The notes under the pieces: generated by a model | What the model was told of the DNA's origin: nothing | Databases searched by the model: none | Seen by the model: the letters and a program-made list of their open reading frames with translations, nothing else | Shown here: in pieces, positions 1 through 64,000 of the stretch | How positions within the stretch are numbered: position 1 is the first letter of the stretch | How the letters are laid out: every line of letters starts with the position of its first letter | Source of the DNA: Candidatus Poriferihabitaceae bacterium | Lineage (GTDB): Bacteria; Pseudomonadota; Gammaproteobacteria; Arenicellales; Poriferihabitantaceae | NCBI GenBank assembly: GCA_965203265.1 | Contig: CBDBBV010000002.1 | Location: 2,072,207 to 2,136,206 of the forward strand | Direction: 5' to 3' | DNA: 64,000 bases | Program-made: the position numbers and the translations under genes

Positions 1-1164
1 GGTGGATACCCGATAAATCGCCCGCAACTGGGGCTTGAACAAGCCGAGATCGTGCAGACACAGGCGAATCGCGCGCCGCCCGAGAGCCGGATTGATGGCA
101 ACCGCATCGCTCGCTCGGCCGCCGTCCACCTGCTTGTCCGCGCCCAAATCCAGCGTGCGGAAGGTAACCGGCTGTTCGGTGCGCCCGACCACATCGGCGT
201 ACACCGCGAACTGCTCCTCCTCGTCGGGTAGTTGCTGGCGATTCATGAACAGGAATTCGGTGCGATACAGGCCGACGCCCTGCGCGTTCTGGGAAATGCC
301 CTCGGCGATTTCCTCCGGCAGCTCGATGTTCACGAACAGCGAAACCGCTTCGCCGTCCAGCGTGATCGCCTCGGCGTCGCGCAGGGCATCCAGCTCCTGT
401 ATGCGCCGCAGTATCTTTTCCCGGCGGCGTTCATACCCGGCCAGCGCCGCCGCATCCGGATCCACCAGCACCACGCCGCGCTTGCCGTCGATCACCAGCA
501 AGTCGCCGTTTTGCACATAGCGAATGGCGTCGCGCAAACCGACCACCGCCGGAATTCCCATGCTGCGGGCGAGGATCGCGGTGTGGGAGATGGGCCCGCC
601 CAGATTGGTGATGAAGGCGCTGATGCGGTGGCGCTTCAATTCGACCGCGTCGGCCGGAGTGAGATCGTTGGCGACGATGATTTCGCCGGCAAAAGTCCCC
701 GCGGGTTGATCGCTCAACTCGCCGGGCGCCTCCAGCAACTCCCCCTGCACGCGCGCCACCACCTGCGCCACATCCACCGACTTGTCGCTGAGATAGGGAT
801 CGTCGATGTCCTTGAAGAATTGATCCAAATTGGCGGCGTGGCGATCGAGGGCGGCTTCGGCGTTGATTTTCCGTTGGCGAATGGTACCGGCCGGCTGTTC
901 GTGCAAAACCGGATCGCGCAGCATCATCAGATGGGCGCCGAGAAAAGCGGCGATTTCCTCCGGCGCGTCCGCGGGCAATTCATCGCGAATTTTCTGCAGA
1001 GACGCCGTGGCGCGCGCCACCGCCCGCCGCAGGCGATCGATCTCGTCCTCGACTCGCTCCGCCTCGATGGAGAATTCGGGGATTCCCCGGCCGGCCGAGC
1101 GAATGACGCGCGCCGTGCCGATGGCGATGCCGCTGCCGATTCCGCTGGCGTGCAGGGTGAACAT
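1..1164 (-). CDS. ptsI: PEP-protein phosphotransferase, PTS enzyme I (runs off window start)
   Basis: ATG at 1164; MFTLHASGIGSGIAIG; GPISHTAILAR phospho-His motif; directly follows HPr. Confidence 0.9.
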   Translation of the reverse strand, partial: MFTLHASGIGSGIAIGTARVIRSAGRGIPEFSIEAERVEDEIDRLRRAVARATASLQKIRDELPADAPEEIAAFLGAHLMMLRDPVLHEQPAGTIRQRKINAEAALDRHAANLDQFFKDIDDPYLSDKSVDVAQVVARVQGELLEAPGELSDQPAGTFAGEIIVANDLTPADAVELKRHRISAFITNLGGPISHTAILARSMGIPAVVGLRDAIRYVQNGDLLVIDGKRGVVLVDPDAAALAGYERRREKILRRIQELDALRDAEAITLDGEAVSLFVNIELPEEIAEGISQNAQGVGLYRTEFLFMNRQQLPDEEEQFAVYADVVGRTEQPVTFRTLDLGADKQVDGGRASDAVAINPALGRRAIRLCLHDLGLFKPQLRAIYRVST

Positions 1165-1169
1165 GGCGC

Positions 1170-1442
1170 CTACTCGCCCTCGCCGAAGCAGTCGGCGAAC
1201 AGCCGGCAAACCGCCTCGGCGGCGCTTTCGGCATCTTCCCCCTGCACCATCAGGGTAAGCTCGCTGCCCTGCGTGGCCGCCAGCATCATCACGCCCATGA
1301 TGCTCTTCGCGTCCACCGCCGTTTCCGCGCGGGTCAGGCGGATGGCGCTTTGGTATCCACCGGCCAACTTCACCAGTTTGGCTGCCGCTCGGGCGTGCAG
1401 GCCGAGTTTGTTGACCACCGTGATGCGCCGTTCGAGGATCAT
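1170..1442 (-). CDS. ptsH: HPr/NPr phosphocarrier protein
   Basis: NKLGLHARAAAKLV and DAKSIMGVMMLAA motifs; 90 aa. Confidence 0.92.
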   Translation of the reverse strand: MILERRITVVNKLGLHARAAAKLVKLAGGYQSAIRLTRAETAVDAKSIMGVMMLAATQGSELTLMVQGEDAESAAEAVCRLFADCFGEGE

Positions 1443-2287
1443 TTCGCCAGCTGCCGGTGGCGCACCTGTACGGCGATGCCGTGGTCGGCAAAGCGTTGCC
1501 GCAGTCGCTCGGCGACATGCACCGAGCGATGGCGGCCGCCGGTGCAGCCGATGGCCACGGTGAAATAACTGCGGTTTTCGGCGGCGAAGCCCGGCAACCA
1601 CTTTTGCAGAAAACCGTGTATTTCGTCGATCATCCGGCGCACCGGATCGCGTTCGCTCAGATAATCGGCCACCGCCTGATCGAGGCCGGTCAGGTCGCGT
1701 AGCCGCGCCTCCCAATGGGGGTTGGGCAGGCAGCGCACATCGAAGACGAAATCGGCTTCTCGCGGGGAGCCGAATTTGAAGCCGAACGACTCGATCAGAA
1801 ACAGCGGCCCGGTGGCCGCGCCGAGCGTGGCGAAATCCCGAATCAGCCCGCGCAGCTCGTGCGCGGTGGTGTCGGTGGTGTCGATGATCTTCTCGGCGCG
1901 CTCGCGCAACGGCTGCAGCAACGCGCGCTCCTGCCGGATTCCCTCGACCAGCGGCGTGTGCAGGTCGGTCAGCGGGTGCTTGCGGCGAGTGTTGCCGTAG
2001 CGGCGAATCAGCATGTACTCCTCGGCTTGCAGGAAGAGGATGCGGTAGGGGTTTTCGCGTTGCTCCAGTTCCTGCAATTTTTCGTCGAGGCGCAACAGGA
2101 AATGCTGATTGCGCGAGTCGATGCCGACCGCCGCGCCGCGCGCAATTTCCGTCGCCCCCCTCAGACAACCGGCAAATTCGGGCAACAGCACCGACGGCAG
2201 ATTGTCCATGCAGTAATAGCCGATGTCCTCGAGAGACTGCAACGCCACGCTCTTGCCGGAGCCGGACAAGCCGCTGATGATCAGCAT
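1439..2287 (-). CDS. rapZ: RNase adapter protein RapZ
   Basis: ISGLSGSGKS P-loop, SFGFKFG, FDVRCLPNPHW, IGCTGGRHRSV. Confidence 0.95.
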   Translation of the reverse strand: MLIISGLSGSGKSVALQSLEDIGYYCMDNLPSVLLPEFAGCLRGATEIARGAAVGIDSRNQHFLLRLDEKLQELEQRENPYRILFLQAEEYMLIRRYGNTRRKHPLTDLHTPLVEGIRQERALLQPLRERAEKIIDTTDTTAHELRGLIRDFATLGAATGPLFLIESFGFKFGSPREADFVFDVRCLPNPHWEARLRDLTGLDQAVADYLSERDPVRRMIDEIHGFLQKWLPGFAAENRSYFTVAIGCTGGRHRSVHVAERLRQRFADHGIAVQVRHRQLAK

Positions 2288-2321
2288 TTGGGGCGAGGTC
2301 GTCACGGGGGGGCGGAAGCGC

Positions 2322-2852
2322 TCAAGTGGATTGCGGTTTTTCCTTGAAATGCGCCGCCAGTTCCGCGGCGCTGCGCGACTGCTTGAGTTGGTCGGGAAAA
2401 CCCGGAGTGTTGAATCGGGCGGCGAGCGCCGCCAGCAGTTGCAGATGAGTTTCGTCGGCCTCCAGCGGCACCAGCAGACACACCGCCAGCCACACCGGCA
2501 TACCGTCCGGAGCGTCGTAATTGACGCCGTGCTTGAGTCGGGCGACCACCAACAGCGGCTCGGCCAAGCCTTCGATCCGGCCGTGCGGCAGGGCGATGCC
2601 GTTGCCGATACCGGTGCAACCGAGTTTCTCGCGCTTGAGCAGGGTGCACAGCACGGTGTCCAAATCGGGGCCGTGGGATGGCTCGGATGCCAGTTTCGCC
2701 ATCTGCTCGAACAGCCGCTTGCGGCTGGATACATCCAGATCGATCACCACCCGCCGATCATCGAGAAAATCGCCGATGGTCACGGCACCGGATTCGCCGC
2801 TGGATTTGCCGCCACCGCGCTCGCCAGTGGGATCAATGGCGGGATGGGTCAT
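2322..2852 (-). CDS. ptsN: PTS IIA-Ntr nitrogen regulatory protein
   Basis: REKLGCTGIGNGIALPHGR; located between hpf and rapZ. Confidence 0.9.
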   Translation of the reverse strand: MTHPAIDPTGERGGGKSSGESGAVTIGDFLDDRRVVIDLDVSSRKRLFEQMAKLASEPSHGPDLDTVLCTLLKREKLGCTGIGNGIALPHGRIEGLAEPLLVVARLKHGVNYDAPDGMPVWLAVCLLVPLEADETHLQLLAALAARFNTPGFPDQLKQSRSAAELAAHFKEKPQST

Positions 2853-3171
2853 CTCGGATTTGTTTCAGGGATTCGTCGCTGCGATGGTGATCGGTCAGCT
2901 TTTCCTTGTGCTTGATCACCTGCCGGTCGAGCTTGCCGGCCATGGTGTCGATGGCGGCGTACATATCGTCCGCCGTGCCGGAGGCGTGTATGGTCGCCCC
3001 CTTGGCGTTGATGGTGGCCTCCGCCATATGGCGGGTTTTCTCCACATGCAGCACCACATTGGTATTGGTCACATAGTCGAAATGGCGCGCGATTTTTTCC
3101 ACCTTCTCCGCCACGTGGTCGTGCAGCGCCTGCGTGATTTCCATCTGTTGTCCGCTGATTGATATTTGCAT
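2833..3171 (-). CDS. hpf: Ribosome hibernation promoting factor HPF/RaiA
   Basis: MQISISGQQMEITQAL...DMYAAID...KLDRQVIKHKEK. Confidence 0.95.
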   Translation of the reverse strand: MQISISGQQMEITQALHDHVAEKVEKIARHFDYVTNTNVVLHVEKTRHMAEATINAKGATIHASGTADDMYAAIDTMAGKLDRQVIKHKEKLTDHHRSDESLKQIRDDPSRH

Positions 3172-3335
3172 GGTATGCCCTCCGAATTGTTGGTTGAACG
3201 ATCTTCGGGAAATCGAACGCGGGCGGCGCCGAGCGCGCCTGTGCCGATTCCACTCACCTCGGCTAGCGACAATGAGTCATTGTTGCGCACCAGTGGTCTG
3301 TCTCGCCCCATTGTAACGAAAGCGCGGCGGGATTG

Positions 3336-3395
3336 CGTGCGATGCCAATACATTCCGGACTTGGGGTGATGTACGAAGATGAACCGCACGGGGGA
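3336..3395 (-). mobile_element. Degenerate right end of the IS481-like element
   Basis: cgatgccaatacattccggact...gcacggggga matches the reverse complement of about 8315-8374. Confidence 0.8.
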
Positions 3396-3448
3396 CAAAA
3401 TCACGCGAGTCGGATAGGTGCGGCCGCATCCGGCATTCGGGTAGCCGC

Positions 3449-4045
3449 CTACCAAAGCAATAACGGCGCTGTCCACAGCCTCAATTCCAGAGCGGCCACT
3501 GCCACAATAAACCACGAAACATGCGCCATATGTGTGCGGTAGACTTTCAAGTCGACCGGTGTCTCGCGCGGTTCTTTGAATCCCGAAAATTTCGGGAAAA
3601 ATCGCGGCACAGCGCAGCAATAGCGGCTATGGGTATCGCCATGTTGTCGGGCAAGTTTGGCTTCTTCGGTCTTGATCGTTGCGTGATACACGGGAAACAC
3701 ACAAGCAAAAATCAACAGCGGAATCGTGAACGTTTTCGTGCACATGCCAACGCCAATGGCGCCGAGAAGACTGAGAAAATATAGCGGATTGCGCGACAGG
3801 GAGTACGGCCCTTCGGTCACCAGCGTGCTGGTTTTTTGTCCACCGATATACAACATGCACCACAATCGACCTAATACCGCTGCGGCGACAAGGCAGAGTC
3901 CGATGAAAAACAATAATGAGCCGACGATTTCGAGCGCCCCGGTGTTCCATCGACTATCGGCAAGCAACATGAGCGCCAGCACCCCTGCAAATGCAATTTG
4001 GTGCAATCGGATGCGTAATCGGGTTATGAGTTTGCTTGCGGTCAT
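3449..4045 (-). CDS. Isoprenylcysteine carboxyl methyltransferase / PEMT family membrane protein
   Basis: LVTEGPYSLSRNPLYF, EEAKL..HG..RYC..VPRFFP; hydrophobic; lower GC than neighbours. Confidence 0.8.
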   Translation of the reverse strand: MTASKLITRLRIRLHQIAFAGVLALMLLADSRWNTGALEIVGSLLFFIGLCLVAAAVLGRLWCMLYIGGQKTSTLVTEGPYSLSRNPLYFLSLLGAIGVGMCTKTFTIPLLIFACVFPVYHATIKTEEAKLARQHGDTHSRYCCAVPRFFPKFSGFKEPRETPVDLKVYRTHMAHVSWFIVAVAALELRLWTAPLLLW

Positions 4046-4212
4046 TTCGATTTCGGGGAGCTACTTCTAGCCGGAAAAGACTGTTTTATTTGGCAGGTGG
4101 TCCGATTCGGCGGAAACCATCCGCACGATGCATGCGGGCGAGAGTGAAACACAAAACGTCGAAGGCGTCAACAAAATGTACGATGGTCGGTTGCGCGCTT
4201 GGGGGGGCACGC

Positions 4213-4938
4213 CTACATGCGAAAGTCCTGGCCGAGATAGGCTTCGCGCGCCTTTTCGTCCGCCAGAATCGTCTCCGGCGAGCCGCAGATCAGCACCTTG
4301 CCCAGATGCAGAATGTAGGCGCGGTCGCAGATGCCGAGGGTTTCGCGCACATTGTGGTCGGTGACCAGCACGCCGATGCCGCGCCGCTTGAGCAGCCGGA
4401 TGATGCGCTGAATATCCCGCACCGCGATGGGATCGATGCCGGCGAACGGCTCGTCCAGCAGAACGAACGCCGGCTGCAGCGCCAGCGCCCGGGCGATTTC
4501 CACGCGCCGCTGCTCGCCGCCGGACAGCTGAATGGCGGGTTTGTCGCGCAAATGGTGAATGCCGAATTCCTCCATCAGACTCCGGCTGATTTCGCGCCGC
4601 TCGGCCGCGCCGTGTTTTCCGCTCGCCTCGAGCACGGCGAGGATGTTTTGCCCGGCGGTGAGTTTTCTAAACACCGAATGCTCCTGCGGCAAATAGCCGA
4701 TCCCCTTGCGCGCGCGCCGGTGCATGGGTAGTTGGGTGATGTCCTCGCCGTCGAGGATGATCGCGCCCGCGGTGTGGCGCACCAAGCCGATGATCATGTT
4801 GAAACTGGTGGTCTTGCCGGCGCCGTTTGCGCCCAGCAAGCCGACCACCTCGCCCTCGGACACCGCCAGATCGATGTGATCGACGATAACCGCCCGATCG
4901 TATTTTTTCACCAGTCCCCGAACTTCCAGAGATTTCAT
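4213..4938 (-). CDS. lptB: LPS export ABC transporter ATP-binding protein
   Basis: [42 protein letters not shown]. Confidence 0.96.
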
Positions 4939-5468
4939 GGCACCGCCGGCGAGTTGTCCTCGTCCCGACTGGGGGGGATGATCAGGCGCGGTCGCTCGCC
5001 CGCGCCGACTTTAACCTGTTCGACCTTGACCTTGTCGCGCGCGAAGTCGTACACGATCCGCCCGCCCTGAATCCGGTTTCCGCTCATCTCGATGTCGGCG
5101 CGGCCCTCGAGTATCACGATATTCTCCGCCCGCCGCAGAGTGATGACGCCGGCCTGCCCGATCGCATCGCCCGCCTGCTCCTCGGCGCGCTGGCGGAATC
5201 GCCCCGGATTGCCGCGACACACGCCCTCATTCATCTCGCCGTCCGCATCGTGGCGCGTTACCAATTCATCGCAATCGAGGCGCAGGCGGCCCTGACTGAA
5301 TACCACATTGCCCCGGTAAACGCGCACGCCGCTTTGCAGATCCAGCTCGAAATCATCGGCCTCCAGCGTGGTTGGCTGGGCGTCGTCGGAGTCGAGGGCG
5401 TGGGCGGATGAGCCGGGCATGAGTGCCAGCGCCAGCGCCGCCAGTGTGTGGAGCATCTTGCGAGCCAT
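4935..5468 (-). CDS. lptA: LPS transport periplasmic protein LptA
   Basis: Signal peptide, [19 protein letters not shown] OstA-like domain; synteny. Confidence 0.88.
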
Positions 5469-5470
5469 GC

Positions 5471-5938
5471 TCAGCCGCCGTCTCCGGACCTGGCTCCGGC
5501 CCCCGCCCCCTTGAGGCGGATGCGCATGGTGTTTGTGGTGGCGCGCGCGCCGCCGACTTCGATTACCCGGACATTGCCGGACAGCAACAGTTGCGCGCCG
5601 TCGTCGCCCAGCCAGCCGGAGTCCGCGTGGATGTGGCGAGGCGCGCGGGGCGGGTGGTATTGGATGAGGTGCGGGCGTTGCAGCAGGGCGCGCTCGTCGC
5701 CGGGATAATGCAGCAAACGCGCGGCGCTGAGTCGGTACTTTTTGCCGCGCCGATCCATGCCGGTGGAGACGAAGTTTTCGATGTAGTAATCCACGCCTTC
5801 GTTCTCACCCCCGACGGCAGGCGCCGCGCCGTCGGCGGGCGCGAGCAACCCGAATCGGAGCCACGCCGAAATCCCGATGAGCAGCGCGAACAACGCCGCC
5901 ACGACTAGGTATTGCCGAAGTCCCATCCCCATCCCCAT
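5471..5938 (-). CDS. lptC: LPS export periplasmic protein LptC
   Basis: N-terminal TM, DYYIENF...L.HYP.D; synteny; start uncertain (5926/5932/5938). Confidence 0.82.
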   Translation of the reverse strand: MGMGMGLRQYLVVAALFALLIGISAWLRFGLLAPADGAAPAVGGENEGVDYYIENFVSTGMDRRGKKYRLSAARLLHYPGDERALLQRPHLIQYHPPRAPRHIHADSGWLGDDGAQLLLSGNVRVIEVGGARATTNTMRIRLKGAGAGARSGDGG

Positions 5939-5954
5939 TGGCTCGGGCGCGATT

Positions 5955-6944
5955 TCAGATGACGCCGACACGCAGCAGGTCGTGGGTATTGAGCGCCCCC
6001 ACCACGCGCCCGTCGTCGTCCACCACGAACACGCCGTTGAGCGCATGGGGGCCGCGCTGGGCGAATTCCCGCATGGTGGTGACGATCTCTTGCGCCAGCA
6101 TATCGGGCTTGATGGTGAACGGATTCGGCGTCATCAGTTCGACCGCATTGCTGTTGTAGATATCCACTTCCCGATTGAGCGAGCGGCGCAGGTCGCCGTC
6201 GGTGAACATGCCGAGCAGCCGGTTGTCGTCGTCCACCACGCCGGCCATGCCGAGGGATTTCGACGACATCTCCAACACCAGCTGGCGCAGGGTGGCGCGG
6301 TCGTCCACCAGCGGCAATTGCTCGCCGGTGTGCATCAAGTCCGAGGCGTACAACAACAGCCGCTTCCCCAACACGCCGCCCGGATGGGTGCGGGCGAAAT
6401 CCTCCGCCGAGAACCCTCTCAAATGTTGCACCACCACCGCCAGCGCATCCCCCATCACCAGAGTCGCCGTGGTGCTCGCCGTGGGGGCGAGGTTGTGCGG
6501 GCAGGCTTCTTTCTCGACGCTGGTGTCGAGGCAGGCGTCGGATTGCCGCGCCAGAGAGGAGGCGGGGTTGCCGCTCATGGTGACCAGGCCGCTGCCGATT
6601 CGCTTGACGATGGGGAGAATGGTAACCACCTCCGAGGTTTCCCCCGAATTGGAGATGATCAGCACCACATCGTTGGGCGTGATCATGCCGAGGTCTCCGT
6701 GGCTCGCCTCGCCGGGGTGGACGAAGAAGGACGGGGTACCGGTGCTGGCCAGAGTGGAAGCGATCTTGCCGCCGATATGGCCGGATTTCCCCATGCCGAT
6801 CACCACCACCCGGCCACGGCAATTCAGCAGCATTTCACACGCCATGGCGAAATTCGAATCGATCCGCCCGCCGAGCGCGGCAACCGCCTCCGCTTCGAGT
6901 TGAATGACCGAGCGCGCATGGGATAGGGCGCTTTGTTTTTCCAT
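5955..6944 (-). CDS. kdsD: Arabinose-5-phosphate isomerase KdsD/GutQ (SIS + CBS)
   Basis: GMGKSGHIG, HPGEASHGDLG, EACPHNLAPTASTT, CBS pair. Confidence 0.95.
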   Translation of the reverse strand: MEKQSALSHARSVIQLEAEAVAALGGRIDSNFAMACEMLLNCRGRVVVIGMGKSGHIGGKIASTLASTGTPSFFVHPGEASHGDLGMITPNDVVLIISNSGETSEVVTILPIVKRIGSGLVTMSGNPASSLARQSDACLDTSVEKEACPHNLAPTASTTATLVMGDALAVVVQHLRGFSAEDFARTHPGGVLGKRLLLYASDLMHTGEQLPLVDDRATLRQLVLEMSSKSLGMAGVVDDDNRLLGMFTDGDLRRSLNREVDIYNSNAVELMTPNPFTIKPDMLAQEIVTTMREFAQRGPHALNGVFVVDDDGRVVGALNTHDLLRVGVI

Positions 6945-6996
6945 CGCAAGTATCGGATTTGGCCGGCTCGCAAGTATAGCAAAAGCGGCCATCGGT

Positions 6997-7276
6997 AAAT
7001 GCGCCAGTTGCGCCGCGAGTAACCCAATATCGCCGGAGAAGCCCTGCGCATCGCTCCGGCGAACATCACCCGCCACGGCAAACTCAAAGCATACAAACTC
7101 CATAGAAAACATACACTTAGCGTCGCCATCGACCACGCTACCCGCTTTTCCGTAGCCATCTGCCCCGAAAGCGCATCGAGCAAAAACGCCGCCCCCACGC
7201 CGCCCTGCAATTCCGCCAGCCAGTGCGGTTCATCGCGAAAAACCATCCGAAGTCCGGAATGTATTGGCATCGTACA
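6997..7276 (+). mobile_element. Internally deleted IS481-like relic retaining the right end
   Basis: Mosaic of four blocks of the adjacent IS, ending in ...gtattggcatcgtaca. Confidence 0.85.
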
Positions 7277-7281
7277 GGGCC

Positions 7282-8374
7282 TGCATAATGCCAGAAACAT
7301 TCTGGACTTTTGGCTGTCGGAAAAAGGGAAGCCGACATGCTGATTCAGCGTGTCGGCTTCCGCGTGCGCGGGATGTATCATGTTGCTTCTTTGGGAATGA
7401 AGGAGGCACACATGAGCCAGTCGACCGAAGTCAAACTCCGCGCCCTCGAAGTATGGCGCGAACACGACATTCACGCAACTATGACGGCCTTTCAGGTCAG
7501 TCGCAGCACGCTGTATGCGTGGCGCAAGGCGTATCAGCAGGGCGGCGTGGCGGCGCTCACCAATCGCACTACCAAGCCGCTTCGCGTGCGGCGGCGCAAT
7601 TATCCGCGCGCCCTGATTGAGCAAATGCGAAAGTTGCGCCGCGAGTTTCCCAATATCGCCGGAGAAGCCCTGCGCGTGCATCTGGCTAAGTGGTGCGCGG
7701 AAAACAGGATGAAATGCCCAAGCGCTCGCACCCTCGGACGCATCATCGCCGACCAGCCGGATCGACTGCGCATCGCTCCGGCGAATATCACCCGCTACGG
7801 CCGGCTCAAAGCATTCACACGCCAGATAAAACAACGACTTAGCCGCGCCATCCGGCGCACCACCATCCCCGGCCGTTGCGTTGCCTTCGACACCATTGTG
7901 CGGCACATAGATGGCGTGCGGCGATACCTGATCGTTGCCATCGACCACGCCACCCGCTTGTCTGTGGCCATCTGCCCCGAAAGCGCATCGAGTAAAAACG
8001 CCGCCCGATTCGCCGAATTGGTCGAAGCGATGTTTCCGTTTCCCATTGAGAACGTCCTGACCGACAACGGCTCGGAGTTCGCCGGGGCGTTCGACCAGTT
8101 TGCGAAAGAAAGGGGCTGGACGCACGCATACACCTATCCGAGATCGCCTAAAATGAACGCCATCGTGGAACGCTTCAACCGCACCATTCAGGAGGATTTC
8201 GTGGATTACGAGGAAGACCTGCTACTCACCGACCGCGTTGCTTTCAACCAGCGCCTGTTGGATTACCTAGAAAAATACAACACCCGCCGCCCCCACGCCT
8301 CACTGCAATTCCGCTCCCCCGTGCAGTTCCTCGCGGAAAACCATCCGGAGTCCAGAATGTATTGGCATCGTACA
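7282..8374 (+). mobile_element. IS481-like insertion sequence
   Basis: Imperfect TIRs tgcataatgccagaaacattctggact / agtccagaatgtattggcatcgtaca; 5-bp direct repeat gggcc at 7277-7281 and 8375-8379. Confidence 0.88.
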
Positions 8375-8446
8375 GGGCCTTGCCAATCTGCGCAAAATGG
8401 TTATAATCGCCCCCATCAATGCGAAATTGCTCGGCAAATCGCCTGA
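7337..8446 (+). CDS. IS481-like DDE transposase (HTH + integrase core); ORF reads through the right end
   Basis: VSRSTLYAW HTH; AFDT, LTDNGSEF, NAIVERFNRTIQE, YNTRRPHASL. Confidence 0.9.
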   Translation: MLIQRVGFRVRGMYHVASLGMKEAHMSQSTEVKLRALEVWREHDIHATMTAFQVSRSTLYAWRKAYQQGGVAALTNRTTKPLRVRRRNYPRALIEQMRKLRREFPNIAGEALRVHLAKWCAENRMKCPSARTLGRIIADQPDRLRIAPANITRYGRLKAFTRQIKQRLSRAIRRTTIPGRCVAFDTIVRHIDGVRRYLIVAIDHATRLSVAICPESASSKNAARFAELVEAMFPFPIENVLTDNGSEFAGAFDQFAKERGWTHAYTYPRSPKMNAIVERFNRTIQEDFVDYEEDLLLTDRVAFNQRLLDYLEKYNTRRPHASLQFRSPVQFLAENHPESRMYWHRTGPCQSAQNGYNRPHQCEIARQIA

Positions 8447-8585
8447 TCCCGCAACCCACTTTGAGGAATGTGACCATGAAAATCCATAGCCGAATCACCC
8501 GATCCACCGCCACCCACGCCGCCTCGGCCACCACCAACGCCGTTGCGAATGGGAATGCCAACCTGAACATCAGTCCGAACCCAAG

Positions 8586-8610
8586 CCCCCCCCCCCCCCC
8601 CCCCCCCCCC
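8586..8610 (+). repeat. Poly-C tract (25 C), candidate phase-variation site
   Basis: Direct count; lies between an RBS-preceded ATG at 8476 and the adhesin ORF. Confidence 0.9.
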
Positions 8611-8726
8611 TACTAGAATTTGATGCGGCGAGGCAAGATGCTCGCCGAATCTTTTCCCGAAAAATCCATTTCCCAAGCACCGCACGCGATAAATCCCTCC
8701 GGCGATCAGTCAGCCTACCCGCCGCA

Positions 8727-11700
8727 TTGCTGGCCGTGGCGCTTGCCCTGCTCGCCAACACACCTGCCGCCGCCCAGTCGTCAACCGACGCCACGCTGAG
8801 CGCCCTGACTGCCTCGAGTAGCACCAGCGCGGCGGGCACTTTCTCGGCGCTCACCCTGTCCCCTTCCACCTTCGCCGCCACCACCGTCGAGTACTCGGCA
8901 TTGGTGGCGAACTCGATCTCCCATGTCAAACTGACGCCGACGGTGAACCAGTCCAACGCCACCGTGAAGGTGGGCAAGAGCGCCCCCTTGACGGCGGTGA
9001 GCAGTGGCTCGGATAGCGCCGCCATCGAGTTGGCGGAAGGGGCGAACGCGATCATTGTGGAGGTTACCGCACAGGACACCACAACCACCAAGACCTACAT
9101 GGTGCGCATCACCCGACAAAACGCCAACGGCCAGCCGATTTGGGCGGCTACGCTGACGGTGGGGGAGCTGTCGTCTGTCCTGTTCGGTTGCACTGACTCT
9201 CAGACCGCTATCCGATGCACCGACACAGCAAGACTGACGAACAATACGATCAACTTTAACAGTGCGACACGCAACGTCACAGGCATCGTAATTGCCGGCA
9301 CCAACTTTGAGTTCTCTCTCAATCCGGAGCCGAGCGCCGCCTTGCGGGAGTACTCGTTGCATGTGGGCGGCGAGAGTTTCCCCTTGCATACGGAAACGGG
9401 CGCGACCGCTACGTGGGACATCACGCAGACATGGAGCGCGGGGCAGGTATTGCCGGTAACGCTCCAACGCTCGGCGGCAGTCGCCCCCGGCGGCGCGCCC
9501 ACCGAACTCTTGCTTGAACAGAATCCCGGCAAGTTAATCGCCTTCTGGACTGCGCCGACAGACACCGGATCGCGTGCGCTCAGCGGCTACGATGTGCAGT
9601 ATAAGTTGACGAGCGCCGCGAATCAGACCGCGACCACGGCGGGCGATCCGTCCACCGGTTGGGTGGACGCCGCCCACACCGGCACCACGGCGAGCGGGGA
9701 GGTCACGGGACTCACCGACGACACATCCTACGATGTGCGGGTGCGGGCGGTGAACGAGGGCGGCGGCGGCCCGTGGGTTACGGGTACGGGTACGCCGGGG
9801 CGCACCCTGTGGTCGGCGACGCTGACCGTTGTGGACATTGGAACGGACGGTTTGGGTTGCGCTGGTGGAGCTGTGGCTCTCACCTGTACGGACGGTGACA
9901 ACGGGTTGACCGAATCGAAGCCCGTGATTGATGGCGCTTTTGCGACGATTGTGAAAGTCGCCCTCAACAACGGCACCCTGACCGTGGGGTTCTCTATTGC
10001 CCCCAGCACCAAACTGAAACTCTACTCGTTCCATGTCGGCACCACCGCCTTCGCCTTGTCGAGCGCCACGATCAGCGGTAGAGAACTGGTCTGGTCGAAC
10101 ACCGGCCTGACCTGGACCGAAGGCAACGCAGTGTCCGTCAGCCTACGATTGCCGCAATCGGTAACTCTCCCGGAACCCCCCTCGGTATCCCTCTCGGCCG
10201 TGCCGAGCACGGTAACCGAGGGTCAGTCGGTAACCATAACGGCCACCCTGTCGGCGGCGCTGACTGCCAATGCCGATGTGGTTATCCCGCTAACGCTGAC
10301 TGCCGGTAGCGGCACCGATTCCGGCGATTACGGCACGCTGGCGAGCATCACCATCCCAAGCGGCCAAACGACCGGCACGGGCACCATCACCACCACGCGG
10401 GACGCCAATGTCGGCACCAAAACCTTCACGGTTTCCCTCGGCAACCTGCCCGCCACGGTAACTGCCGGCAGCCCCAATTTGGTAACCATAACCATCACCG
10501 AAGCCGGCGCCCCGGCAACCCCCACGGTGTCGCTGTCGGTTACCCCCAATCCGGTGCGCGAGGGGAATTCGGTAACGGTAACGCTGACTTTGTCGCCGCC
10601 GCTGACGACCGGCGATGCGTCCATTCCGATTATCCTGACTGCCGGTAGCGGCATTGAGACCGGCGATTACGGCACCTTGTCGAGCATCACCATCCCAAGC
10701 GGCCAAACCACCGGCACGGGCACCATCACCACCAGTAACGACAACGATAATACGGATGGAACCTTCACAGTGGCAATCGGCACGCCGCCGACCGGCGTGT
10801 CCTTGGGCAGTCCGAGTTCGCGGGTGGTTACCATAGACGACAAAGACCCAAGAACCCTGACCCTCTTGGCAGATACCAAGCCCACCCTGCAAGTGAGTCC
10901 GGGCGACACGGCGACGATCACGGCGGCCATTGACGAAGAAGCGCCCGCCGATACCGTGGTAACGCTGAACGAGCCTTCGAGCGACTATACCCTCGCGCCA
11001 CGCACCCTCACCATCACCAGCGGCGACACGAACAGCACCGCCGCCATCCTCACGGTGAGCGAGGATGTTGACATCGGCACCAAAATCGAAATCACGGCGA
11101 TCAACCCCATGAGCGGCAACTACAGCCTGACCTACGACCCCCTCATAATCGAAGTCGTATCGCCGCTACAAGCCGAGCAGTTACACCGCACCGCCCTACC
11201 CGAAATAGCGCGCGCCGTGGCCGGACGGGTAACCGGCGCCATTTCCGCGCGGGTTGGGCAAGTGCTAAATGGGAGCGGGAGCGGCACCACCGCCTCGGCC
11301 AATCTCGGCGGCCAGAGTTCCCTCGCGGGCGCCTTGAAAACTCATGCACCGGGCTTGATCAACGAAAACCGCCCCGTTCGCGACCTGTTGCACGGCAGCA
11401 ACTTCGTCCTGCCGTTTCACACCGAAAGTAGTCGCGCAGACGGCGTGCACAAGACCTCCATGTGGGGCAGTGGCGAATACCGCAACCTCTCCGGCGAAAA
11501 CGACGGGTTGGAATTCGACGGCAACCTGCACGGCGCGCAAATCGGCGTAGACAGCATACTGCGGGAAAACTTGTTGGCCGGCCTAGCCCTATCGTGGAGC
11601 GAGGGCGAGTTCGACTACCAAGACACCGGCGAAGGCGGCGGTGGCCAGGGCGATTACGAGATCGATATACAAGCCATCCACCCCTACCTCGGCTGGCGTT

Positions 11701-12554
11701 CAGGCGCGCTGAGTTGGTGGGCCACCGCCGGTTACGGCAGCGGCGAAGTGGAAATCACCCCCGAAGGCAGCGCGGCCACATCCAGCGATGTGAACCTACG
11801 CACAATCGGCACCGGCGGTAGCGGCCTGTTGTGGTCGAGCGGCACCGCCAGCGTGCGCCTCAAGGGAGAATTCACGCAAACCGAGATGGAGGTAGAAAAA
11901 AGCGAACAAACCGCCGCCCTCACGGTAGACGCCACCCTAATGCGCCTAGCCGCCGAAGCAAGCCGCACGCGCAGTTTGGCGGGCGGCGGCCACCTTTCCC
12001 CAACCCTCTCCCTCGGAATGCGCCACGACGGCGGAGACGGCCACACCGGCGCGGGCGCGGAAATCACCACCGGCGTGCACTACACCAACCCGCAAACCGG
12101 CATAAACGCCTCCGCCACAGCGCACGCCCTTGTCGGCCGCAACGACTACGAGGAATGGGGCATCCAAGCCACCCTACGCAACTCCCCCGGCGCCGATGGC
12201 CAGGGCCTGTCCTTCGTGATGAGCCCCGGCTACGGCAATAACGGCGGCGGCGTGAACAGTACCGGCCAAATCTGGTCGAACGGCCTGCGCGGGGATGCTT
12301 CTCCGGCCACCAACGACCCAAGCGGACGGCTGGAAATACGCTTGGGCTACGGCCTATCGGCCCCCGGCGAACAAAACGGCCTGTTGACTCCGTGGAGCGG
12401 CCTGACCTTGCAAGAAAACGGCAAACTGTATCGCTTGGGCTTGGATTGGTCCTCCGGCGGCCAATTCACCCTGCGCCTACACGGAGAACGCCGCGAAAAT
12501 GAAAACGCGGATACCGACCACGCGGTCTTGCTACGGGGAGAGGCGCGTTTCTGA
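8727..12554 (+). CDS. Autotransporter-like surface adhesin (cadherin-like, FN3, two Calx-beta-like repeats, C-terminal beta-barrel); true start probably 8476 via the poly-C tract
   Basis: SSTDATLSAL cadherin-like start; W.AP..TG...GYDVQY...YDVRVRAVN FN3; duplicated LTAGSG..GDYGTL.SITIPSGQTTGTGTITT; ends GEARF. Confidence 0.82.
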   Translation: MLAVALALLANTPAAAQSSTDATLSALTASSSTSAAGTFSALTLSPSTFAATTVEYSALVANSISHVKLTPTVNQSNATVKVGKSAPLTAVSSGSDSAAIELAEGANAIIVEVTAQDTTTTKTYMVRITRQNANGQPIWAATLTVGELSSVLFGCTDSQTAIRCTDTARLTNNTINFNSATRNVTGIVIAGTNFEFSLNPEPSAALREYSLHVGGESFPLHTETGATATWDITQTWSAGQVLPVTLQRSAAVAPGGAPTELLLEQNPGKLIAFWTAPTDTGSRALSGYDVQYKLTSAANQTATTAGDPSTGWVDAAHTGTTASGEVTGLTDDTSYDVRVRAVNEGGGGPWVTGTGTPGRTLWSATLTVVDIGTDGLGCAGGAVALTCTDGDNGLTESKPVIDGAFATIVKVALNNGTLTVGFSIAPSTKLKLYSFHVGTTAFALSSATISGRELVWSNTGLTWTEGNAVSVSLRLPQSVTLPEPPSVSLSAVPSTVTEGQSVTITATLSAALTANADVVIPLTLTAGSGTDSGDYGTLASITIPSGQTTGTGTITTTRDANVGTKTFTVSLGNLPATVTAGSPNLVTITITEAGAPATPTVSLSVTPNPVREGNSVTVTLTLSPPLTTGDASIPIILTAGSGIETGDYGTLSSITIPSGQTTGTGTITTSNDNDNTDGTFTVAIGTPPTGVSLGSPSSRVVTIDDKDPRTLTLLADTKPTLQVSPGDTATITAAIDEEAPADTVVTLNEPSSDYTLAPRTLTITSGDTNSTAAILTVSEDVDIGTKIEITAINPMSGNYSLTYDPLIIEVVSPLQAEQLHRTALPEIARAVAGRVTGAISARVGQVLNGSGSGTTASANLGGQSSLAGALKTHAPGLINENRPVRDLLHGSNFVLPFHTESSRADGVHKTSMWGSGEYRNLSGENDGLEFDGNLHGAQIGVDSILRENLLAGLALSWSEGEFDYQDTGEGGGGQGDYEIDIQAIHPYLGWRSGALSWWATAGYGSGEVEITPEGSAATSSDVNLRTIGTGGSGLLWSSGTASVRLKGEFTQTEMEVEKSEQTAALTVDATLMRLAAEASRTRSLAGGGHLSPTLSLGMRHDGGDGHTGAGAEITTGVHYTNPQTGINASATAHALVGRNDYEEWGIQATLRNSPGADGQGLSFVMSPGYGNNGGGVNSTGQIWSNGLRGDASPATNDPSGRLEIRLGYGLSAPGEQNGLLTPWSGLTLQENGKLYRLGLDWSSGGQFTLRLHGERRENENADTDHAVLLRGEARF

Positions 12555-12626
12555 TCGAGATCAGTTACGGACGGCGGGCGACTTGATTTGGCTACGCCCG
12601 CCATCCCATTCCGCACCTTTGCTCAG

Positions 12627-12668
12627 GGCGGCGGCGATTTCCTCAAGGCACCGCCGCCCCTTTTTTTC
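12627..12668 (+). terminator. Rho-independent terminator
   Basis: gggcggcgg...ccgccgccc stem followed by a T tract. Confidence 0.7.
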
Positions 12669-12833
12669 TCCATGCCCGCTAGCCGATGGATCGCAAACGC
12701 CGCCGTCAGGTGGTCGGGCGGGGGGATGTACCGGCAGCGTACACGACCGTGTTCCCCCATTTCGATTTTGCTATAATCGCGCGCCTTCGGCGGTGCGCCG
12801 AGCAGGCATTTCCCATTAGCAGAGATTGATACG

Positions 12834-13418
12834 ATGAGCGACGATCAGGTGGATAACAAGCGCCGTCGCCTGTTGACGGCGGCGACCACCGGAATGGGGT
12901 TGGCCGGAACCACGGGCATGCTGGTTCCCTTTGCCGGCAGCATGGTGCCCAGCGAAAGAGCCAAGGCGGCCGGAGCGCCGGTCAAGGTGGACATCAGCGA
13001 AATCGCGCCGGGCCAGCAGATAACCGTGGAATGGCGCGGCAAGCCGGTGTGGATCATCGGCCGCTCCGAAGAGGCGCTGGCGTCCCTGTCGGCGCAGGAT
13101 GGGGAGGCGTTGCTGGCCGACCCGAATTCGCAAGTGGATCAGCAGCCGGACTACGCCAAGAACGAATACCGCTCGATCAAGCGCGAGGTGCTGGTGCTGG
13201 TGGGCATCTGCACCCATCTGGGCTGCTCCCCCAAATACCTGCCCGAAGAGGCGACGCAGGCTTCCGGCGCCTTCCTGTGCGCCTGCCACGGCTCGCGTTT
13301 CGATCTGGCCGGGCGGGTGCACCGCAATGTACCGGCGCCGACCAATCTGGTGGTGCCGCCGCACCGATACCTGTCCGATAGCGTCATCCTGATCGGCGAA
13401 GACGAGGAGGTTGCCTGA
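12834..13418 (+). CDS. petA: Cytochrome bc1 Rieske Fe-S subunit
   Basis: Tat RRR signal, CTHLGC and CACHGS. Confidence 0.96.
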   Translation: MSDDQVDNKRRRLLTAATTGMGLAGTTGMLVPFAGSMVPSERAKAAGAPVKVDISEIAPGQQITVEWRGKPVWIIGRSEEALASLSAQDGEALLADPNSQVDQQPDYAKNEYRSIKREVLVLVGICTHLGCSPKYLPEEATQASGAFLCACHGSRFDLAGRVHRNVPAPTNLVVPPHRYLSDSVILIGEDEEVA

Positions 13419-14647
13419 TGAGTTTCATGAACTGGCTCGACGCGCGCTTCCCCGCCACCAAGGTGGTAAAGGAGCACCTGTCCGAATACTACGCGCCGAG
13501 GAATTTCAATTTCTGGTACTTCTTCGGCAGTCTGGCGTTGTTGATGTTGGTGTTGCAGATCGTAACCGGCGTGCTACTGGCGATGAACTACAAGGCGGAC
13601 GCGGACGCCGCATTCGCCTCGGTGGAGTACATCATGCGGGATGTCTGGGGCGGCTGGTTCGTCCGCTACATGCATTCCACCGGCGCATCGTTCTTCTTCA
13701 TCGTCGTCTATCTGCACATGTTTCGCGGGCTGCTGTACGGCTCCTACCGAAGTCCGCGAGAATTGCTGTGGATTTTCGGCATGGTCATCTATGTCGCCAT
13801 GATGGCCACCGCGTTTTTCGGCTACCTGCTGCCCTGGGGACAAATGTCCTATTGGGGCGCGCAGGTCATCGTCAACCTGTTCGACACCATCCCGTGGATC
13901 GGGCCGACTTTATCCGAGTGGATTCGCGGCGACTATGTCATCTCCGATATCACCCTGAATCGCTTCTACGCCCTCCATTATCTGGTGCCGTTTCTGCTGG
14001 TGGGCTTGGTGTTTCTGCACATAGTCGCGCTGCACAAGGTCGGCTCCAACAATCCGGACGGCGTGGAAATCAAGGAGGGACCCAAGGGCAACAAATGGAG
14101 CAAGGACGCGCCGGCGGACGGCATCCCCTTCCATCCCTACTACTCGGTCAAGGACACTCTGGGCATGGTGGTGTTTCTGGCGTCGTTCTTTGCCGTGGTG
14201 TTCTTCATGCCGGAGATGGGCGGCTATTTCATCGAGCAGCCGAATTTCGAGCCGGCCAACCCGCTGAAGACTCCCGACCACATCGCGCCGGTGTGGTACT
14301 TCACCCCGTACTACGCCATTCTGCGGGCGGTGCCGAGTTTTGCCGGCACGCAGGTGTGGGGGGTTCTAGCGATGTTTGCCGCCCTCGTGGTGTTCTTCCT
14401 GCTGCCCTGGCTCGATCGTAGCCCGGTCAAATCCATGCGCTACAAGGGGTGGATCTGCAAGCTGTTTCTCGCCGCATTCACCATTTCCTTCCTCGTGCTT
14501 GGCTGGCTCGGCACCCAGCCGCCGACCCCCCGGCTGACCTTGCTGGCGCAGATTTTCACGGTGGTGTATTTCGCCTATTTCCTGCTCATGCCGTTCTACA
14601 GCAAAATCGACAAGGCCAAGTCGCCGCCGCTCAGGGTGACGGAATGA
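13418..14647 (+). CDS. petB: Cytochrome b
   Basis: RYMHSTGAS, YLLPWGQMSYWGA, PVWY. Confidence 0.97.
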   Translation: MSFMNWLDARFPATKVVKEHLSEYYAPRNFNFWYFFGSLALLMLVLQIVTGVLLAMNYKADADAAFASVEYIMRDVWGGWFVRYMHSTGASFFFIVVYLHMFRGLLYGSYRSPRELLWIFGMVIYVAMMATAFFGYLLPWGQMSYWGAQVIVNLFDTIPWIGPTLSEWIRGDYVISDITLNRFYALHYLVPFLLVGLVFLHIVALHKVGSNNPDGVEIKEGPKGNKWSKDAPADGIPFHPYYSVKDTLGMVVFLASFFAVVFFMPEMGGYFIEQPNFEPANPLKTPDHIAPVWYFTPYYAILRAVPSFAGTQVWGVLAMFAALVVFFLLPWLDRSPVKSMRYKGWICKLFLAAFTISFLVLGWLGTQPPTPRLTLLAQIFTVVYFAYFLLMPFYSKIDKAKSPPLRVTE

Positions 14648-15423
14648 AGCGCAGTTTGACCACTGTCGGCGCGCTGGCGATCGCCCTTTTTTCGGCCATA
14701 TCCGTTGCACCTGTGCTGGCCGCCACCGCTACCGCAACCGGCAAGATGGCGCTGGCGCCATTCGAGGCTTCGCTGAAGGACAAGTTGTCGTTGCAGCGCG
14801 GCGCCAAATTGTTCGTCAACTACTGCCTGTCGTGCCACAGCGCCAAGTTCATGCGCTACAACCGCATGGCGAAGGACTTGGAGATACCGCCCCATCTGGT
14901 CGAGCGCGACATGATGTACGCCGGTGAAAAAATCGGCGACCCGATGGAAACCGCCATGCCGGCCGAGGCCGCGCGCGAATGGTTCGGCGTGGCGCCGCCG
15001 GACTTGTCTCTGAGCGCCCGATTGCGCGGCCCCGAATGGCTGTACAACTATTTCCTCGCCTTCTATCTCGACGAGAATTCCCCCAGCGGCTGGAACAACG
15101 CGGTGTTCGAGAATGTCGCCATGCCGCACGCCATGTACGAATTGCAGGGTATCCAACGGGCGGTTTTCCGCAGCGAAACCGACGCCGACGGCACTGAGCG
15201 CGAGGTGCTGGATCACTTCGAGCCGGTTACATCGGGCAAGATGACCACCGCAGAATACCAGCGTGCGGCGCGCGACCTGACCAATTTTCTCGTCTATATG
15301 GGAGAACCGGCGAAACTGGTGCGCGTCAAGTACGGCATCTGGGTGATGGTATTCATGGGAGTCTTCGCGGTTCTCGCCTATCTGCTGAAAAAGGAATACT
15401 GGCGCGACCTCCGCCGGGACTGA
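14644..15423 (+). CDS. petC: Cytochrome c1
   Basis: SLQRGAKLFVNYCLSCH, PPDLS, C-terminal TM anchor. Confidence 0.96.
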   Translation: MKRSLTTVGALAIALFSAISVAPVLAATATATGKMALAPFEASLKDKLSLQRGAKLFVNYCLSCHSAKFMRYNRMAKDLEIPPHLVERDMMYAGEKIGDPMETAMPAEAAREWFGVAPPDLSLSARLRGPEWLYNYFLAFYLDENSPSGWNNAVFENVAMPHAMYELQGIQRAVFRSETDADGTEREVLDHFEPVTSGKMTTAEYQRAARDLTNFLVYMGEPAKLVRVKYGIWVMVFMGVFAVLAYLLKKEYWRDLRRD

Positions 15424-15455
15424 TCAACCGACCAACCGACTTTTGCACTGTTGCC

Positions 15456-16112
15456 ATGGCACTTATCACTCCGAACGACTCCAACGACGACCTGATCGCA
15501 TCGCGCCATCCGACCATGACCCTGCTGTCGGGGCAAGTGTGCGTGTTCAGCCACTGCTGCCGCATCGTGCTGCTGGAAAAGGATGTCGAACGCAGCATCG
15601 AATATGTATCGGCGCACGACCATCCGGCGAAGCTCGGCGAGCTCAACCCATATGGCGAGACCCCGACCCTGCGCGATCGCGACCTCACCTTGTACGAAAC
15701 ATCGGTCATCGCCGAGTATCTCGACGAGCGTTTCCCCCATCCGCCGTTGATGCCGGTCGATCCCATCAATCGCGCCAAGACGCGGCTGATGATCGCGCGC
15801 CTGACTCGCGATTGGCTGAGAGAGATCAGCCAGCTCGAGGCGCAAGGCACGCTGAAGCTGCCGAGTACCCTCGCCCGCAGCGTCCGCGACGGCCTGCTGG
15901 CAATTTCCCCGCTGTTTTCCCGTCATGTATTTTTCCTGAGCGACGACTTCAATCTGGCGGATGCGTATATCGCGCCGCTGTTGTGGCGGCTGCCGGCATT
16001 CGGCATCGAGCTGCCGAAACAGGCGGCGCCGCTGTTGAAATACGCCGACAGAATGTTCCAGCGGCCGGCCTTCGCCGGCAGCCTGAGCCCGCAGGAAGCC
16101 GACCTTCGCTGA
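15456..16112 (+). CDS. sspA: Stringent starvation protein A (GST fold)
   Basis: NPYGETPTL.DRDL, EYLDERFPHPPLMP; follows petC. Confidence 0.92.
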   Translation: MALITPNDSNDDLIASRHPTMTLLSGQVCVFSHCCRIVLLEKDVERSIEYVSAHDHPAKLGELNPYGETPTLRDRDLTLYETSVIAEYLDERFPHPPLMPVDPINRAKTRLMIARLTRDWLREISQLEAQGTLKLPSTLARSVRDGLLAISPLFSRHVFFLSDDFNLADAYIAPLLWRLPAFGIELPKQAAPLLKYADRMFQRPAFAGSLSPQEADLR

Positions 16113-16122
16113 CGCCGCCGCG

Positions 16123-16563
16123 GTGTCCAGAGCCGTGACAACAACCACCGAACACGTCGGCGGCTCCACCAAGCCCTACCTGTTGCGCGCCATTTATCAA
16201 TGGGCGGTCGATCACCACCTGACCCCCCAACTGCTGGTGGATGCCGACGCCGAAGGCGTGGTGGTGCCGAAGGAGCGCGTGACGGACGGTCGCATCGTGC
16301 TGAACATCCACCCGCAATCGGTGCGCGGGCTGGAAATGGGCAATGAATACCTGTTGTTCTCCACCCGATTCGCCGGCAAGCCCTTCGCCGTGCGCCTTCC
16401 GGTAGCGGCGGTGGCGGCGATTTTTTGCCGGGAAAACGGCGAGGGAATCGCATTTCGCGCGGATGACGGCGAACAAACCCCGCCACCCACCGCTACCGAC
16501 AGCCGCGATGGGGCGAAACGGCCGACGAGCGCCTCGTCCCCCCATCTCAAACTGGTCAAGTAG
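16123..16563 (+). CDS. sspB: ClpXP adaptor SspB
   Basis: KPYLLRAIYQW, IVLNI, C-terminal PHLKLVK. Confidence 0.93.
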   Translation: MSRAVTTTTEHVGGSTKPYLLRAIYQWAVDHHLTPQLLVDADAEGVVVPKERVTDGRIVLNIHPQSVRGLEMGNEYLLFSTRFAGKPFAVRLPVAAVAAIFCRENGEGIAFRADDGEQTPPPTATDSRDGAKRPTSASSPHLKLVK

Positions 16564-16585
16564 GCGCCGAGCAGCGCCGCGCCCA

Positions 16586-16610
16586 TTGAAAACCCGCCGT
16601 TTGCCCGCAT
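16586..16610 (+). promoter_or_regulatory. Putative sigma-32 promoter for hslVU
   Basis: ttgaaa-N13-ccgcat versus consensus CTTGAAA-N13-15-CCCCAT. Confidence 0.55.
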
Positions 16611-16647
16611 TGCCTGAGCTTTCTCCCGCCGACGCCAAGATCCCATC

Positions 16648-17193
16648 GTGAAACAATTCCGCGGCACCACCATCCTGTCCGTGCGCGACCGCAACCAAGT
16701 CGTGATAGGCGGCGACGGCCAGGTTTCCCTCGGCGACACCATGATGAAGGGAAACGCCACCAAGGTTCGCCGCCTGCACCACGATCAGGTCTTGGCCGGA
16801 TTCGCCGGCGGCACCGCGGACGCCTTCACCCTGTTCGAGCGATTCGAGGGGAAACTCGAGAAGCATCAGGGTCAACTGGTGCGGGCGGCGGTGGAAATGG
16901 CCAAGGACTGGCGCGCCGACCGCATGTTGAGACGACTGGAAGCGCTGCTGGCGGTGGCCGACCGCAAAGCCTCGCTGATCATCTCCGGAAACGGCGATGT
17001 CATCGAACCGGAACACGGGGTAATGGCGATCGGCTCCGGCGGCAACTACGCCAAGTCGGCGGCTCTCGCCCTGTTGCAGAATACCGAACTTTCGGCGAAG
17101 GAAATCGTCGAGAAAAGTCTCGGCATTGCCGGGCAGATCTGCGTGTATACCAACGACCGCCTCACCATCGAATTGCTCGATTGCGGCAGCTAA
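16648..17193 (+). CDS. hslV: ATP-dependent protease subunit HslV
   Basis: [27 protein letters not shown]. Confidence 0.97.
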
Positions 17194-17213
17194 CCGTCTA
17201 TTCCCCGCCCGCC

Positions 17214-18566
17214 ATGACTGAAATGACCGAAATGACCCCGAGGGAAATTGTCGAGGAGCTCGACAAGCACATCATCGGGCAGCACAAGGCCAAGCGCTCG
17301 GTGGCCATCGCGTTGCGCAACCGCTGGCGGCGCAGTCAGGTGGAGGAAGTCCTGCGCGCGGAAATCACGCCGAAGAACATACTCATGATCGGCCCCACCG
17401 GAGTCGGCAAAACCGAAATTTCCCGGCGGCTGGCAAAGCTGGCGAACGCGCCGTTCATCAAGGTGGAGGCCACCAAATTCACCGAGGTGGGCTATGTCGG
17501 GCGGGAAGTCGATTCCATCATCCGCGATCTGGCCGATATGGCGGTCAAGATGATGCGCGAGAACGCCATGGAAAAAGTCCGCCCGCGCGCCGAGGACGCG
17601 GCGGAGGAGCAGGTGCTCGACCTGCTGCTGACGCCGCCTCGGGGGGCGAGCAACAACGAGGGCGACGGTGAGCGCGAGCACGGCGGGGCGGCGCGCCAAC
17701 GATTCCGCAAAATGCTGCGCGAGGGCGATCTGGACGACAAGGAGGTGGAAATCGAGATCGGCGCCTCCTCGCTGGGCGTGGAGATATTCGCGCCGCCGGG
17801 CATGGAGGAAATGACCAGCCAACTGCAGGGGATGCTACAGAACATGGGCGGCCACAAGACCCGCCGACGCAAAGTCCGGATTTCCGAGGCGCTCAAGCTG
17901 CTCACCGAGGAAGAGGCGTCGAAACTGATCAACGATGAAGACATCAAGCACGCCGCGGTCGAGCGGGTGGAGCAGCACGGCATCGTCTTCCTCGACGAGA
18001 TCGACAAGATCGTCGGGCGCACCGCGCACGGCCACGGCGGCGCGGATGTATCGCGCGAGGGCGTGCAGCGCGACCTGCTGCCGTTGGTCGAGGGCACCAC
18101 CGTTTCCACCAAGTACGGCGTGATCAAGACCGACCACATATTGTTCATCGCCTCCGGCGCATTTCAGCTGACCAAGCCATCCGACCTCATTCCCGAATTG
18201 CAAGGGCGGCTCCCTATCCGAGTCGAGCTGAACGCCCTCACCAGCGAGGACTTCGTGCGCATCCTGACCGAGCCGGACGCCTCGCTGAAAGATCAGTATC
18301 AGGCGCTGCTGGCCACCGAAGGCGTGCGCCTCGAATTCACCGAGCGCGGCGTTACGCGCATCGCCGAAGCGGCTTGGCGGGTGAACGAGCAGACCGAGAA
18401 CATCGGCGCGCGCCGCCTGCATACGGTGATGGAGCGGCTGCTCGAAGAAATTTCCTTCGAGGCGGCGGACAAATTCGGGCAGAAAGCGGTGGTCGATGAG
18501 GAATATGTTGACCGGCACCTCCATGATCTGGTGGAAAACCAAGACCTGTCCCGCTACATCCTCTAG
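17214..18566 (+). CDS. hslU: ATP-dependent protease ATPase HslU
   Basis: [35 protein letters not shown]. Confidence 0.97.
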
Positions 18567-18608
18567 CCCGCCGACGCCCCGCCGCAAGCGCATTCCCCCC
18601 GGGCGGAC

Positions 18609-19352
18609 ATGGGCGCGCTAGTCGGCGTCTGGCGGCTACTACTGGCGGCGCTGGCGGTCGCCTTCGGCGTGCTCGCCTGCGGATTTTCCGGCGTGCTGGG
18701 GCGCGCCAGATTCGCTCGGTTGGCCATGCGGTGGCACCACCTCACCGCGCGCGCCCTCGGCGTGCACAGCCGCTGTCGCGGCGCCGATCTGGCGGACGGC
18801 GCGTTGCTGCTCAGCAACCACATTTCCTGGGCCGACACGCTGGTACTTGGCGCACGCTGGCCGGTAACCTTCCTCGGCAACAGCGAAATCGCCCGCTGGC
18901 CGGTGCTCGGCTGGGTGATCAGCCGCGCCGGCACGCTCTTCATCGAACGCGGCAAGGGCGCCGACAAGGCGGTGCGGGAAATCGGCACCGCCCTCGGCCG
19001 GCACGCCACCATCATCCTCTTCCCCGAAGGCACGACCACCGACGGCCGCTCGGTAATCCGCTTCCAGCCCCGCCTGATTCAAGCGGCCATCGACGCCGGC
19101 GCGCCGGTGCAGCCGGTGGCTCTGCGCTACTTCGACCACGCCGGTGCGCGGGTGGTGCGCCACTCCTTCGCCGGCAATATCGCACTGATGCGCAGCGTGT
19201 GGAAGACCGTGTCGGGGCCGGCGATCATCGCCGAAATCACCCTGTTCGAGCCGCTGCCGCCGGAGGAGGGGAGACAGGAGTTGGCAAATCGGGCGGAATG
19301 CTTGGTGCGCGATTTGGTCGAATCCGGCGAATCCGCCCAATCCGTTACATGA
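18609..19352 (+). CDS. Lysophospholipid acyltransferase (PlsC/OlsA-like)
   Basis: NHISWAD, FIER, FPEGTT. Confidence 0.88.
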   Translation: MGALVGVWRLLLAALAVAFGVLACGFSGVLGRARFARLAMRWHHLTARALGVHSRCRGADLADGALLLSNHISWADTLVLGARWPVTFLGNSEIARWPVLGWVISRAGTLFIERGKGADKAVREIGTALGRHATIILFPEGTTTDGRSVIRFQPRLIQAAIDAGAPVQPVALRYFDHAGARVVRHSFAGNIALMRSVWKTVSGPAIIAEITLFEPLPPEEGRQELANRAECLVRDLVESGESAQSVT

Positions 19353-19509
19353 TCCGGGAAATTGCCGAACCACCGACGCAGCCTCAAACGCACGATAAAT
19401 TCCGCGAAAATCCATGCAACTTCGGCAAAAATGATGAAATTTCGCCGAACCACAAAGATCAACCACCCTCAGCAACTCACCGAACGCACCGACCTGCGCA
19501 ACATTGCGA

Positions 19510-19540
19510 GGGCGGGAATGCTCCGGTTTGCCCGCAAGTG
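19510..19540 (+). other. Internally deleted copy of the tnpB 3' end / omegaRNA scaffold
   Basis: Identical to 29685-29699 joined to 29727-29742. Confidence 0.75.
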
Positions 19541-19556
19541 TGCGCTTTATTAAGTT

Positions 19557-19565
19557 TTATCCACA
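19557..19565 (+). promoter_or_regulatory. DnaA box upstream of rpoH
   Basis: Perfect TTATCCACA. Confidence 0.5.
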
Positions 19566-19577
19566 AATTCCCCAAAA

Positions 19578-19604
19578 TTGGCACTCCAATTCCGTGAGTG
19601 CTAG
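19578..19604 (+). promoter_or_regulatory. CIRCE (HrcA operator) upstream of rpoH
   Basis: TTGGCACTC-N9-GAGTGCTAG versus consensus TTAGCACTC-N9-GAGTGCTAA. Confidence 0.85.
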
Positions 19605-19642
19605 AATAGCCGCCCATTGCAATTGAGCGTTCGTATCCTCGC

Positions 19643-20494
19643 ATGACCCAGCAAGTCCCCATCGCCATCCACCTTTCAGCCAGCGAAAACCTCGGTGCCT
19701 ACATGCAGGCGGTGAATGCCGCGCCCATCCTCTCCCCCCAACGGGAACGCGAACTCGCCTTCCGCTACCGCAACGACAACGACCTCGACGCCGCGCGCGA
19801 ATTGGTCATGTCCCACCTGCGCTATGTGGTCAAGGTGGCGCGCGGATTCATGGGCTACGGCCTGCCGTTGACCGACTTGATACAGGAAGGCAGCATCGGC
19901 CTGATGAAGGCGGTCAAGCGCTACGACCCGAACCGCGATGTGCGTCTGGTGTCCTTCGCCATTCACTGGATCAAGGCGGAAATCTACGACTATGTGCTGC
20001 GCAACTGGCGAGTAGTCAAGGTAGCCACCACCAAAGCCCAGCGCAAACTGTTCTTCAACCTGCGCAAATCCCGCGCCCGCCTCGGCTGGATGCGAGACGA
20101 AGAAGTCGACAAACTGGCCGAGGAATTGAATGTGGAAACGGCCACCGTGCGGCAGATGGAATCGCGCCTGAGCGGCACCGACATCGCATTCGACCCGCTG
20201 GTCGATCAGGACGACGAAGCCTATCTGGCACCGTCGCAACACCTCGGAGACAGCCGCTACGATCCGGCCATCGTGGTGGACAACCACGAGCAACAAAGCC
20301 GGATGCAACAACAGCTGGCAACGGCGCTATCTCAACTGGACGAACGCAGCCGAGACATCGTCTCCCGCCGCTGGTTGGGCGACGAAAAACCGACTTTGCA
20401 CGCGCTCGCCGAGGAATACGGCGTATCGGCGGAACGAATCCGGCAGATTGAGAAACGCGCTATGGAAAAGATGAAGGGTACTATTGCGGGTTAG
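19643..20494 (+). CDS. rpoH: RNA polymerase sigma-32 factor
   Basis: RpoH box QRKLFFNLR, DLIQEG, VSAERIRQIE. Confidence 0.97.
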   Translation: MTQQVPIAIHLSASENLGAYMQAVNAAPILSPQRERELAFRYRNDNDLDAARELVMSHLRYVVKVARGFMGYGLPLTDLIQEGSIGLMKAVKRYDPNRDVRLVSFAIHWIKAEIYDYVLRNWRVVKVATTKAQRKLFFNLRKSRARLGWMRDEEVDKLAEELNVETATVRQMESRLSGTDIAFDPLVDQDDEAYLAPSQHLGDSRYDPAIVVDNHEQQSRMQQQLATALSQLDERSRDIVSRRWLGDEKPTLHALAEEYGVSAERIRQIEKRAMEKMKGTIAG

Positions 20495-20665
20495 GTGTTT
20501 CCTTCTCCCACCGCCGGCGGCTGATCGTGCCGCTGGCTTTGCGCTGAACGGCGCTACTCCGAAACTGCTTGCGTTGCCCGAATTTTCCCGGGCCGAACTC
20601 CATCACTGTCCCCTTGATAACGGCTACGCCGTTTAGGTATAGAGGGCCGGTAGCAATATGGATTT

Positions 20666-21064
20666 CTAATCTGCGCGAAACGCATCGCCTTTTTGGGATC
20701 GATTCAAAGCAAGCTGTACGATGCGTTCAACTACGCGTTTAGTATCTTTCCACGTCATTACTTTCTTGTCTGGATCCATACCATGGTCCGCCACGATGTC
20801 TCTAATTTGGTCAAGGCTCAGCTCAGATAGGCGAGATCGAAGTACATCCTCACCTTCTTCCCGAATCACTGCCACAGGGTCAAGAATAGCTGCGCACCGC
20901 CGGTTCTTTGGGCGGCTTGCGGCGCTAGATTGTGCGCTACGCTTTTTACGTTGGCTTTGTTCAAACCCAAAAAAAGAGGTTAACCTTTCCGCAAATTCCG
21001 GATCACGTTCGGCGTGATCGGCTACGATCCTTGCTAGTTCAAGAAGCTTTCTTCTGACTTTCAT
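20666..21064 (-). CDS. Hypothetical protein coupled to a ParA ATPase
   Basis: 132-aa ORF starting 3 bp after the parA stop; low-GC segment. Confidence 0.75.
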   Translation of the reverse strand: MKVRRKLLELARIVADHAERDPEFAERLTSFFGFEQSQRKKRSAQSSAASRPKNRRCAAILDPVAVIREEGEDVLRSRLSELSLDQIRDIVADHGMDPDKKVMTWKDTKRVVERIVQLALNRSQKGDAFRAD

Positions 21065-21067
21065 TGA

Positions 21068-21919
21068 TCAGGCCGACAGCTTATCGAGTAACTCTCTGGC
21101 AAGCTTTACGAAAGTATCAGCTTTCTCTCTGTATCCATATTTCTGCTTTAGTGTGCGGTCATAGTCTGAATGTTCTGCTACAGCCGAAAAATCGTTGGAC
21201 TGCGGGATTATTGTCTCGAAGACAGGAGCGTCTTTTTCTGCTTTCAAATCGTTCAACACGTTCTTGTGAACCGATGAATTGCCTTGGAATTTGGTTATGA
21301 CAATCCCTAAAGGATTGATCGATTCAGCAATTTCCTCGGAAAATTCGCGGACACGGCTGACAATCTGCGGGATACCATATGTTGAAAGGTAGTCGGGGAT
21401 TGTGGGGATGATGTATCTCTGTGAAATTCGGAGTCCGTTCAAGGTAATAATTCCCAAATTTGGCGGGCAGTCCACGAGTACGAAATCATAGTCATCAAGA
21501 TGCGCCTTAACTGCGCGCTGTAGAATATCAATGGGATTTGCAGCGTGAAATTTTCCACTGGGTGCAGATGTTAGCTTATCCTGAACGTCGATTAGATCGA
21601 GGCTAGATGGTAGGAGATCAACCGTGTTGGCATAGGTAACATTTGAAACATCTTTTTGGAGCGTAGTATCAAATTTGAACTGCTTATTGCTTGGTTCTAG
21701 GGCATCCTTGAATAGGCGTGCGAGAGTACGATCTTTGTCGTTCAACTTACGCCACTCCTTCTCGCCAATGAGCATAATTGTCGCGTTGGTTTGCGGGTCG
21801 AGATCAATAACGAGCACCTTCTTGCGAAATTCACAAGATAAGGTTTCGGCAAGAGCAACGGTTGTCGTGGTTTTTCCAACTCCGCCCTTGAGATTAATAA
21901 TCGATATTACATGAGTCAT
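21068..21919 (-). CDS. ParA/Soj family ATPase
   Basis: NLKGGVGKTT, IDLDPQ.NAT, DCPP.LG. Confidence 0.92.
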   Translation of the reverse strand: MTHVISIINLKGGVGKTTTTVALAETLSCEFRKKVLVIDLDPQTNATIMLIGEKEWRKLNDKDRTLARLFKDALEPSNKQFKFDTTLQKDVSNVTYANTVDLLPSSLDLIDVQDKLTSAPSGKFHAANPIDILQRAVKAHLDDYDFVLVDCPPNLGIITLNGLRISQRYIIPTIPDYLSTYGIPQIVSRVREFSEEIAESINPLGIVITKFQGNSSVHKNVLNDLKAEKDAPVFETIIPQSNDFSAVAEHSDYDRTLKQKYGYREKADTFVKLARELLDKLSA

Positions 21920-22092
21920 GAGAAATTTCCTCCTTCTCTAAAATCGTATTTGACACCTACTAGTTCGTAGTTTATTGGCGGCACTTGGCTTTTCCTATGA
22001 ATGCGGTAAAATGCGGATAATTACAGTACTTACAATGGAATGTCAAGCAGCTGCACTGCATCCGCAGGTACGGCGGCAAAATCTCGCATGGA

Positions 22093-24390
22093 TCATTGCT
22101 GCCCCTCGACCAAATCGGCGGGAATGGCGAAACCGATCCCTTCGGTGTCTTCATCGACTATTTTCGCCGTCATAATGCCGACCAAATTGCCTTCGCTGTC
22201 GAACAATCCGCCACCAGACGAGCCTGGCGAGATGGCCACATCCGTTTGAATGTATCGCTCTCCTTCCTCGGTTCGCAGTTGTGAAATGAGCCCCGAGAAA
22301 ATCGACAAGCCCAACCCCTGAGGCGCACCCAATCCGTACACGGCTTCGCCGATTTTCAGAGTATCGAAGCGGCGCACCGCCACCGGTATGCCCCACAAAT
22401 CGCTCACATCCAACAGGCAAAAATCCTGCTCCTTGTCAAAATAGCGGATGGTGGCGGGGAAGATAGTTTCCGTATCGGTGCGGCGATTGTCGGACTTGTA
22501 CACGAAAATGTCGCCACCCTCATCCACCACATGCCAATTAGTCGCCACGATATTGGGGCGGATGATTACGCCGCTTCCTTGGCCGTCTCCGTTATGTATG
22601 ACTACCACCGATCGCCAAGTGTTTTCGAATACAGTTTCAGAGACACTTGCACTACTGGGCGCGGCGGCAATGTTGGCGCCCACGGGTACATATACGGGTT
22701 TTTCTTCCTCCACGCGATTTTCAATTTTCTCCAACCGTTGCGCCGCTTCTTTCTGCGCGGAACGAATTTCAGAGAGGGATAAAACATTATACCAGTTGTA
22801 CTCACGAAAACTATCAGTCGCATTTTCATTACCATTCGCTTTGGCAATGGAAAGCCAGATATACGCCTCGAATTCGTCTTCAATGACGCCTTCTCCATGC
22901 CAATACGCAACGCCCAAACTATATTGAGCCGACACATTTCCTTGATCCGCTGCCTTTTGATACCAGCGCACCGCTTCTCTTTTGTCTTGGATAGTGCCTT
23001 CGCCACCCCAATATGCATCACCCAAATTATTTTGCGCTGTTGCCTCCCCCTGTTCCGCAGATTTTCGATACCATCGCACGGCCTCTTGCTTGTCTTGGAC
23101 AACGCCTGTACCGGTATCATATGCATAGCCTAAGCTAAATTGCGCTGATGCATTCCCTTGCTCCGAAGATTTTTGATACCAGAGCACCGCTTTCCTGTTG
23201 TCTTGTGAAGTGCCTTCGCCATTCCAATACGCATCACCTAAATGGTTTTGCGCTGTCTCTTCTCCTTGTTCCGCAGCTTTTCGAAACCAACGCACCGCTT
23301 TTCTCTTGTTTTGGGTAACACCTTCGCCATCCCAACATGCAACACCCAAATTATTTTGCGCTATCGCATTTCCTTGTACTGCTGATGTTCGATACCAGAG
23401 CACCGCTTCCCTTGTATCTTGATCAACACCTTCGCCATACCAATATGCATAGCCTAAGCTAAATTGCGCTGACACATTCCCCTGCTCTGCGGCTTTTCGA
23501 TACCAGCGCACCGCTTCTTTTTTGTTTTGAGCAACGCCTTCGCCATGCCAATATGCATCGCCTAAATGGTTTTGCGCTGTCGCCTCTCCTTGTTTCGCAG
23601 CTTTTCGAAACCAACGCACCGCTTCTCCCGTATCTTGAGCAACGCCTTCGCTATACCAATATGCATAGCCTAAGCTAAATTGCGCTGACACATTCCCCTG
23701 CTCTGCGGCTTTTCGATACCAGTGCACTGCTTCTCCCGTATCTTGGGCAACACCTTCGCCATACCAATATGCATTGCCCAAACTACCTTGTGCCCATCCG
23801 TTTCCTTGCTCTGCGGCGTTTCGATACCAATACACCGCTTTTCGCTTGTCTTGTGTGACGCCCTCGCCACCCCGATATGCATCACCCAAATAATCTTGTG
23901 CCTGCGCGTTCCCTTGTTCCGCTACTTTTCGGAACCAACGTGTTGCTACACGTTTGTTTTGTGCGACACCTTCGCCATACCAATATGCATAGCCTAAGCT
24001 AAATTGCGCTGACACATTCCCCTGCTCTGCGGCTTTTCGATACCAGCGCACCGCTTCTTTTTTGTTTTGAGCAACGCCTTCGCCATGCCAATATGCATCG
24101 CCCAAATTATTTCGCGCTGTCGCATTCCCTTGTTCCGCTGCTTTTCGATACCAGTGCACTGCTTCTCCCGTATCTTGGGCAACACCTTTGCCATCCCAAT
24201 ATGCATCGCCCAACTTATTTTGAGCCCGCGCATCCCCTTGTTCCGCTTCCGCGTGCAATTGCACAAAGTATTCGGTTGCGTCTTCGGTTGACAGTAACAG
24301 CTCAACGTCTTCAGTTGACAGTAACTGATCAACTTCTTCGGTAGATAGTGGCAGGTTATCAAGAAGAAATGAAAAAGGGTTTTTTTGCAT
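22093..24390 (-). CDS. Sel1-repeat protein with a C-terminal trypsin-like serine protease
   Basis: 13 Sel1 repeats of 36 aa; GSGV..TNWHVV, DFCLL, QTDVAISPGSSGGGL. Confidence 0.92.
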   Translation of the reverse strand: MQKNPFSFLLDNLPLSTEEVDQLLSTEDVELLLSTEDATEYFVQLHAEAEQGDARAQNKLGDAYWDGKGVAQDTGEAVHWYRKAAEQGNATARNNLGDAYWHGEGVAQNKKEAVRWYRKAAEQGNVSAQFSLGYAYWYGEGVAQNKRVATRWFRKVAEQGNAQAQDYLGDAYRGGEGVTQDKRKAVYWYRNAAEQGNGWAQGSLGNAYWYGEGVAQDTGEAVHWYRKAAEQGNVSAQFSLGYAYWYSEGVAQDTGEAVRWFRKAAKQGEATAQNHLGDAYWHGEGVAQNKKEAVRWYRKAAEQGNVSAQFSLGYAYWYGEGVDQDTREAVLWYRTSAVQGNAIAQNNLGVACWDGEGVTQNKRKAVRWFRKAAEQGEETAQNHLGDAYWNGEGTSQDNRKAVLWYQKSSEQGNASAQFSLGYAYDTGTGVVQDKQEAVRWYRKSAEQGEATAQNNLGDAYWGGEGTIQDKREAVRWYQKAADQGNVSAQYSLGVAYWHGEGVIEDEFEAYIWLSIAKANGNENATDSFREYNWYNVLSLSEIRSAQKEAAQRLEKIENRVEEEKPVYVPVGANIAAAPSSASVSETVFENTWRSVVVIHNGDGQGSGVIIRPNIVATNWHVVDEGGDIFVYKSDNRRTDTETIFPATIRYFDKEQDFCLLDVSDLWGIPVAVRRFDTLKIGEAVYGLGAPQGLGLSIFSGLISQLRTEEGERYIQTDVAISPGSSGGGLFDSEGNLVGIMTAKIVDEDTEGIGFAIPADLVEGQQ
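22840..24240 (-). repeat. Tandem 108-bp Sel1-coding repeats
   Basis: Near-identical nucleotide units, for example gcatagcctaagctaaattgcgctga occurs four times; boundaries approximate. Confidence 0.85.
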
Positions 24391-24610
24391 GGTGCTTTCT
24401 CCTGTTCTACTGTTGATACCGTGGTGGTGACGCAAATGGCAATTTTACTGCGAATTTGGATGGTGCTGGATTATTACGGGTGTTTGAGCCGGGAAAAACC
24501 CCTCAAAGCCCACGTGCACGCGATTTTGCCATCAAATCACGCGCAAATCGCGCTTTTGCCCCTTCCGCTGGGACGAAATTTCGCTTCCCCATACTTCCCC
24601 ATCAATTACC

Positions 24611-24647
24611 GCCCCTCGACCAAATCGGCGAGGATGGCGAAGCCGAT
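24611..24647 (-). pseudogene. 3'-end relic of a paralogous Sel1-protease gene
   Basis: 34/37 identity to 22101-22137; reads IGFAILADLVEGR-stop. Confidence 0.7.
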
Positions 24648-24712
24648 GTGCTTTATCAGTGTATCGGCTCCCTTTTCCGCCAACCAAAAATCCGGAATGT
24701 ATCCGGCATTAT
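24639..24712 (-). mobile_element. Degenerate left end of the IS481-like element
   Basis: Aligns with the reverse complement of 7285-7360. Confidence 0.7.
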
Positions 24713-24765
24713 TCCCCGATACCCTCAGCGCCTTCCCAACCGCCGCCACGCGCTACAATGCCCCC

Positions 24766-25350
24766 ATGGAGTCTTCCATTCACTTCGGAAATCGCCTTCC
24801 GCGCCCCGCCTTATGGATGGTGGCGGTGGTTGGGGTCGTGTTGGGGTTGGGGGCTGTGGTGGGGTGGGCGGAGGATGGTGTCGGGCTGCCGACCAATGTT
24901 TGTCGTGACTGCGGTGCTCGGCAGCAGCATATCTGGACGAGATTCGAGCAGGGGGAAGGCGTTGACCTGACCGGGCTTCCCAGAGTGTATGCAGGGGTTT
25001 GCCATGTCTTCGGCGACCACATCGATCCGGATCGCGAGCACCATGTCGGCTTCCTGTTCGACAGCGATAGCGACGATAGCGAACGCCACGAGCTACGCCT
25101 GCGCTTCAGTTTCTTCACCGCCGCTCAGCCCTACGACAAACTGGACGCCACCCAAGCCAGAGCACATTTCGGCACGCCCGCCCTGCCGCTGGCGGCGTAT
25201 CGCGGCTATGCCTACACCGAGATTGTCGACCATCGGTTTTTCGCGAGATATTGGTTCCGCCGCGCGCGCAATCCGGAGCGGGTGCTGCTGGTCAGTTATT
25301 TCGGCGATCTGGTTACCGTCCTGTGCGAAGCCGCGGAGAACCGCGATTGA
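24766..25350 (+). CDS. Hypothetical exported protein
   Basis: Hydrophobic signal-like segment, cysteines; no recognised domain. Confidence 0.55.
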   Translation: MESSIHFGNRLPRPALWMVAVVGVVLGLGAVVGWAEDGVGLPTNVCRDCGARQQHIWTRFEQGEGVDLTGLPRVYAGVCHVFGDHIDPDREHHVGFLFDSDSDDSERHELRLRFSFFTAAQPYDKLDATQARAHFGTPALPLAAYRGYAYTEIVDHRFFARYWFRRARNPERVLLVSYFGDLVTVLCEAAENRD

Positions 25351-25469
25351 CGATGGCGATTACGGAGATCGCCGCGAGGGGCGCGCCTTCGTAGCGGAGC
25401 GGCGTATCGAACCACCCCGCAAATTCTGTTATCGTTCCCGCCTCATCCATTCCCCCAAGACGCCCCACC

Positions 25470-27179
25470 ATGCCCGCAAAAAAGCCCGCCACCGCCGGCA
25501 AAACCGGCATCCGCAACTTCTCCTCCCCAGTAGTGGACGGAACAGCCCGCGCCCCCAGTCGTTCCATGTTGCGGGCGGTGGGTTTTACCGATGCCGATTT
25601 CAACAAGCCGCAGATCGGCGTGGCCTCGACCTGGAGTCAGGTTACCCCCTGCAACATGCACATCGACCGCTTGGCGTTGCGTGCCGCCGAAGGGGTTGGT
25701 GCGGCCAAGGCCAAGGCCGTGGTGTTCAATACCATCACCGTGTCGGACGGCATTTCCATGGGTACCGAGGGCATGAAGTATTCGCTGGTTTCCCGGGAGG
25801 TCATCGCCGATTCGATTGAAGCGGTGGCCGCCTGTCAGGGATTCGACGCGCTGGTTGCCATCGGCGGCTGCGACAAGAACATGCCCGGTTGCCTCATCGC
25901 CTTGGCGCGCCTCGATCGCCCCTCGGTTTTCGTCTATGGCGGCACCATCCTGCCCGGCTGCCACAACGGCAGGAACATCGACATCGTCACCGTGTTCGAG
26001 GCGGTCGGCGCGTGTGCCCAGCGCAAGATCAGTGCGCAGGAACTCGCCGACATCGAGCGCGCCGCGATTCCCGGCCCCGGCTCCTGCAGCGGCATGTACA
26101 CGGCCAACACCATGGCCTCGGCGATCGAGGCGCTCGGCATGAGTTTGCCCAACAGCTCGGCGCAGGCGGCTGTGTCCGAGGACAAGGCGAAGGATTGTGT
26201 GGCTGCCGGCAAGGCGGCCATGCGGCTGTTGAAGGCGGGCATCAAGCCGCGCGACATCATGACGCGGCAGGCTTTTGAAAACGCCATTACCGTGGTGATC
26301 GCCCTCGGTGGCTCGACCAATGCGGTGCTGCATCTGCTGGCGATGGCCTCGGCGGCGGAAGTCCCGCTCGAACTCGCCGACTTCGCCCGCATCGGCGAGA
26401 ATGTGCCGGTGCTCGCCGACCTGCGTCCGAGCGGGCGGGCGATGATGTCGGAGCTGATCGAAATCGGCGGCATCCGCCCGCTGATGAAAATGCTGCTGGA
26501 TGCCGGTCTGCTGCACGGCGACTGCCTGACGGTAACCGGCAAGACTCTGGCGCAGGACTTGGCGGCGGCGCGGCCCTATCCCAAGCGCCAGAATATCGTG
26601 CATGGCCTGAGCGCCCCCATCAAGGCGAGCAGCCACCTGGTGATCCTGCACGGCAACCTCGCGCCCGAGGGGGCGGTCGCCAAGATTTCCGGTAAGGAGG
26701 GCCTGCGCTTCGTCGGTACGGCGCGCATCTTCGCTTCGGAGGAACAGGCGTTGCAGCGAATTCTCGACGGCACGGTGACCACCGGCGATGTCATCGTGGT
26801 GCGCTACGAGGGCCCGAAGGGTGGCCCCGGTATGCGCGAGATGTTGTCGCCGACAGCGGCCATCATGGGCCGGGGGCTTGGCCGGGAGGTTGCGTTTCTC
26901 ACCGATGGCAGATTTTCCGGCGGTTCCCACGGATTCGTGGTCGGGCATGTAACTCCGGAGGCGGCGGTGGGCGGCCCCCTCGCGTTGTTGCGAGACGGCG
27001 ACACCATCAGCATCGACGCCGAAAAGCGCGAGGTCAACGCGAAGCTCTCCGACGCCGAATGGAAAAAACGCGCGGCGGCGTGGAAACCGCCCGAACCGAC
27101 CTATCAACGCGGCGTGCTGGCGAAATACGCGCGGCTGGTGGGCCCTGCCTCGCGCGGCGCGGTTACCGATGTTGGCTAG
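25470..27179 (+). CDS. ilvD: Dihydroxy-acid dehydratase
   Basis: [40 protein letters not shown]. Confidence 0.97.
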
Positions 27180-27259
27180 CCTGCGGCGCGGCGGGATAAT
27201 CGCAGTTTGCCCCGCAGGCCGGAGGCGCGCGGGGTAAATCGGGAGGATCGATATCGAAC

Positions 27260-28036
27260 ATGACAATGCCCGCGTCCAAACCCAAACCCATCGCCGACTC
27301 CATCAGCGCGAGCGAATGGCAAGTGCGTCAGGACTTGGCGGCCTGTTACCGGCTGTTCGTCCGCTTCGGTTGGACCGACACCATCTTCACCCACCTGAGC
27401 GCCCGCGTGCCGGAGCACCCCGAGCACTACCTCATCAACCCCTACGGGATGTTGTTCGATGAGGTTACCGCGTCGAATCTCATCAAGGTCGATTTCGCCG
27501 GCAATGTGATCGTCGGCGATTACCCCTACAACGCCGCCGGCCACGCCATTCACACGGCAGTCCTGCAGGCGCGCGCGGATGTCAACGCGGTGTTGCACAG
27601 CCATACCCGCGCCGGCATGGCGGTTTCCTGCATGGCGGACGGCCTGCTGCCCCTCACCCAGCAGTCCAACGAGGTGCGCGAACTGGTTTCCTACCACGAA
27701 TACGATATGGCCATCGACAATTCGGAGGAATGCCGCAGATTGGGGCGGGATCTGGGCGACAAGTGGCTGATGATCATGCACAACCACGGCCTGCTGGCCG
27801 CCGGTAGAACGGTGGCGGAGGCGTTCTATTTCCTGTACACCTTGGAAAACGCCTGCAAGGTGCAGGTCGATGTGATGGCGTCCAGAGCGAAACTGGTAAC
27901 GCCGTCCGAGGCGGTGCTCGCCGCGCTGGCCGATTACGGCCGCCCGCCCGAAGAGGAGCCGTGCGACCACGCCACGCGCTCCTGGCAAGCCCTCTTGCGC
28001 ATGCTGGATCGACAGGATTCCTCCTACCGGGCGTGA
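27260..28036 (+). CDS. Class II aldolase/adducin family protein
   Basis: HLSARVP, AGHAIH, VLHSHT, MHNHGLL. Confidence 0.9.
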   Translation: MTMPASKPKPIADSISASEWQVRQDLAACYRLFVRFGWTDTIFTHLSARVPEHPEHYLINPYGMLFDEVTASNLIKVDFAGNVIVGDYPYNAAGHAIHTAVLQARADVNAVLHSHTRAGMAVSCMADGLLPLTQQSNEVRELVSYHEYDMAIDNSEECRRLGRDLGDKWLMIMHNHGLLAAGRTVAEAFYFLYTLENACKVQVDVMASRAKLVTPSEAVLAALADYGRPPEEEPCDHATRSWQALLRMLDRQDSSYRA

Positions 28037-28067
28037 AGCCCCCGCCTCGGCGGCGAAAAATGCGGCT

Positions 28068-28499
28068 TCAGCGCCAGCCGAACAGCCACAACAGCACCAC
28101 ATAGCGCGCGAATTTCCCCACGGCGATCATCGCCGCGCTCGGCCAGAATCCGAGGCGAAGATAGCCCGCGGCCAGACACAACGGGTCGCCCACCAACGGC
28201 ATCCACGAGAACAGCAAACAGGGCGCCCCCCAGCGCCGGACGCGGTCGAGGGCGGGTTGTTTCAGTTGGAAGTGGCGACCCCAGGAGACGCGGGCGAGGC
28301 CGCGCCCAAGCAACAACCCGGCGGCGTAGGTGATGAGGCCGCCGAGGGTATTGCCGGCGGTGGCCGTGGCGAGTAGCGAGAGCGACGAGTGGTTGCCGGA
28401 TTCGACCAGAGCGTACAACAGTACTTCGACGCCGCCGGGCAGGATGGTGGAAGCGAGCAGGGAGCCGACGAACAGGGAGATGAGAGCGGCCGTCGTCAT
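28068..28499 (-). CDS. YqaA/DedA (SNARE-associated) membrane protein
   Basis: LASTILPGG.E, GNTLG, W.PLVGDPL..AAG.LR. Confidence 0.88.
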   Translation of the reverse strand: MTTAALISLFVGSLLASTILPGGVEVLLYALVESGNHSSLSLLATATAGNTLGGLITYAAGLLLGRGLARVSWGRHFQLKQPALDRVRRWGAPCLLFSWMPLVGDPLCLAAGYLRLGFWPSAAMIAVGKFARYVVLLWLFGWR

Positions 28500-28605
28500 G
28501 ATGGGGTGGGGTTGCAGGGGCCGGGGGTCAGGAGCGTGTAGCGCACGAAAATATAGGGAATTACATACTTAATTCCACCCAAGATAAACAGGGTAAAATA
28601 AAACG

Positions 28606-29763
28606 ATGATCAGAACCTACGAATACCGAGCGCTACCGCAAAAGGGCCAGGGAAAGCGCCTGCTGTCTCTGCTCGGCATGACGCGCGGATTGTACAACGC
28701 GGCGTTGCAGGAGCGAATCGACTGCTACAAACGGACTGGGCGGGGGGTTTCGTACTACGACCAATGCAAAAGTTTGACCGAGATACGCTCATTTGACGAA
28801 GGGTGGCGCGAGCAGTCCGCCCAGATAGGACGGGGCGCGCTGACGCGATTGGACAAGGCGTTCAAGGCGTTTTTCAAGGGTTTCAAGGAAGGTTGTGGTT
28901 TCCCAAGATTCAAGGGGAGAAACCGCTGGCGGAGCATCGATCTGGAGAAAGTCTATCGGATAGAAATCGGCAACGGGAATTGGCGATTTCTCTCGTTCAA
29001 GGGGATGAATGGCCGCCTGCGCGTCTACTTCCACCGCCCATTGCCAGCCGAAGCAAGGCAGAAATACGCTCGGTTGGTGCGGGACGCGAAAGGTTGGAAA
29101 TTGCAGTTGGTACTGGAATTGCCGGATGCGGCCAGCGTTCCGGTTTCCGACATGATGGGAATCGATGTAGGGTTGACGCACTTCCTGACAACGGACACCG
29201 GCGAACAGATACCGAATCCGAGATGCCTGCAACGGGAATTGAAACGGCTTCGCGTAGCGCAGAGGTCGCTTGCGAGAAAGCTGCGCGGCAGCGGAAACAG
29301 GGAGCGGCAACGGAAAGTAGTAGAACGACTGCACTTGCGGGTGCGGAATCAGCGAGCAAACTTCCACTGGCAGGCGGCGAAAAGGTTGGTGGAGCAAGGC
29401 AAGACGCTGATTGTCGAGGACTTGAATGTGAAAGGCTTGGCGCGTGGGATGTTGTCGCGGCAGGTTTCGGATGTAGGGTGGGCGGCTTTTGTCGAACGGC
29501 TGACTTGCAAGGCTGAAAGTGCTGGCTTGGCAGTGATGAAAGCTGACCCGAAACAGACTTCGCAGATGTGTTCCGGCTGTGGTGCGATTGTGAAAAAGTC
29601 GCTGGCGGTTCGTGTCCATTCCTGCCCAGAATGCGGGTTGGTGCTGGACAGAGACAGGAACGCGGCTGTGAATATCAAGAAAAGGGGCGGGAATGCTCCT
29701 TTGGGCGCTAAGCTGGGGGTTGCTCCGGTTTGCCCGCAAGTGCTTGTGGATTCAAGTATATAA
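28606..29763 (+). CDS. tnpB: RNA-guided endonuclease TnpB
   Basis: FPRFK, RuvC-I GIDVG, RuvC-II IVEDL, CSGC/CPEC zinc finger, RuvC-III DRDRNAA. Confidence 0.95.
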   Translation: MIRTYEYRALPQKGQGKRLLSLLGMTRGLYNAALQERIDCYKRTGRGVSYYDQCKSLTEIRSFDEGWREQSAQIGRGALTRLDKAFKAFFKGFKEGCGFPRFKGRNRWRSIDLEKVYRIEIGNGNWRFLSFKGMNGRLRVYFHRPLPAEARQKYARLVRDAKGWKLQLVLELPDAASVPVSDMMGIDVGLTHFLTTDTGEQIPNPRCLQRELKRLRVAQRSLARKLRGSGNRERQRKVVERLHLRVRNQRANFHWQAAKRLVEQGKTLIVEDLNVKGLARGMLSRQVSDVGWAAFVERLTCKAESAGLAVMKADPKQTSQMCSGCGAIVKKSLAVRVHSCPECGLVLDRDRNAAVNIKKRGGNAPLGAKLGVAPVCPQVLVDSSI

Positions 29764-29768
29764 TTCCC
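29600..29768 (+). ncRNA. Putative omegaRNA overlapping the tnpB 3' end (5' boundary is a guess)
   Basis: Position typical for TnpB; nested hairpin gggcg..gctgggg-gttg-ctccggt..tgccc at 29703-29735. Confidence 0.5.
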
Positions 29769-29812
29769 AAAATATAGCATAATGCGCCCTCGGCTTTGGT
29801 GGGAGCAGGCAG

Positions 29813-30568
29813 TTGAAGAAATACCGCGACAATGCGGTCGATCTCAGGCACTCCGTGGACTTGGCATTCTGGCAAAAGCCCGAGGGCGTAACCGTGCCGG
29901 ACGACGAGCTGAGCTTTTTGCTGGTGCCCGATGCGGTGGTGGCGGCGGCATGTTTTACTCTAGCCAAGCAGGTTCACGCCTATCAACGCGCGCACGCCGG
30001 CAGCCGAGCGCAGATCACCAAGGCGCTGATGGTCACCATGGGCGGGTTGTTGCCCAGCGTCATTCTGTATGACCATCTGGTCGAAGGGCGGCGCGAAAAC
30101 ATTCCCAAGATCGAATTCGGCACCATCGGCCTGTCGCTGTACAAGGGGCCCGGGGAGCGCTACGAGAATCCGCTGATTCAGCACGGCATATCCATCCCCA
30201 TCAGCGGCCAGAGCGTGCTGGTGATCGACGATCTCGGCGACGAGGGCGGCACCATGCAATTCGTCGCCAAGTACATTCGCGACAGCGGCGCCCACCGGGT
30301 GTTGAATCTGGCGATGTACATGAAGCCCAAGGCGATGGCGGTCAGCGGCGCGCAATTCTACTTCGGCGAAACGCCGCAGGATACTTGGATCATCACCCCG
30401 CGCGAACGGGTGGAAACGCTGGTGAAGCGGGTGCCCCTGTGGAAGCGGCGCGGCGCGTCCAGAGCGGAGTGTCGGCGTCGTCTGGTCGAGTTGATCGGCT
30501 ACAGCGAAGACGAGGTCGAGTACTACTTGCCGCGAGTCTACGATCAGGCGCCCTCGCCCTCACCCTAA
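29813..30568 (+). CDS. Type I phosphoribosyltransferase family protein
   Basis: VLVIDDLGDEGGT PRPP-binding motif; TTG start uncertain. Confidence 0.8.
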   Translation: MKKYRDNAVDLRHSVDLAFWQKPEGVTVPDDELSFLLVPDAVVAAACFTLAKQVHAYQRAHAGSRAQITKALMVTMGGLLPSVILYDHLVEGRRENIPKIEFGTIGLSLYKGPGERYENPLIQHGISIPISGQSVLVIDDLGDEGGTMQFVAKYIRDSGAHRVLNLAMYMKPKAMAVSGAQFYFGETPQDTWIITPRERVETLVKRVPLWKRRGASRAECRRRLVELIGYSEDEVEYYLPRVYDQAPSPSP

Positions 30569-30903
30569 TGCAGCCGAATCCCGCCGACGACGAATACCCA
30601 AACCAGCAGCAGCGCGCACGCCAGCGGCGCGGCGGCGACGAGCACGGCGTGGCGCGCCCGCTGCCCGCGCAGGAGGCGCGGGGCGAGGAATATGCCGCCC
30701 AACAACAACAGCGGATAGGCGAGCAACAGTGCCATGAAGGCGTATTCGTGCAACAGGCCGGGGACGCGGCCTTCGCCGTCGACGATGAGGAAGGTGAACG
30801 GCGCCAGCGGGACGATGATGACTCCCGGGACGGCGGAGCAAATGATGACTGCGTAGACCAGCTTCTTCACGACAACGACAAGCCCCTGAAAAACGCGAAT
30901 CAT
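30565..30903 (-). CDS. Hypothetical membrane protein
   Basis: Three hydrophobic segments; fills an intergenic gap. Confidence 0.55.
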   Translation of the reverse strand: MIRVFQGLVVVVKKLVYAVIICSAVPGVIIVPLAPFTFLIVDGEGRVPGLLHEYAFMALLLAYPLLLLGGIFLAPRLLRGQRARHAVLVAAAPLACALLLVWVFVVGGIRLH

Positions 30904-31006
30904 AGCAGGCAATGAACGATCACCGAACCCCCGCGTTGGCGCCGCTTCCCTGCCATCAGGCGCAAACTGCACAAACTCGAGCCGCCGCCGGAGATGGAAT
31001 CCGGCC

Positions 31007-31921
31007 ATGAACGCAACGCCGCCGGCCATCGATTCCCGACGAGGGCTTGCCATGCTGCTCATGGTAGTCAGCTCGGTGGTGATCAGTTTCGGCGGGCTGA
31101 TCGTGCGCAGCATGGAGGCGGCGCTGCCGTGGCAGATCAATTTCTACCGCTCGGCCGCCCTGCTCGGCGTGGTCGCCGTCTTCATCGTGCTGCGATACGG
31201 GCGCAAATCCGTCTCGGTGGTGGGCAACATCGGCGCGCTGGGGTGTCTCGCCGGCGTGTTCCTCGGCTGTGCCGGCATGGCCTTCCTGCAAGCCCTGACG
31301 CGCACCACGGTGGCCAACACGTTGTTCATCCTCGGCGCCATCCCGTTCTTCGCCGCCCTGTTGGCGCGCATTCTGCTCAAGGAAAAACTGACGCGGGCAA
31401 CCTTGCTGACCATGGCGGTCGCCGCGCTGGGATTGGTGGTGATGGTGTTCGAGGGCATTGCCATCGGCGTCGGTGCCGGCAATGGCTTTGCCCTGCTTAC
31501 CGCATTCCTGTTCGCCTCCTACGCGGTCGCCCTGCGCAGCAGGCGGCAGAAGGAAATGTTGCCGACGCTGCTGATCTCGGCGATCGTCATCATGGCGGCC
31601 TCGGTGATCGCTCAGGGCGGCGACCTGTCCATCTCGTGGCGCGATATGATGTTGAGTTTCCTCTGGGGCGGATTGCTGTCCGGGGTGGCGAACTGGTTGT
31701 TCATCTACGCTTCCCGCCACCTCGCCGCCGCCGAGGTTACCCTGTTCATGCTGCTGGAATTCGCTCTGGGGCCCCTCTGGGTGTGGCTGGTTGTCGACGA
31801 ACAGCCCTCTATGTGGAGTATCGTCGGCGGCCTGTTGATCATCCTCGCGGTCGCCGTGCGCGCCGTAGTCGAACTGTTGGGCAAGTCCAAGCCGTCGCGC
31901 GTCCCGGAGCCGCCGGTATGA
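31007..31921 (+). CDS. DMT (EamA) family transporter
   Basis: About 10 TM segments in a duplicated EamA pattern, LE..LGPLWVW. Confidence 0.9.
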   Translation: MNATPPAIDSRRGLAMLLMVVSSVVISFGGLIVRSMEAALPWQINFYRSAALLGVVAVFIVLRYGRKSVSVVGNIGALGCLAGVFLGCAGMAFLQALTRTTVANTLFILGAIPFFAALLARILLKEKLTRATLLTMAVAALGLVVMVFEGIAIGVGAGNGFALLTAFLFASYAVALRSRRQKEMLPTLLISAIVIMAASVIAQGGDLSISWRDMMLSFLWGGLLSGVANWLFIYASRHLAAAEVTLFMLLEFALGPLWVWLVVDEQPSMWSIVGGLLIILAVAVRAVVELLGKSKPSRVPEPPV

Positions 31922-31946
31922 GCGGCCGGCGGTTGCCCGCTGCCCG

Positions 31947-33149
<1,203 letters not shown>

Positions 33150-33168
33150 TCAACCCTGCCCGACCCCC

Positions 33169-33828
33169 ATGTTGCACAACCTCGACAAAAGACTGATATG
33201 CGGCCTCATGCTGTTTCACATCGGCGTGATCGCGCTGGCGAATTACACCGTGCAGTTCACCGGCACATTCGACGGCCATGTTTTCATAGTTTTGGGCGGC
33301 GTTCCGATTATTGATGAGGTGCAATTCACCGGCACATTTGACGGCCATGTTTTCACTTGGGGGATGTTCGTGTTCCCGTTGGTCATCCTCGCCACCGACC
33401 TCACGGTGCGGCTGTCGAACCAACGCAACGCGCGCGTCATCGTCGCCGGCGCATATATCCCGGCGATCGTCATCAGCGCTTGGCTGGCCGATTGGCGCAT
33501 CGGCCTCGCCAGCGGCAGCGCCTATCTGCTCGGTCAGCTGCTGGATATCACGGTCTTCCAGAAAATCCGCGAGCGCAGCAGATCCTGGTGGGCGGCGCCG
33601 CTGATCTCGACCTTCTTCGCCAACATCCTCGACACCTATACCTTCTATTCGGCGGCATTCTACCGCTCGACAGACCCCTTCATGGCGGAGAATTGGGTCG
33701 AGGTGGCAAGCGTCGATCTGGTCTTCAAGATCGTGGTGTCGATACTACTGTTCCTACCGGCCTACGGCATCCTGCTCAACTATCTTCAGGGCAGATTGGC
33801 GCTGAACCAACCCGCCGTTCGTTCCTGA
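33169..33828 (+). CDS. yhhQ: Queuosine precursor transporter (VUT family)
   Basis: HIGVIALANY.VQ, TWGMF.FP...LATDLTVR, GQLLDI.VF, PAYGILLN. Confidence 0.9.
   Translation: MLHNLDKRLICGLMLFHIGVIALANYTVQFTGTFDGHVFIVLGGVPIIDEVQFTGTFDGHVFTWGMFVFPLVILATDLTVRLSNQRNARVIVAGAYIPAIVISAWLADWRIGLASGSAYLLGQLLDITVFQKIRERSRSWWAAPLISTFFANILDTYTFYSAAFYRSTDPFMAENWVEVASVDLVFKIVVSILLFLPAYGILLNYLQGRLALNQPAVRS
33250..33355 (+). repeat. 37-bp direct repeat pair with a 32-bp unique spacer, in frame within yhhQ
   Basis: 33250-33286 and 33319-33355, 35/37 identical. Confidence 0.9.
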
Positions 33829-33841
33829 GGTTGCCCCGCCC

Positions 33842-36800
33842 TCACGCCGCCCACTCGCGCCAACCCTGCAGCGCGGGGAAATACAAGCCCAATCTGATCT
33901 CGCCCGGCTGAAGTTGGCCGACTATGGCGGCGTAGCGCGACAGCTGCGCCCGGTGTCGCGCTTGCTCCTCATCCAGAAATTCGTCCAGCTCGGCGCCCTG
34001 ATGGTGGCTGGATTTGAAATCGACGATCCAGCGCACGCCGTTTTCGTCGATGAAGCTGCGGTCGACGACGATGCGCACCACCCGTCCGTCAACCTGCCCG
34101 GCGAGGGGCCATTCGCGCCGGATGTCCCGGTGCGCGGCGGAAAACAGCCAAGCCGCGCGGGAATCCCGCCGCGCCTTGTCGACGGCGTCTTCCACCCGTT
34201 TCAGCGCCGCCGCCAAATCGGGCTCGGCAATGCCGTTTTCCCGCAGCTGGGTGCGCCATTGCGCCCGTTGGTTTTCGTCGGTGCGCCGCCGCCGCCAATT
34301 TTCCCAGCCGACTTCGTCGATCTGCTGCAATATCCGATGGATGACGATGCCGACGATTCTGGCGGTTTCGCCAACCCAGTTGAATTCGATGGAGTCCGAC
34401 ACATCGGCGTCGGCATCGGCGGCGGTCGTGGCCGCAATGCTCTCCGGCAACTCCGGCGGCGTCCACGCCAGCGGTAGCCGGTGCAGGGGCCGCGGCGGCG
34501 GGCGCGACTGAATCGGCTCGCTTTCGCCCGCCGCATCGTCGTCTTCGTCGGCAGCGGCGGCAATCTCATCAAACGAATCCCACACCTGCGGCCACAGCAG
34601 GGCCAGCAGGGAAGTCGAGGCCGGCTCCGCGGCTTCATCGGGCTTGGCGGCCTTGACGGCGACGGTGCCGAACAAGTGCAGATTCTTGCGCGCGCGGGTG
34701 CAGGCGACATACAGCAGCCGGCTCAATTCGTGGCGGGCTTGGTGCTTGTCCAGATGTTCGAGGTATCGGTACAGCGGATCGTCCCGGTCGGTACTCGGCG
34801 GCAGCGGCGCGATGAGCAATTGTTCGGGCAAAGCGCGCCAGCGCAACAGCGTCCTTTCCTCGCCGCGCGGTCGCCGTTCCAGACTCGGCAGGATGACGCT
34901 GTCGAATTCCAGCCCCTTGGCCTTGTGAATGCTGAGCAGCTGAACCCGCTCGCTACCGTCGCCGCCGCGCGCCCACAGGTCTTCACCGGCGCGCCGCAGG
35001 TTGTCCGGGGTGATTTCGATCTGTTGGGATTCCAGTTGATCGAGCAGGTCGAGGTAGCGGCGGCAATCGTCCAGATCCGAGGAGCCGACCGTGGCGGGTG
35101 CGCCGAGGGATAGCCAAGCGGCCTCCACATTCTGCCGCAGGCCGATGCGCCCGCGCCGATGGAGGGCGGCGGCGAGGGATTCGGTCAGACGCCCCAATCT
35201 GGCGCGCCCCTCCTCGGACAAGTCGGATACCCGCTCCTCGTCCTCCCACAGTTCAACCAGCGTGGCGGCATGGTCGTCGCCGACCAGAGCGGTGAGGTCC
35301 GCCAACTCCAAGCCGCACCACGGCGCGCGCAGCAGGCTGAGCCAAGCGACCCGATCGGCCGGCTGGACGAGGGCGCGGGTGAGGGCGGTCAGGTCGCGAA
35401 TGGCCGGGCGGTCGTTGAGCTTGACCAGGTCCACCGCCTGAAACGGGACCCCCCGTCGGCGCAACGCCGTGGCGATGGGGCGCAGGTGGGCGCGCACGCG
35501 GCCGAGCACGGCGATGGATTGATCCGCATCGTGTGCCAGCGCCTGCTCCACGAGGGTCGCGACAGCCTCCGCTTCGGATTCGGTTTCGGATGCGGCGGCG
35601 CGCTTGATGGCGGGGTGAATATGTACTTCGCAGGCCGGTTCGTCGCCCCCGGCGGCATGTGCCGGGGTGTAGCGTACCGCGCTGTTGATCAGGTCGTCTT
35701 GTTCGGGCAGCACCATTTCGAAGGTGCGGTTGAACCACGCCACCAACGGCGGCGCGGAGCGGAAGTTGGCGCTGAGAGAAACGGCTTCGAGGGGGATGTC
35801 GCCGAGGCCGTCCTGCCGCGCATTGAGAAAATTGCCGACTTCGGCGCCGCGAAATCGATAGATCGATTGCATCGGATCGCCGACGAAAAAGAGGGTGCGC
35901 CCGTCGCCCGGCTGCCAGCCTTCGGTCAGCTTTTCCAGCAAGCCGATGTGGGAGATGGAAGTGTCCTGAAATTCGTCCACCAGCAAATGCGACAGTTCGT
36001 AGTCGAAGGTCAACGCCAGATCCGAGGGGGCGTCCGCATCGCCGAGAGCCAACTCGGCGCGTTGGGTCAGCTCGATGAAGTCCGCCTGATTTCGCGCCTT
36101 GAACAGCAGTTGCAGCTCGCCCGCGGCCAATCGCAGCAGTTGCAACAGGGCGGCGGTCGTCTCCCATTGGGCGTCGCCGAATCGCGCTGGCGGCAGCAGG
36201 CGCGCTTCGCTCAGGGCATCCTCCAGCGCGGGTTGCTGCGCGCACCACGCCAGCAAATCGACCATTTGCTCTTTCCTCGCCTTGTGGTTGGGGGGGAAAC
36301 CGTGGCGCTTGTCCACTCGCTTCCGCAGGCCGCCGGTCCCCGTCAGCAGCAAGGCGGCGATGGCGTGCCATTGGTCGAGATGGAGATGATCGGCTTCAGG
36401 GAAATTCGGCACCTCGTGCAGGGCGGTTAGCGGCGAGGACACATCGTCCGCCAGCAGGTTGTCGGCGGCGAAGGCGCCCAGTTTCATGATTTCCGCCTGT
36501 TGTGTCGGCGGGAGCATCGCCGCCAGCCGCCGCAGCCCCTGCTCGACCACCTGCCGCCACATCTCTTCGAGACGCGCGCGCATTTGCATTGGCGTATCAG
36601 CACCCAGCACGCCCATCCACTTGTCGCGCTTTTCCAGCATCCCCGCCAGCAGGGATTGCGCCCGATTCCAGTCCGCATCCACCCAAGCGAGCAACCGGCG
36701 ACACGCCTGCGCCAACTGGCTGCCACCCTCGCCGTCCTCGCCATCCTCGATGTGATTGAGAGTCAGTGCGGCGGCCTGCCGATAGAGCGGGGCGGGATCG

Positions 36801-37228
36801 TCGATGATTTCCGGCGCCGCCCCGAATCGCGCTGACCACGGCATGCGCCGCACCAGCTCGCTGCACAGGGAGTCGATGGTCTGGATTCTGAGCCGCCGGG
36901 TGTTGGCGGTGATCTCCCAGCCGTGCTTGGCGTCGTTGGCCAGCGCCGCCTCGCCCAGAGAGCGCATTTCCGCATCGTCCCGCTCGCCTCCGCCGCCCGC
37001 CGCCGCCTGCCGAAGCGCGTGCACGATGCGCTCGCGCATTTCCGCGGTGGCCTTGCGGGTGAAGGTGATCGCCAGAATCTGCTCCGGCGCCTCGACGCGC
37101 GCCAGCAGGGCGAGATAGCGTCGCACCAGCAACGAAGTCTTGCCGGAACCCGCCGGTGCCTGCACGATGAACGAGCGTCGCGGGTCGAGGGCATGTTGCC
37201 GTTGGGCTTGGTCGGGTGGGGTGGTCAT
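33842..37228 (-). CDS. addA: AddA-like UvrD helicase/nuclease
   Basis: QAPAGSGKT, VDEFQDTS, GDPMQSIYRFRGA, IHKAKGLE, C-terminal DR..W.VDFK. Confidence 0.88.
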   Translation of the reverse strand: MTTPPDQAQRQHALDPRRSFIVQAPAGSGKTSLLVRRYLALLARVEAPEQILAITFTRKATAEMRERIVHALRQAAAGGGGERDDAEMRSLGEAALANDAKHGWEITANTRRLRIQTIDSLCSELVRRMPWSARFGAAPEIIDDPAPLYRQAAALTLNHIEDGEDGEGGSQLAQACRRLLAWVDADWNRAQSLLAGMLEKRDKWMGVLGADTPMQMRARLEEMWRQVVEQGLRRLAAMLPPTQQAEIMKLGAFAADNLLADDVSSPLTALHEVPNFPEADHLHLDQWHAIAALLLTGTGGLRKRVDKRHGFPPNHKARKEQMVDLLAWCAQQPALEDALSEARLLPPARFGDAQWETTAALLQLLRLAAGELQLLFKARNQADFIELTQRAELALGDADAPSDLALTFDYELSHLLVDEFQDTSISHIGLLEKLTEGWQPGDGRTLFFVGDPMQSIYRFRGAEVGNFLNARQDGLGDIPLEAVSLSANFRSAPPLVAWFNRTFEMVLPEQDDLINSAVRYTPAHAAGGDEPACEVHIHPAIKRAAASETESEAEAVATLVEQALAHDADQSIAVLGRVRAHLRPIATALRRRGVPFQAVDLVKLNDRPAIRDLTALTRALVQPADRVAWLSLLRAPWCGLELADLTALVGDDHAATLVELWEDEERVSDLSEEGRARLGRLTESLAAALHRRGRIGLRQNVEAAWLSLGAPATVGSSDLDDCRRYLDLLDQLESQQIEITPDNLRRAGEDLWARGGDGSERVQLLSIHKAKGLEFDSVILPSLERRPRGEERTLLRWRALPEQLLIAPLPPSTDRDDPLYRYLEHLDKHQARHELSRLLYVACTRARKNLHLFGTVAVKAAKPDEAAEPASTSLLALLWPQVWDSFDEIAAAADEDDDAAGESEPIQSRPPPRPLHRLPLAWTPPELPESIAATTAADADADVSDSIEFNWVGETARIVGIVIHRILQQIDEVGWENWRRRRTDENQRAQWRTQLRENGIAEPDLAAALKRVEDAVDKARRDSRAAWLFSAAHRDIRREWPLAGQVDGRVVRIVVDRSFIDENGVRWIVDFKSSHHQGAELDEFLDEEQARHRAQLSRYAAIVGQLQPGEIRLGLYFPALQGWREWAA

Positions 37229-39999
37229 CGAGCCGTCTCTCGCGCTTCGGAGTCGGAGTCCTCCTCGATGCGGCACAGGGCGTGCAGGCCGCATTGGGCG
37301 CACACGCTCGGGTTGAGGGGGTCGACGCCGGCCTCGCCGTCGAGAAATTCTCCGGCCAGCCGCGCCAGCACCGTGCGCCAGTGCGCCAGCAGTTCATCCC
37401 AATCGGCGAAGTCCCGTTTCAAGGCATGGCTTTGTGCCGGCGGGGAAACGCGGTTTGGCGAGGTGCCGGGGTGGTCGAATCCGCCGCTGCGGGCAATGCC
37501 GCTGAAACCGCACCCCCCGCGCTTCACCCAGCCGAATGCGACGATTTCGACCGGCGCTTCCTGAGCCAACACAGCGAGAACATACAGGGGCAACTGGGGA
37601 GATTGCGGGCGTTCGCCGAGCCAGTTGGCGAGACTGCTCGGCGTGCCGGTCTTGTAGTCGATGAGGGCGAGCGCGCCGTCCGCCATCCGATCGATGCGGT
37701 CGGCCTTGAAGGTCAGTTCGAGCCCGCACAAGCAGAGGGTGAATTTCTCCTCCAGCGCGTGGACGGCAAACGGAGCCGCCCGCAGTTTTTCCACGGCAAA
37801 CCATTCATCCAGCGTGTCGCTCGCCCATCGAGTCTGGGTCGCCTGAAACCGCTCGCCGCAGCCGCTCGCCGCCTGATGGCGCTGCCCGGCTCGCTCGGCC
37901 GCCTGATCGATGATCCCCCGCAGTTGTTCCGGCGAAATCTCGCCTAGCCGCTGCGACGATTGAATTTCGCCCCAAGCCAGTTGCAGCGCGCGATGAATCA
38001 GCGCGCCGCGCTCCCCAGCCGCCAGCCCCTGTTCGTTCTGCTCGATGTCGCGCGCCCCCAGCCGGTGGATGGCAAAGGCGCGAAACGGGCATTTCGCCTG
38101 ATTCTCGATCACCGCGATTCCGCCCCTGGCGGCACCCCCCTGCGCGAACGCGGGACCGCGAGTATCGACGAAAGTTTCCAGTTCGGGTTTGTGTTCGTGC
38201 AACAGGTTTGCCGGAGGTGGGTCGTCGGCGTCCCGACCATTCCCATCCCCATTCCATGAGGCGGCGGCGTCATCGAACAACGCGCTGGATTCGAGGGGAA
38301 CATCCCCGTCCATCCTCGCGCGGGAGAGCACGATTTCACCGGCGCAGGCGATGAGCCGCCGTTGCTGCTCGGCGGCGAGTTCGCGGTTGTGCGTCAGCGA
38401 GGCCGCGGGCACGCCGACCTGCCGCTGCAAGCCGACGGCGATGAACGGGTTGGGCCGCTGCTGCAACGGCCAATCGGTCTCCGTCAGGCCACCGAACCAC
38501 ACCCCGTCGAAACACTGCCCGGCGGCCTCCAGCACGCCGAGCACCTGCACCGGGGCGTCGTGCGCCTCCACCTGAAAGGGCTGCTCGGCCAACCTCCGCC
38601 GCAACCACGACAAAGCGGCGGCGGCACTCATCGGCGCGGCGCTGAGATCGAGGCTGGCGAGGCCGCGCAGCTGCCGATTAAAGGCGCGCGCGACCTGAAA
38701 TTCATCGCTGTCGAGGGAACGTTCGCCGGGCCAGCCGATGCGCTCGAGCCAGTCGCCGAAGTGCCGCGACCAATGGCTGCCCAGCTGCCGCCCACCGCCG
38801 TCCGGCAACAGCGGGAGCACGGCGTTCAATGCTTCGATGAGAGTCGGGCAATGGGGCACCTGCGAGGTGGACAATTCCCGCACAAACCGGCGGAATCGAA
38901 TTCGCGGGGGAAGTTGACTACGACACCACTGCGCAAGCATTGAGCGCGCCAGCGCCTCGCCGTCGGCTCCCCGCAGGAAGGGCGAACCGATCAAGCCGTT
39001 GATGGAGTCGAAGGGCAGCGGTTTGTCGTCCATCGGCGTCAATGCGTCCAGCGCGGCTTTTGCCACCGGGTGGTGGATGAGCGTCTTGCCCAAGGACAGG
39101 TGATAGGGCAGTTGGGCGCTCGGCCCGGGATCGGCCAGTTGCCGCGGGCTCAGTATTTGCTTGAGGGCGTATTCGATCGCGGGCGAAGACGCGGCCAGAT
39201 CGGGGGCGACCACGGCCAGCCGCGCCTGCGGATCGCGCCACAGTGTGTCGCGCGCCCAGCGGGCGGCGTGCAGCCACTGCTCGGCTTCATCCGCGTACAC
39301 GCGATATTCGACCTTGCGGTTGACGGATTCGGCGGCGGGGACGACCTCGATTTCCACCCCGATGTGGCGCAAGGCGTCGAGCAGCGACTGTTGCCCCGGC
39401 AACATCTGGTCGAAGCCGACAAATTTGTACTGCCCAGTCAGCTGCCCAGTCAGCTGCTCGGCCAGCGCGGCTGACTGGGCGCCTGCGGCAACGGCGGTTA
39501 TCCGGCTCGCCAGACGATGGGCGTCCATCCAGTTGCGCTCGGCGCACAATTCCTCGAATCGCCGCGCCCAGCGCACCCAGCAGCGGTGATCCGGCTGGTG
39601 CGATTTGGCGCACTCGTCGAGGTCGATTTCCCAGTCGTTGAGAATCCGCCAAGCGTCCACGGAGATTTTCGCGCTGGCGTGGGTGTTCCACAACGGCTCG
39701 GTCGGATGGGCGCGGCGGGCGATGTCGTCACGGATGATGCCTTCCCACGCCGCCGCGAGCTGCGCCTCGTTCAGCAGCAACGGAGCCTGCGGTAGGGCCT
39801 CGGCGAGGTCCCGCCACAGACGCTTCAGCCAAGCCGGGTAGGGCAGCACATCCGCCCTTTCCCAAGCCAACTTGCCGGCGGCGAGTTGCTGCCGGTCGAA
39901 TCGCCAAGTCAGTTCCCGCGAGAGGCGCGCGGTGGCGGTGATGGTGGTGGTGGCGGCGCTGGACAATCCTGCCAAGAGAGAATCCCTCGGGCGCGCCAC
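37225..39999 (-). CDS. addB: AddB-like DNA repair protein with PD-(D/E)XK nuclease domain
   Basis: CPFRAFA, DRID..LIDYKTG, PQLPLY, CAQC..LCR Fe-S motif. Confidence 0.85.
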   Translation of the reverse strand: MARPRDSLLAGLSSAATTTITATARLSRELTWRFDRQQLAAGKLAWERADVLPYPAWLKRLWRDLAEALPQAPLLLNEAQLAAAWEGIIRDDIARRAHPTEPLWNTHASAKISVDAWRILNDWEIDLDECAKSHQPDHRCWVRWARRFEELCAERNWMDAHRLASRITAVAAGAQSAALAEQLTGQLTGQYKFVGFDQMLPGQQSLLDALRHIGVEIEVVPAAESVNRKVEYRVYADEAEQWLHAARWARDTLWRDPQARLAVVAPDLAASSPAIEYALKQILSPRQLADPGPSAQLPYHLSLGKTLIHHPVAKAALDALTPMDDKPLPFDSINGLIGSPFLRGADGEALARSMLAQWCRSQLPPRIRFRRFVRELSTSQVPHCPTLIEALNAVLPLLPDGGGRQLGSHWSRHFGDWLERIGWPGERSLDSDEFQVARAFNRQLRGLASLDLSAAPMSAAAALSWLRRRLAEQPFQVEAHDAPVQVLGVLEAAGQCFDGVWFGGLTETDWPLQQRPNPFIAVGLQRQVGVPAASLTHNRELAAEQQRRLIACAGEIVLSRARMDGDVPLESSALFDDAAASWNGDGNGRDADDPPPANLLHEHKPELETFVDTRGPAFAQGGAARGGIAVIENQAKCPFRAFAIHRLGARDIEQNEQGLAAGERGALIHRALQLAWGEIQSSQRLGEISPEQLRGIIDQAAERAGQRHQAASGCGERFQATQTRWASDTLDEWFAVEKLRAAPFAVHALEEKFTLCLCGLELTFKADRIDRMADGALALIDYKTGTPSSLANWLGERPQSPQLPLYVLAVLAQEAPVEIVAFGWVKRGGCGFSGIARSGGFDHPGTSPNRVSPPAQSHALKRDFADWDELLAHWRTVLARLAGEFLDGEAGVDPLNPSVCAQCGLHALCRIEEDSDSEARETAR

Positions 40000-40040
40000 G
40001 GGCTAGGCGGTGGTCGATTCGTGGGCGGCCACGGCGCCCA

Positions 40041-40361
40041 TTACCCGCTCGCCCGCCCCCCGCGAATCAATTTCTCCATCCGCTCGGCCAGATCGAAGTC
40101 GCGGCGGGTGATGCCGCCGAATTCGTGGGTGATCAGATCGACCACAACGGTCTTGTATACATTGCACCATTCGGGATGGTGGTTCATCCGCTCGGCCACC
40201 AGCGCGACCTGCGCCATGAAACCGAAGGCTTCGACAAAATTCCCGAATGCGAAGGTCTTGTGGAGTTTCCCATCGGCGATTTCCCACGGCGGCGCGGCGT
40301 CTCGATTCAATCTGTCTAGGTGCTGGCGGACGGCTTCGGCGGACAATTTTTCTTCGGGCAT
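40041..40361 (-). CDS. phhB: Pterin-4-alpha-carbinolamine dehydratase
   Basis: [23 protein letters not shown]. Confidence 0.92.
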
Positions 40362-40422
40362 TACGGCGTGCTCCTCGGTGGATTTGTCGGGCGATTATAC
40401 GCTGGATAAACGGCGTTCGGCC

Positions 40423-41427
40423 TCACTCGCACAAGCTGCGAATTTTCGCCACCAACTCGGCGTTGATGCGGCGCTCGCCGTGGTCTTCGCGGTTGCTGTG
40501 GCGGCGCTGGCCGGGCAGGCGCGCGCCCGCCAGCGCATCGAATCTCGCGAAGAATTCCTCGGCGTGCTGCGCCCAACCCGCTCCGGCGATGCGCTCGGGC
40601 GACAACGCCAGCAGGAATTCGCCGCCGCGCGGCGGTCCGCCGTCTTGGTTGTCGGCTTGCGCGGCCTCGTAGCTGAAACGCTCGCCGATGAGCGCCGCCG
40701 CCAGCAATTCCACCATCAGCGAGATCGCCGAGCCCTTGTATCCGCCGAACGGCAACAGCACTCCGCCCGTGGCGATGGCCGCCGGATCGGTGGTCGGTTC
40801 GCCGGCGGCGTTCAAGCCGGTGCCGAGCGGCACTTCGTGGCCGTCGCGCGCGGCGATCTGCACCTCGCCCATCGCCATGGCGGCGGTCGCCATGTCGTAC
40901 ACCACTGGGCGGTTGCCGGGGCGCGGCCAAGCGAACGAGATCGGGTTGGTGCCGAACAACGCGCTGGATGCTCCGGCCGGCGCCACCGCCGGAGTGTAGG
41001 CGGTGCAGGCGAGGGCGGCGAGGCCGTGCTCGGCGATGGCTTCGGTTTCGTGCCACAACGCCGCGAAGTGGTGCACGCGCACGAGGGCGAGCACCGCCAC
41101 GCCGGTTTCCGTGGCGGCCTGCGCCAATTTCGGTATGGCGTACTGCAACGCCAGCGGGGCGAAGCCGTTGCCGCCATCTACGCGCAGTACCGCCGAACTT
41201 GGCAGTTCGACGCGCGGTACGGCGGCGCCGTCCACCTTGCCGCTGCGCAGCGCCGCCACATAGCCGGGGATTCGGAACAACCCGTGCGACAACGAGCCGT
41301 CGCGCTCGGCGTGGCTGACGGTGGTGGCGACCGCCTCGGCGTTGGCGTGGTCGCAGCCGTTGTGCGCGAGGCAGTCGCGCGCGAGGGTGTGGATTTGCTT
41401 CAGGGTCATCGATACGGTGTCGGTCAT
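40423..41427 (-). CDS. Ldh_2 family (malate/L-sulfolactate) oxidoreductase
   Basis: SHGLFRIPGY, GTNPISFAWP, DMAT, PFGGYKGS. Confidence 0.9.
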   Translation of the reverse strand: MTDTVSMTLKQIHTLARDCLAHNGCDHANAEAVATTVSHAERDGSLSHGLFRIPGYVAALRSGKVDGAAVPRVELPSSAVLRVDGGNGFAPLALQYAIPKLAQAATETGVAVLALVRVHHFAALWHETEAIAEHGLAALACTAYTPAVAPAGASSALFGTNPISFAWPRPGNRPVVYDMATAAMAMGEVQIAARDGHEVPLGTGLNAAGEPTTDPAAIATGGVLLPFGGYKGSAISLMVELLAAALIGERFSYEAAQADNQDGGPPRGGEFLLALSPERIAGAGWAQHAEEFFARFDALAGARLPGQRRHSNREDHGERRINAELVAKIRSLCE

Positions 41428-41584
41428 GGCGGGGTTCTCCGGTGCGCGTTGCGCGTTTTTGCGGGGCGGGGGAGTATAGCCGAGGCGGGCGGCGGGGGTG
41501 ATCCGATCCCTGCGTGTCCTGCGCGGCGGCGGTGTTTCGTGCTAGATTGCGTCCACTGATATTCATGTCCGCACAGTTACCTCA

Positions 41585-42838
41585 TTGACCACCACCCAGC
41601 AAAAACAACCGGCGGCGCCGGTTCTGGATGTGGCCGCCGTTCGCGCCCAGTTTCCGATTCTCGCGCGGCGAATTCGGGGTGCTCCGCTGGTGTATCTGGA
41701 TAACGGCGCTTCCTCGCAGAAACCCCAATGCGTCATCGACACGGTGGCGCGTTATTACCGGGAATTCAACGCCAACATTCATCGCGGAGTTCACCACCTC
41801 AGTCAGGAGGCGACGCAGGCATTCGAGGACGCGCGGGAAGTCATCCGCGCGCACATCAACGCCGAGCACGCGCGCGAGGTGGTGTTGACCGCCGGTACCA
41901 CCGAGAGCATCAATCTGGTGGCGTCATCCTGGGGGCGCGCCCATCTTCAGGCGGGGGACGAGGTGGTCATATCTACTCTGGAGCATCATTCCAATATCGT
42001 GCCGTGGCAGTTGATCTGCGAGGAACGGCGGGCGCGGTTGCGAGTGGTGCCGATCACTCGATCCGGCGAATTGCGGATGGATGCCTTCGAGGCGATGTTG
42101 TCGGCGCGCACCGCGCTGGTGGCCATCGCCCATGTATCCAACGCGCTGGGTACGATCAATCCGGTGCAGGAGGTGATCGATCTGGCGCACGCCAGAGGCA
42201 TTCCGGTGCTGCTGGACGGCGCGCAGGCGGCGCCGCATCTCCCCATCGATGTGCGCGCCCTCGATGTGGATTTCTATGCGTTTTCCGGGCACAAGGTGTT
42301 TGCCCCGACCGGAGTCGGCGTGCTGTACGGCAAGGAATCGTTGCTGGCCGACATGCCGCCGTATCAGGGCGGCGGCGAGATGATCGAGCAGGTAACCTTC
42401 GAGAAGACCACCTTCGCCGACCTGCCGCACAAGTTCGAGGCCGGCACGCCGAACATAGTCGGCGGCATCGGTTTGGGCGCGGCGATTTCCTGGTTCGGCC
42501 AGTTCGACTCGGACGCAGTGGCCGCCCACGAGCAGGATGTGCTCGAATATGCCACTGCACGGCTCGGCGCGATCGAGAACGTGCGCCTCATCGGCACGGC
42601 GCGGCACAAGGCTTGCGTGATTTCATTTCTGGTCGAGGGCAGCCATCCGTTCGACATCGGCGCCATCCTCGACCAACAGGGGATCGCCGTGCGCACCGGC
42701 CACCATTGCACCCAGCCGCTGATGGATTTCTACGACACCCCCGGCACAGTGCGCGCCTCCTTCGCGCTGTACAACAATCGCGCCGATGTGGACGCGCTGG
42801 CGGCGGGGGTCGAGCGTGCCGTGCGGATGCTCGGCTGA
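41585..42838 (+). CDS. sufS: Cysteine desulfurase SufS
   Basis: YLDNGASSQKP, FSGHK, RTGHHCTQP. Confidence 0.95.
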   Translation: MTTTQQKQPAAPVLDVAAVRAQFPILARRIRGAPLVYLDNGASSQKPQCVIDTVARYYREFNANIHRGVHHLSQEATQAFEDAREVIRAHINAEHAREVVLTAGTTESINLVASSWGRAHLQAGDEVVISTLEHHSNIVPWQLICEERRARLRVVPITRSGELRMDAFEAMLSARTALVAIAHVSNALGTINPVQEVIDLAHARGIPVLLDGAQAAPHLPIDVRALDVDFYAFSGHKVFAPTGVGVLYGKESLLADMPPYQGGGEMIEQVTFEKTTFADLPHKFEAGTPNIVGGIGLGAAISWFGQFDSDAVAAHEQDVLEYATARLGAIENVRLIGTARHKACVISFLVEGSHPFDIGAILDQQGIAVRTGHHCTQPLMDFYDTPGTVRASFALYNNRADVDALAAGVERAVRMLG

Positions 42839-42858
42839 GCCGCTGAGCCGCGCGCGCC

Positions 42859-43278
42859 GTGAACATCAATCAGGTACAGGACGCCATCATCGAGGAATTC
42901 GGCGTTTTCGAGCAGTGGATGGACAAGTATGAATACCTCATCGAGCTGGGCAGGAATCTGCCGGTCATCGACGACCGATACAAAACCGAGGCGCACCTGA
43001 TTCGCGGCTGCCAGAGCCGAGTGTGGCTGCGGGCGGAAATGCGCCACGGCACCATCGCCTTCACCGCCGACAGCGACGCCGTCATCACCAAGGGCATCAT
43101 CGCCCTGTTGGTGCGGGTGCTGGCCGAGCAAAAACCGGAGGACATCGCCGCCGCCGAACTCTATTTCATCGACGCCATCGGCCTGCGGGAACACCTCTCC
43201 GCAACCCGCGCAAACGGCTTGGTGAATATGGTGAACACTCTCAGATCCATCGGCGAACAATTCAGCAAGGCGCACTAG
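42859..43278 (+). CDS. sufE: Sulfur acceptor SufE
   Basis: IRGCQSRVW, DSDAVITKG, LSATRANGL. Confidence 0.94.
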   Translation: MNINQVQDAIIEEFGVFEQWMDKYEYLIELGRNLPVIDDRYKTEAHLIRGCQSRVWLRAEMRHGTIAFTADSDAVITKGIIALLVRVLAEQKPEDIAAAELYFIDAIGLREHLSATRANGLVNMVNTLRSIGEQFSKAH

Positions 43279-43303
43279 GCGGGGGCGGTTCGCCTTGCCG
43301 CAT

Positions 43304-44041
43304 TCATCCCTCCGCCGTAATAAACCCGTGTAGCCGCTCCGGATCGGGGATGCGATAGCGGCGCACGCCGATCTTGCACAACAGGCCGGCGTTTCGCAGG
43401 GCAGCGATGCGGCGGCTGACGGTTTCGGCGGCAAGGCCGAGCAGGGTTGCGGCATCCGCCAAAGTCATCGGCAGGACGATTTCCACCGCGCCGTCCCCGC
43501 CCGCCGTCTCCCGCGCGCGCCGGGCAATGACCCAGAACAATGCCGCCACCCGACTGGCGGCGTCGGCGGCGTTGAGCAGGGAGGCATCGCGGCGCATCCA
43601 GCTCAGCGAGTCGAGGGAATGCTGCCAGAAACTCTCGGCGAGATGGGGGTGGCCGGCGAAGATCGCCCGCACCGCGGCGGCATCGAAGCAGCACAGCTCG
43701 CACTCGCTCAACGCGAACGCCTGAAAGTTGCGGACATCGCCGCCGCCGACGATTTCCGGCGCGAATAGAATCCCGGCAGTCTGGGTGGAGTCGTTGGGCG
43801 GCGTCAGCTTGACCACGCCTTTGGTGAGATGGGCGATGACGATGCGCGCGCCGTGCCCGAACAGGCGGGCACCGGGGCGCAGCGTGATTCGCCGCCGGTG
43901 GTTGTGAATGGCGTCGCGCTCGGCAACATCGAGCGCGCCCTTGACCGCCGGATGCGTGCCGAGGCATTGCTCGCACACCTCGCCGCCGCCGCCGCACGCC
44001 GCTGTTTCTACCGATTTCCGCATATTCGCCACGCGCGCCAT
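43304..44041 (-). CDS. Crp/Fnr family transcriptional regulator
   Basis: N-terminal Cys cluster, [18 protein letters not shown]. Confidence 0.85.
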
Positions 44042-44063
44042 TGTACAAAATACAAAAACAAAA

Positions 44064-44077
44064 ATGATTTATGTCAA
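44064..44077. promoter_or_regulatory. Fnr/NnrR/Dnr-type box between the regulator and nirK
   Basis: ATGAT-ttat-GTCAA versus TTGAT-N4-ATCAA. Confidence 0.7.
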
Positions 44078-44135
44078 TGAACGCACAAGCGCCACGGGTT
44101 ACCCTGCCTGCCGTCTCCAATTCGAGGGTAATGTC

Positions 44136-45242
44136 ATGCGAAAAATCTTCATCATCTGCGCCATCTGCCTACTCCCCACTGCACCGCTCACCCTCGGCGC
44201 CGCCGGCCTGCCCGGCTACGAAGTCGGCACCGAGGCCGATCTCTCCGGCTTGGAGCGTGTCAAGCAAACTCTGGTCGCCCCGCCCTTCGTCCCCGAACAC
44301 GATCAGGTCGCCACCGGCAAACCGAGAATCGTCGAGGTGGAAATGGTCATCGAGGAGAAGGAAATCGAGGTCGAGCCCGGCGTTTTTCTATGGGCATTCA
44401 CCTACAACGGCAGCGTCCCCGGCCCGTTGATCGTGGTGCATGAGGGCGACTATGTCGAACTCACCCTGATCAACCCGAAAACCAACCAACTGCCGCACAA
44501 CATCGACTTCCACGCCTCCACCGGCGCGCTGGGCGGCGGCGAACTGACGCAAGTCGCCCCGGGCCAACAGGTGGTGCTGCGCTGGAAGGCCACCAAAGTC
44601 GGCACCTTCATCTACCACTGCGCCCCCGGCGGCGCGATGATTCCGTGGCATGTGGTGCACGGCATGAACGGCGCAATCATGGTACTGCCCAGAGACGGCC
44701 TGAAGGATGGCGACGGCAACCCGATTCGCTACGATCGCGCCTACTACATCGGCGAGCAGGACTACTACCTGCCGAAGGACGCCAACGGCAAGTACAAGAG
44801 ATACCCCAACCCGCTGGCGTCATTGGCGGACGATCTCAAGGCGATGACCGGCTTGGTGCCAACCCATGTCCCCTTCGGCGCAACCAAAGGCGCGCTCACC
44901 GGCGACAACGCCATGAGCGCCAAAGTGGGCGAGACCGTGTTGTTCGTGCATTCCCAAGCCAACCGCCAAAGCTACCCCCATCTCATCGGCGGCCACGGCG
45001 ATTATGTATGGGAACGCGGCAACTTCGCCGACCCACCGGTTACCGGAATCGAGAGCTGGGTAATCGCCGCGGGCTCGGCCGGCGCCTTCACCTACAAATT
45101 CCACCAACCCGGCACTTATGTATATCTCTCCCACAACCTCATCGAGGCCGTCCTCCTCGGCGCCATCTCGCACATCAAGGTGGATGGGGAGTGGAACAGC
45201 GATTTGATGGATCAGGTGGTGGCGCCTTCACCGGTGGATTAG
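44136..45242 (+). CDS. nirK: Copper-containing nitrite reductase
   Basis: [35 protein letters not shown]. Confidence 0.96.
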
Positions 45243-45431
45243 GGTTGGTAAAAAGATAACTACATGGTTGCAACTGCCTGACAGCAACCATGCTCCTTGT
45301 TGGCTGGCGCAGGAGTGCGCCGGCCATTTTATTGGGTGGGGGTTTTGGGTTTGGGGGGTTGTGGGTGGGAGTGGGGGTGGTTCGGAATGAAAGGACGATG
45401 CAGGAGATTGCCTACACTCCGGTGTGGTTGC

Positions 45432-47141
45432 TTATTTCTGCCCTGTGTCGGTTTCAGTAAGAGATTGCTTTGCGTCCGGCGGACTTGCTGCTTCGGCTGC
45501 GGTTACCGCCATAGCTGAAACCATCGCATTATGCAATTCGAGGAGTTGCCGGATTTGTGTAACTGCGGCATTTTTCTGTTTCGCTTGGGTATCATTATCC
45601 GCTTTCTTTTCGGCATCATTATCCGATTTCTCTTTGGTACCATTTTCCGTTTTCTCTTTGGCATCATTATCCGATTTCTCTTCGGTACCATTTTCCGCTT
45701 TCTTTTCGGCATCATTATCCGATTTCTCTTTGGTACCATTTTCCGTTTTCTCTTTGGCACCATTATCCGATTTCTCTTCGGTACCATTTTCCGCTTTCTT
45801 TTCGCCGTCATTATCCGATTTCTCTTCGGTAAAGGCCCTCCCGATTTTCATGATCAAACGAGCGGTTTCGATGCGCATATTATCTAGTCGCCGCTCAGTC
45901 TCCGCAACGCGGCTCGATCCGGTGGAGCTGAGGGCGACTTGATTGGCGGAATTAAAAACATCTTTCACCTTATCGAGCGCTGATGATTTTCCTCCGCTTG
46001 CGTACTTGATCACTCCCTTGAGCGCCGCTATACCCAATTCCTTATACGCATCCAGCAGGTCGCCCGGACTGTTGTCGTAACTTTTCACATTCCAGTTGCC
46101 AATGTCATCTTTCACGAGCGCCGTGTACATCTTGCCTTGGCCAGCTGTGAACACGGTGTTGATATGGGACCAATAGTTATCGGCGATAACATGCTCGACG
46201 ATTCGCGCCCGATCGGCAATATCGTCCTTCTCCTTTTTAGTCTTTTTATCGGCGATCTCGTTCCACTCGTAGAGATTCAGATATGCTGTCGGCGCGCTGT
46301 CACGCAGATAGACACTATTCGGGAGTTGTTCGCGCAAAATCTCAATCCCACGGGCACCCCTTGCCTGTTTCAACAAGGCATCCGCGCGTGAAACGATTTG
46401 GTTGCCATATTCAGCGGCGACTTGCGCAAAGTTGGTTATAGATTTTCGAATGGTCGAGTCATTATAGGTCATTGCGACCTGATAATCAGTTGCCCAATAC
46501 TCAGCGCGACGCTTGAGATGAGACCCGTAGACCGAAACTTCGGTAAGCAAACTCTCGCAGACGTTCAGATCGACAAAATTCGACTTATCTAAATCAAGTT
46601 CACATTCCTGCAAAATATCGGAACCGGACACTTCGTTGTATTTTTTCAATACTTCGGCGATATCGTTGTGTAATTGCCTGATCGCATAGCATTCAGGGTT
46701 GCTATTATTATCCGAACATCTATTAACCGAGTATGTCACCGTAGGCGAATATGTCGTATTAAGAGAATATGTCAATTCCGTAGGAAAAAATGTCGTCGTA
46801 GACGAATATGTCGTAGTAAGAGAATATGTCAACTCCGTAGGCGAAAATATCGTCGTAGGAGAATAAGTCATACTACCCTGGAGGATTTCCATGGCTCGCA
46901 TGGAATCATCAAAAATTCCCTTCAGCTCGGCAACTTGCACAGCCAGCTCCTTGGAGAGCGGCCCCTTGTAGACCTCGACCTCGACCCGTAGCGTTGCCGA
47001 TTTATCGAAAGTATCAATCTGGGTGTTCGCGAAGGGCGACGGGAAGGGCAACGACGCGCATCCCGCAACCATAATTACAGCTATCAACGCGAGGACAGCA
47101 GGCGTTCGCCGCACGCGGGGCCGGTTACTGTTCATTTGCAC
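45432..47141 (-). CDS. Hypothetical lipoprotein with internal tandem repeats
   Basis: Lipobox MVAGC; 569-aa low-GC ORF. Confidence 0.75.
   Translation of the reverse strand: MQMNSNRPRVRRTPAVLALIAVIMVAGCASLPFPSPFANTQIDTFDKSATLRVEVEVYKGPLSKELAVQVAELKGIFDDSMRAMEILQGSMTYSPTTIFSPTELTYSLTTTYSSTTTFFPTELTYSLNTTYSPTVTYSVNRCSDNNSNPECYAIRQLHNDIAEVLKKYNEVSGSDILQECELDLDKSNFVDLNVCESLLTEVSVYGSHLKRRAEYWATDYQVAMTYNDSTIRKSITNFAQVAAEYGNQIVSRADALLKQARGARGIEILREQLPNSVYLRDSAPTAYLNLYEWNEIADKKTKKEKDDIADRARIVEHVIADNYWSHINTVFTAGQGKMYTALVKDDIGNWNVKSYDNSPGDLLDAYKELGIAALKGVIKYASGGKSSALDKVKDVFNSANQVALSSTGSSRVAETERRLDNMRIETARLIMKIGRAFTEEKSDNDGEKKAENGTEEKSDNGAKEKTENGTKEKSDNDAEKKAENGTEEKSDNDAKEKTENGTKEKSDNDAEKKADNDTQAKQKNAAVTQIRQLLELHNAMVSAMAVTAAEAASPPDAKQSLTETDTGQK
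45590..45830 (-). repeat. Coding VNTR, 48-bp unit (EEKSDNDAEKKAENGT), about 5 copies
   Basis: Repeated cattatccgatttctct..gtaccattttcc. Confidence 0.9.
46740..46870 (-). repeat. Coding tandem repeat, 57-bp unit (Thr/Tyr/Ser-rich), about 2.3 copies
   Basis: TYSPTTIFSPTELTYSLTT / TYSSTTTFFPTELTYSLNT. Confidence 0.8.
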
Positions 47142-48478
47142 ACACCTCTCGTATCGTTTATGTCTTCAACTAGTTTCTTGCATATCACAGTGGCAATATC
47201 TTTTACATTGTCGCTTTGGTTGGAATTAAGCATGTGGTGGACATCAGATATCCTCTTCTGCTCAAGAACAATAGGTGGCAACTCTGAGGCTGTATTTTCG
47301 TGAGAGCTTATTACCCGATTTGAAAGTTCCTTCAATGTTGATATCAACGGTTTGGCCTTGTAACCTACTGACATGGCAAGCATTAGCCGTTCGTCTTGAT
47401 TGAATGTTCGCCACCCTTCCGGCCCAAGCACTTGGAAGCCGCGGCGCACTGGAGCATCATCCGGGCAGTGGATGGATTTCGGCCGACCAGCTTTTGACAG
47501 AATATACTCGATTTCCATGATCATGCTGTCGAATTTATTCTTCTTCAACTGTCCAATTATCGTGGACGCAGTTATGGGTTTCGCCGCATCGGAATTAGGA
47601 GAAAGGACGGCTTGCAACCGATTTTCGCCTTCTGGGGCAAGGGCAAATTTGTTGATAGTTTTTTCAACTGCGCGCATGACAAATCCCGGGCGCCAAAAAT
47701 CAGATGCATAAAAAACAGACAAGTCGTCCCCAAACCCCGTGTTGACGATTTTACCAATCTCTTCCACTGCTACATTTGGAAATGCCATACTCAAAACATT
47801 TACTACCTCGACCTTTAGCAGAGTGGACAGCATTTTGTCGCTCAGGGGTTTCTCCGATCCATCTACTCTGTATGTGTTGCTATTATATTCTTTTGGGCCT
47901 CTAGGGAGCTTTCCAAAAATTTTGATATTGTTCTCAATCTCGGCGGCAAGTAGATTTTTCCCGTTTTGGAGCAGTTTGTTGTCCATGTCGTTATACATTC
48001 TCAGCATAGTTTCCACATGTCGCTTATGGGCCACAAGTTGAGCCTCCGCCTCAATCTCGCGAAGAGGAATCACTCGAGCGCGACCGAGTTCGGGATCAAA
48101 CTCTACTTTCGCACCAAATGGATCAACCTCCCATGCCATTAGCGTTCCCGACTCGAACTGAACTTTGGAGAGCCAGCTGCTACGCCCCTTTCCGGTCATA
48201 CGAAATCGGTAGAGCGAATCCGTTAGGGGCGTGTAAACTTCTTCGAAGTCTCCCCTTTTGAGGTCTCGCGAGACACAGTAGTCGAACACTCGGAAATAGT
48301 ATGTGGTTCGGAACAGGACGTCCTGATCAGCATTAAACGGATTAGCGCCCTTATCGACCGTTGCGCTCGGTGGGCGTTGTTTTACGGGGATGACACAGGC
48401 ACTGAGCAGAACCACGACCGCGGCAGACAAGCAGAATACCGCTAGCGATTGCATAATTTTGTTTCGAGATGATCGCAT
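47132..48478 (-). CDS. Hypothetical lipoprotein
   Basis: RBS ggag, lipobox LLSAC; overlaps the next lipoprotein gene. Confidence 0.75.
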   Translation of the reverse strand: MRSSRNKIMQSLAVFCLSAAVVVLLSACVIPVKQRPPSATVDKGANPFNADQDVLFRTTYYFRVFDYCVSRDLKRGDFEEVYTPLTDSLYRFRMTGKGRSSWLSKVQFESGTLMAWEVDPFGAKVEFDPELGRARVIPLREIEAEAQLVAHKRHVETMLRMYNDMDNKLLQNGKNLLAAEIENNIKIFGKLPRGPKEYNSNTYRVDGSEKPLSDKMLSTLLKVEVVNVLSMAFPNVAVEEIGKIVNTGFGDDLSVFYASDFWRPGFVMRAVEKTINKFALAPEGENRLQAVLSPNSDAAKPITASTIIGQLKKNKFDSMIMEIEYILSKAGRPKSIHCPDDAPVRRGFQVLGPEGWRTFNQDERLMLAMSVGYKAKPLISTLKELSNRVISSHENTASELPPIVLEQKRISDVHHMLNSNQSDNVKDIATVICKKLVEDINDTRGVCK

Positions 48479-48590
48479 GTTGGACTCCTCCAAAGAGAAC
48501 CTATTCACCCACGGTAGCGGTTGTGCGAGCGGAAAAGCAGGCTTTTCTGATGGCTCATAAAAATCGGGAATTACATACTTGACACAGCAT

Positions 48591-48725
48591 TCATTTATGC
48601 AACTGCCCGCCGCCCTCTTTCGGGCGGCGTTTCTTTGTGTCCTTGCGTTTCTCTTTCGGCTTGAATCTCACTACCCTATCCGCAATATGGTCAAGGGCGT
48701 TCTGGTCGAACTTCGGGTCGTTCAC
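48591..48725 (-). CDS. Small basic ORF downstream of the IS1595 transposase
   Basis: GTG overlaps the tnp stop; NDPKFDQNALDHIADRVVRFKPKEK... Confidence 0.5.
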   Translation of the reverse strand: MNDPKFDQNALDHIADRVVRFKPKEKRKDTKKRRPKEGGGQLHK

Positions 48726-49648
48726 TTGATCAAATCCGCGTAGGTCAGCCGCTTTCCGACTGCTTGCCCAATCAGGCTATCCAGCCTATCGAGGGTGTGC
48801 CGCTTCACATTCCCGTCATTCAGCCGGAAAGTGAATTCGTCCACATACCGCCGCAAGTGTTTCGTGCTCATCTGGTGGTAAACCCCGTTGTAGCCGCGCT
48901 TCAGCACCGCCCACACGCTTTCAATCCCGTTCGTGTGCGCCATGCCGTTGACAAACTCCTTTGCCGAATGCCTGACCGTCTTGTGGCGGTAGGCGCTGGC
49001 AAGGCGGGAATATCCGCTATATTCGTCAGTGTAGACAGTCGCTCCGGGTTCGACAGCGCTACCTATTTCGCGGTTTATGGTTTCCGCCGTAGCATTGGGA
49101 ACAGGCTTTGCCTTCGTTTTTCCGCCGCGCTCTCGCATCCCAAGAACCGGCTGCTTGCCTATCATTCCCCGCCCCAAGCGTTTTTTCTTGGATTCGTGCT
49201 TGTTTCTCTCGCTTCCGCCGATATAGATCTCGTCTACTTCAACCGAGCCGGAAAGGGATTGCAGGTCATTCCCGCAAATCTCACGCAGCCGATGAAGCAA
49301 GAACCAAGCGCTTTTCTGCGTAATCCCGACTTCCTTTGAAAGCTGCAGGCTGGATATTCCCTTCCTACTGGTTTGAAGCAGATACATCGCGTACAGCCAC
49401 TTGTCGAGGGGGATATGCGAGCGCTCGAATATTGTGCCAACCCGAACAGTGAATTGCTTGCGGCAATCCCCGCACTGGTGCACGATCGGGCGAGAAACCA
49501 ATCTGTGATTGTGCTTGCTCCCACAATGCGGGCAGGTGATTCCATCCTTCCAGCGGCGAGATTCCAAGTACTTGGCCGCCGAGTTTTCGTCAGGGAATCT
49601 CTTGAAAAAGTCGAAAGCGCTGATGGTGGATTGGCAATTTGCCGTCAT
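48722..49648 (-). CDS. IS1595-family (ISXO2-like) DDE transposase
   Basis: CPHC..CGDC zinc ribbon, VEVDE, YTDE, HTNGIES.W, YVDEFTFRLN. Confidence 0.95.
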   Translation of the reverse strand: MTANCQSTISAFDFFKRFPDENSAAKYLESRRWKDGITCPHCGSKHNHRLVSRPIVHQCGDCRKQFTVRVGTIFERSHIPLDKWLYAMYLLQTSRKGISSLQLSKEVGITQKSAWFLLHRLREICGNDLQSLSGSVEVDEIYIGGSERNKHESKKKRLGRGMIGKQPVLGMRERGGKTKAKPVPNATAETINREIGSAVEPGATVYTDEYSGYSRLASAYRHKTVRHSAKEFVNGMAHTNGIESVWAVLKRGYNGVYHQMSTKHLRRYVDEFTFRLNDGNVKRHTLDRLDSLIGQAVGKRLTYADLIK

Positions 49649-49696
49649 GTCTACAGCCCGTTGATTGCTGGAATTGCAGATACTATCTTGGTATCA

Positions 49697-50335
49697 TCAA
49701 TTCGCTGGCCTTGCGATCGGCGGCATAGTGGTAATCAAACGCCGAGCCGGAAATATGTGGTCAACGCCAGTCTCACGCGAATCATCCCGCGCATTGTAGG
49801 AATCATCTATGCAACGATAAGTGTGCGGGGGTTTCAATTTCCAGTCCCATTTTTTCCCGTCATTGAAGGAGTACCGGATTTTCCACGAAAAAACATCTCG
49901 GTCGAGTATATCATCCGCACTTGGATCCCCGCAAACGGCAAATGAAAGGCTATGACCCTCTATCACTTCTTGGGCGTATTCCGAAATGAGAGCCAGCTCG
50001 TACCCCGGTGGTGGGACCTTACCCGGCGGCAATAGTTCCAGGGTGGGGTAGTGGCTACCCCAACCCCTCGTGTCCAGCCCGTTGGTATTGTAAAGGGTAG
50101 CGGCATGGATGGGGAAAGAGCATTTATTTCTTACGATGACATGAGCGTGATAATAAGAATGTAATTCCTCGTCGTACTCTGTAAGAGTAATACCATCGAC
50201 TTCGAGATCATGGTCGACTTCGATTTCTAAGCAGTGCCGGGCATCATACCCCCGTTCGTGTTTAGCGAAGGCCGCCGGGGAAAAAAGAAAAGCGAGTAAA
50301 AGCGCGAGTATCGAACGCTTGATAATTGAGTACAT
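49697..50335 (-). CDS. Hypothetical secreted protein
   Basis: RBS cagga; signal peptide ending SPAAFA; four Cys. Confidence 0.65.
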   Translation of the reverse strand: MYSIIKRSILALLLAFLFSPAAFAKHERGYDARHCLEIEVDHDLEVDGITLTEYDEELHSYYHAHVIVRNKCSFPIHAATLYNTNGLDTRGWGSHYPTLELLPPGKVPPPGYELALISEYAQEVIEGHSLSFAVCGDPSADDILDRDVFSWKIRYSFNDGKKWDWKLKPPHTYRCIDDSYNARDDSRETGVDHIFPARRLITTMPPIARPAN

Positions 50336-50409
50336 GATAATTTCCTGTTGAATGTTGAAAAAAGGGCGCGCCCGTAAGAGAGCCGGGTGCGCCCCGTGAA
50401 AGGAGTACA

Positions 50410-50862
50410 TCAATATCCGTATTTGCAAGTAAACTGCCCATGGGTTTTCCAGCCATCGCTGATACTCCACAGAACCGCATCATTTTTGCCGCGAGCACCG
50501 CAAACGGCGTAATGCCTAGCCTTTCCGTTGTACATGACAACAGCCCGATTAGTACCATACGCCGGAAGGTGAAAAAGCCCCTCGTAGAATCTTGAATCGC
50601 ACCGGCTAGACCCGCTTTCGCCATGACAAATCCAAACGGCGACGGGGAAGTCGCATATATTTCTAACAGTGCCAAAGTTTGCATCATTTTCCGGTTGCCA
50701 GGCGGCGAAAGAAGGCGGATCATCATCTATGCAGTCCCCTACGGGATTCGCTTCGGCTTCTTCGGGGAAGGAAGCGAGAACAAGGAAAGCGAGAAGAAGC
50801 GGGAAGACCCCGCGCGTAATATTGAATCGGCGTTGACGCCAATTCGACTTTGTTCTGAACAT
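50410..50862 (-). CDS. Hypothetical secreted Cys-rich protein
   Basis: Signal peptide ending EAEA; six Cys; RNICDFPV resembles RNKCSFPI of the neighbour. Confidence 0.65.
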   Translation of the reverse strand: MFRTKSNWRQRRFNITRGVFPLLLAFLVLASFPEEAEANPVGDCIDDDPPSFAAWQPENDANFGTVRNICDFPVAVWICHGESGSSRCDSRFYEGLFHLPAYGTNRAVVMYNGKARHYAVCGARGKNDAVLWSISDGWKTHGQFTCKYGY

Positions 50863-50898
50863 GGGAAATATCCTCAATCAGGTTGTTAGATTGTCGGA

Positions 50899-51167
50899 GT
50901 TTACTCGTGATAAATGGCTTAACCACGAACTAACCGCCTGAGAAGGCCATTGAGAGCCCTTGGAGGCCCTTTCACGGGCAGAAATTGGGAAATTTTGTGG
51001 GATGAGGGCGTTTTTTCGGGGTTTCACGCCACGGTAGAAACGGGCGGATCGCCCCGCCTACCATAAAATTTACAAAAAATGTACGGGAAATATGCGGAAT
51101 TTCGGTGTTTTTTATTACAATTTGTTAATGTTTTTATTCTTGATTAAGCCATTTATCACGAACAAAC
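50899..51167. repeat. 31-bp inverted repeats flanking a 207-bp non-coding segment
   Basis: 50899-50929 versus reverse complement of 51137-51167: 27/31, with an 18-bp perfect core tcgtgataaatggcttaa. Confidence 0.9.
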
Positions 51168-51601
51168 CACCAACCATCCACCTCCCAAATCCCACGGAAA
51201 ATGCCAGCGAAACGTGCCGTCCGCCCCCGCCAAGTCAGCCAATACGAGACAACTTCAACAGTTTCTTCAAATCCCTGAACAACAACCGCAGATCGAGTTC
51301 CCCCGGCAACACCATCATCACATTGCCGAGCGGATCGACCCACACCGCATCCCCCTCCCCGATTCGCCCACGCACAGGGGCGTCAGTTGTCCCACCAAGC
51401 CGGTGCCGTCAGTTGTCCCGCCCCTACCGCGAGCCAACCCACCACCGAAAACCATCCGAAGTCCCATACCGACATCTTCCCGGGGGTTGACAGATAGACG
51501 AGGAAGGCATTATGTTTTGTGGCGTGTCGATTGTGGCTATTTGTCTTGTTATCCATGATAGGCACAATCACCTAAAACCCGAATTGGATTGGAGGCTGGA
51601 T

Positions 51602-51886
51602 ATGGCCATGCACGCAGTTGTTCTCGTGAAGCCCGACACCGAAGTGGCGCAACGGATTGCAGAGAATTACCCGGAACACTATTCACTCAGCGACACCTGC
51701 TTTATCGCGCATACCGAGGATGTAACCCACACGGTTGCCGAAAAAGTGGATGTCAAGCAGTACGCCGAAAGCAACGAGGTGGCCGGCCTTGTGTTCGGAT
51801 TGAACCGCGCCCGTACCGGTCTGGCCATGCCCGACTTCTGGGAATGGTTCGCACAACTGGACGCCCGGGACGCCGCGAATCTATGA
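51602..51886 (+). CDS. Small hypothetical protein
   Basis: RBS ggagg; upstream TTGACA-N18-TATGTT at 51487. Confidence 0.6.
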   Translation: MAMHAVVLVKPDTEVAQRIAENYPEHYSLSDTCFIAHTEDVTHTVAEKVDVKQYAESNEVAGLVFGLNRARTGLAMPDFWEWFAQLDARDAANL

Positions 51887-52128
51887 TGAATGCGAATCTG
51901 ACCCAACAATCCGTGCCCGTGTGGCTGGGTGGTCTCGGCGGTATGGGTGTTGTAGCCGGTATCGCAATTCTCATGGCTCGGTTATTCATCACCTGAAGCG
52001 CCTTCCCGGCGGTGCATCGCGGGAAAGCGCCCGCCGCCCGCAGTGCGGATGTACCGGCATCGTACACTCGATTGCATCGCAATCCGGCCAATACTAGAAT
52101 GACGCATCCAATTTGATCGGAGTGCACA

Positions 52129-53271
52129 GTGATTGATTCCCCAACCTTCGCCCATCTCAGAGAAGCCATCGCCGACTGCATCGATACCGACCGGAGCACG
52201 CTCGACCAACTTCGGCAGGAGATTCGGCCTTTGCGCGGGGCGGTTCATCCGATTCGGCCTCGTGCGACCACATCGATTTCCATCGTGGGTGCCGATGGCG
52301 GGAATAATCAGATTCGCTTCGATCCATTCCTCATTCAACTGGTTCGGGTGGTGGACAGCAGCAACAACGAATACTGTTTGGAAGCCGTTTCCCCGACTAC
52401 GCCGATCGAGAAACTCGATGCGAGACAATTCTCGCGGGACGGCACTCCGATTACGGCGCTTGGCGAGATGATGTCCTTCCTCGGCGTTACAACATTGACG
52501 GCGCTTTCCAACATGATTCGACCGAATCCGCTCGGTAAACCGGTTTCGCCTACATGGGTGCGGGTCTATCGAGAACTGGTGGAATGGGCTACGCTCTTTT
52601 CGATTCTCAAGAAGGATTTCGGTACCGATACATTGATCGTGTATGACGGCTTGTTGCGCAGTGTGGTTTTTTCCACGGGCTTGTTTCAGCGCCTGCTCAG
52701 AGGCATGAAGGAGCGAATAGTCGAGCAATGGGAAAGGAGTCGCCGCCGCATCTATCTGGCCGGCTTGGCAAAAAATAGCAAGGTGCTCACGCGATACCGA
52801 TTGGCAATGTCTCTCGAAGGAGTTCTCCAGACCGACTATCCGGCTTTCGTGGAAGTGGATCGCGAAATTGAGGAACGGGCATATATAAGGCCGGAATTCG
52901 CCCGTGGTGAAGAACTTGTCGCCGAAGACGCGGACGTCGACAAATTCGCCGGTGGAAAAATGTTTCTCGCGAAATTCGGGCGGCGCCGACACGATCCGAT
53001 TTGGCCGGTCGATATTTTCCTGCCGCAACGGAAGCGGGCGCAAACCATCTTGGGATCGATTCTCGCGGACACGGTCAACGGGTTTCCGGTGCCGCATTAT
53101 CCGAGTTGCCTGCAAAAGGCGCATGAGAACGCCGCGCTCGTAGACTTCGATTTCGATGTTCTCCAAGACTACATATTCGACGGTTTCAGGGCAAGCCTCA
53201 AACACGAGGCGGCAACACTCGATGTTTTTCAGCTGCAGGACGCCGACCCCACCCAAAGACGATACGAATAA
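52129..53271 (+). CDS. NurA-domain nuclease
   Basis: VGADGG, YRELVEW, IVYDGLL, AGLAKNS, GFP.PHYP..LQKAHE; coupled to HerA. Confidence 0.8.
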   Translation: MIDSPTFAHLREAIADCIDTDRSTLDQLRQEIRPLRGAVHPIRPRATTSISIVGADGGNNQIRFDPFLIQLVRVVDSSNNEYCLEAVSPTTPIEKLDARQFSRDGTPITALGEMMSFLGVTTLTALSNMIRPNPLGKPVSPTWVRVYRELVEWATLFSILKKDFGTDTLIVYDGLLRSVVFSTGLFQRLLRGMKERIVEQWERSRRRIYLAGLAKNSKVLTRYRLAMSLEGVLQTDYPAFVEVDREIEERAYIRPEFARGEELVAEDADVDKFAGGKMFLAKFGRRRHDPIWPVDIFLPQRKRAQTILGSILADTVNGFPVPHYPSCLQKAHENAALVDFDFDVLQDYIFDGFRASLKHEAATLDVFQLQDADPTQRRYE

Positions 53272-53280
53272 GCCTCCACC

Positions 53281-55371
53281 ATGACGGAACCTATTCAGCT
53301 GTTCCCGCCGGACAAGGTGGTCGGGATATTCCGTGGCTTCCAACACGGCGGCCTCGAATTCCACGCCGACTTGGCGCTTCCGTATCGCAACGAATTTCAG
53401 AACATACCGATGCACGGGCAGTTCCTGTTGGTGCAGCTCGAATCGCCGGACGAAGCAGTGCTCGGTCGCATCACTTCCTTCTCTTCCGAAGGCAAACTCT
53501 CGTTCGGTTCCGGCGAAGAATTCAACATTCGCGCGATGCAAGAGGATCGCGCCATTCCCGAAGATCTGCGCGAACAATATCTGAAGTATCGAGTCAACAT
53601 CCGCGTGCTCGGCGTGCTGCGCAACAACGGCGCCGATCTCACTTTTGTCCCTTCGCATCGGCGTCTTCCCCATGTCGGCAGCCGAGTCGCATTCCCCTCG
53701 AGCGCCGTGCTGAGCGAGATTTCCGGGCATAACTCCAACGGCGCGCCGATCGGCCATCTGGCGTTCGGCGAATACATATACGCTTCGGGGAACGACGATT
53801 TCGAACAGCAGGATTGGATGCAGATTGCGGAGCCGGAAATTCTGGTCAAGTTCCCGCTGGAATCTCTGGTTTCGCGGCGCAGTTTCGTGTTTGCCCGCGC
53901 CGGTTTCGGCAAGTCGAACCTGAACAAACTGTTGTTCAGCAAACTCTATGCGAAGACGACTTTTGTGGAAAAACGTGGTGGCCGAAAGGTGCCGGTCGGC
54001 ACGGTGATTTTCGATCCGGACGGCGAGTATTTTTGGCCGGATGATAAGGGGCGGCCGGGGTTATGCGATGTGCCTGCGCTCGAAGACAAGTTGGTGGTGT
54101 TCACGGGGCGATCGAATCCGAGTCGGTTCTATCAATCTTTCGTCGCCGGCGGCATCAAACTGGATATTCGGCGTCTCCAACCAAGCGATGTGATCGCCAT
54201 CGCATTGAGCCCCGAACGGCAAGAGCAACAGAACGTGCGAAAACTACGCGGCATGCCGCAAGATCGATGGGAGACGCTGGTAAATCTGATCGATGAGGGC
54301 GGAAACAATGCGCCGATCAAGGAAGTGTGTCAACTGCTCGACCTAAACCCGAAAATCCAAGAAGTCGAGGCACTAGCCGCACGCGGCAATATGACCACGA
54401 TCGTTCGCATGTTGCACGACAAGAGCAGCCAACTCATGGATATGCTCATCCATTCGCTGTCAAAGGGAAAACTCTGCGTGGTCGATGTATCCCAAATGCG
54501 CGGCGGCCAATCGCTGATTTTGTCGGGACTGATCCTTCGCAGGATATTCGACCGCAACCAAAATGAATTCACAAAGAAAGAACCGAAAACAATTCCCACA
54601 ATAGCAGTCATAGAAGAAGCCCAATCAGTTCTCAACACCGGCGCAGCCGCAGCCGATCCATACATAGCCTGGGTAAAGGAAGGAAGAAAATACGACCTCG
54701 GCGCGTTGCTGATCACCCAACAACCCGGCAGTATCCCAGTAGAAATCCTAAGCCAAGGCGACAACTGGTTCATCTTCCACCTACTTTCATCATCCGACCT
54801 AATCTCCCTCAAACGAGCAAACTCCCATTTCAGCGACGACTTACTGAGCTCCCTGCTAAACGAACCGATTCCGGGCCAGGGCGTGTTCTGGAGTTCGGTA
54901 GGGGGGAAACCTTATCCGGTGAGCATTCGGGTGCTTTCGTTCGAGCGTCTTTATTCCATGCGAGATAGCAATTACAACTTGCCCGCTGGAAACACATTTG
55001 CGAATAGTTTGCGCCGCACTGTTGGACGACAAGCGATGGCCGACAGGACGCAATCTCCTAACGTCGAGATAACATCGGATCAGGAGGAGCAGGAACCGAT
55101 CGACTTCAAATCCGAATTCGAATCTGTAGCCATTGCCGCACTGCGATCCAACACACAGCTGATGAACAAACTGAAGTCACCGAACGGATATGCGTGGGGT
55201 TACTTGATTGCGTTTTTCCTAAAGAACCTGCCACAACATCTGGACAACGAGGGAGATCTCGCCCATCAACTCGTGCCAAAGGCCATGTGCGATATTTTCG
55301 GCGCTCAAAACAAGGGATGGGAGTCATTCAAGGACGCGAAGGGAACAACGTGTATCCGCAAGAAGGGGTAA
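53281..55371 (+). CDS. HerA/FtsK-like ATPase (DUF87)
   Basis: ARAGFGKS Walker A, IFDPDGEY, VIEEAQ, KEGRKY.LG...ITQQP. Confidence 0.88.
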   Translation: MTEPIQLFPPDKVVGIFRGFQHGGLEFHADLALPYRNEFQNIPMHGQFLLVQLESPDEAVLGRITSFSSEGKLSFGSGEEFNIRAMQEDRAIPEDLREQYLKYRVNIRVLGVLRNNGADLTFVPSHRRLPHVGSRVAFPSSAVLSEISGHNSNGAPIGHLAFGEYIYASGNDDFEQQDWMQIAEPEILVKFPLESLVSRRSFVFARAGFGKSNLNKLLFSKLYAKTTFVEKRGGRKVPVGTVIFDPDGEYFWPDDKGRPGLCDVPALEDKLVVFTGRSNPSRFYQSFVAGGIKLDIRRLQPSDVIAIALSPERQEQQNVRKLRGMPQDRWETLVNLIDEGGNNAPIKEVCQLLDLNPKIQEVEALAARGNMTTIVRMLHDKSSQLMDMLIHSLSKGKLCVVDVSQMRGGQSLILSGLILRRIFDRNQNEFTKKEPKTIPTIAVIEEAQSVLNTGAAAADPYIAWVKEGRKYDLGALLITQQPGSIPVEILSQGDNWFIFHLLSSSDLISLKRANSHFSDDLLSSLLNEPIPGQGVFWSSVGGKPYPVSIRVLSFERLYSMRDSNYNLPAGNTFANSLRRTVGRQAMADRTQSPNVEITSDQEEQEPIDFKSEFESVAIAALRSNTQLMNKLKSPNGYAWGYLIAFFLKNLPQHLDNEGDLAHQLVPKAMCDIFGAQNKGWESFKDAKGTTCIRKKG

Positions 55372-55432
55372 TAGAATATGGCCATATTCCACGGTGTTTC
55401 CCTCGAATTTTTATACCGAATACTTTAATTAG

Positions 55433-58066
55433 TCAGCGGATTTTTTGTTGACGACCACTGATGTCATCTATCCATTCTTTCAATGCAGTAATCTCTTTTT
55501 GAATATCTGTCGGCTTCGGTAGTGGTGAATTTAGGTGACTAGCAGTACTATGCAGTAATATTGCGCAACGGCCGTAAGCATCTCGCATCTTATCGCAATC
55601 TTCAATTTTTAGCACAGTAACTTTGACAAGTCCTGTTGTATCAACCTTGTTGGAAAAGCGATTTAATACAGGTTCAACAGCTTCTTCAACGGCACACTCC
55701 CATGTGCGGCGCAGCTGATTACACAATGAATCGACAGTATTTACCCACTTATCCCGTTTTCCTTTTTCGTAAGCATATTTCTCTTTGTTGAGCCGATTCT
55801 GTATGCTTTGAATAGCATCTTTTGCAGATTGAGCATTGAGAGGTAAATTTTTCTGGACAAAACCAGCATAGTCGTCATTTCGACTCACACTACAACAAGC
55901 CAAATTCACGCTCTTGCTACGGCATGCTTGTTGGAGAAGAGAAAGAAACGCAATATCATGTGTAAGTACGATTACTTGTCGGCATTGCGCCTCTTCTGCA
56001 AGCCTGTTGGCTACCGCCTTGCGGTTCAGGTGGTCAAGTGATGAAATGGGATCGTCAAATACGATTGCCGAACGGCTATCTGCCGTGATGAGCTCGGCCA
56101 AAAAAGCAGCCAATGCAACACATCGGTGTTCTCCTTCGCTGAGGATTTTCCCAGCAGATTGTTCTGGCTTTTGAATCAGGCTGACCCGGAAACGTGGAAC
56201 ACCGTAGCTCGAAGTTTCCTTGCGTAACTCCACTTTCAATCCAGAGATACCCATTTTTTGTACTTCTTCCGAAAATTGTGTTTGGAGAGCGCGGGTAACA
56301 AGATTTTTGGCGATCTCGCTACTCTTTTTCGTAATCCGGTGCGTAGCGGTATCATCGATCGATTCTTGTAGCATACCCAGCTTCTTTAGACGTTTAATTT
56401 CACGGAAAACATCATCTTTCACATTATTCAGCCATTCGCGATCTTCCATCTCAGCAAGTTGGCTTTTCATTTTCTTACGTTCTTCGGATTCTCCACTCGC
56501 ACGAAGCGCGGTGATTCGTTCCGACAGATTGTTTGTGTGCGTGATGAAAGCCTCGGTGGGCCAAGAAGCAACCTCGGGGTAACGAACATTTTCGCCACAT
56601 GTATGTTTTTGACGAATGGCTCGCAATCGCCATTTGGCCATTAAAACCGCCTGCCGAACCGATTTTTCCAGTGCGACGTCATCCAACTCGTTGTGTATCA
56701 GTTTAATCATCTCCTCCATATCTGAAAGTGAAATATCTTTATCGACTAGCGCGTCATATGCATTACGATATGCCATTGCCGCGACGTCTTCCCTGCGTTT
56801 GGTTTCGTCTTTCACGAAGTGGTCGAAACGCCTGAGGCGATCAACCGCATCTTGACTCAGTTCTTGCTGGCATAGGACACAGCGGGCAGCATTATCTGTA
56901 AATGGAAAAGGTGTATCCGGATAGGCATATTGTTCGGAATAGTGCCGCGCTGCGTCCCATAGTTTGCGCCATACCTCCGAACCAATCTCCGGCAAGGGAT
57001 CGTTGGTGAATATGTTTTTGGCAGCTGCAGCGGCGGCTTCTTTCGCTGATGTATAGTCTTGATGTAATGCTACGAGATGTTTGATTTGTTTTTCTTCCAA
57101 TATGTTCCGCAATTCCTCAAATTTTGCATAAAAATCATTCATTTTTTTCTTCAGCACATCAAGTTTATTTGCCGTCTTATCAGGATCGGATTTGAGGTCG
57201 TTTCTGAGATTATCGAGCCGAGACTTTCCCTCACCATCCATCGTCGCTAGTCGGAGAACATCCTGCTTATTCGTGTTTCCATTTAGCCCTTGAATAAGTT
57301 TACCGACTCTCGTTTCAGTAGAGCATCTCTGATTTGTGATTGCGCTCGGTTTCTGTCCATCCAGATTTTCGATTTCTGCATTGATATGTTCCTTGATCGT
57401 TCGGCAAGTTTCGGCGAGTTTTTCCAACACCTGCATCGGGAAAGGCGTATAAGCAACATCATTTTTTCCATCGACATGAATGCTAGCCGTGTGACTGTCG
57501 AAAACGCTGATTGAGGAAAGACGCGGATCGATCGCTTGGTCTGACCAGTTATGTGTATCGTTTTGCCCGCCGGCAGTAAACTTGATAACAGCCCGTGGCG
57601 GTCCGGGATTCGTTGAGTAGATATTTGGCAATATCGTTTCTTCTTTTGGTGGCACGCGCGCCCGGCAGGCTTTCTTCAAAATGCGTACATAGCCAGATTT
57701 TCCAGAGCCGTTGTCGCCGTATACGGCTGTCAGTCCTGTCTTGCAAAAGCTAAGATGTTCGCCTTTCGGCAACGCATTGACATTCTCAATATCACGGATG
57801 GCGAGAAGATTGACCACCGTCGCAGCAGATTCAGGATTGTGGATATGTTCCGCAGAAAGGGGTTCTCCTTCCCCCTTGTTCTTGCACAGAATCGTCAGCT
57901 CGTCCAAGTCGGTGTCGTTTAGTTCACTTTTCGCGCAAAGACGGCGTAATGCATCGCGCTGCCACCCTGGACAATCCGCAGACCATGTAAGAATATCCTG
58001 CATGGCTGTGGCTACACTGTTGGTGCGCCGTGAATTTTGATCAGTCGTTTCGTTAGGGTTAACCAT
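55433..58066 (-). CDS. RloC/AAA_13-like ABC ATPase with zinc hook and possible C-terminal HEPN
   Basis: GDNGSGKS, CVLC, LSEGE, FDDPISSLD, LTHD; C-terminal RCAILLH. Confidence 0.8.
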   Translation of the reverse strand: MVNPNETTDQNSRRTNSVATAMQDILTWSADCPGWQRDALRRLCAKSELNDTDLDELTILCKNKGEGEPLSAEHIHNPESAATVVNLLAIRDIENVNALPKGEHLSFCKTGLTAVYGDNGSGKSGYVRILKKACRARVPPKEETILPNIYSTNPGPPRAVIKFTAGGQNDTHNWSDQAIDPRLSSISVFDSHTASIHVDGKNDVAYTPFPMQVLEKLAETCRTIKEHINAEIENLDGQKPSAITNQRCSTETRVGKLIQGLNGNTNKQDVLRLATMDGEGKSRLDNLRNDLKSDPDKTANKLDVLKKKMNDFYAKFEELRNILEEKQIKHLVALHQDYTSAKEAAAAAAKNIFTNDPLPEIGSEVWRKLWDAARHYSEQYAYPDTPFPFTDNAARCVLCQQELSQDAVDRLRRFDHFVKDETKRREDVAAMAYRNAYDALVDKDISLSDMEEMIKLIHNELDDVALEKSVRQAVLMAKWRLRAIRQKHTCGENVRYPEVASWPTEAFITHTNNLSERITALRASGESEERKKMKSQLAEMEDREWLNNVKDDVFREIKRLKKLGMLQESIDDTATHRITKKSSEIAKNLVTRALQTQFSEEVQKMGISGLKVELRKETSSYGVPRFRVSLIQKPEQSAGKILSEGEHRCVALAAFLAELITADSRSAIVFDDPISSLDHLNRKAVANRLAEEAQCRQVIVLTHDIAFLSLLQQACRSKSVNLACCSVSRNDDYAGFVQKNLPLNAQSAKDAIQSIQNRLNKEKYAYEKGKRDKWVNTVDSLCNQLRRTWECAVEEAVEPVLNRFSNKVDTTGLVKVTVLKIEDCDKMRDAYGRCAILLHSTASHLNSPLPKPTDIQKEITALKEWIDDISGRQQKIR

Positions 58067-58098
58067 CTGAATGTTTCTCAGTATCGCGAAAATCTGGT

Positions 58099-58596
58099 TT
58101 ATGTAAGTGATTTCAATCGCGCCGAGATTTCATCCTGAGGAAGAAATACCGTTTCGTCGCGTTGCCAGATGTTGAGCGCTTGCACTAGCCTTGATTTCTC
58201 GCAAACCCCTGTAACGTTGAGTTGGTCAATAACCCAAAGAACGCCGTGTACGCATAAGCAATTTTGGTTGGCTACCTTGCGCAGGAGAGCATCGCCAGTC
58301 AGCAAGATGCCGGAGTGACTTCGGGCAGAGACAATACAAAAACAGTCATTGATAGAGAGTCCGAGATGCCGTTTTTTGATCTGGCTAGCCTGACCAACCT
58401 CGTCGGGATTCAGATCGTAAATGATCATCCCGGCATCGCACAGAATTTGCCATTGGTGCTTGGATAGATCCTGAACTTCAGCGCGCACAGGCAGTGGCAC
58501 CACGAATTTATAGGGCAATTCGCAAAGCACGTTCAATAGACCACCCTTGCGTAGATCGATCAGGCAGGAAGCATCGTTGACGATTACGGATGTCAC
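58099..58596 (-). CDS. PIN-domain protein
   Basis: IVNDASCLIDL, LSINDC, LLTGD..LR, HGVLW. Confidence 0.85.
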   Translation of the reverse strand: MTSVIVNDASCLIDLRKGGLLNVLCELPYKFVVPLPVRAEVQDLSKHQWQILCDAGMIIYDLNPDEVGQASQIKKRHLGLSINDCFCIVSARSHSGILLTGDALLRKVANQNCLCVHGVLWVIDQLNVTGVCEKSRLVQALNIWQRDETVFLPQDEISARLKSLT

Positions 58597-59672
58597 TGGA
58601 TTTTCGAACCGCTTATCTGGTGCTCGACTTCGCCGAGTGGCTGATTGAGAAGTGCCGCCGCACGCACAGGAGAAATCAGCTCCTCGGCCACTGCACGCAA
58701 GACGAGCAATTTGAAACGACGAGGCTTTTCAAAGGCTGCGAATCCTTGATTCTCGCCGATTGGATCAGGTTCCGATTTGCGCCAAGAGCGGGCGAAGGTC
58801 ATGAAAGCGTGCTTGACGGTCGACGCAGACAACACGCCAACCTGACCAAGACGCATCAATATGACTGACGCCGAAACTCCGTACATGTGCTTCAGGCGCA
58901 TGATCTCGTAATACGTAATCCGATGGCGGTCGATGCCCACCTCGTCCTGTAAATGTTGGCCGGGAACGAGCAATGCACCGGCGAAGCGGTTCATCGCCGC
59001 TTCCAATTTGATCGCCGGGTTGCCGGTAGAATGAATGATTTTGTGGGCGAGTTCGTGGGCGAGCGTGAAGCGTTTGCGCTCGACATTGATCCGGCTGGAC
59101 ACCATGACGGTCTCGGCGACGATCTTGCCGTCCCGCAGAGCGTGACACGAAAGGCCATTGATGCTTTTGGGGAGTTCGGCTTCGACCACCTTGATGCCCT
59201 TGTCCTCGAGCAGATTGCACAGGCTGGGAATGGGGTCCAGACCGAGATTCCAAGCCTTACGAAGGGCATCCGCCCTCTCGTCGATCTGGATTTCGCTCGC
59301 GACGCTATCGTAACGGCGCTTCTCGACCCAACCTACATCGGCCGGCAGGTTGAGGATGTGCTCGATGGCCAGATAACGCTCCAGATTGTCTATCAGGATT
59401 GCTTCGGCCTTGGCGCGGTCGCGGGCGGAAGTGCCGGAATGCTTGCGGAACTCCACGCCGTCAAGTTCCTCGACCTGCCCGCTCATAAGGAAATCCAGCG
59501 AGACACCGAGCGCCTTGCCGAGCCCGACCAGCACGGCGGAAGACGGGAGCATTTTGCCCGCCTCGTACTTGCTGATCGCCTGCGCGGTCACCTTCGGAGT
59601 CACCGCGGCGGCGAGCGCCCGCATGGATAGCCCTGCCCGTTTGCGGGCGAGCCGGAGTCGTTGTCCAAACAT
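58593..59672 (-). CDS. XRE HTH fused to ImmA/IrrE metallopeptidase
   Basis: FGQRLRLAR..AISKYE HTH; RKRFTLAHELAH; E.AMNRFAGALL.P. Confidence 0.92.
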   Translation of the reverse strand: MFGQRLRLARKRAGLSMRALAAAVTPKVTAQAISKYEAGKMLPSSAVLVGLGKALGVSLDFLMSGQVEELDGVEFRKHSGTSARDRAKAEAILIDNLERYLAIEHILNLPADVGWVEKRRYDSVASEIQIDERADALRKAWNLGLDPIPSLCNLLEDKGIKVVEAELPKSINGLSCHALRDGKIVAETVMVSSRINVERKRFTLAHELAHKIIHSTGNPAIKLEAAMNRFAGALLVPGQHLQDEVGIDRHRITYYEIMRLKHMYGVSASVILMRLGQVGVLSASTVKHAFMTFARSWRKSEPDPIGENQGFAAFEKPRRFKLLVLRAVAEELISPVRAAALLNQPLGEVEHQISGSKIQ

Positions 59673-59700
59673 AATAAATTCCCGATTGCTATTTACCCAG

Positions 59701-59738
59701 GGTTGACATTCTATGTTTTTTGTAGGATATTGTAAACC
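59701..59738. promoter_or_regulatory. Divergent promoter with putative operator half-sites
   Basis: ggttgaca (contains the -35 TTGACA) and tgtaaacc are near-inverted copies. Confidence 0.5.
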
Positions 59739-59826
59739 TCTAGTTGGCACTATTTCTTCATGCCCATCACCGGTGGGCGTGCACGCGCAATAGCGCCGAA
59801 AAATTCACAGACCAGAGGAGACCGAT

Positions 59827-60069
59827 ATGGCCAAATTTGAATTCAAAATAAACGGAGAAACCTTCTTCTCCGACCAGCAAACCGTTGACGCCGCAGTGTT
59901 GCTAAAAATTGCGTTCGACGGCAAGGCGATTGGCGAGGACCCGGACAAAATCGGGTACGTGCTGATAGTACCGGACTCGAATGAAACCTTCGTTTCCGGG
60001 GTAGTAGTCGATCTCGACCAGTACAACGTGTTTCGCGCCGCCCCGGACAAGGGTGCACCGTTCGCATGA
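59827..60069 (+). CDS. Putative ubiquitin-like (multiubiquitin-type beta-grasp) protein
   Basis: FKING...V....LL..A...Y.L.......VDL...F pattern; Gly four residues before the C-terminus; RBS gaggag; operon context. Confidence 0.65.
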   Translation: MAKFEFKINGETFFSDQQTVDAAVLLKIAFDGKAIGEDPDKIGYVLIVPDSNETFVSGVVVDLDQYNVFRAAPDKGAPFA

Positions 60070-60485
60070 GCAAGAGCTCCGAGCGCATCGCCGCCGAACT
60101 CGGCAAACTAGGTTACCGGACGAAATCATTCACCGCACCTCCGCAACAGGGTTGCGGCGACGGTGTCCGCTTTACATACCGAATCGAGGACGGCAGTCGC
60201 GCCGGAGAGAGCGTAACCTTTGCCGTCGCAATGCGCGAGAACGAGGGCGTATGGCCCGAAGTGGCGCCGCACTGGATTTATCTCGCGCCCCCGGACATTG
60301 ATCTGGCAGAGCTCGTGAGGGAGTCGAATGGGGCAGTTGATATCTATACGGACGCAGATGGCCTCGACTGGATGGCGATCAGCGCTCCGCCGAGCGACTT
60401 CTGGGATCAAATCGATACGCCTGATGGCAAAAACATGCAAATTTACTTGGACAAGCACATCCGCAGAATCTGGAGAATGCGTTGA
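60066..60485 (+). CDS. Putative prokaryotic E2/UBC-like protein
   Basis: WP..APHWI and W.A.S.PP..W pattern; lies between the Ubl and JAB-E1 genes. Confidence 0.6.
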   Translation: MSKSSERIAAELGKLGYRTKSFTAPPQQGCGDGVRFTYRIEDGSRAGESVTFAVAMRENEGVWPEVAPHWIYLAPPDIDLAELVRESNGAVDIYTDADGLDWMAISAPPSDFWDQIDTPDGKNMQIYLDKHIRRIWRMR

Positions 60486-61990
60486 AATATCGTGTCGTTC
60501 TACGCGAAGCGCTGCACCGCCAGCTGGCGGATCACCTGCTGAGTGGACTACAGCGCGGCGGAGTGCAAGAGGAAGTTTGTTTTGCACTCTGGCATCGGGG
60601 TGACGGGTTCAACCGCTATACGGGGATTCTCGGTGAAATTCTTCTCCCGCAAGACGGAGACCGAGACCTGCATGGCAATGTTACGGTACAAGGTGGATAC
60701 CTAAACCGCGTCTTGGATCGGGCGCTCAAGGCGCAAGCAGGTGTCGCCGTTCTTCACAGCCATCCGGCCCCCGGTTGGCAGGCGCTAAGTTGCATGGATG
60801 ACGATACCGAGCGCAGCATCATCACGCCCTTCATCCGCGAGACCGGCCTGCCGTTGCTCGGACTGACGATGGGCAGTGACGGTATATGGAGCGCCCGCTT
60901 TTGGCATGACTCCGGTTATGGCCATATCGCGCCCGCGCACTGCACGGAAGTACGACGAGTCGGGCCACGCCACACCGAAGCGGATTACCTTCCGAACGCA
61001 TACCCGCCCTATAAGCGCCGCCCAAGTCTGGTGCGAACCATCGACAGCTGGGGCATCGAAACGCAAGCAAGACTGGCTCGAACGCATATCTGTGTAGTGG
61101 GTGCAGGAAGTGTCGGTTCCATCGTGCTCGAATACCTCGCGCGTATCGGGTTTGAGGAGATGACTATCATTGATCCGGATCATGTCGAGGACAAAAATCT
61201 GGATCGTTTGATTTACGCTGACCGGCACTGCCTGAGGTTGAACAAGTCGAAAGTAGCAGCCGCTCATCTTCGCAGTATCGCCACGGCACGCAATCCGGTC
61301 GTCCGCCCGATACCATTGTCCATCCGCACAGAGCGCGCGTATCGATTGGCAGCCGATGCGGATGTAATCGTGTGCTGCGTCGACAATGCAGAGGCGCGCG
61401 AGGTTCTCAATCATCTTGCATACGCAAACTGCCTTCCATTGATAGACGGTGGCGTTCTCGTGGAGTCAAAAAATGATCGTCTACTATCCGCAAAGTGGCG
61501 CGTCCATCTGACTGGCCCCGACATGCGGTGCCTGCGTTGCTATAAACAATACGAAAGCGGCGATGCGCGAGATGAACGTATGGGTATCAGGCATCGTGGG
61601 CGCTACATCAACGACGATTTGAACGATCCGGACAACCCGGAACCCGGGCAGAACACAATCGCATTTTGCGGCGTAGTGGCGGCTGAACTGACGCGGATGT
61701 TGGTGCGCTACTTGGTCGGTGAGGATTGGTGGCACGATAACTTTCCCACCTCCGGCCAATGGTCGTTCGAACACCATTTTGTGGAGGCAAAAACCAAACC
61801 GTTCCAACATCCGGATCGATGCGTAGGTAGCTGCGAATTCGCGCATAAGCGGCTAGGACTTGGCGAACGAGGAAGATCCAAATACCCATTCGCCGAGGAA
61901 CCACACGCAAATTGGGCTACCAGAATGGCGCTTTGGTATTATCAGATTCGGATGAAGGTGAGCCGTGCGATTGCGGCGTTGTGTACCTGA
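60482..61990 (+). CDS. JAB/JAMM peptidase fused to ThiF/E1 adenylyltransferase
   Basis: EEVCF..LHSHP..S..D JAMM motif; VVGAGSVGS, DPDHVEDKNLDR, CVDN..AR, CLRC. Confidence 0.88.
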   Translation: MKYRVVLREALHRQLADHLLSGLQRGGVQEEVCFALWHRGDGFNRYTGILGEILLPQDGDRDLHGNVTVQGGYLNRVLDRALKAQAGVAVLHSHPAPGWQALSCMDDDTERSIITPFIRETGLPLLGLTMGSDGIWSARFWHDSGYGHIAPAHCTEVRRVGPRHTEADYLPNAYPPYKRRPSLVRTIDSWGIETQARLARTHICVVGAGSVGSIVLEYLARIGFEEMTIIDPDHVEDKNLDRLIYADRHCLRLNKSKVAAAHLRSIATARNPVVRPIPLSIRTERAYRLAADADVIVCCVDNAEAREVLNHLAYANCLPLIDGGVLVESKNDRLLSAKWRVHLTGPDMRCLRCYKQYESGDARDERMGIRHRGRYINDDLNDPDNPEPGQNTIAFCGVVAAELTRMLVRYLVGEDWWHDNFPTSGQWSFEHHFVEAKTKPFQHPDRCVGSCEFAHKRLGLGERGRSKYPFAEEPHANWATRMALWYYQIRMKVSRAIAALCT

Positions 61991-62019
61991 TATTCAGCGC
62001 CAAGGTTCGCCACCACTGG

Positions 62020-62113
62020 CCACGCCTCACTGCAGTTCCGCTCGCCCGTGCAGTTGACCATCGAAAATCACTCGGATATCACTCGGATTCCAGCCCTGTA
62101 TTGGCATTGCACA
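62020..62113 (+). mobile_element. Degenerate right end of the IS481-like element
   Basis: ccacgcctcactgcagttccgctc...tgtattggcattgcaca matches about 8293-8374. Confidence 0.8.
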
Positions 62114-62311
62114 CTTGATTGCATTGCCACCGAGCCAAGACTAGAATGAGCACCCCGGCAACCGCTAGGATACGGCCCTGGCGAGTAGCACCCCCCACAA
62201 CCCCGACAAACAATATGAATACACGCTTTCCAGTGCAAGCACGACCGACCGGGGCACAAACCGAATTCCCGGTGAGCGGGAATCCCATCTCCAGATAACT
62301 ACAGTAGCGAC

Positions 62312-64000
62312 ATGACGGAAGCCCGCGCGCGTACCAAGATCGATACCCTGCTCAAGAATGCCGACTGGGATCTGAATGACGGCACCAGCGTTCAGTTCGA
62401 GTACACGCTGCCCGATGGCACGCGCGCCGATTATGCGTTGTGTGATCGAGCCGGGCGTCCGATGGCGGCGCTGGAGGCGAAGCGGGAGGGGGTTGACCCC
62501 GTTTCGGCGCGGGGGCAAGGGCAACATTATGCCGAGCAGATGGAGGTGCCATTCGTTTTCCTGTCGGATGGCGATGGGGTGTGGTTTCTGGATCGCGAGC
62601 GCGATGCCCATGCGCGGGAGATTGCGGGTTTTTATTCGCAGGATGATCTGGAAAGACGAATCGCCGTCCGCCAGATTCGCCGCGATTTGTCGGACACCTC
62701 CATCGACCGCAGGATCGTCGACCGCGACTACCAAACCGAATGTATCGAATCTCTTTCCACCGAGGTATCTCGCGGGCGGCGCAAGCTGCTGGTGGAGATG
62801 GCGACCGGTACCGGCAAGACGCGCACGGCGGCGGCCTTCATCAAGCGGTTGTTCGAGGCGGGCATCGTTACTCGCGTCCTCTTCTTGGTCGATCGAATCG
62901 CGCTGGCGCGTCAAGCCGAGGACGCTTTCACCGACCATCTGCGGGATTACCCCTGCCATGTACTGCGACCCGGACGCAACTTCGATCGCACCAAGCGGAT
63001 CACGATCGCCACCCTGCAGACCATGATCGCCGAGTACGACGATCTCTCGCCGGGCTATTTCGACCTCGTCATCACCGATGAATGCCACCGCTCCATCTAC
63101 GGCAAATACAGCCGCGTATTGCGACATTTCGACGGCATTCAACTCGGCCTGACCGCCACACCGTGTACGGCGCAGGACGCCGCCCTTCCCGATCCCGAGG
63201 ACGGATTGTTCGTGCGTGACACCCTGCGATTCTTCGAGGTCGATGAACCCACCTTCCGCTACACCCTGCACCGCGCCATCGAGGAGGGCCATCTCGTTCC
63301 CTATCGCATCTATCGGGCGATGACGGTGAAAACCGCCGCCGAAGACGGCTTTCCGGTGCGCCGAGACGAGATCGATTGGAACGCTCTGGATGAGGAAACG
63401 CGGGCAGAATTCGAAGAATTGTTCGGCGGCGCGGACACCATCACGGTGGACCCACGCGCGCTGGAGCGCAAGTTCACCATCCCCGAACGCAACCGCGCGC
63501 TGGTGCGCGAATTCCGCGACACCCACGAAAAAGGCTTCATGGGCCGAGACGGAATCCGCCGCTGGCCCGACTGGGGCAAGACCATCGTGTTCGCCGTAAA
63601 CCGCCGTCATGCCACGACACTGGCAGCCATGTTCGACCATCACTTCGCAGACCTGAAACCGCACTCGACTACGCGATACGCCGATTTCGTGGTGAGCGAT
63701 GTAGGCGGCGGTGCCGCGCCCGATGCCAGCGCGATCATCAAGAGATTCAAGGATGAGGATTATCCGAAGATACTGGTCAGCGTGAACATGCTGGACACCG
63801 GCTTCGACTGCCCGGAGGTGGTCAACTTGGTCATGGCGCGATTCACCCGCAGCACCATCCTATACAGGCAAATGCGCGGACGCGGCACGCGCCAAGCGCC
63901 GCACATCGACAAACGCAAATTCACCATCTTCGATTTCGTCGGCGTAACGGACTTCCACGGAGACGATGACGGAGCGGTAGACGGCACCGCGATTCACACC
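62312..64000 (+). CDS. hsdR: Type I restriction endonuclease subunit R (runs off window end)
   Basis: ADY.L...LEAKR nuclease, RDYQ, MATGTGKT, DECHRS, GLTATP, MLDTGFD, QMRGRGTR; missed by the ORF track because no stop is in the window. Confidence 0.9.
   Translation, partial: MTEARARTKIDTLLKNADWDLNDGTSVQFEYTLPDGTRADYALCDRAGRPMAALEAKREGVDPVSARGQGQHYAEQMEVPFVFLSDGDGVWFLDRERDAHAREIAGFYSQDDLERRIAVRQIRRDLSDTSIDRRIVDRDYQTECIESLSTEVSRGRRKLLVEMATGTGKTRTAAAFIKRLFEAGIVTRVLFLVDRIALARQAEDAFTDHLRDYPCHVLRPGRNFDRTKRITIATLQTMIAEYDDLSPGYFDLVITDECHRSIYGKYSRVLRHFDGIQLGLTATPCTAQDAALPDPEDGLFVRDTLRFFEVDEPTFRYTLHRAIEEGHLVPYRIYRAMTVKTAAEDGFPVRRDEIDWNALDEETRAEFEELFGGADTITVDPRALERKFTIPERNRALVREFRDTHEKGFMGRDGIRRWPDWGKTIVFAVNRRHATTLAAMFDHHFADLKPHSTTRYADFVVSDVGGGAAPDASAIIKRFKDEDYPKILVSVNMLDTGFDCPEVVNLVMARFTRSTILYRQMRGRGTRQAPHIDKRKFTIFDFVGVTDFHGDDDGAVDGTAIHT

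Follow-up and report, generated by a model that had tools for sequence, protein, structure and literature searches.

The tnpB unit and its ends

The analysed window is a stretch of 64,000 nt from assembly GCA_965203265.1 (contig CBDBBV010000002.1, positions 2,072,207-2,136,206, forward strand). At 28556-29768 it holds a 1213-bp unit whose sole gene is an intact tnpB (28606-29763, + strand), the only long ORF of the unit with a family match. The unit begins with the terminal inverted repeat GGGAATTACATACTTAATTCCAC (28556-28578, + strand) and ends with the repeat GTGGATTCAAGTATATAATTCCC (29746-29768, - strand; reverse complement GGGAATTATATACTTGAATCCAC), and 20 of the 23 positions of these inverted repeats match, counted by eye. 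A perfect 8-bp target-site duplication, AAAATATA, lies on either side (28548-28555 and 29769-29776), so that the flanks read ...cgcacg AAAATATA on the left and AAAATATA gcataat on the right. The start codon follows the left repeat after 27 bp, and the TAA stop (29761-29763) falls within the right repeat. The size of the unit, the 20/23 repeats, the perfect duplication and the solitary tnpB had all been given in a preliminary description of the locus, and we confirmed each of them.

Within the left repeat there is a small palindrome (GGAATTA...TAATTCC), and there is a hairpin at the right end. Since the unit has inverted repeats and duplications, it does not classify with the IS200/IS605 (IS1341-type) elements. 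The 1213 bp contain no transposase ORF with an IS1595 domain and zinc ribbon, and membership of IS1595 is therefore possible only as a non-autonomous element.

The TnpB protein

Pfam searches with the 385-aa protein returned OrfB_IS605 (8.8e-24), Cas12f1-like_TNB (4e-21) and the helix-turn-helix domain HTH_OrfB_IS605 (6.2e-08). The RuvC residues D187, E271 and D350 and the CxxC...CxxC zinc ribbon align with those of the solved ISDra2 TnpB (8bf8/8exa/8h1j; E 8e-40), which bears out the earlier statement that all RuvC acidic motifs and the zinc finger are present, and the same residues are unchanged across six aligned proteins. All five copies of tnpB in the genome have intact ORFs, with dN/dS of 0.12-0.22 at dS of 0.20-0.31. 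Judged by these ratios, TnpB is under purifying selection.

The closest homologue from outside the genome, in G148, has lost the repeats and adjoins a CRISPR-like array. The spacers of this array gave only chance matches of 13-17 nt in the genome studied here, and we found no anti-repeat for the array within its 4.1-kb locus.

Copies and empty sites

Each of the five genomic copies has its own 8-bp duplication, four of them perfect and one matching at 7/8: AAAATATA, TAGCCAAA/TAGTCAAA, ATTTTATC, AATAAAAC and AAACTATA. Their tnpB sequences are 7-11% apart and so do not establish recent movement within the strain studied.

Two genomes of the same genus, G149 and G148, have the yqaA-PRT site unoccupied, with AAAATATA present once; in G149 the site reads ...GGGCGTG AAAATATA GCATAAT. 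A 5133-bp contig from a sponge metagenome (run X5) also has the single copy, joining 28547 to 29769 and omitting 1221 bp (the 1213-bp unit plus 8 bp). In a second run (X4), 1246 bp are skipped with 32 other letters in place, and loose ends in the metagenomes have right flanks not present in this genome. Both further copies with different duplications and an empty allele at this site had been anticipated in the preliminary description. The unit is a transposon, as seen from the 8-bp duplications made on insertion, from its several copies in the genome and from its variable presence among close relatives.

Relationship to IS1595 elements

The first 15 nt of the left repeat, GGGAATTACATACTT, occur without mismatch both at 28556 and at 48566, and with one mismatch at 29754 (- strand). 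When up to three mismatches were allowed there were four matches where 0.55 would be expected; one shuffle out of 100 gave as many as four. The match at 48566 begins the end GGGAATTACATACTTGAC (48566-48583, + strand) of the genome's only IS1595-family element. An ORF at 48722-49648 (- strand) encodes a full-length DDE transposase of 308 aa, the candidate trans-acting enzyme; it matches DDE_Tnp_IS1595 at 1.2e-45 (profile positions 2-153 of 153) and Zn_ribbon_IS1595 at 9e-13, aligns with homologues over residues 1-308 and has no second copy in the 2.295-Mb assembly (one tblastn hit). The IS1595 element proposed earlier at 48566 thus stands as far as its 15-nt end identity and its transposase go, but neither an inverted-repeat search nor comparison with an IS of the same genus (L038) yielded a convincing second end. 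We rejected the sole candidate, 50155-50169 (two mismatches; the comparison with L038 matched 14 nt at 50155-50168), which lies inside a signal-peptide ORF without a Pfam match and is not accompanied by a duplication (TAAAAATC against CGTCGTAC).

Within the order, autonomous IS1595 elements (L057, L059 and L062) are 1229-1298 bp long and have GGGAATTAT...TTGACAAG repeats and 8-bp duplications, and this architecture is common to them and the tnpB unit. The autonomous IS of a Hyphomonadaceae genome (G243) has a 26/26 repeat and the duplications CAAAATTA and AATTTTAG; compared with the ends of 21 tnpB units it matches at 21/26 and 22/26 positions, counted by eye. Duplications are AT-rich and perfect (8/8) in all nine autonomous IS1595 copies that we inspected. 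The ISNwi1 subgroup (ISfinder) has similar ends and sometimes carries passenger genes.

Of 243 genomes, 17 are TnpB-positive, and 14 of these have an IS1595 transposase, compared with 77 of the 243 overall; at E<=1e-20 none was found in the TnpB-positive genomes G148, G136 and G194. From this co-occurrence we infer that an IS1595 transposase may mobilise the unit in trans. The preliminary description had taken the unit for a non-autonomous IS1595 derivative into which tnpB was captured, and the repeats, the duplications and the copies support that view.

Distribution of the repeat-bearing tnpB units

Nearly all TnpB homologues of the order lie within IS1595-type ends, as do relatives in Alphaproteobacteria and Acidobacteriota. 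The arrangement of repeats and tnpB holds in many genomes and in three phyla. Among 25 order-level and cross-phylum loci, 22 have GGGAATTAT-type ends, at 11/14 positions or more, at the ORF itself; nested IS605 ends inside the repeats, an outcome that the preliminary description had considered, were not seen in these homologues. None of the units examined contains a transposase gene. Canonical IS605 ends, with a hairpin and AGTAGTCAC followed by variable flank and with TTAC or TTAT on the left, were seen only in sister clades, which have neither inverted repeats nor duplications.

On an 82-row tree (17 loci skipped by the ORF filter, L007 re-added by hand and 10 near-identical Hyphomonadaceae rows dropped) the repeat label changes four times, against a shuffled mean of 23. 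A single clade of repeat-bearing TnpBs, a group that was named after the tree had been seen, gave an AU p of 0.456, and one origin is thus not rejected. In a genome collection, the motif flanks 15 of the 80 best loci on either side, and a single MAG accounts for 12 of these. A metagenome collection gave 80 loci at 34-43% identity with a repeat pair in one (L272: repeat 20/20, duplication 3/8), a count limited by 400-nt flanks on short contigs. A tblastn search of a plasmid collection gave 51 records, all below 60% identity, and the two loci that we opened (Bosea and Azospirillum) have no such repeats.

A putative omegaRNA ending in the right repeat

The 3' part of a putative omegaRNA scaffold was placed at 29681-29768 (+ strand). 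Its predicted fold opens with a hairpin (29681-29702) and a helix (29703-29735); a terminal hairpin (29740-29759) follows, with the right repeat as its 3' arm, and a 9-nt tail, ATAATTCCC, comes last. RNAalifold, run on the five copies and the G148 homologue, predicted 44 pairs, of which 8 are changed on both sides; shuffled alignments had 2.6 such changes (0 of 500 reached 8) and slid windows had 0-2. Another clade (15 sequences) has a homologous helix in which pairing reaches 97.2% and compensatory cells number 20, against 4.8.

Other approaches gave no signal. An Rfam search of 28400-29950 (E up to 1) returned only a chance miRNA match, and a sigma-70 promoter scan of 28450-29850 returned 0 sites. 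Among the five copies, dS showed no consistent drop in the ORF tail, where the RNA would be encoded, relative to codons 1-320. Pairs between repeat and interior in minimum-energy folds of the 65-nt ends did not discriminate the right end from the left (10.5 versus 9.7; 21 elements).

Altogether, the covariation suggests a structured RNA that terminates within the right repeat and immediately adjoins the flank. The guide would then comprise the right duplication and about 8 or more of the bases that follow, a placement that we derive from the guide position in canonical relatives and from the TG asymmetry described below.

A one-sided TG beside the left duplication

In G243, 16 of the 21 tnpB copies have a duplication that matches at 7/8 or better, and the base just 5' of the left duplication (-1) is G in 16/16 of these, preceded by T at -2 in 14/16; G occupies -1 in all 21 copies. 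Elsewhere, 24 copies have a duplication of at least 7/8, with TG in 12 and G at -1 in 16, and on the mirrored side TG is found in 0/24. The nine autonomous IS1595 copies, a small control set from other IS subfamilies, show TG on none of their 18 sides, and G at -1 on three of these. Beside the window copy the bases at 28546-28547 are CG, and beside the other four genomic copies they are TT, GG, TG and TG. The eight youngest copies of G243 (99-100% identical) all have TG. The asymmetry is a new observation here, and the one-sided TG just 5' of the left duplication looks like a TAM.

Proposed mechanism and alternative explanations

We propose that the unit is a non-autonomous IS1595-type element, moved in trans, whose TnpB re-cuts emptied sites, and we put the probability of this reading at roughly 0.7. 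The element would be cut and pasted by an IS1595 transposase supplied in trans, here the product of 48722-49648. The omegaRNA would lie in the last ~90-130 nt of tnpB and would end with the right repeat as terminal hairpin and tail, AUAAUUCCC, so that the guide would be transcribed from the flank, starting at the duplication. Precise loss of the element would leave one duplication between the left and right flanks. Where this left flank has TG, our candidate TAM, at its end, TnpB would cut the restored site and recombination with the sister chromosome would reinstate the element; an occupied site would be protected because ...TTCCC takes the position of the TAM. The one-sided bias would then follow, since copies beside a TAM would persist and the rest would be vacated. 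Any benefit from TnpB would depend on frequent precise rejoining, since recombination can in any case repair the break made by DDE excision, a point raised in the relevant part of a recent review (PMC13565253) as well.

A more detailed version, which we offer tentatively and at somewhat less than even odds, is that this TnpB lineage was rewired for a DDE transposon. The IS1595 repeat would have taken the place of the terminal portion of the omegaRNA scaffold, the guide would begin in the duplication, and the TAM (TG, perhaps TTGAW extending into the duplication) would lie in the left flank. TAM-flanked sites would then be 'sticky', with precise losses re-cut and repaired from the sister copy, and copies elsewhere would be vacated at the next hop. 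If true, rewiring of this kind would account for the site bias even in the eight youngest copies of G243. In a bolder form of it, TAM recognition by TnpB would help to choose the insertion site.

TnpB could instead be a mere passenger, in which case the protein and its RNA would not act on their own insertion site and would be kept for regulation, defence or targeting elsewhere. The bias is indeed partial outside G243 (half of the copies) and the window copy has CG, and the G148 homologue, without repeats and beside its array, indicates that the protein can work in other settings. However, the covarying RNA reaches the right repeat and stands against the flank, as it does in canonical relatives, which use the flank as guide. 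The one-sided TG also lies exactly where a TAM would be expected for a flank-derived guide and is absent from the TnpB-less IS1595 copies. We therefore regard a passenger role as unlikely.

The TG might also reflect a target preference of the transposase, through an asymmetric transpososome, and not be a TAM at all; TnpB could then still be guided by the flank, but would not shape the persistence of copies. Slightly unlike left and right repeats in the tnpB units would suit such an asymmetry, the uniform TG of the eight youngest G243 copies leaves little time for selective loss, and the controls are few and come from other IS subfamilies. Against this, the autonomous IS of G243 has near-identical repeats and shows TC/CT and GA/CC but no TG (2/2 copies), all seven G120 autonomous copies lack TG, and divergent clades whose inner repeats differ show the bias again. 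Taken together, these comparisons make a target preference quite improbable in our judgement.

It is hardly credible that the unit arose by a single nesting event, with a tnpB element of the IS605/IS1341 type landing inside a miniature element derived from IS1595, although the left-repeat palindrome and the right-end hairpin could pass for IS605 hairpins: the ATG directly follows the repeat in copies D and E and the stop lies within the repeat in 3/5 copies, so that repeats abutting or overlapping the ORF leave no room for IS605 ends, the same arrangement recurs across three phyla, and the hairpin and AGTAGTCAC ending of the canonical relatives is absent.

Relation to known systems

We return to the reading in which TnpB re-cuts the emptied sites of a trans-mobilised IS1595-type element. 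Its protein family and domain order are those of the IS1341-group solo tnpB genes and of ISDra2, and its predicted RNA shares with theirs a 3' terminal hairpin and a 9-nt tail before the flank. Unlike them, it has no subterminal IS605 hairpin ends and no 4-5-nt Y1 transposase insertion target. With the autonomous IS1595 elements of the same genomes it shares the repeat architecture and the AT-rich 8-bp duplications, but tnpB cargo replaces the transposase gene and the one-sided TG is found only beside the tnpB units.

Associations of prokaryotic TnpB with DDE transposases have been published for IS630 (the 'DDE-6' branch) and for ISL2 and IS1031 of the IS5 group, and for solo TnpBs with the same ends mobilisation in trans has been suggested (Altae-Tran et al., 2023, PNAS, PMC10691335; reviewed in PMC13565253), so the general idea of a DDE-TnpB is not new. 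As far as the portions of these sources used here describe them, the published systems likewise have TnpB within symmetrical inverted-repeat DDE ends, with the 3' end of tnpB near the transposon end. They differ from ours in that the family here is IS1595 and the whole lineage is non-autonomous in the units examined. For this lineage we also describe duplications, empty sites, covariation in the RNA and a TG bias on one side. IS1595 is not mentioned in the main text of PMC10691335, whose supplements may list an IS1595-linked branch and so make the pairing less novel; it is outside the list given in the part of PMC13565253 referred to above, and literature searches covering titles and the starts of abstracts did not find it in print. 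Only the IS1595 pairing appears to be new.

Fanzor1 and Fanzor2* occur in eukaryotic TIR transposons, and a non-autonomous SfAV element encodes only a Fanzor (Yoon et al., 2023, NAR, PMC10711439). According to the portion of that article used here, the SfAV element resembles our unit in having the nuclease as its sole gene, in being non-autonomous and in having inverted repeats and duplications; its guide-RNA scaffold includes the repeat and the RNA reads into the flank, as we suppose here. Our unit differs in its bacterial host and its ordinary 385-aa ISDra2-like TnpB. The duplication is proposed to lie within the Fanzor scaffold, whereas the TG position here suggests a guide that starts at, or <=2 nt from, the start of the duplication. 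The bacterial parallel to Fanzor capture drawn in the preliminary description holds as an analogy, while the pairing of TnpB with DDE elements in general was already in print.

These units bear on the question of what use an RNA-guided nuclease is to a transposon whose excision already leaves a double-strand break. The section of the 2026 review (PMC13565253) that treats this question regards it as unresolved and sees in it a reason for the rarity of prokaryotic DDE-TnpB pairings. With the transposase located elsewhere in the genome, pairings of this kind escape annotation that relies on gene neighbourhood. As a bacterial test case the lineage is compact, with one gene in 1.2 kb, and it has many natural copies. 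Its ends, duplications, empty sites and candidate TAM can be read straight from genomes, and trans-mobilisation, guide origin, TAM and re-cutting could each be assayed in E. coli. It also parallels, in prokaryotes, the way in which TIR transposons of eukaryotes captured Fanzors.

The tnpB unit is a transposon

The tnpB unit of the window (28556-29768, 1213 bp) follows the left copy of an 8-bp duplication, AAAATATA (28548-28555), and starts with the left end GGGAATTACATACTTAATTCCAC. The ATG of a 385-aa ORF (28606-29763) lies 27 bp after this end, and the right end GTGGATTCAAGTATATAATTCCC (29746-29768), which closes the ORF, is followed by the second AAAATATA. The two ends match as inverted repeats at 20 of 23 positions. 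The encoded TnpB carries the Pfam domains OrfB_IS605, Cas12f1-like_TNB and HTH_OrfB_IS605. Its alignment to the solved ISDra2 TnpB spans the full length (E 8e-40), and the RuvC D, E and D residues and both CxxC pairs are present. The preliminary description of this unit (its ends, 8-bp duplication, RuvC triad and zinc finger) is thus borne out by sequence, Pfam and the ISDra2 alignment.

That description had also called for further copies with different duplications and for an empty yqaA-phosphoribosyltransferase allele with a single duplication, and both were found. The 2.295-Mb assembly contains five copies (A-E, with A in the window), four of them with perfect, mutually different 8-bp duplications (AAAATATA, ATTTTATC, AATAAAAC and AAACTATA) and one with a 7/8 duplication (TAGCCAAA/TAGTCAAA). 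Copies A, B and C share one inner repeat type (...TAATTCCAC) and copies D and E another (...CTTGACAAG, with the ATG immediately after); homology among the copies is limited exactly to the ORF. Genomes of the same genus have the yqaA-like and phosphoribosyltransferase-like genes next to each other with no element between them, the empty alleles reading ...GGGCGTG AAAATATA GCATAAT in G149 and AAAATACC GCATAAT in G148. When contigs of public metagenome runs were aligned to the window, a 5133-bp sponge-metagenome contig with flanks ~95-97% identical ran from 28547 straight into 29769, a gap of precisely 1221 bp (1213 + 8), and a marine-metagenome contig skipped 1246 bp, with 32 other letters in between. 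Loose contig ends from these runs carry right flanks absent from the window's genome. The tnpB unit is a transposon: its insertion creates 8-bp duplications and, as the empty alleles and the metagenome contigs show, close relatives differ in whether they have it.

The insertion site AAAATATAGCATAAT (29769-29790), immediately before the phosphoribosyltransferase-like gene, resembles a -10 region; the element at this boundary may cut the gene off from its promoter or give it read-out transcription.

Identity of the ends

Only one IS1595-type transposase gene (48722-49648, minus strand) occurs in the window's genome; as first described, it is intact, being full-length and including the zinc ribbon. 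The 15-nt identity noted earlier between the associated IS1595 end at 48566 and the tnpB unit also holds (15/15 nt). Judged by sequence, the ends of the tnpB unit are IS1595 ends, perhaps of the ISNwi1 subgroup of ISfinder, whose ends are similar. 

The stretch 48566-49700 holds the intact transposase gene with only one recognisable end and no duplication. The sole candidate for a second end, a 14-nt match at 50155-50168, is a chance match within an ORF (49697-50326, minus strand) that abuts the transposase start, matches no Pfam family and has a clear signal peptide at its N-terminus. This IS1595 element may be immobile itself, yet still a source of transposase.

Elsewhere in the order, IS1595 transposases were found in 77 of 243 genomes (E≤1e-20). 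Autonomous elements (L057, L059 and L062) measure 1229-1298 bp, make 8-bp duplications and end in repeats of which GGGAATTATATATTTAAGTTGACAAG is an example; their repeat architecture is that of copies D and E, and the left end of D matches L057 at 21/26 positions by eye. TnpB homologues (E≤1e-30) occur in 17 of the 243 genomes, 14 of which also have an IS1595 transposase, a co-occurrence that is descriptive only since the genomes are related and not independent; no such transposase was found at E≤1e-20 in the TnpB-positive G148, G136 and G194. A Hyphomonadaceae MAG (G243) provides an independent case, stronger than that of the window's order. It has 21 full-length tnpB units of 1728 bp and an autonomous IS1595 element of 1487 bp whose repeats match at 26/26 and whose duplications are perfect, and by eye the repeats of the two agree at 21/26 and 22/26 positions, including the inner TTGACAC box.

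A lineage of repeat-flanked TnpBs

Ends of the GGGAATTAT type were found on all multi-copy homologues of G091, G111, G115, G114, G108, G187 and G090 and on the single-copy homologues of G136, G121 and G163, most with matching 8-bp duplications. Of the 80 best loci in 185,579 species genomes, 15 are flanked by the motif on either side; G243 accounts for 12 of these, and MAGs of Terriglobia, Bryobacterales and Acidobacteriaceae for one each. Just one of 80 metagenome loci is flanked in this way. Canonical IS605 anatomy is seen in the other relatives (from Deinococcus, Ktedonobacteraceae, Methanothrix, Latescibacterota and others), with TTAC or TTAT at the left boundary and a hairpin, then AGTAGTCAC, then variable flank at the right; no inverted repeats or duplications were found in them. 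A one-off nested insertion of an IS605-type element, the case that the preliminary description had set against its own reading, is contradicted by the same ends in many genomes, with IS605 anatomy only in the remaining relatives. On an 82-row tree the repeat label changes 4 times, against a shuffled mean of 23 (0/500 shuffles as low). Grouping the repeat-bearing rows with four nested rows was not rejected (delta lnL 0.92, AU p 0.456), for a group named after the tree had been seen. A single ancient capture from an ISDra2-like IS605 TnpB is possible.

Several variants were seen within this lineage. In two units of G108 (L011 and L026, 1854-1866 bp) the left end carries an inverted second copy of ~226-228 bp from the right end, the presumed RNA region among them. 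In G243, two short derivatives (G243:C1 1893209-1893766 and 1605748-1606305) keep only positions 1-448 and 1614-1728 of the unit and are miniature elements without tnpB. Several full G243 copies have one flank in common and the other not (L175/L178, L183/L187), the pattern expected after recombination between copies. From left repeat to tnpB the G243 unit has ~360-470 nt with no convincing ORF (L107 1035-1500), the window's unit 27 nt, and copies D and E none.

The closest outside homologue, L007 (G148:C1, ~1090370-1091784; 382 aa, 65% identical), belongs to the window's genus and has no IS1595-type repeats. Some 40 nt past its stop lies a CRISPR-like array with a period of 66 and unique spacers of 29-32 nt; four of its 36-nt repeats are exact and one is degenerate, and the repeat folds as a hairpin (-14.2 kcal/mol). 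The repeat was not found elsewhere in G148 or in the window's genome, and the 4.1-kb locus contains no cas genes. This TnpB may be evolving towards a minimal type V system.

Selection on TnpB and pairing in a putative 3' RNA

The five copies diverge by 7-11%, all ORFs are intact, and dN/dS is 0.12-0.22 (dS 0.20-0.31); TnpB is kept by selection. The last ~90 nt of copies A, B and E share a predicted fold: the ORF tail forms two hairpins, the repeat supplies the 3' arm of a third, terminal one, and AUAAUUCCC comes after it. RNAalifold of the five copies and G148 gave 44 pairs, 8 of them changed on both sides, against 2.6 in shuffles (0/500 reach 8) and 0-2 in slid controls. In 15 sequences of a large second clade, a CGGG/CCCG hairpin and a long-range helix of 6 bp, together 97.2% paired, were identified, the helix being followed by an AGAACAG motif, a repeat-using hairpin and the same tail; here 20 compensatory cells were counted, where shuffles give 4.8 (0/500) and slid controls 1-4, the structures in both tests coming from the very sequences scored. 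Canonical relatives follow a matching plan, with a terminal hairpin and a 9-nt tail (AGUAGUCAC) ahead of the guide. Synonymous divergence among the five copies is not lower in the ORF tail, and the region had no Rfam match. RNA pairing is conserved at the tnpB 3' end, which we regard as a putative omegaRNA.

A one-sided TG as a candidate TAM

In the 16 of 21 G243 copies with duplications of at least 7/8, the base 5' of the left duplication is always G (as it is in all 21), preceded by T in 14 and G in 2; copies within one genome are not independent, L175 and L178 sharing a left flank, likewise L183 and L187, and of these four only L178 is among the 16. No mirrored CA follows the right duplication in G243. 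Of the 24 copies from other genomes that passed the same threshold (16 of 25 loci plus 8 of 12), 12 have TG and 16 have G at -1; none has TG on the mirrored side. Autonomous IS1595 controls, a small set of nine copies (7 from G120, 2 from G243, all with perfect duplications), show TG on 0/18 sides and G at -1 on 3/18. The duplication itself tends to AAA-N-TTT. A symmetric DDE transpososome is expected to have a symmetric target preference.

We propose the TG as a candidate TAM because a guide starting at the right duplication would face these left-flank bases in the emptied site; the occupied site has ...TTCCC where the TAM would be. Position -3 is T-rich and the first two duplication positions are A/W, which leaves room for a TTGAW-like motif; the ISDra2 TAM is given as TTGAT in a 2026 review (PMC13565253). 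In the window's genome TG is a tendency (CG in A; TT, GG, TG and TG in the others), and at site A the empty allele of G149 has GTG.

Known systems and a proposed mechanism

Altae-Tran et al., 2023 (PMC10691335) describe prokaryotic TnpBs associated with DDE transposases, as well as solo TnpBs with the same ends, for which they suggest movement in trans; their main text does not contain 'IS1595'. The 2026 review (PMC13565253) lists ISL2, IS630 and IS1031 and discusses the expected rarity of DDE pairings. Yoon et al., 2023 (PMC10711439) report Fanzors in TIR transposons, one of them non-autonomous, and place both the repeat and the duplication within the RNA scaffold. Pairing of TnpB with DDE transposases is therefore already known; pairing with IS1595 was not found in the literature searched and appears new.

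We suggest that an IS1595 transposase would act in trans on the tnpB unit, and that the omegaRNA would end with the repeat, its guide being read from the duplication and flank. TnpB would then re-cut precisely emptied, TAM-flanked sites, and recombination would restore the lost copy. All 8 of the youngest G243 copies (99-100% identical) have TG, which fits such a retention ratchet; a TG bias arising at insertion would fit them as well. Under the retention ratchet, TAM-flanked sites would gain copies over time while other sites would be vacated.

What the first reader, a model, noticed from the sequence alone, without database searches (positions are those of the whole stretch)
58099..61990. 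Compact bacterial ubiquitination-like operon (Ubl, E2-like, JAB-E1 fusion) with divergent XRE-ImmA and PIN genes
Seen: three overlapping genes (4-bp overlaps) encode an 80-aa protein ending DKG-APFA, a 139-aa protein, and a JAMM plus ThiF fusion with intact motifs. They are divergent from XRE-HExxH and PIN genes inside a defence island. Established: Bil/Bub-type bacterial operons use Ubl, E1, E2 and a JAB that trims the Ubl to a C-terminal Gly, and ImmA/IrrE-type peptidases control stress-induced defence operons. Inference: JAB removes APFA to expose the Gly. The E2-like protein has only one Cys, near the N-terminus, and a Ser in WMAISAPP, so conjugation may be Ser/oxyester-based or otherwise non-canonical. 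The JAB-E1 fusion with a standalone E2 may be a distinct subtype.
Basis: partly seen in the sequence, partly recalled or inferred. Interest (0 to 1): 0.8.

Follow-up and report, generated by a model that had tools for sequence, protein, structure and literature searches.

The report
BubE-less Bub-like ubiquitin cassette with toxin switch
This is a horizontally spread five-gene cassette that joins a bacterial ubiquitin-like protein-tagging operon of the recently described cysteine-free "Bub" kind, here without that kind's usual trimming protease, to a repressor-protease and a PIN nuclease that look like a toxin-antitoxin pair.

Summary
All five ORFs, the three 4-bp overlaps and the motifs are present. 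The same 3.9-kb unit recurs with sharp borders in other genomes (43 loci, many phyla) under purifying selection.

The three plus-strand genes form a Bub-type system (formerly "6e"):
- a single beta-grasp Ubl, closest to BubA;
- a UBC-fold E2 with no conserved Cys, closest to BubB (VIA Z 8.6; hhalign 94%);
- a JAB-E1 fusion, closest to Citrobacter BubCD (profile E 5e-44), with the invariant crossover-loop Tyr.

Ser/Tyr oxyester chemistry is already published for Bub, so it is not new.

What differs from published Bub:
- No BubE/DUF6527 in the cassette or anywhere in the genome.
- At the E2 site, His69 stands where canonical BubB has Asp, and Pro108 where it has His.
- The Ubl carries an invariant GAPFA tail.
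- The partner is a fused XRE-M78 protein plus a PIN nuclease. These are predicted to bind with the PIN active site covered (0.77 against 0.00 in controls), as in Rosmer-like toxin-antitoxin pairs.

Related cores on actinobacterial plasmids pair with XRE-M78 and other toxin-like genes. A JAB-E1 fusion beside a standalone E2 is not a new subtype.

Verdict: a new variant of a known kind, of moderate interest. No biochemistry was tested here.

The parts
58099..58596 (-). PIN-domain nuclease (165 aa), toxin-like partner of XRE-M78
   Evidence: Pfam PIN E 2.8e-5 and PADLOC PDC-S70 E 1.2e-7. D8, E40, D84 and D102 are invariant in 14 of 14 sequences. Predicted to bind XRE-M78 through its active-site face. 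Its start overlaps the XRE-M78 stop by 4 bp.
58593..59672 (-). Fused XRE helix-turn-helix and M78 (ImmA/IrrE) metallopeptidase, 359 aa from the conserved start (the ORF is open up to 59750)
   Evidence: Pfam HTH_3 E 2.6e-11 and Peptidase_M78 E 2.4e-16. PADLOC RmrA E 5.3e-46, capP 1.4e-13, capH 2.1e-6. NCBIfam spr1629 repressor/antitoxin scores 89 bits, below its cut-off of 335. Mean column identity is 85% over 12 sequences, with HExxH invariant.
59673..59826 (.). Shared control region with two fully overlapping divergent sigma-70-like promoters. Their -35 boxes form a conserved inverted repeat, GTTGACA (59702-59708) and TGTAAAC (59731-59737), which is a likely operator.
   Evidence: Promoter scan: plus strand TTGACA at 59703 with GATATT ending at 59731; minus strand TTTACA at 59736 with TAGAAT ending at 59708; both 10 of 12 matches. 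The scan found 2 sites in 4.5 kb against 2.8 expected by chance, so conservation is what counts: TTGA.A and T.A.C columns are invariant in the 14-locus alignment.
59827..60069 (+). Ubl precursor (80 aa), a single beta-grasp BubA-like protein. G76 is the probable reactive C-terminus and A77-A80 (APFA) the probable trimmed tail.
   Evidence: AF2 pLDDT 88.7, with residues 77-80 below 50. Foldseek top hits are bacterial multi-ubiquitin proteins (8u38_A E 5e-4, TM 0.63; BubA 9ea8_B E 0.012). VIA: 9cd2_B Z 8.2; BubA 9eav_C Z 7.7, rmsd 2.7, 71 aligned. GAPFA is conserved and three divergent loci have longer variable tails.
60066..60485 (+). E2-like UBC-fold protein (139 aa), a diverged BubB. S106 is the probable catalytic Ser. 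H69 and H131 are invariant. No Cys is conserved.
   Evidence: AF2 pLDDT 89.8. VIA-wide top hit is BubB 9eav_D (Z 8.6, rmsd 3.9, 118 of 128 aligned), followed by E2/UEV/Atg3 chains at Z 5-7.5. hhalign against canonical BubB gives prob 94.3%, E 9.8e-8, with S106 on the Ser of WSRH, H69 on the Asp and P108 on the His. Invariant residues.
60482..61990 (+). JAB/JAMM peptidase (about aa 1-170) fused to a ThiF-type E1 adenylation domain (about aa 185-502), BubCD-like. Y375 is the probable crossover-loop catalytic Tyr.
   Evidence: Best PDB hit is Citrobacter BubCD 9ea4_A: E 4.4e-23 for the single sequence, and E 5.1e-44 for the profile, covering positions 4-410. E30 is nearly invariant. H92, H94, S103, D106, R242, C350, C353 and Y375 are invariant in 14 sequences, and no Cys lies between C353 and Q390.

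Best explanation
Window 58099-61990 is one mobile five-gene cassette made of two coupled modules.

Module 1 (plus strand) is a Type I Bub-like ubiquitin-like conjugation operon that lacks BubE. The proposed steps are all inferred by homology to Citrobacter Bub:
1. The JAB domain of the JAB-E1 protein trims the APFA tail of the 80-aa Ubl precursor to expose G76.
2. The E1 domain adenylates G76.
3. The Ubl passes to the crossover-loop Tyr375 as an oxyester.
4. It then passes to Ser106 of the UBC-fold E2. Here His69 probably assists the Ser, in place of the Asp/His pair of canonical BubB.
5. Finally it is attached to a lysine of an unknown target.

Module 2 (minus strand) is a Rosmer-like / 'COG2856-Xre plus PIN' pair. 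The fused XRE-M78 protein is predicted to hold the PIN nuclease with its active site covered. It most likely also represses the two overlapping divergent promoters between the modules.

The proposed trigger is a stress or phage signal that activates the M78 peptidase, as shown for ImmA and CapP. That would remove the repressor, release PIN and switch on the tagging operon. The role is most likely anti-phage or stress defence.

Shown here: gene integrity, folds, homology, conserved catalytic residues, cassette conservation and horizontal spread, and the absence of BubE. Inferred: every biochemical step, the operator, the trigger and the biological role.
For: Identity of module 1:
- JAB-E1 matches BubCD over both domains.
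- The E2-like model's best solved match of 48,161 chains is BubB (Z 8.6), followed by true E2s. The profile-profile match to canonical PF14462 BubB proteins has prob 94.3% and puts S106 on the catalytic Ser.
- The Ubl model matches BubA/multi-ubiquitin structures best.
- No Cys is conserved in the E2 or in the E1 crossover loop. Y375 is the only invariant loop residue, including in a canonical Rhizobium BubCD.

Tail trimming:
- The tail has low confidence in the model.
- G76 is conserved, and tails of varying length follow GAPF in L030, L032 and L033.
- Fused Ubl-E2 relatives carry G-x-x-P-x-A linkers.
- BubCD cleaves BubAB after the conserved Gly (paper, section 4 read).

No BubE:
- PF20137 is not found in the 98%-complete own genome.
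- It is absent from 8 of 10 other cassette-bearing genomes, and elsewhere in the genome in the other 2.

Module 2:
- PADLOC RmrA E 5e-46.
- Complex score 0.77 against a best of 3 controls of 0.00. That mark was reached by 58 of 80 solved complexes and 2 of 110 mismatched pairs. The runs agree in at least 94% of contacts and the partner pLDDT is at least 86. The interface includes PIN residues 8-10, 39-43, 81-83 and 101-104, which are the catalytic acids.
- PIN is truncated or missing while XRE-M78 is intact in 5 loci, and the reverse never occurs.
- COG2856-Xre fusions with PIN or RelE toxins, and ImmA-domain antitoxins paired with PIN-like toxins, are described in PMC2701414 and PMC10440598 (passages read).

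Coupling of the two modules:
- 19 of 43 loci have all five genes intact by a strict test, and the cassette borders are sharp.
- The overlapping promoters and inverted repeat are conserved.
- On actinobacterial plasmids a core at 33-37% identity, with no DUF6527 annotated, sits next to an XRE-M78 gene in 6 of 6 loci inspected. The partners there are HigB/RelE-like (2), PIN nearby (1) or unknown small genes.

Accessory, acquired nature:
- 0 of 11 same-genus genomes carry the JAB-E1 gene.
- The loci come from many phyla yet share 55-84% protein identity.
Against: - Nothing biochemical was tested.
- Foldseek found no PDB match for the E2-like model, and a VIA Z of 8.6 is only slightly above the typical best score of unmatched models. 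The E2 assignment therefore leans on the profile alignment and on gene order.
- The residues that accompany the catalytic Ser in Type I Bub (Asp and S-x-H) are not kept, so the chemistry could differ.
- HMMER places Citrobacter's catalytic Tyr five positions away from Y375 in a gap-prone loop.
- APFA is invariant in the main clade, which is odd for a discarded tail. It may be a JAB recognition site, or it may be constrained by the overlapping start region of the next gene.
- A canonical split BubA ends directly in Gly.
- The complex prediction is a model built on my own alignments. HTH antitoxin-toxin pairs resemble solved complexes, so the pass may come from memory.
- The more divergent relatives (L027, L028, L030, L033, L037-L043) lack the XRE-M78/PIN pair. 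L032 has only a distant XRE-M78-like gene on the same strand. The core therefore works without the pair.
- The authors of the Bub paper found no phage protection for any Bub operon tested (Discussion read).
Confidence: 0.7

Rival explanations
1. Two independent modules travel together. The XRE-M78/PIN pair is an ordinary addiction or toxin-antitoxin module (or a separate Rosmer-type defence) that merely stabilises or hitch-hikes with the Bub-like operon. It neither regulates that operon nor serves as its effector.
For: - XRE-M78 plus PIN or RelE pairs are widespread on their own (PMC2701414 and PMC10440598, passages read).
- The three-gene core occurs without the pair in L027, L028, L030 and L033, and in the sister clade L037-L043, which instead carries an AAA_15/AAA_21 ATPase gene in L037, L040 and L043.
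- PIN is often lost while the rest of the cassette stays intact.
Against: - The five genes move as one unit with sharp borders across many phyla.
- The two operons share fully overlapping promoters and a conserved inverted repeat.
- Distant actinobacterial cores are again next to XRE-M78 genes, with different toxin-like partners, in 6 of 6 plasmid loci inspected.
- Separate CapH and CapP genes are reported next to 31% of Bub operons (paper, section 4 read).
Confidence: 0.2
2. The 139-aa protein is a catalytically inert UEV/RWD-like adaptor, as Iyer et al. proposed for '6e' operons in 2006. It binds the Ubl or a target, and transfer, if any, comes directly from the E1.
For: - No Cys is conserved.
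- Tsg101 UEV scores Z 6.0 in the fold search.
- The 2006 paper calls the 6e E2-like domain inactive (PMC1779556, passages read).
- The Asp and His that accompany the Ser in BubB are replaced.
Against: - S106, H69 and H131 are invariant across 31 diverse relatives.
- S106 aligns with the BubB Ser. Mutating that Ser together with the neighbouring His (S333A/H335A) abolishes conjugation in Citrobacter (paper, section 4 read).
Confidence: 0.05
3. This is a sulfur-carrier or cofactor/siderophore biosynthesis system of the ThiS/MoaD-ThiF kind, with a JAB peptidase as in CysO/Mec+ (recalled, not checked here). It is not a protein-tagging system.
For: The E1 domain scores with ThiF/MoeB models (TIGR02356 E 6.4e-25, far below its cut-off) and has CxxC motifs like MoeB and ThiF.
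Against: - There is no rhodanese domain, and no biosynthetic neighbours were seen among the ORFs inspected.
- A UBC-fold partner gene is always present.
- The best match by far is BubCD, at E 5e-44 against about 1e-20 for MoeB.
- The locus sits in a mobile, defence-like setting.
Confidence: 0.02

Closest known systems
Type I Bub operon (formerly 6E.1): Citrobacter sp. RHBSTW-00271 BubAB, BubCD, BubE (Ye, Gong, Chambers, Corbett, bioRxiv 10.1101/2024.11.21.623953; abstract and sections 4 and 12 read; PDB 9ea4, 9ea8, 9eav)
   Same: - JAB-E1 fusion homologous over both domains.
- E1 loop without Cys and with an invariant Tyr.
- UBC-fold E2 without Cys, whose invariant Ser aligns with the catalytic Ser.
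- Multi-ubiquitin-type beta-grasp Ubl with a conserved Gly before a removable C-terminal extension.
- Mobile, defence-like genomic setting and an M78/HTH regulator.
   Different: - No BubE/DUF6527 at all.
- The Ubl and the E2 are separate genes. The Ubl is a single domain with a 4-residue tail rather than an entire E2 as its 'tail'.
- E2 residues: His69 replaces the Asp and Pro108 replaces the His of S-x-H.
- Pfam PF14462, PF14452 and Prok-JAB models do not reach E 0.1.
- The E1 has a CxxC motif that Citrobacter BubCD lacks at the aligned position.
- The regulator is a single fused XRE-M78 protein, followed by a PIN gene.
'6e' operons of Iyer, Burroughs and Aravind 2006 (PMC1779556; passages and Table 1 text read)
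   Same: A polyUbl or solo Ubl, a separate Cys-less E2/RWD-like protein and a JAB fused to an E1, sporadically distributed and mobile.
   Different: The defined set includes a metal-binding protein ('Y', now DUF6527/BubE), which is missing here. The E2-like protein was then predicted to be inactive.
RosmerTA (RmrT/RmrA) and the 'COG2856-Xre plus PIN/RelE' three-component toxin-antitoxin systems (PMC10440598 and PMC2701414; passages read)
   Same: A fused HTH-M78 protein (PADLOC RmrA E 5e-46) is translationally coupled to a toxin-type gene, here PIN. The antitoxin is predicted to cover the toxin's active site. The toxin gene is often lost while the antitoxin is kept.
   Different: Here the pair is locked, through shared overlapping promoters, to a ubiquitin-like conjugation operon. 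I found no description of this in the papers read. Toxicity and neutralisation are untested.
CapH + CapP regulators of CBASS, Bub and other defence operons (as cited in the Bub paper, section 4 read; the mechanism is recalled from that text)
   Same: An HTH repressor plus an M78 peptidase sit upstream of, and divergent from, the regulated immune operon. PADLOC capP E 1.4e-13 and capH E 2.1e-6.
   Different: The two are one polypeptide here rather than two genes, and the protein matches RmrA models far better. A toxin-like gene follows.
Bil (bacterial ISG15-like) systems
   Same: A Ubl, an E2, a JAB and an E1 in one operon, and Ubl processing by the JAB.
   Different: [quoted passage not shown] None of these features is present here.

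Membership tests
Type I Bub operon | JAB/JAMM peptidase fused N-terminally to a homodimer-type E1 adenylation domain (BubCD) | tested here: met
   BubCD is the best PDB hit: E 4.4e-23, and profile E 5.1e-44 over positions 4-410. The JAMM residues and the adenylation Arg (R242) are invariant.
Type I Bub operon | E1 crossover loop without a catalytic Cys and with an invariant Tyr | tested here: met
   There is no Cys between C353 and Q390. Y375 is the only invariant loop residue in 14 sequences, which include a canonical Rhizobium BubCD. Caveat: HMMER aligns the Citrobacter Tyr 5 positions away.
Type I Bub operon | UBC-fold E2 (BubB) with an invariant Ser in place of the catalytic Cys | tested here: met
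   VIA top hit is BubB 9eav_D at Z 8.6. hhalign prob 94.3% with S106 on the Ser of WSRH. S106 is invariant and no Cys is conserved.
Type I Bub operon | The catalytic Ser is accompanied by an invariant His (S-x-H) and an invariant Asp | tested here: not met
   In the profile alignment P108 stands at the His position and H69 at the Asp position. The same pattern holds in 31 relatives.
Type I Bub operon | Multi-ubiquitin-type beta-grasp Ubl with a conserved Gly at the processing site | tested here: met
   Foldseek and VIA top hits are BubA/multi-ubiquitin structures. G76 is nearly invariant and a tail follows it. Pfam Multi_ubiq itself does not match.
Type I Bub operon | Ubl encoded as a fusion to the E2 (BubAB) | tested here: not met
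   The genes are separate, with an ATGA overlap. Split forms also occur in canonical operons that have DUF6527, so this feature is not strictly defining.
Type I Bub operon | BubE (DUF6527/PF20137 serine protease) in the operon ('all Bub operons possess bubE') | tested here: not met
   No PF20137 match in the own genome, which is 98.17% complete. None in 8 of 10 other cassette genomes, and only distant copies in the other 2. The cassette ends at the JAB-E1 stop.
Type I Bub operon | ATP-dependent Ubl conjugation through Tyr and Ser oxyester intermediates | not testable with these tools
   This needs biochemistry.
Bil system | Separate JAB, an E1 with tandem adenylation domains plus a Cys domain, and an E2 with a catalytic Cys | tested here: not met
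   The JAB is fused to a single ThiF domain in a 502-aa protein. No Cys is conserved in the E2.
RosmerTA / COG2856-Xre toxin-antitoxin system | Antitoxin made of an XRE HTH fused to an M78 (ImmA) peptidase | tested here: met
   Pfam HTH_3 and Peptidase_M78. PADLOC RmrA E 5.3e-46 over profile positions 5-329 of 363.
RosmerTA / COG2856-Xre toxin-antitoxin system | Adjacent co-transcribed toxin that the antitoxin binds and neutralises | tested here: inconclusive
   An intact PIN gene overlaps the antitoxin gene by 4 bp. Predicted binding scores 0.77 against 0.00 in controls and covers the PIN active site. Toxicity and neutralisation were not tested. No PADLOC RmrT model matched PIN; it matched PDC-S70.
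CapH/CapP regulator pair | Separate HTH repressor and M78 peptidase genes upstream of the regulated operon, with cleavage on DNA damage | tested here: inconclusive
   The domains and the divergent position fit, with weaker capP and capH model matches. However, the two are fused here. Cleavage is not testable with these tools.

The most novel reading that the evidence does not exclude
The cassette is one integrated immune device of a kind not yet described. A toxin-antitoxin-like sensor (XRE-M78 holding a swappable toxin: PIN here, HigB/RelE-like on Rhodococcus plasmids, and an Xre-antitoxin/RES pair beside a canonical Bub operon on a Mesorhizobium plasmid) is functionally wired to a BubE-less ubiquitin-like conjugation machine. 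In this machine the E2 would use a relocated His-Ser pair. The Ubl would tag either phage proteins or the toxin-antitoxin complex itself, deciding whether the nuclease is released. If so, this would give the still function-less Bub pathways their first effector link.
Probability: 0.25. Interest if true: 0.75.

Novelty: new variant of a known kind. Interest (0 to 1): 0.5.

Why it matters
The biochemistry of Bub pathways is known: ubiquitin-like tagging without any cysteine. Their biological role is not, and their discoverers report no phage protection so far.

This cassette offers a compact natural variant of 3.9 kb and five genes, which is useful in three ways:
- It shows that the deconjugating protease BubE is dispensable.
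- Its E2 active site is rebuilt around the same serine (a His where canonical BubB has Asp, a Pro where it has His). That tests which residues the oxyester chemistry really needs.
- It ties the tagging operon, through shared promoters, to a nuclease toxin and a protease-repressor. This suggests how such systems are switched on and what they may act through.

Near-identical copies in bacteria of many phyla indicate strong recent horizontal spread, which is typical of defence cargo.

Tried and rejected
Searches that gave nothing:
- Pfam, NCBIfam and PADLOC: no family for the Ubl or the E2-like protein at E up to 0.1-1. Pfam also gave no JAB model for the N-terminus of the 502-aa protein.
- Sequence searches of the E2-like protein against PDB, with a single sequence and with a 31-sequence profile, gave only chance-level hits and not BubB. 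The Ubl gave no PDB sequence hit.
- Foldseek against PDB with the E2-like model gave nothing at E 0.001 or better. VIA-align then found BubB.
- ESM Atlas: best score 0.83, unnamed clusters, no lead.
- Viral contigs: 9 pattern matches, 0 relatives.
- Sequencing runs: 4 holders in 2 studies, no RNA holder listed; no reads were laid.
- tblastn with the Rhizobium DUF6527 protein against the 43 loci: nothing below E 0.3. This is a weak test with a single sequence.
- Earlier findings by place and by sequence: nothing.

Limits:
I therefore could not superpose the E2-like model on BubB or measure the Ser-His distances.

Readings rejected:
- Bil-type thioester system: wrong E1 architecture and no Cys.
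- Frameshifted BubAB pseudogene: the split with its ATGA overlap is conserved and under purifying selection. A true frameshift fusion does exist, but only in the decayed locus L031.

Rows left out:
- Alignment A1 uses 22 of the 114 clusters, chosen to span the identity range.
- Alignment A2 uses 31 sequences: 8 from the 114 clusters and 23 stand-alone proteins of 122-134 aa from the 95 representatives. It leaves out fragments, fused forms and the giant multi-stretch proteins of 400-6200 aa, whose matches look like repeat artefacts.
- The dN/dS figures use 6 loci, and pairs with unusable dS were dropped (7-11 of 15 pairs were usable per gene).

The supplementary tables of the Bub papers (the operon catalogue, Table S1) could not be seen. 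They may list split or BubE-less forms.

Full report
**1. What is there**

- Minus strand: XRE-M78 (58593-59750) followed by PIN (58099-58596). The XRE-M78 start conserved in homologues corresponds to 59672.
- Plus strand: an 80-aa Ubl (59827-60069), a 139-aa E2-like protein (60066-60485) and a 502-aa JAB-E1 fusion (60482-61990).

All three junctions are 4-bp overlaps: ATGA, TTGA and GTGA.

Pfam sees ThiF (E 9.7e-36) in the 502-aa protein, HTH_3 plus Peptidase_M78 in the XRE protein, and PIN weakly. It sees nothing in the two small proteins, and no JAB model matches. NCBIfam and PADLOC also have nothing for the two small proteins.

**2. The cassette is real, selected and mobile**

The E2-like protein has 114 clusters of close relatives, almost all of 139-143 aa and all unnamed. 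A scan of one genome per species returned 43 loci that encode a relative, out of 82 pattern matches.

In these loci the five genes recur in the same order and orientation. DNA similarity to the window begins at about 58105 and ends at about 61991, which are the outer ends of PIN and JAB-E1.

| Test | Loci passing |
|---|---|
| All five genes full length, no stops (strict test) | 19 of 43 |
| Three plus-strand genes intact | 29 of 43 |

L016 failed the strict test only because a match ran upstream of the start.

Median dN/dS is 0.10-0.17 for each gene, although dS is saturated.

By their record titles the loci are all metagenome-assembled genomes. They come from Alpha- and Gammaproteobacteria, Binatia, Latescibacterota, Thermodesulfobacteriota, Gemmatimonadota, Spirochaetia, Acidobacteria, Dadabacteria and Opitutales. 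Even so, their proteins are 55-84% identical to the window's. That fits horizontal transfer.

In the window's own lineage the JAB-E1 gene was found in 0 of 11 same-genus genomes. It was found in 1 of 24 same-family genomes, and that one is a 37% relative.

Several copies are decaying: L029, L031, L035, and L034 with an insertion.

**3. The plus-strand operon is Bub-type**

- **JAB-E1.** Its best solved relative is Citrobacter BubCD, aligned over both domains. The single sequence gives E 4.4e-23. The profile gives E 5.1e-44 over positions 4-410.
- **JAB and E1 residues.** In a 14-sequence alignment H92, H94, S103, D106, the adenylation Arg R242 and a CxxC pair are invariant, and E30 is nearly invariant. 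The stretch between the CxxC and Q390 holds no Cys and one invariant residue, Y375. This matches the published defining trait of BubCD, a Cys-free crossover loop with a single invariant, catalytic Tyr (bioRxiv 10.1101/2024.11.21.623953, section 4 read). HMMER's alignment to the Citrobacter chain puts its Tyr five positions away in a gap-prone loop, so the equivalence is probable and not proven.
- **E2-like fold.** The model is confident (pLDDT 89.8). Foldseek found nothing. An exhaustive alignment against 48,161 chains put BubB first (9eav_D: Z 8.6, rmsd 3.9, 118 of 128 residues). Canonical E2s, UEV, Atg3/Atg10 and Cap2 followed at Z 5-7.5.
- **E2-like active site.** A profile-profile comparison with canonical standalone BubB proteins (PF14462) gives 94.3% probability (E 9.8e-8). 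It aligns WPEVAPHW with YPDVAPDM, and DWMAISAPP with SWQRWSRHN.
- **Ubl.** The model is a beta-grasp (pLDDT 88.7). Its best matches are bacterial multi-ubiquitin/BubA structures.

It is invariant in 22 close and 31 diverse relatives, while the single Cys is not conserved.

**4. How it differs from published Bub**

- **No BubE.** The paper states that all Bub operons encode BubE (DUF6527). PF20137 finds nothing in this 98%-complete genome. It finds nothing in 8 of 10 other genomes that carry the cassette. In the remaining two the matches lie more than 1 Mb away or on another contig.
- **Changed E2 residues.** The residues said to assist the Ser in Type I Bub are not kept. His69 stands at the Asp position and Pro108 at the His position. 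H69 and H131 are invariant in this clade.
- **A tailed, single-domain Ubl.** It ends in G76-APFA.
  - For trimming: the tail has low model confidence, and the divergent loci L030, L032 and L033 have longer, variable tails after GAPF. More distant fused Ubl-E2 relatives have G-x-x-P-x-A linkers. All this fits JAB cleavage after the Gly, as shown for BubAB.
  - Unexplained: APFA is itself invariant, perhaps as a recognition site or because it overlaps the start region of the next gene.
- **The split is not new.** Iyer et al. 2006 described '6e' operons with a separate Cys-less E2-like protein and a JAB-E1 fusion (PMC1779556, passages read). Standalone PF14462 proteins form at least 494 clusters. 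Rhizobium and Mesorhizobium plasmids carry split operons with DUF6527.

**5. The minus-strand pair looks like a toxin-antitoxin pair that also regulates**

- XRE-M78 matches PADLOC RmrA, the Rosmer antitoxin, at E 5.3e-46. This is far better than its capP (1.4e-13) or capH (2.1e-6) matches. It is the most conserved protein of the cassette.
- PIN keeps its four acidic residues.
- The complex prediction supports binding. The score is 0.77 against a best of 3 controls of 0.00. That mark was reached by 58 of 80 solved complexes and 2 of 110 mismatched pairs. The runs agree in at least 94% of contacts and the partner pLDDT is at least 86. The counts hold only roughly, because my own alignments were used.
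- The contacts fall on PIN residues 8-10, 39-43, 81-83 and 101-104. On XRE-M78 they fall on the HTH region 41-66 and the C-terminal residues 328-354. The antitoxin-like protein would therefore cover the nuclease site. A pass for this kind of pair may come partly from likeness to solved complexes.
- PIN is truncated or absent with XRE-M78 intact in L005, L007, L018, L021 and L034. The reverse was never seen. That is the pattern expected of a toxin and its antitoxin.
- COG2856-Xre fusions in operons with PIN or RelE toxins were predicted as three-component systems in 2009 (PMC2701414, passages read). ImmA-domain antitoxins associated with PIN-like toxins appear in the NetFlax network (PMC10440598, passages read).

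**6. Coupling of the two modules**

The 154-bp spacer holds two sigma-70-like promoters that occupy the same DNA on opposite strands. Their -35 boxes form an inverted repeat, GTTGACA and TGTAAAC. These are the best conserved columns of the spacer in 14 loci. The promoter scan alone is at chance level, so the conservation is what carries weight.

I inspected six actinobacterial plasmid loci whose JAB-E1 is 33-37% identical. In all six, the three-gene core has no annotated DUF6527 and sits next to an XRE-M78 gene.

| Loci | Position of XRE-M78 | Toxin-like partner |
|---|---|---|
| L049, L051 | divergent | HigB/RelE-like toxin |
| L048 | divergent | unknown 122-aa gene |
| L046 | divergent | small ORF, with a PIN gene nearby |
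| L050 | divergent | none annotated |
| L044 | co-directional | sits behind a sigma factor gene |

A canonical Mesorhizobium Bub operon is divergent from an Xre/RES pair. Recurrence with swapped toxins argues for a functional link.

On the other side, L027, L028, L030 and L033 lack the pair. So does the sister clade L037-L043, where an AAA_15/AAA_21 ATPase gene follows JAB-E1 in L037, L040 and L043. The core is therefore self-sufficient.

**7. Verdict**

The Ubl, E2 and JAB-E1 reading is right, and the system belongs functionally with Bub. It fails two membership features of Type I Bub as published: BubE, and the Asp/His partners of the Ser. I therefore file it as a new variant of a known kind and not as a member.

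Oxyester chemistry is expected by homology but is already known for Bub. The newer points are BubE independence, the rebuilt E2 site and the lock to a Rosmer-like XRE-M78/PIN pair. Here the cassette is intact and shown to be widespread.

Everything about activity, trigger and role remains inference. The Bub authors themselves found no phage protection (Discussion read).

Noticed in passing
L037:7839-9110, L040:7853-9115, L043:7670-8977 (and L041, around 7780-9040): A sister clade of the cassette (E2-like 31-35% identical, JAB-E1 37-41%) has no XRE-M78/PIN pair. Instead, in L037, L040 and L043 a roughly 420-aa AAA_15/AAA_21 (AbiEii/OLD-type) ATPase gene follows JAB-E1 directly (DUF3696 also matches in L043). 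L041 has a P-loop ORF at the same place that I did not scan. In L041 the Ubl there has two beta-grasp-like repeats and ends in GPTPVA.
   Followed up: partly
L046, L048, L049, L050, L051 and L044 (actinobacterial plasmids): The same BubE-less three-gene core sits next to fused XRE-M78 proteins, which are annotated as 'HigA family antitoxin' or ImmA/IrrE. The toxin-like partners vary: HigB/RelE-like in L049 and L051, a PIN gene nearby in L046. In L044 a sigma factor gene precedes the ImmA gene.
   Followed up: partly
L047 (Mesorhizobium plasmid) 2213-6854: A canonical split Bub operon (multiubiquitin, E2/UBC, ThiF, a phosphotransferase, DUF6527) is divergent from an Xre/MbcA-type antitoxin plus RES NAD+ phosphorylase toxin pair.
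   Followed up: no
window 55433-58066 (-): An 877-aa AAA_13/SMC-like ATPase lies directly beside the cassette. It matches PADLOC candidate PDC-S06 almost end to end (E 8e-202). It is not part of the conserved cassette.
   Followed up: no
window 52129-55371 (+): A 380-aa protein with no Pfam or PADLOC match is immediately followed by a 696-aa HerA/DUF87 ATPase. This could be a two-gene HerA-type defence pair.
   Followed up: no
window 45432-48508 (-) and 48722-49648 (-): Two overlapping large ORFs (569 and 458 aa) have no Pfam or PADLOC match. They lie next to an IS1595-family transposase, in a stretch where GC drops from about 0.66 to 0.45-0.55 (45-59 kb).
   Followed up: no
window 62312-64000 (+): A type I restriction enzyme R subunit (ResIII, HSDR_N; PADLOC REase_I E 6e-80) runs off the window end. 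Locus L012 also has an 83%-identical HsdR fragment near its cassette.
   Followed up: no
L034:6430-10440 and L028:4680-5920: Insertions interrupt the cassette in two genomes: about 4 kb between the E2-like gene and JAB-E1 in L034, and about 1.2 kb inside the Ubl gene in L028. I did not look at their content.
   Followed up: no
L031:5782-6426 (= protein P0111): One locus encodes an apparent Ubl-E2 fusion of 203-214 aa. It is a frameshifted, decaying copy (conserved Trp residues lost, JAB-E1 truncated) and not a natural BubAB-like fusion.
   Followed up: partly
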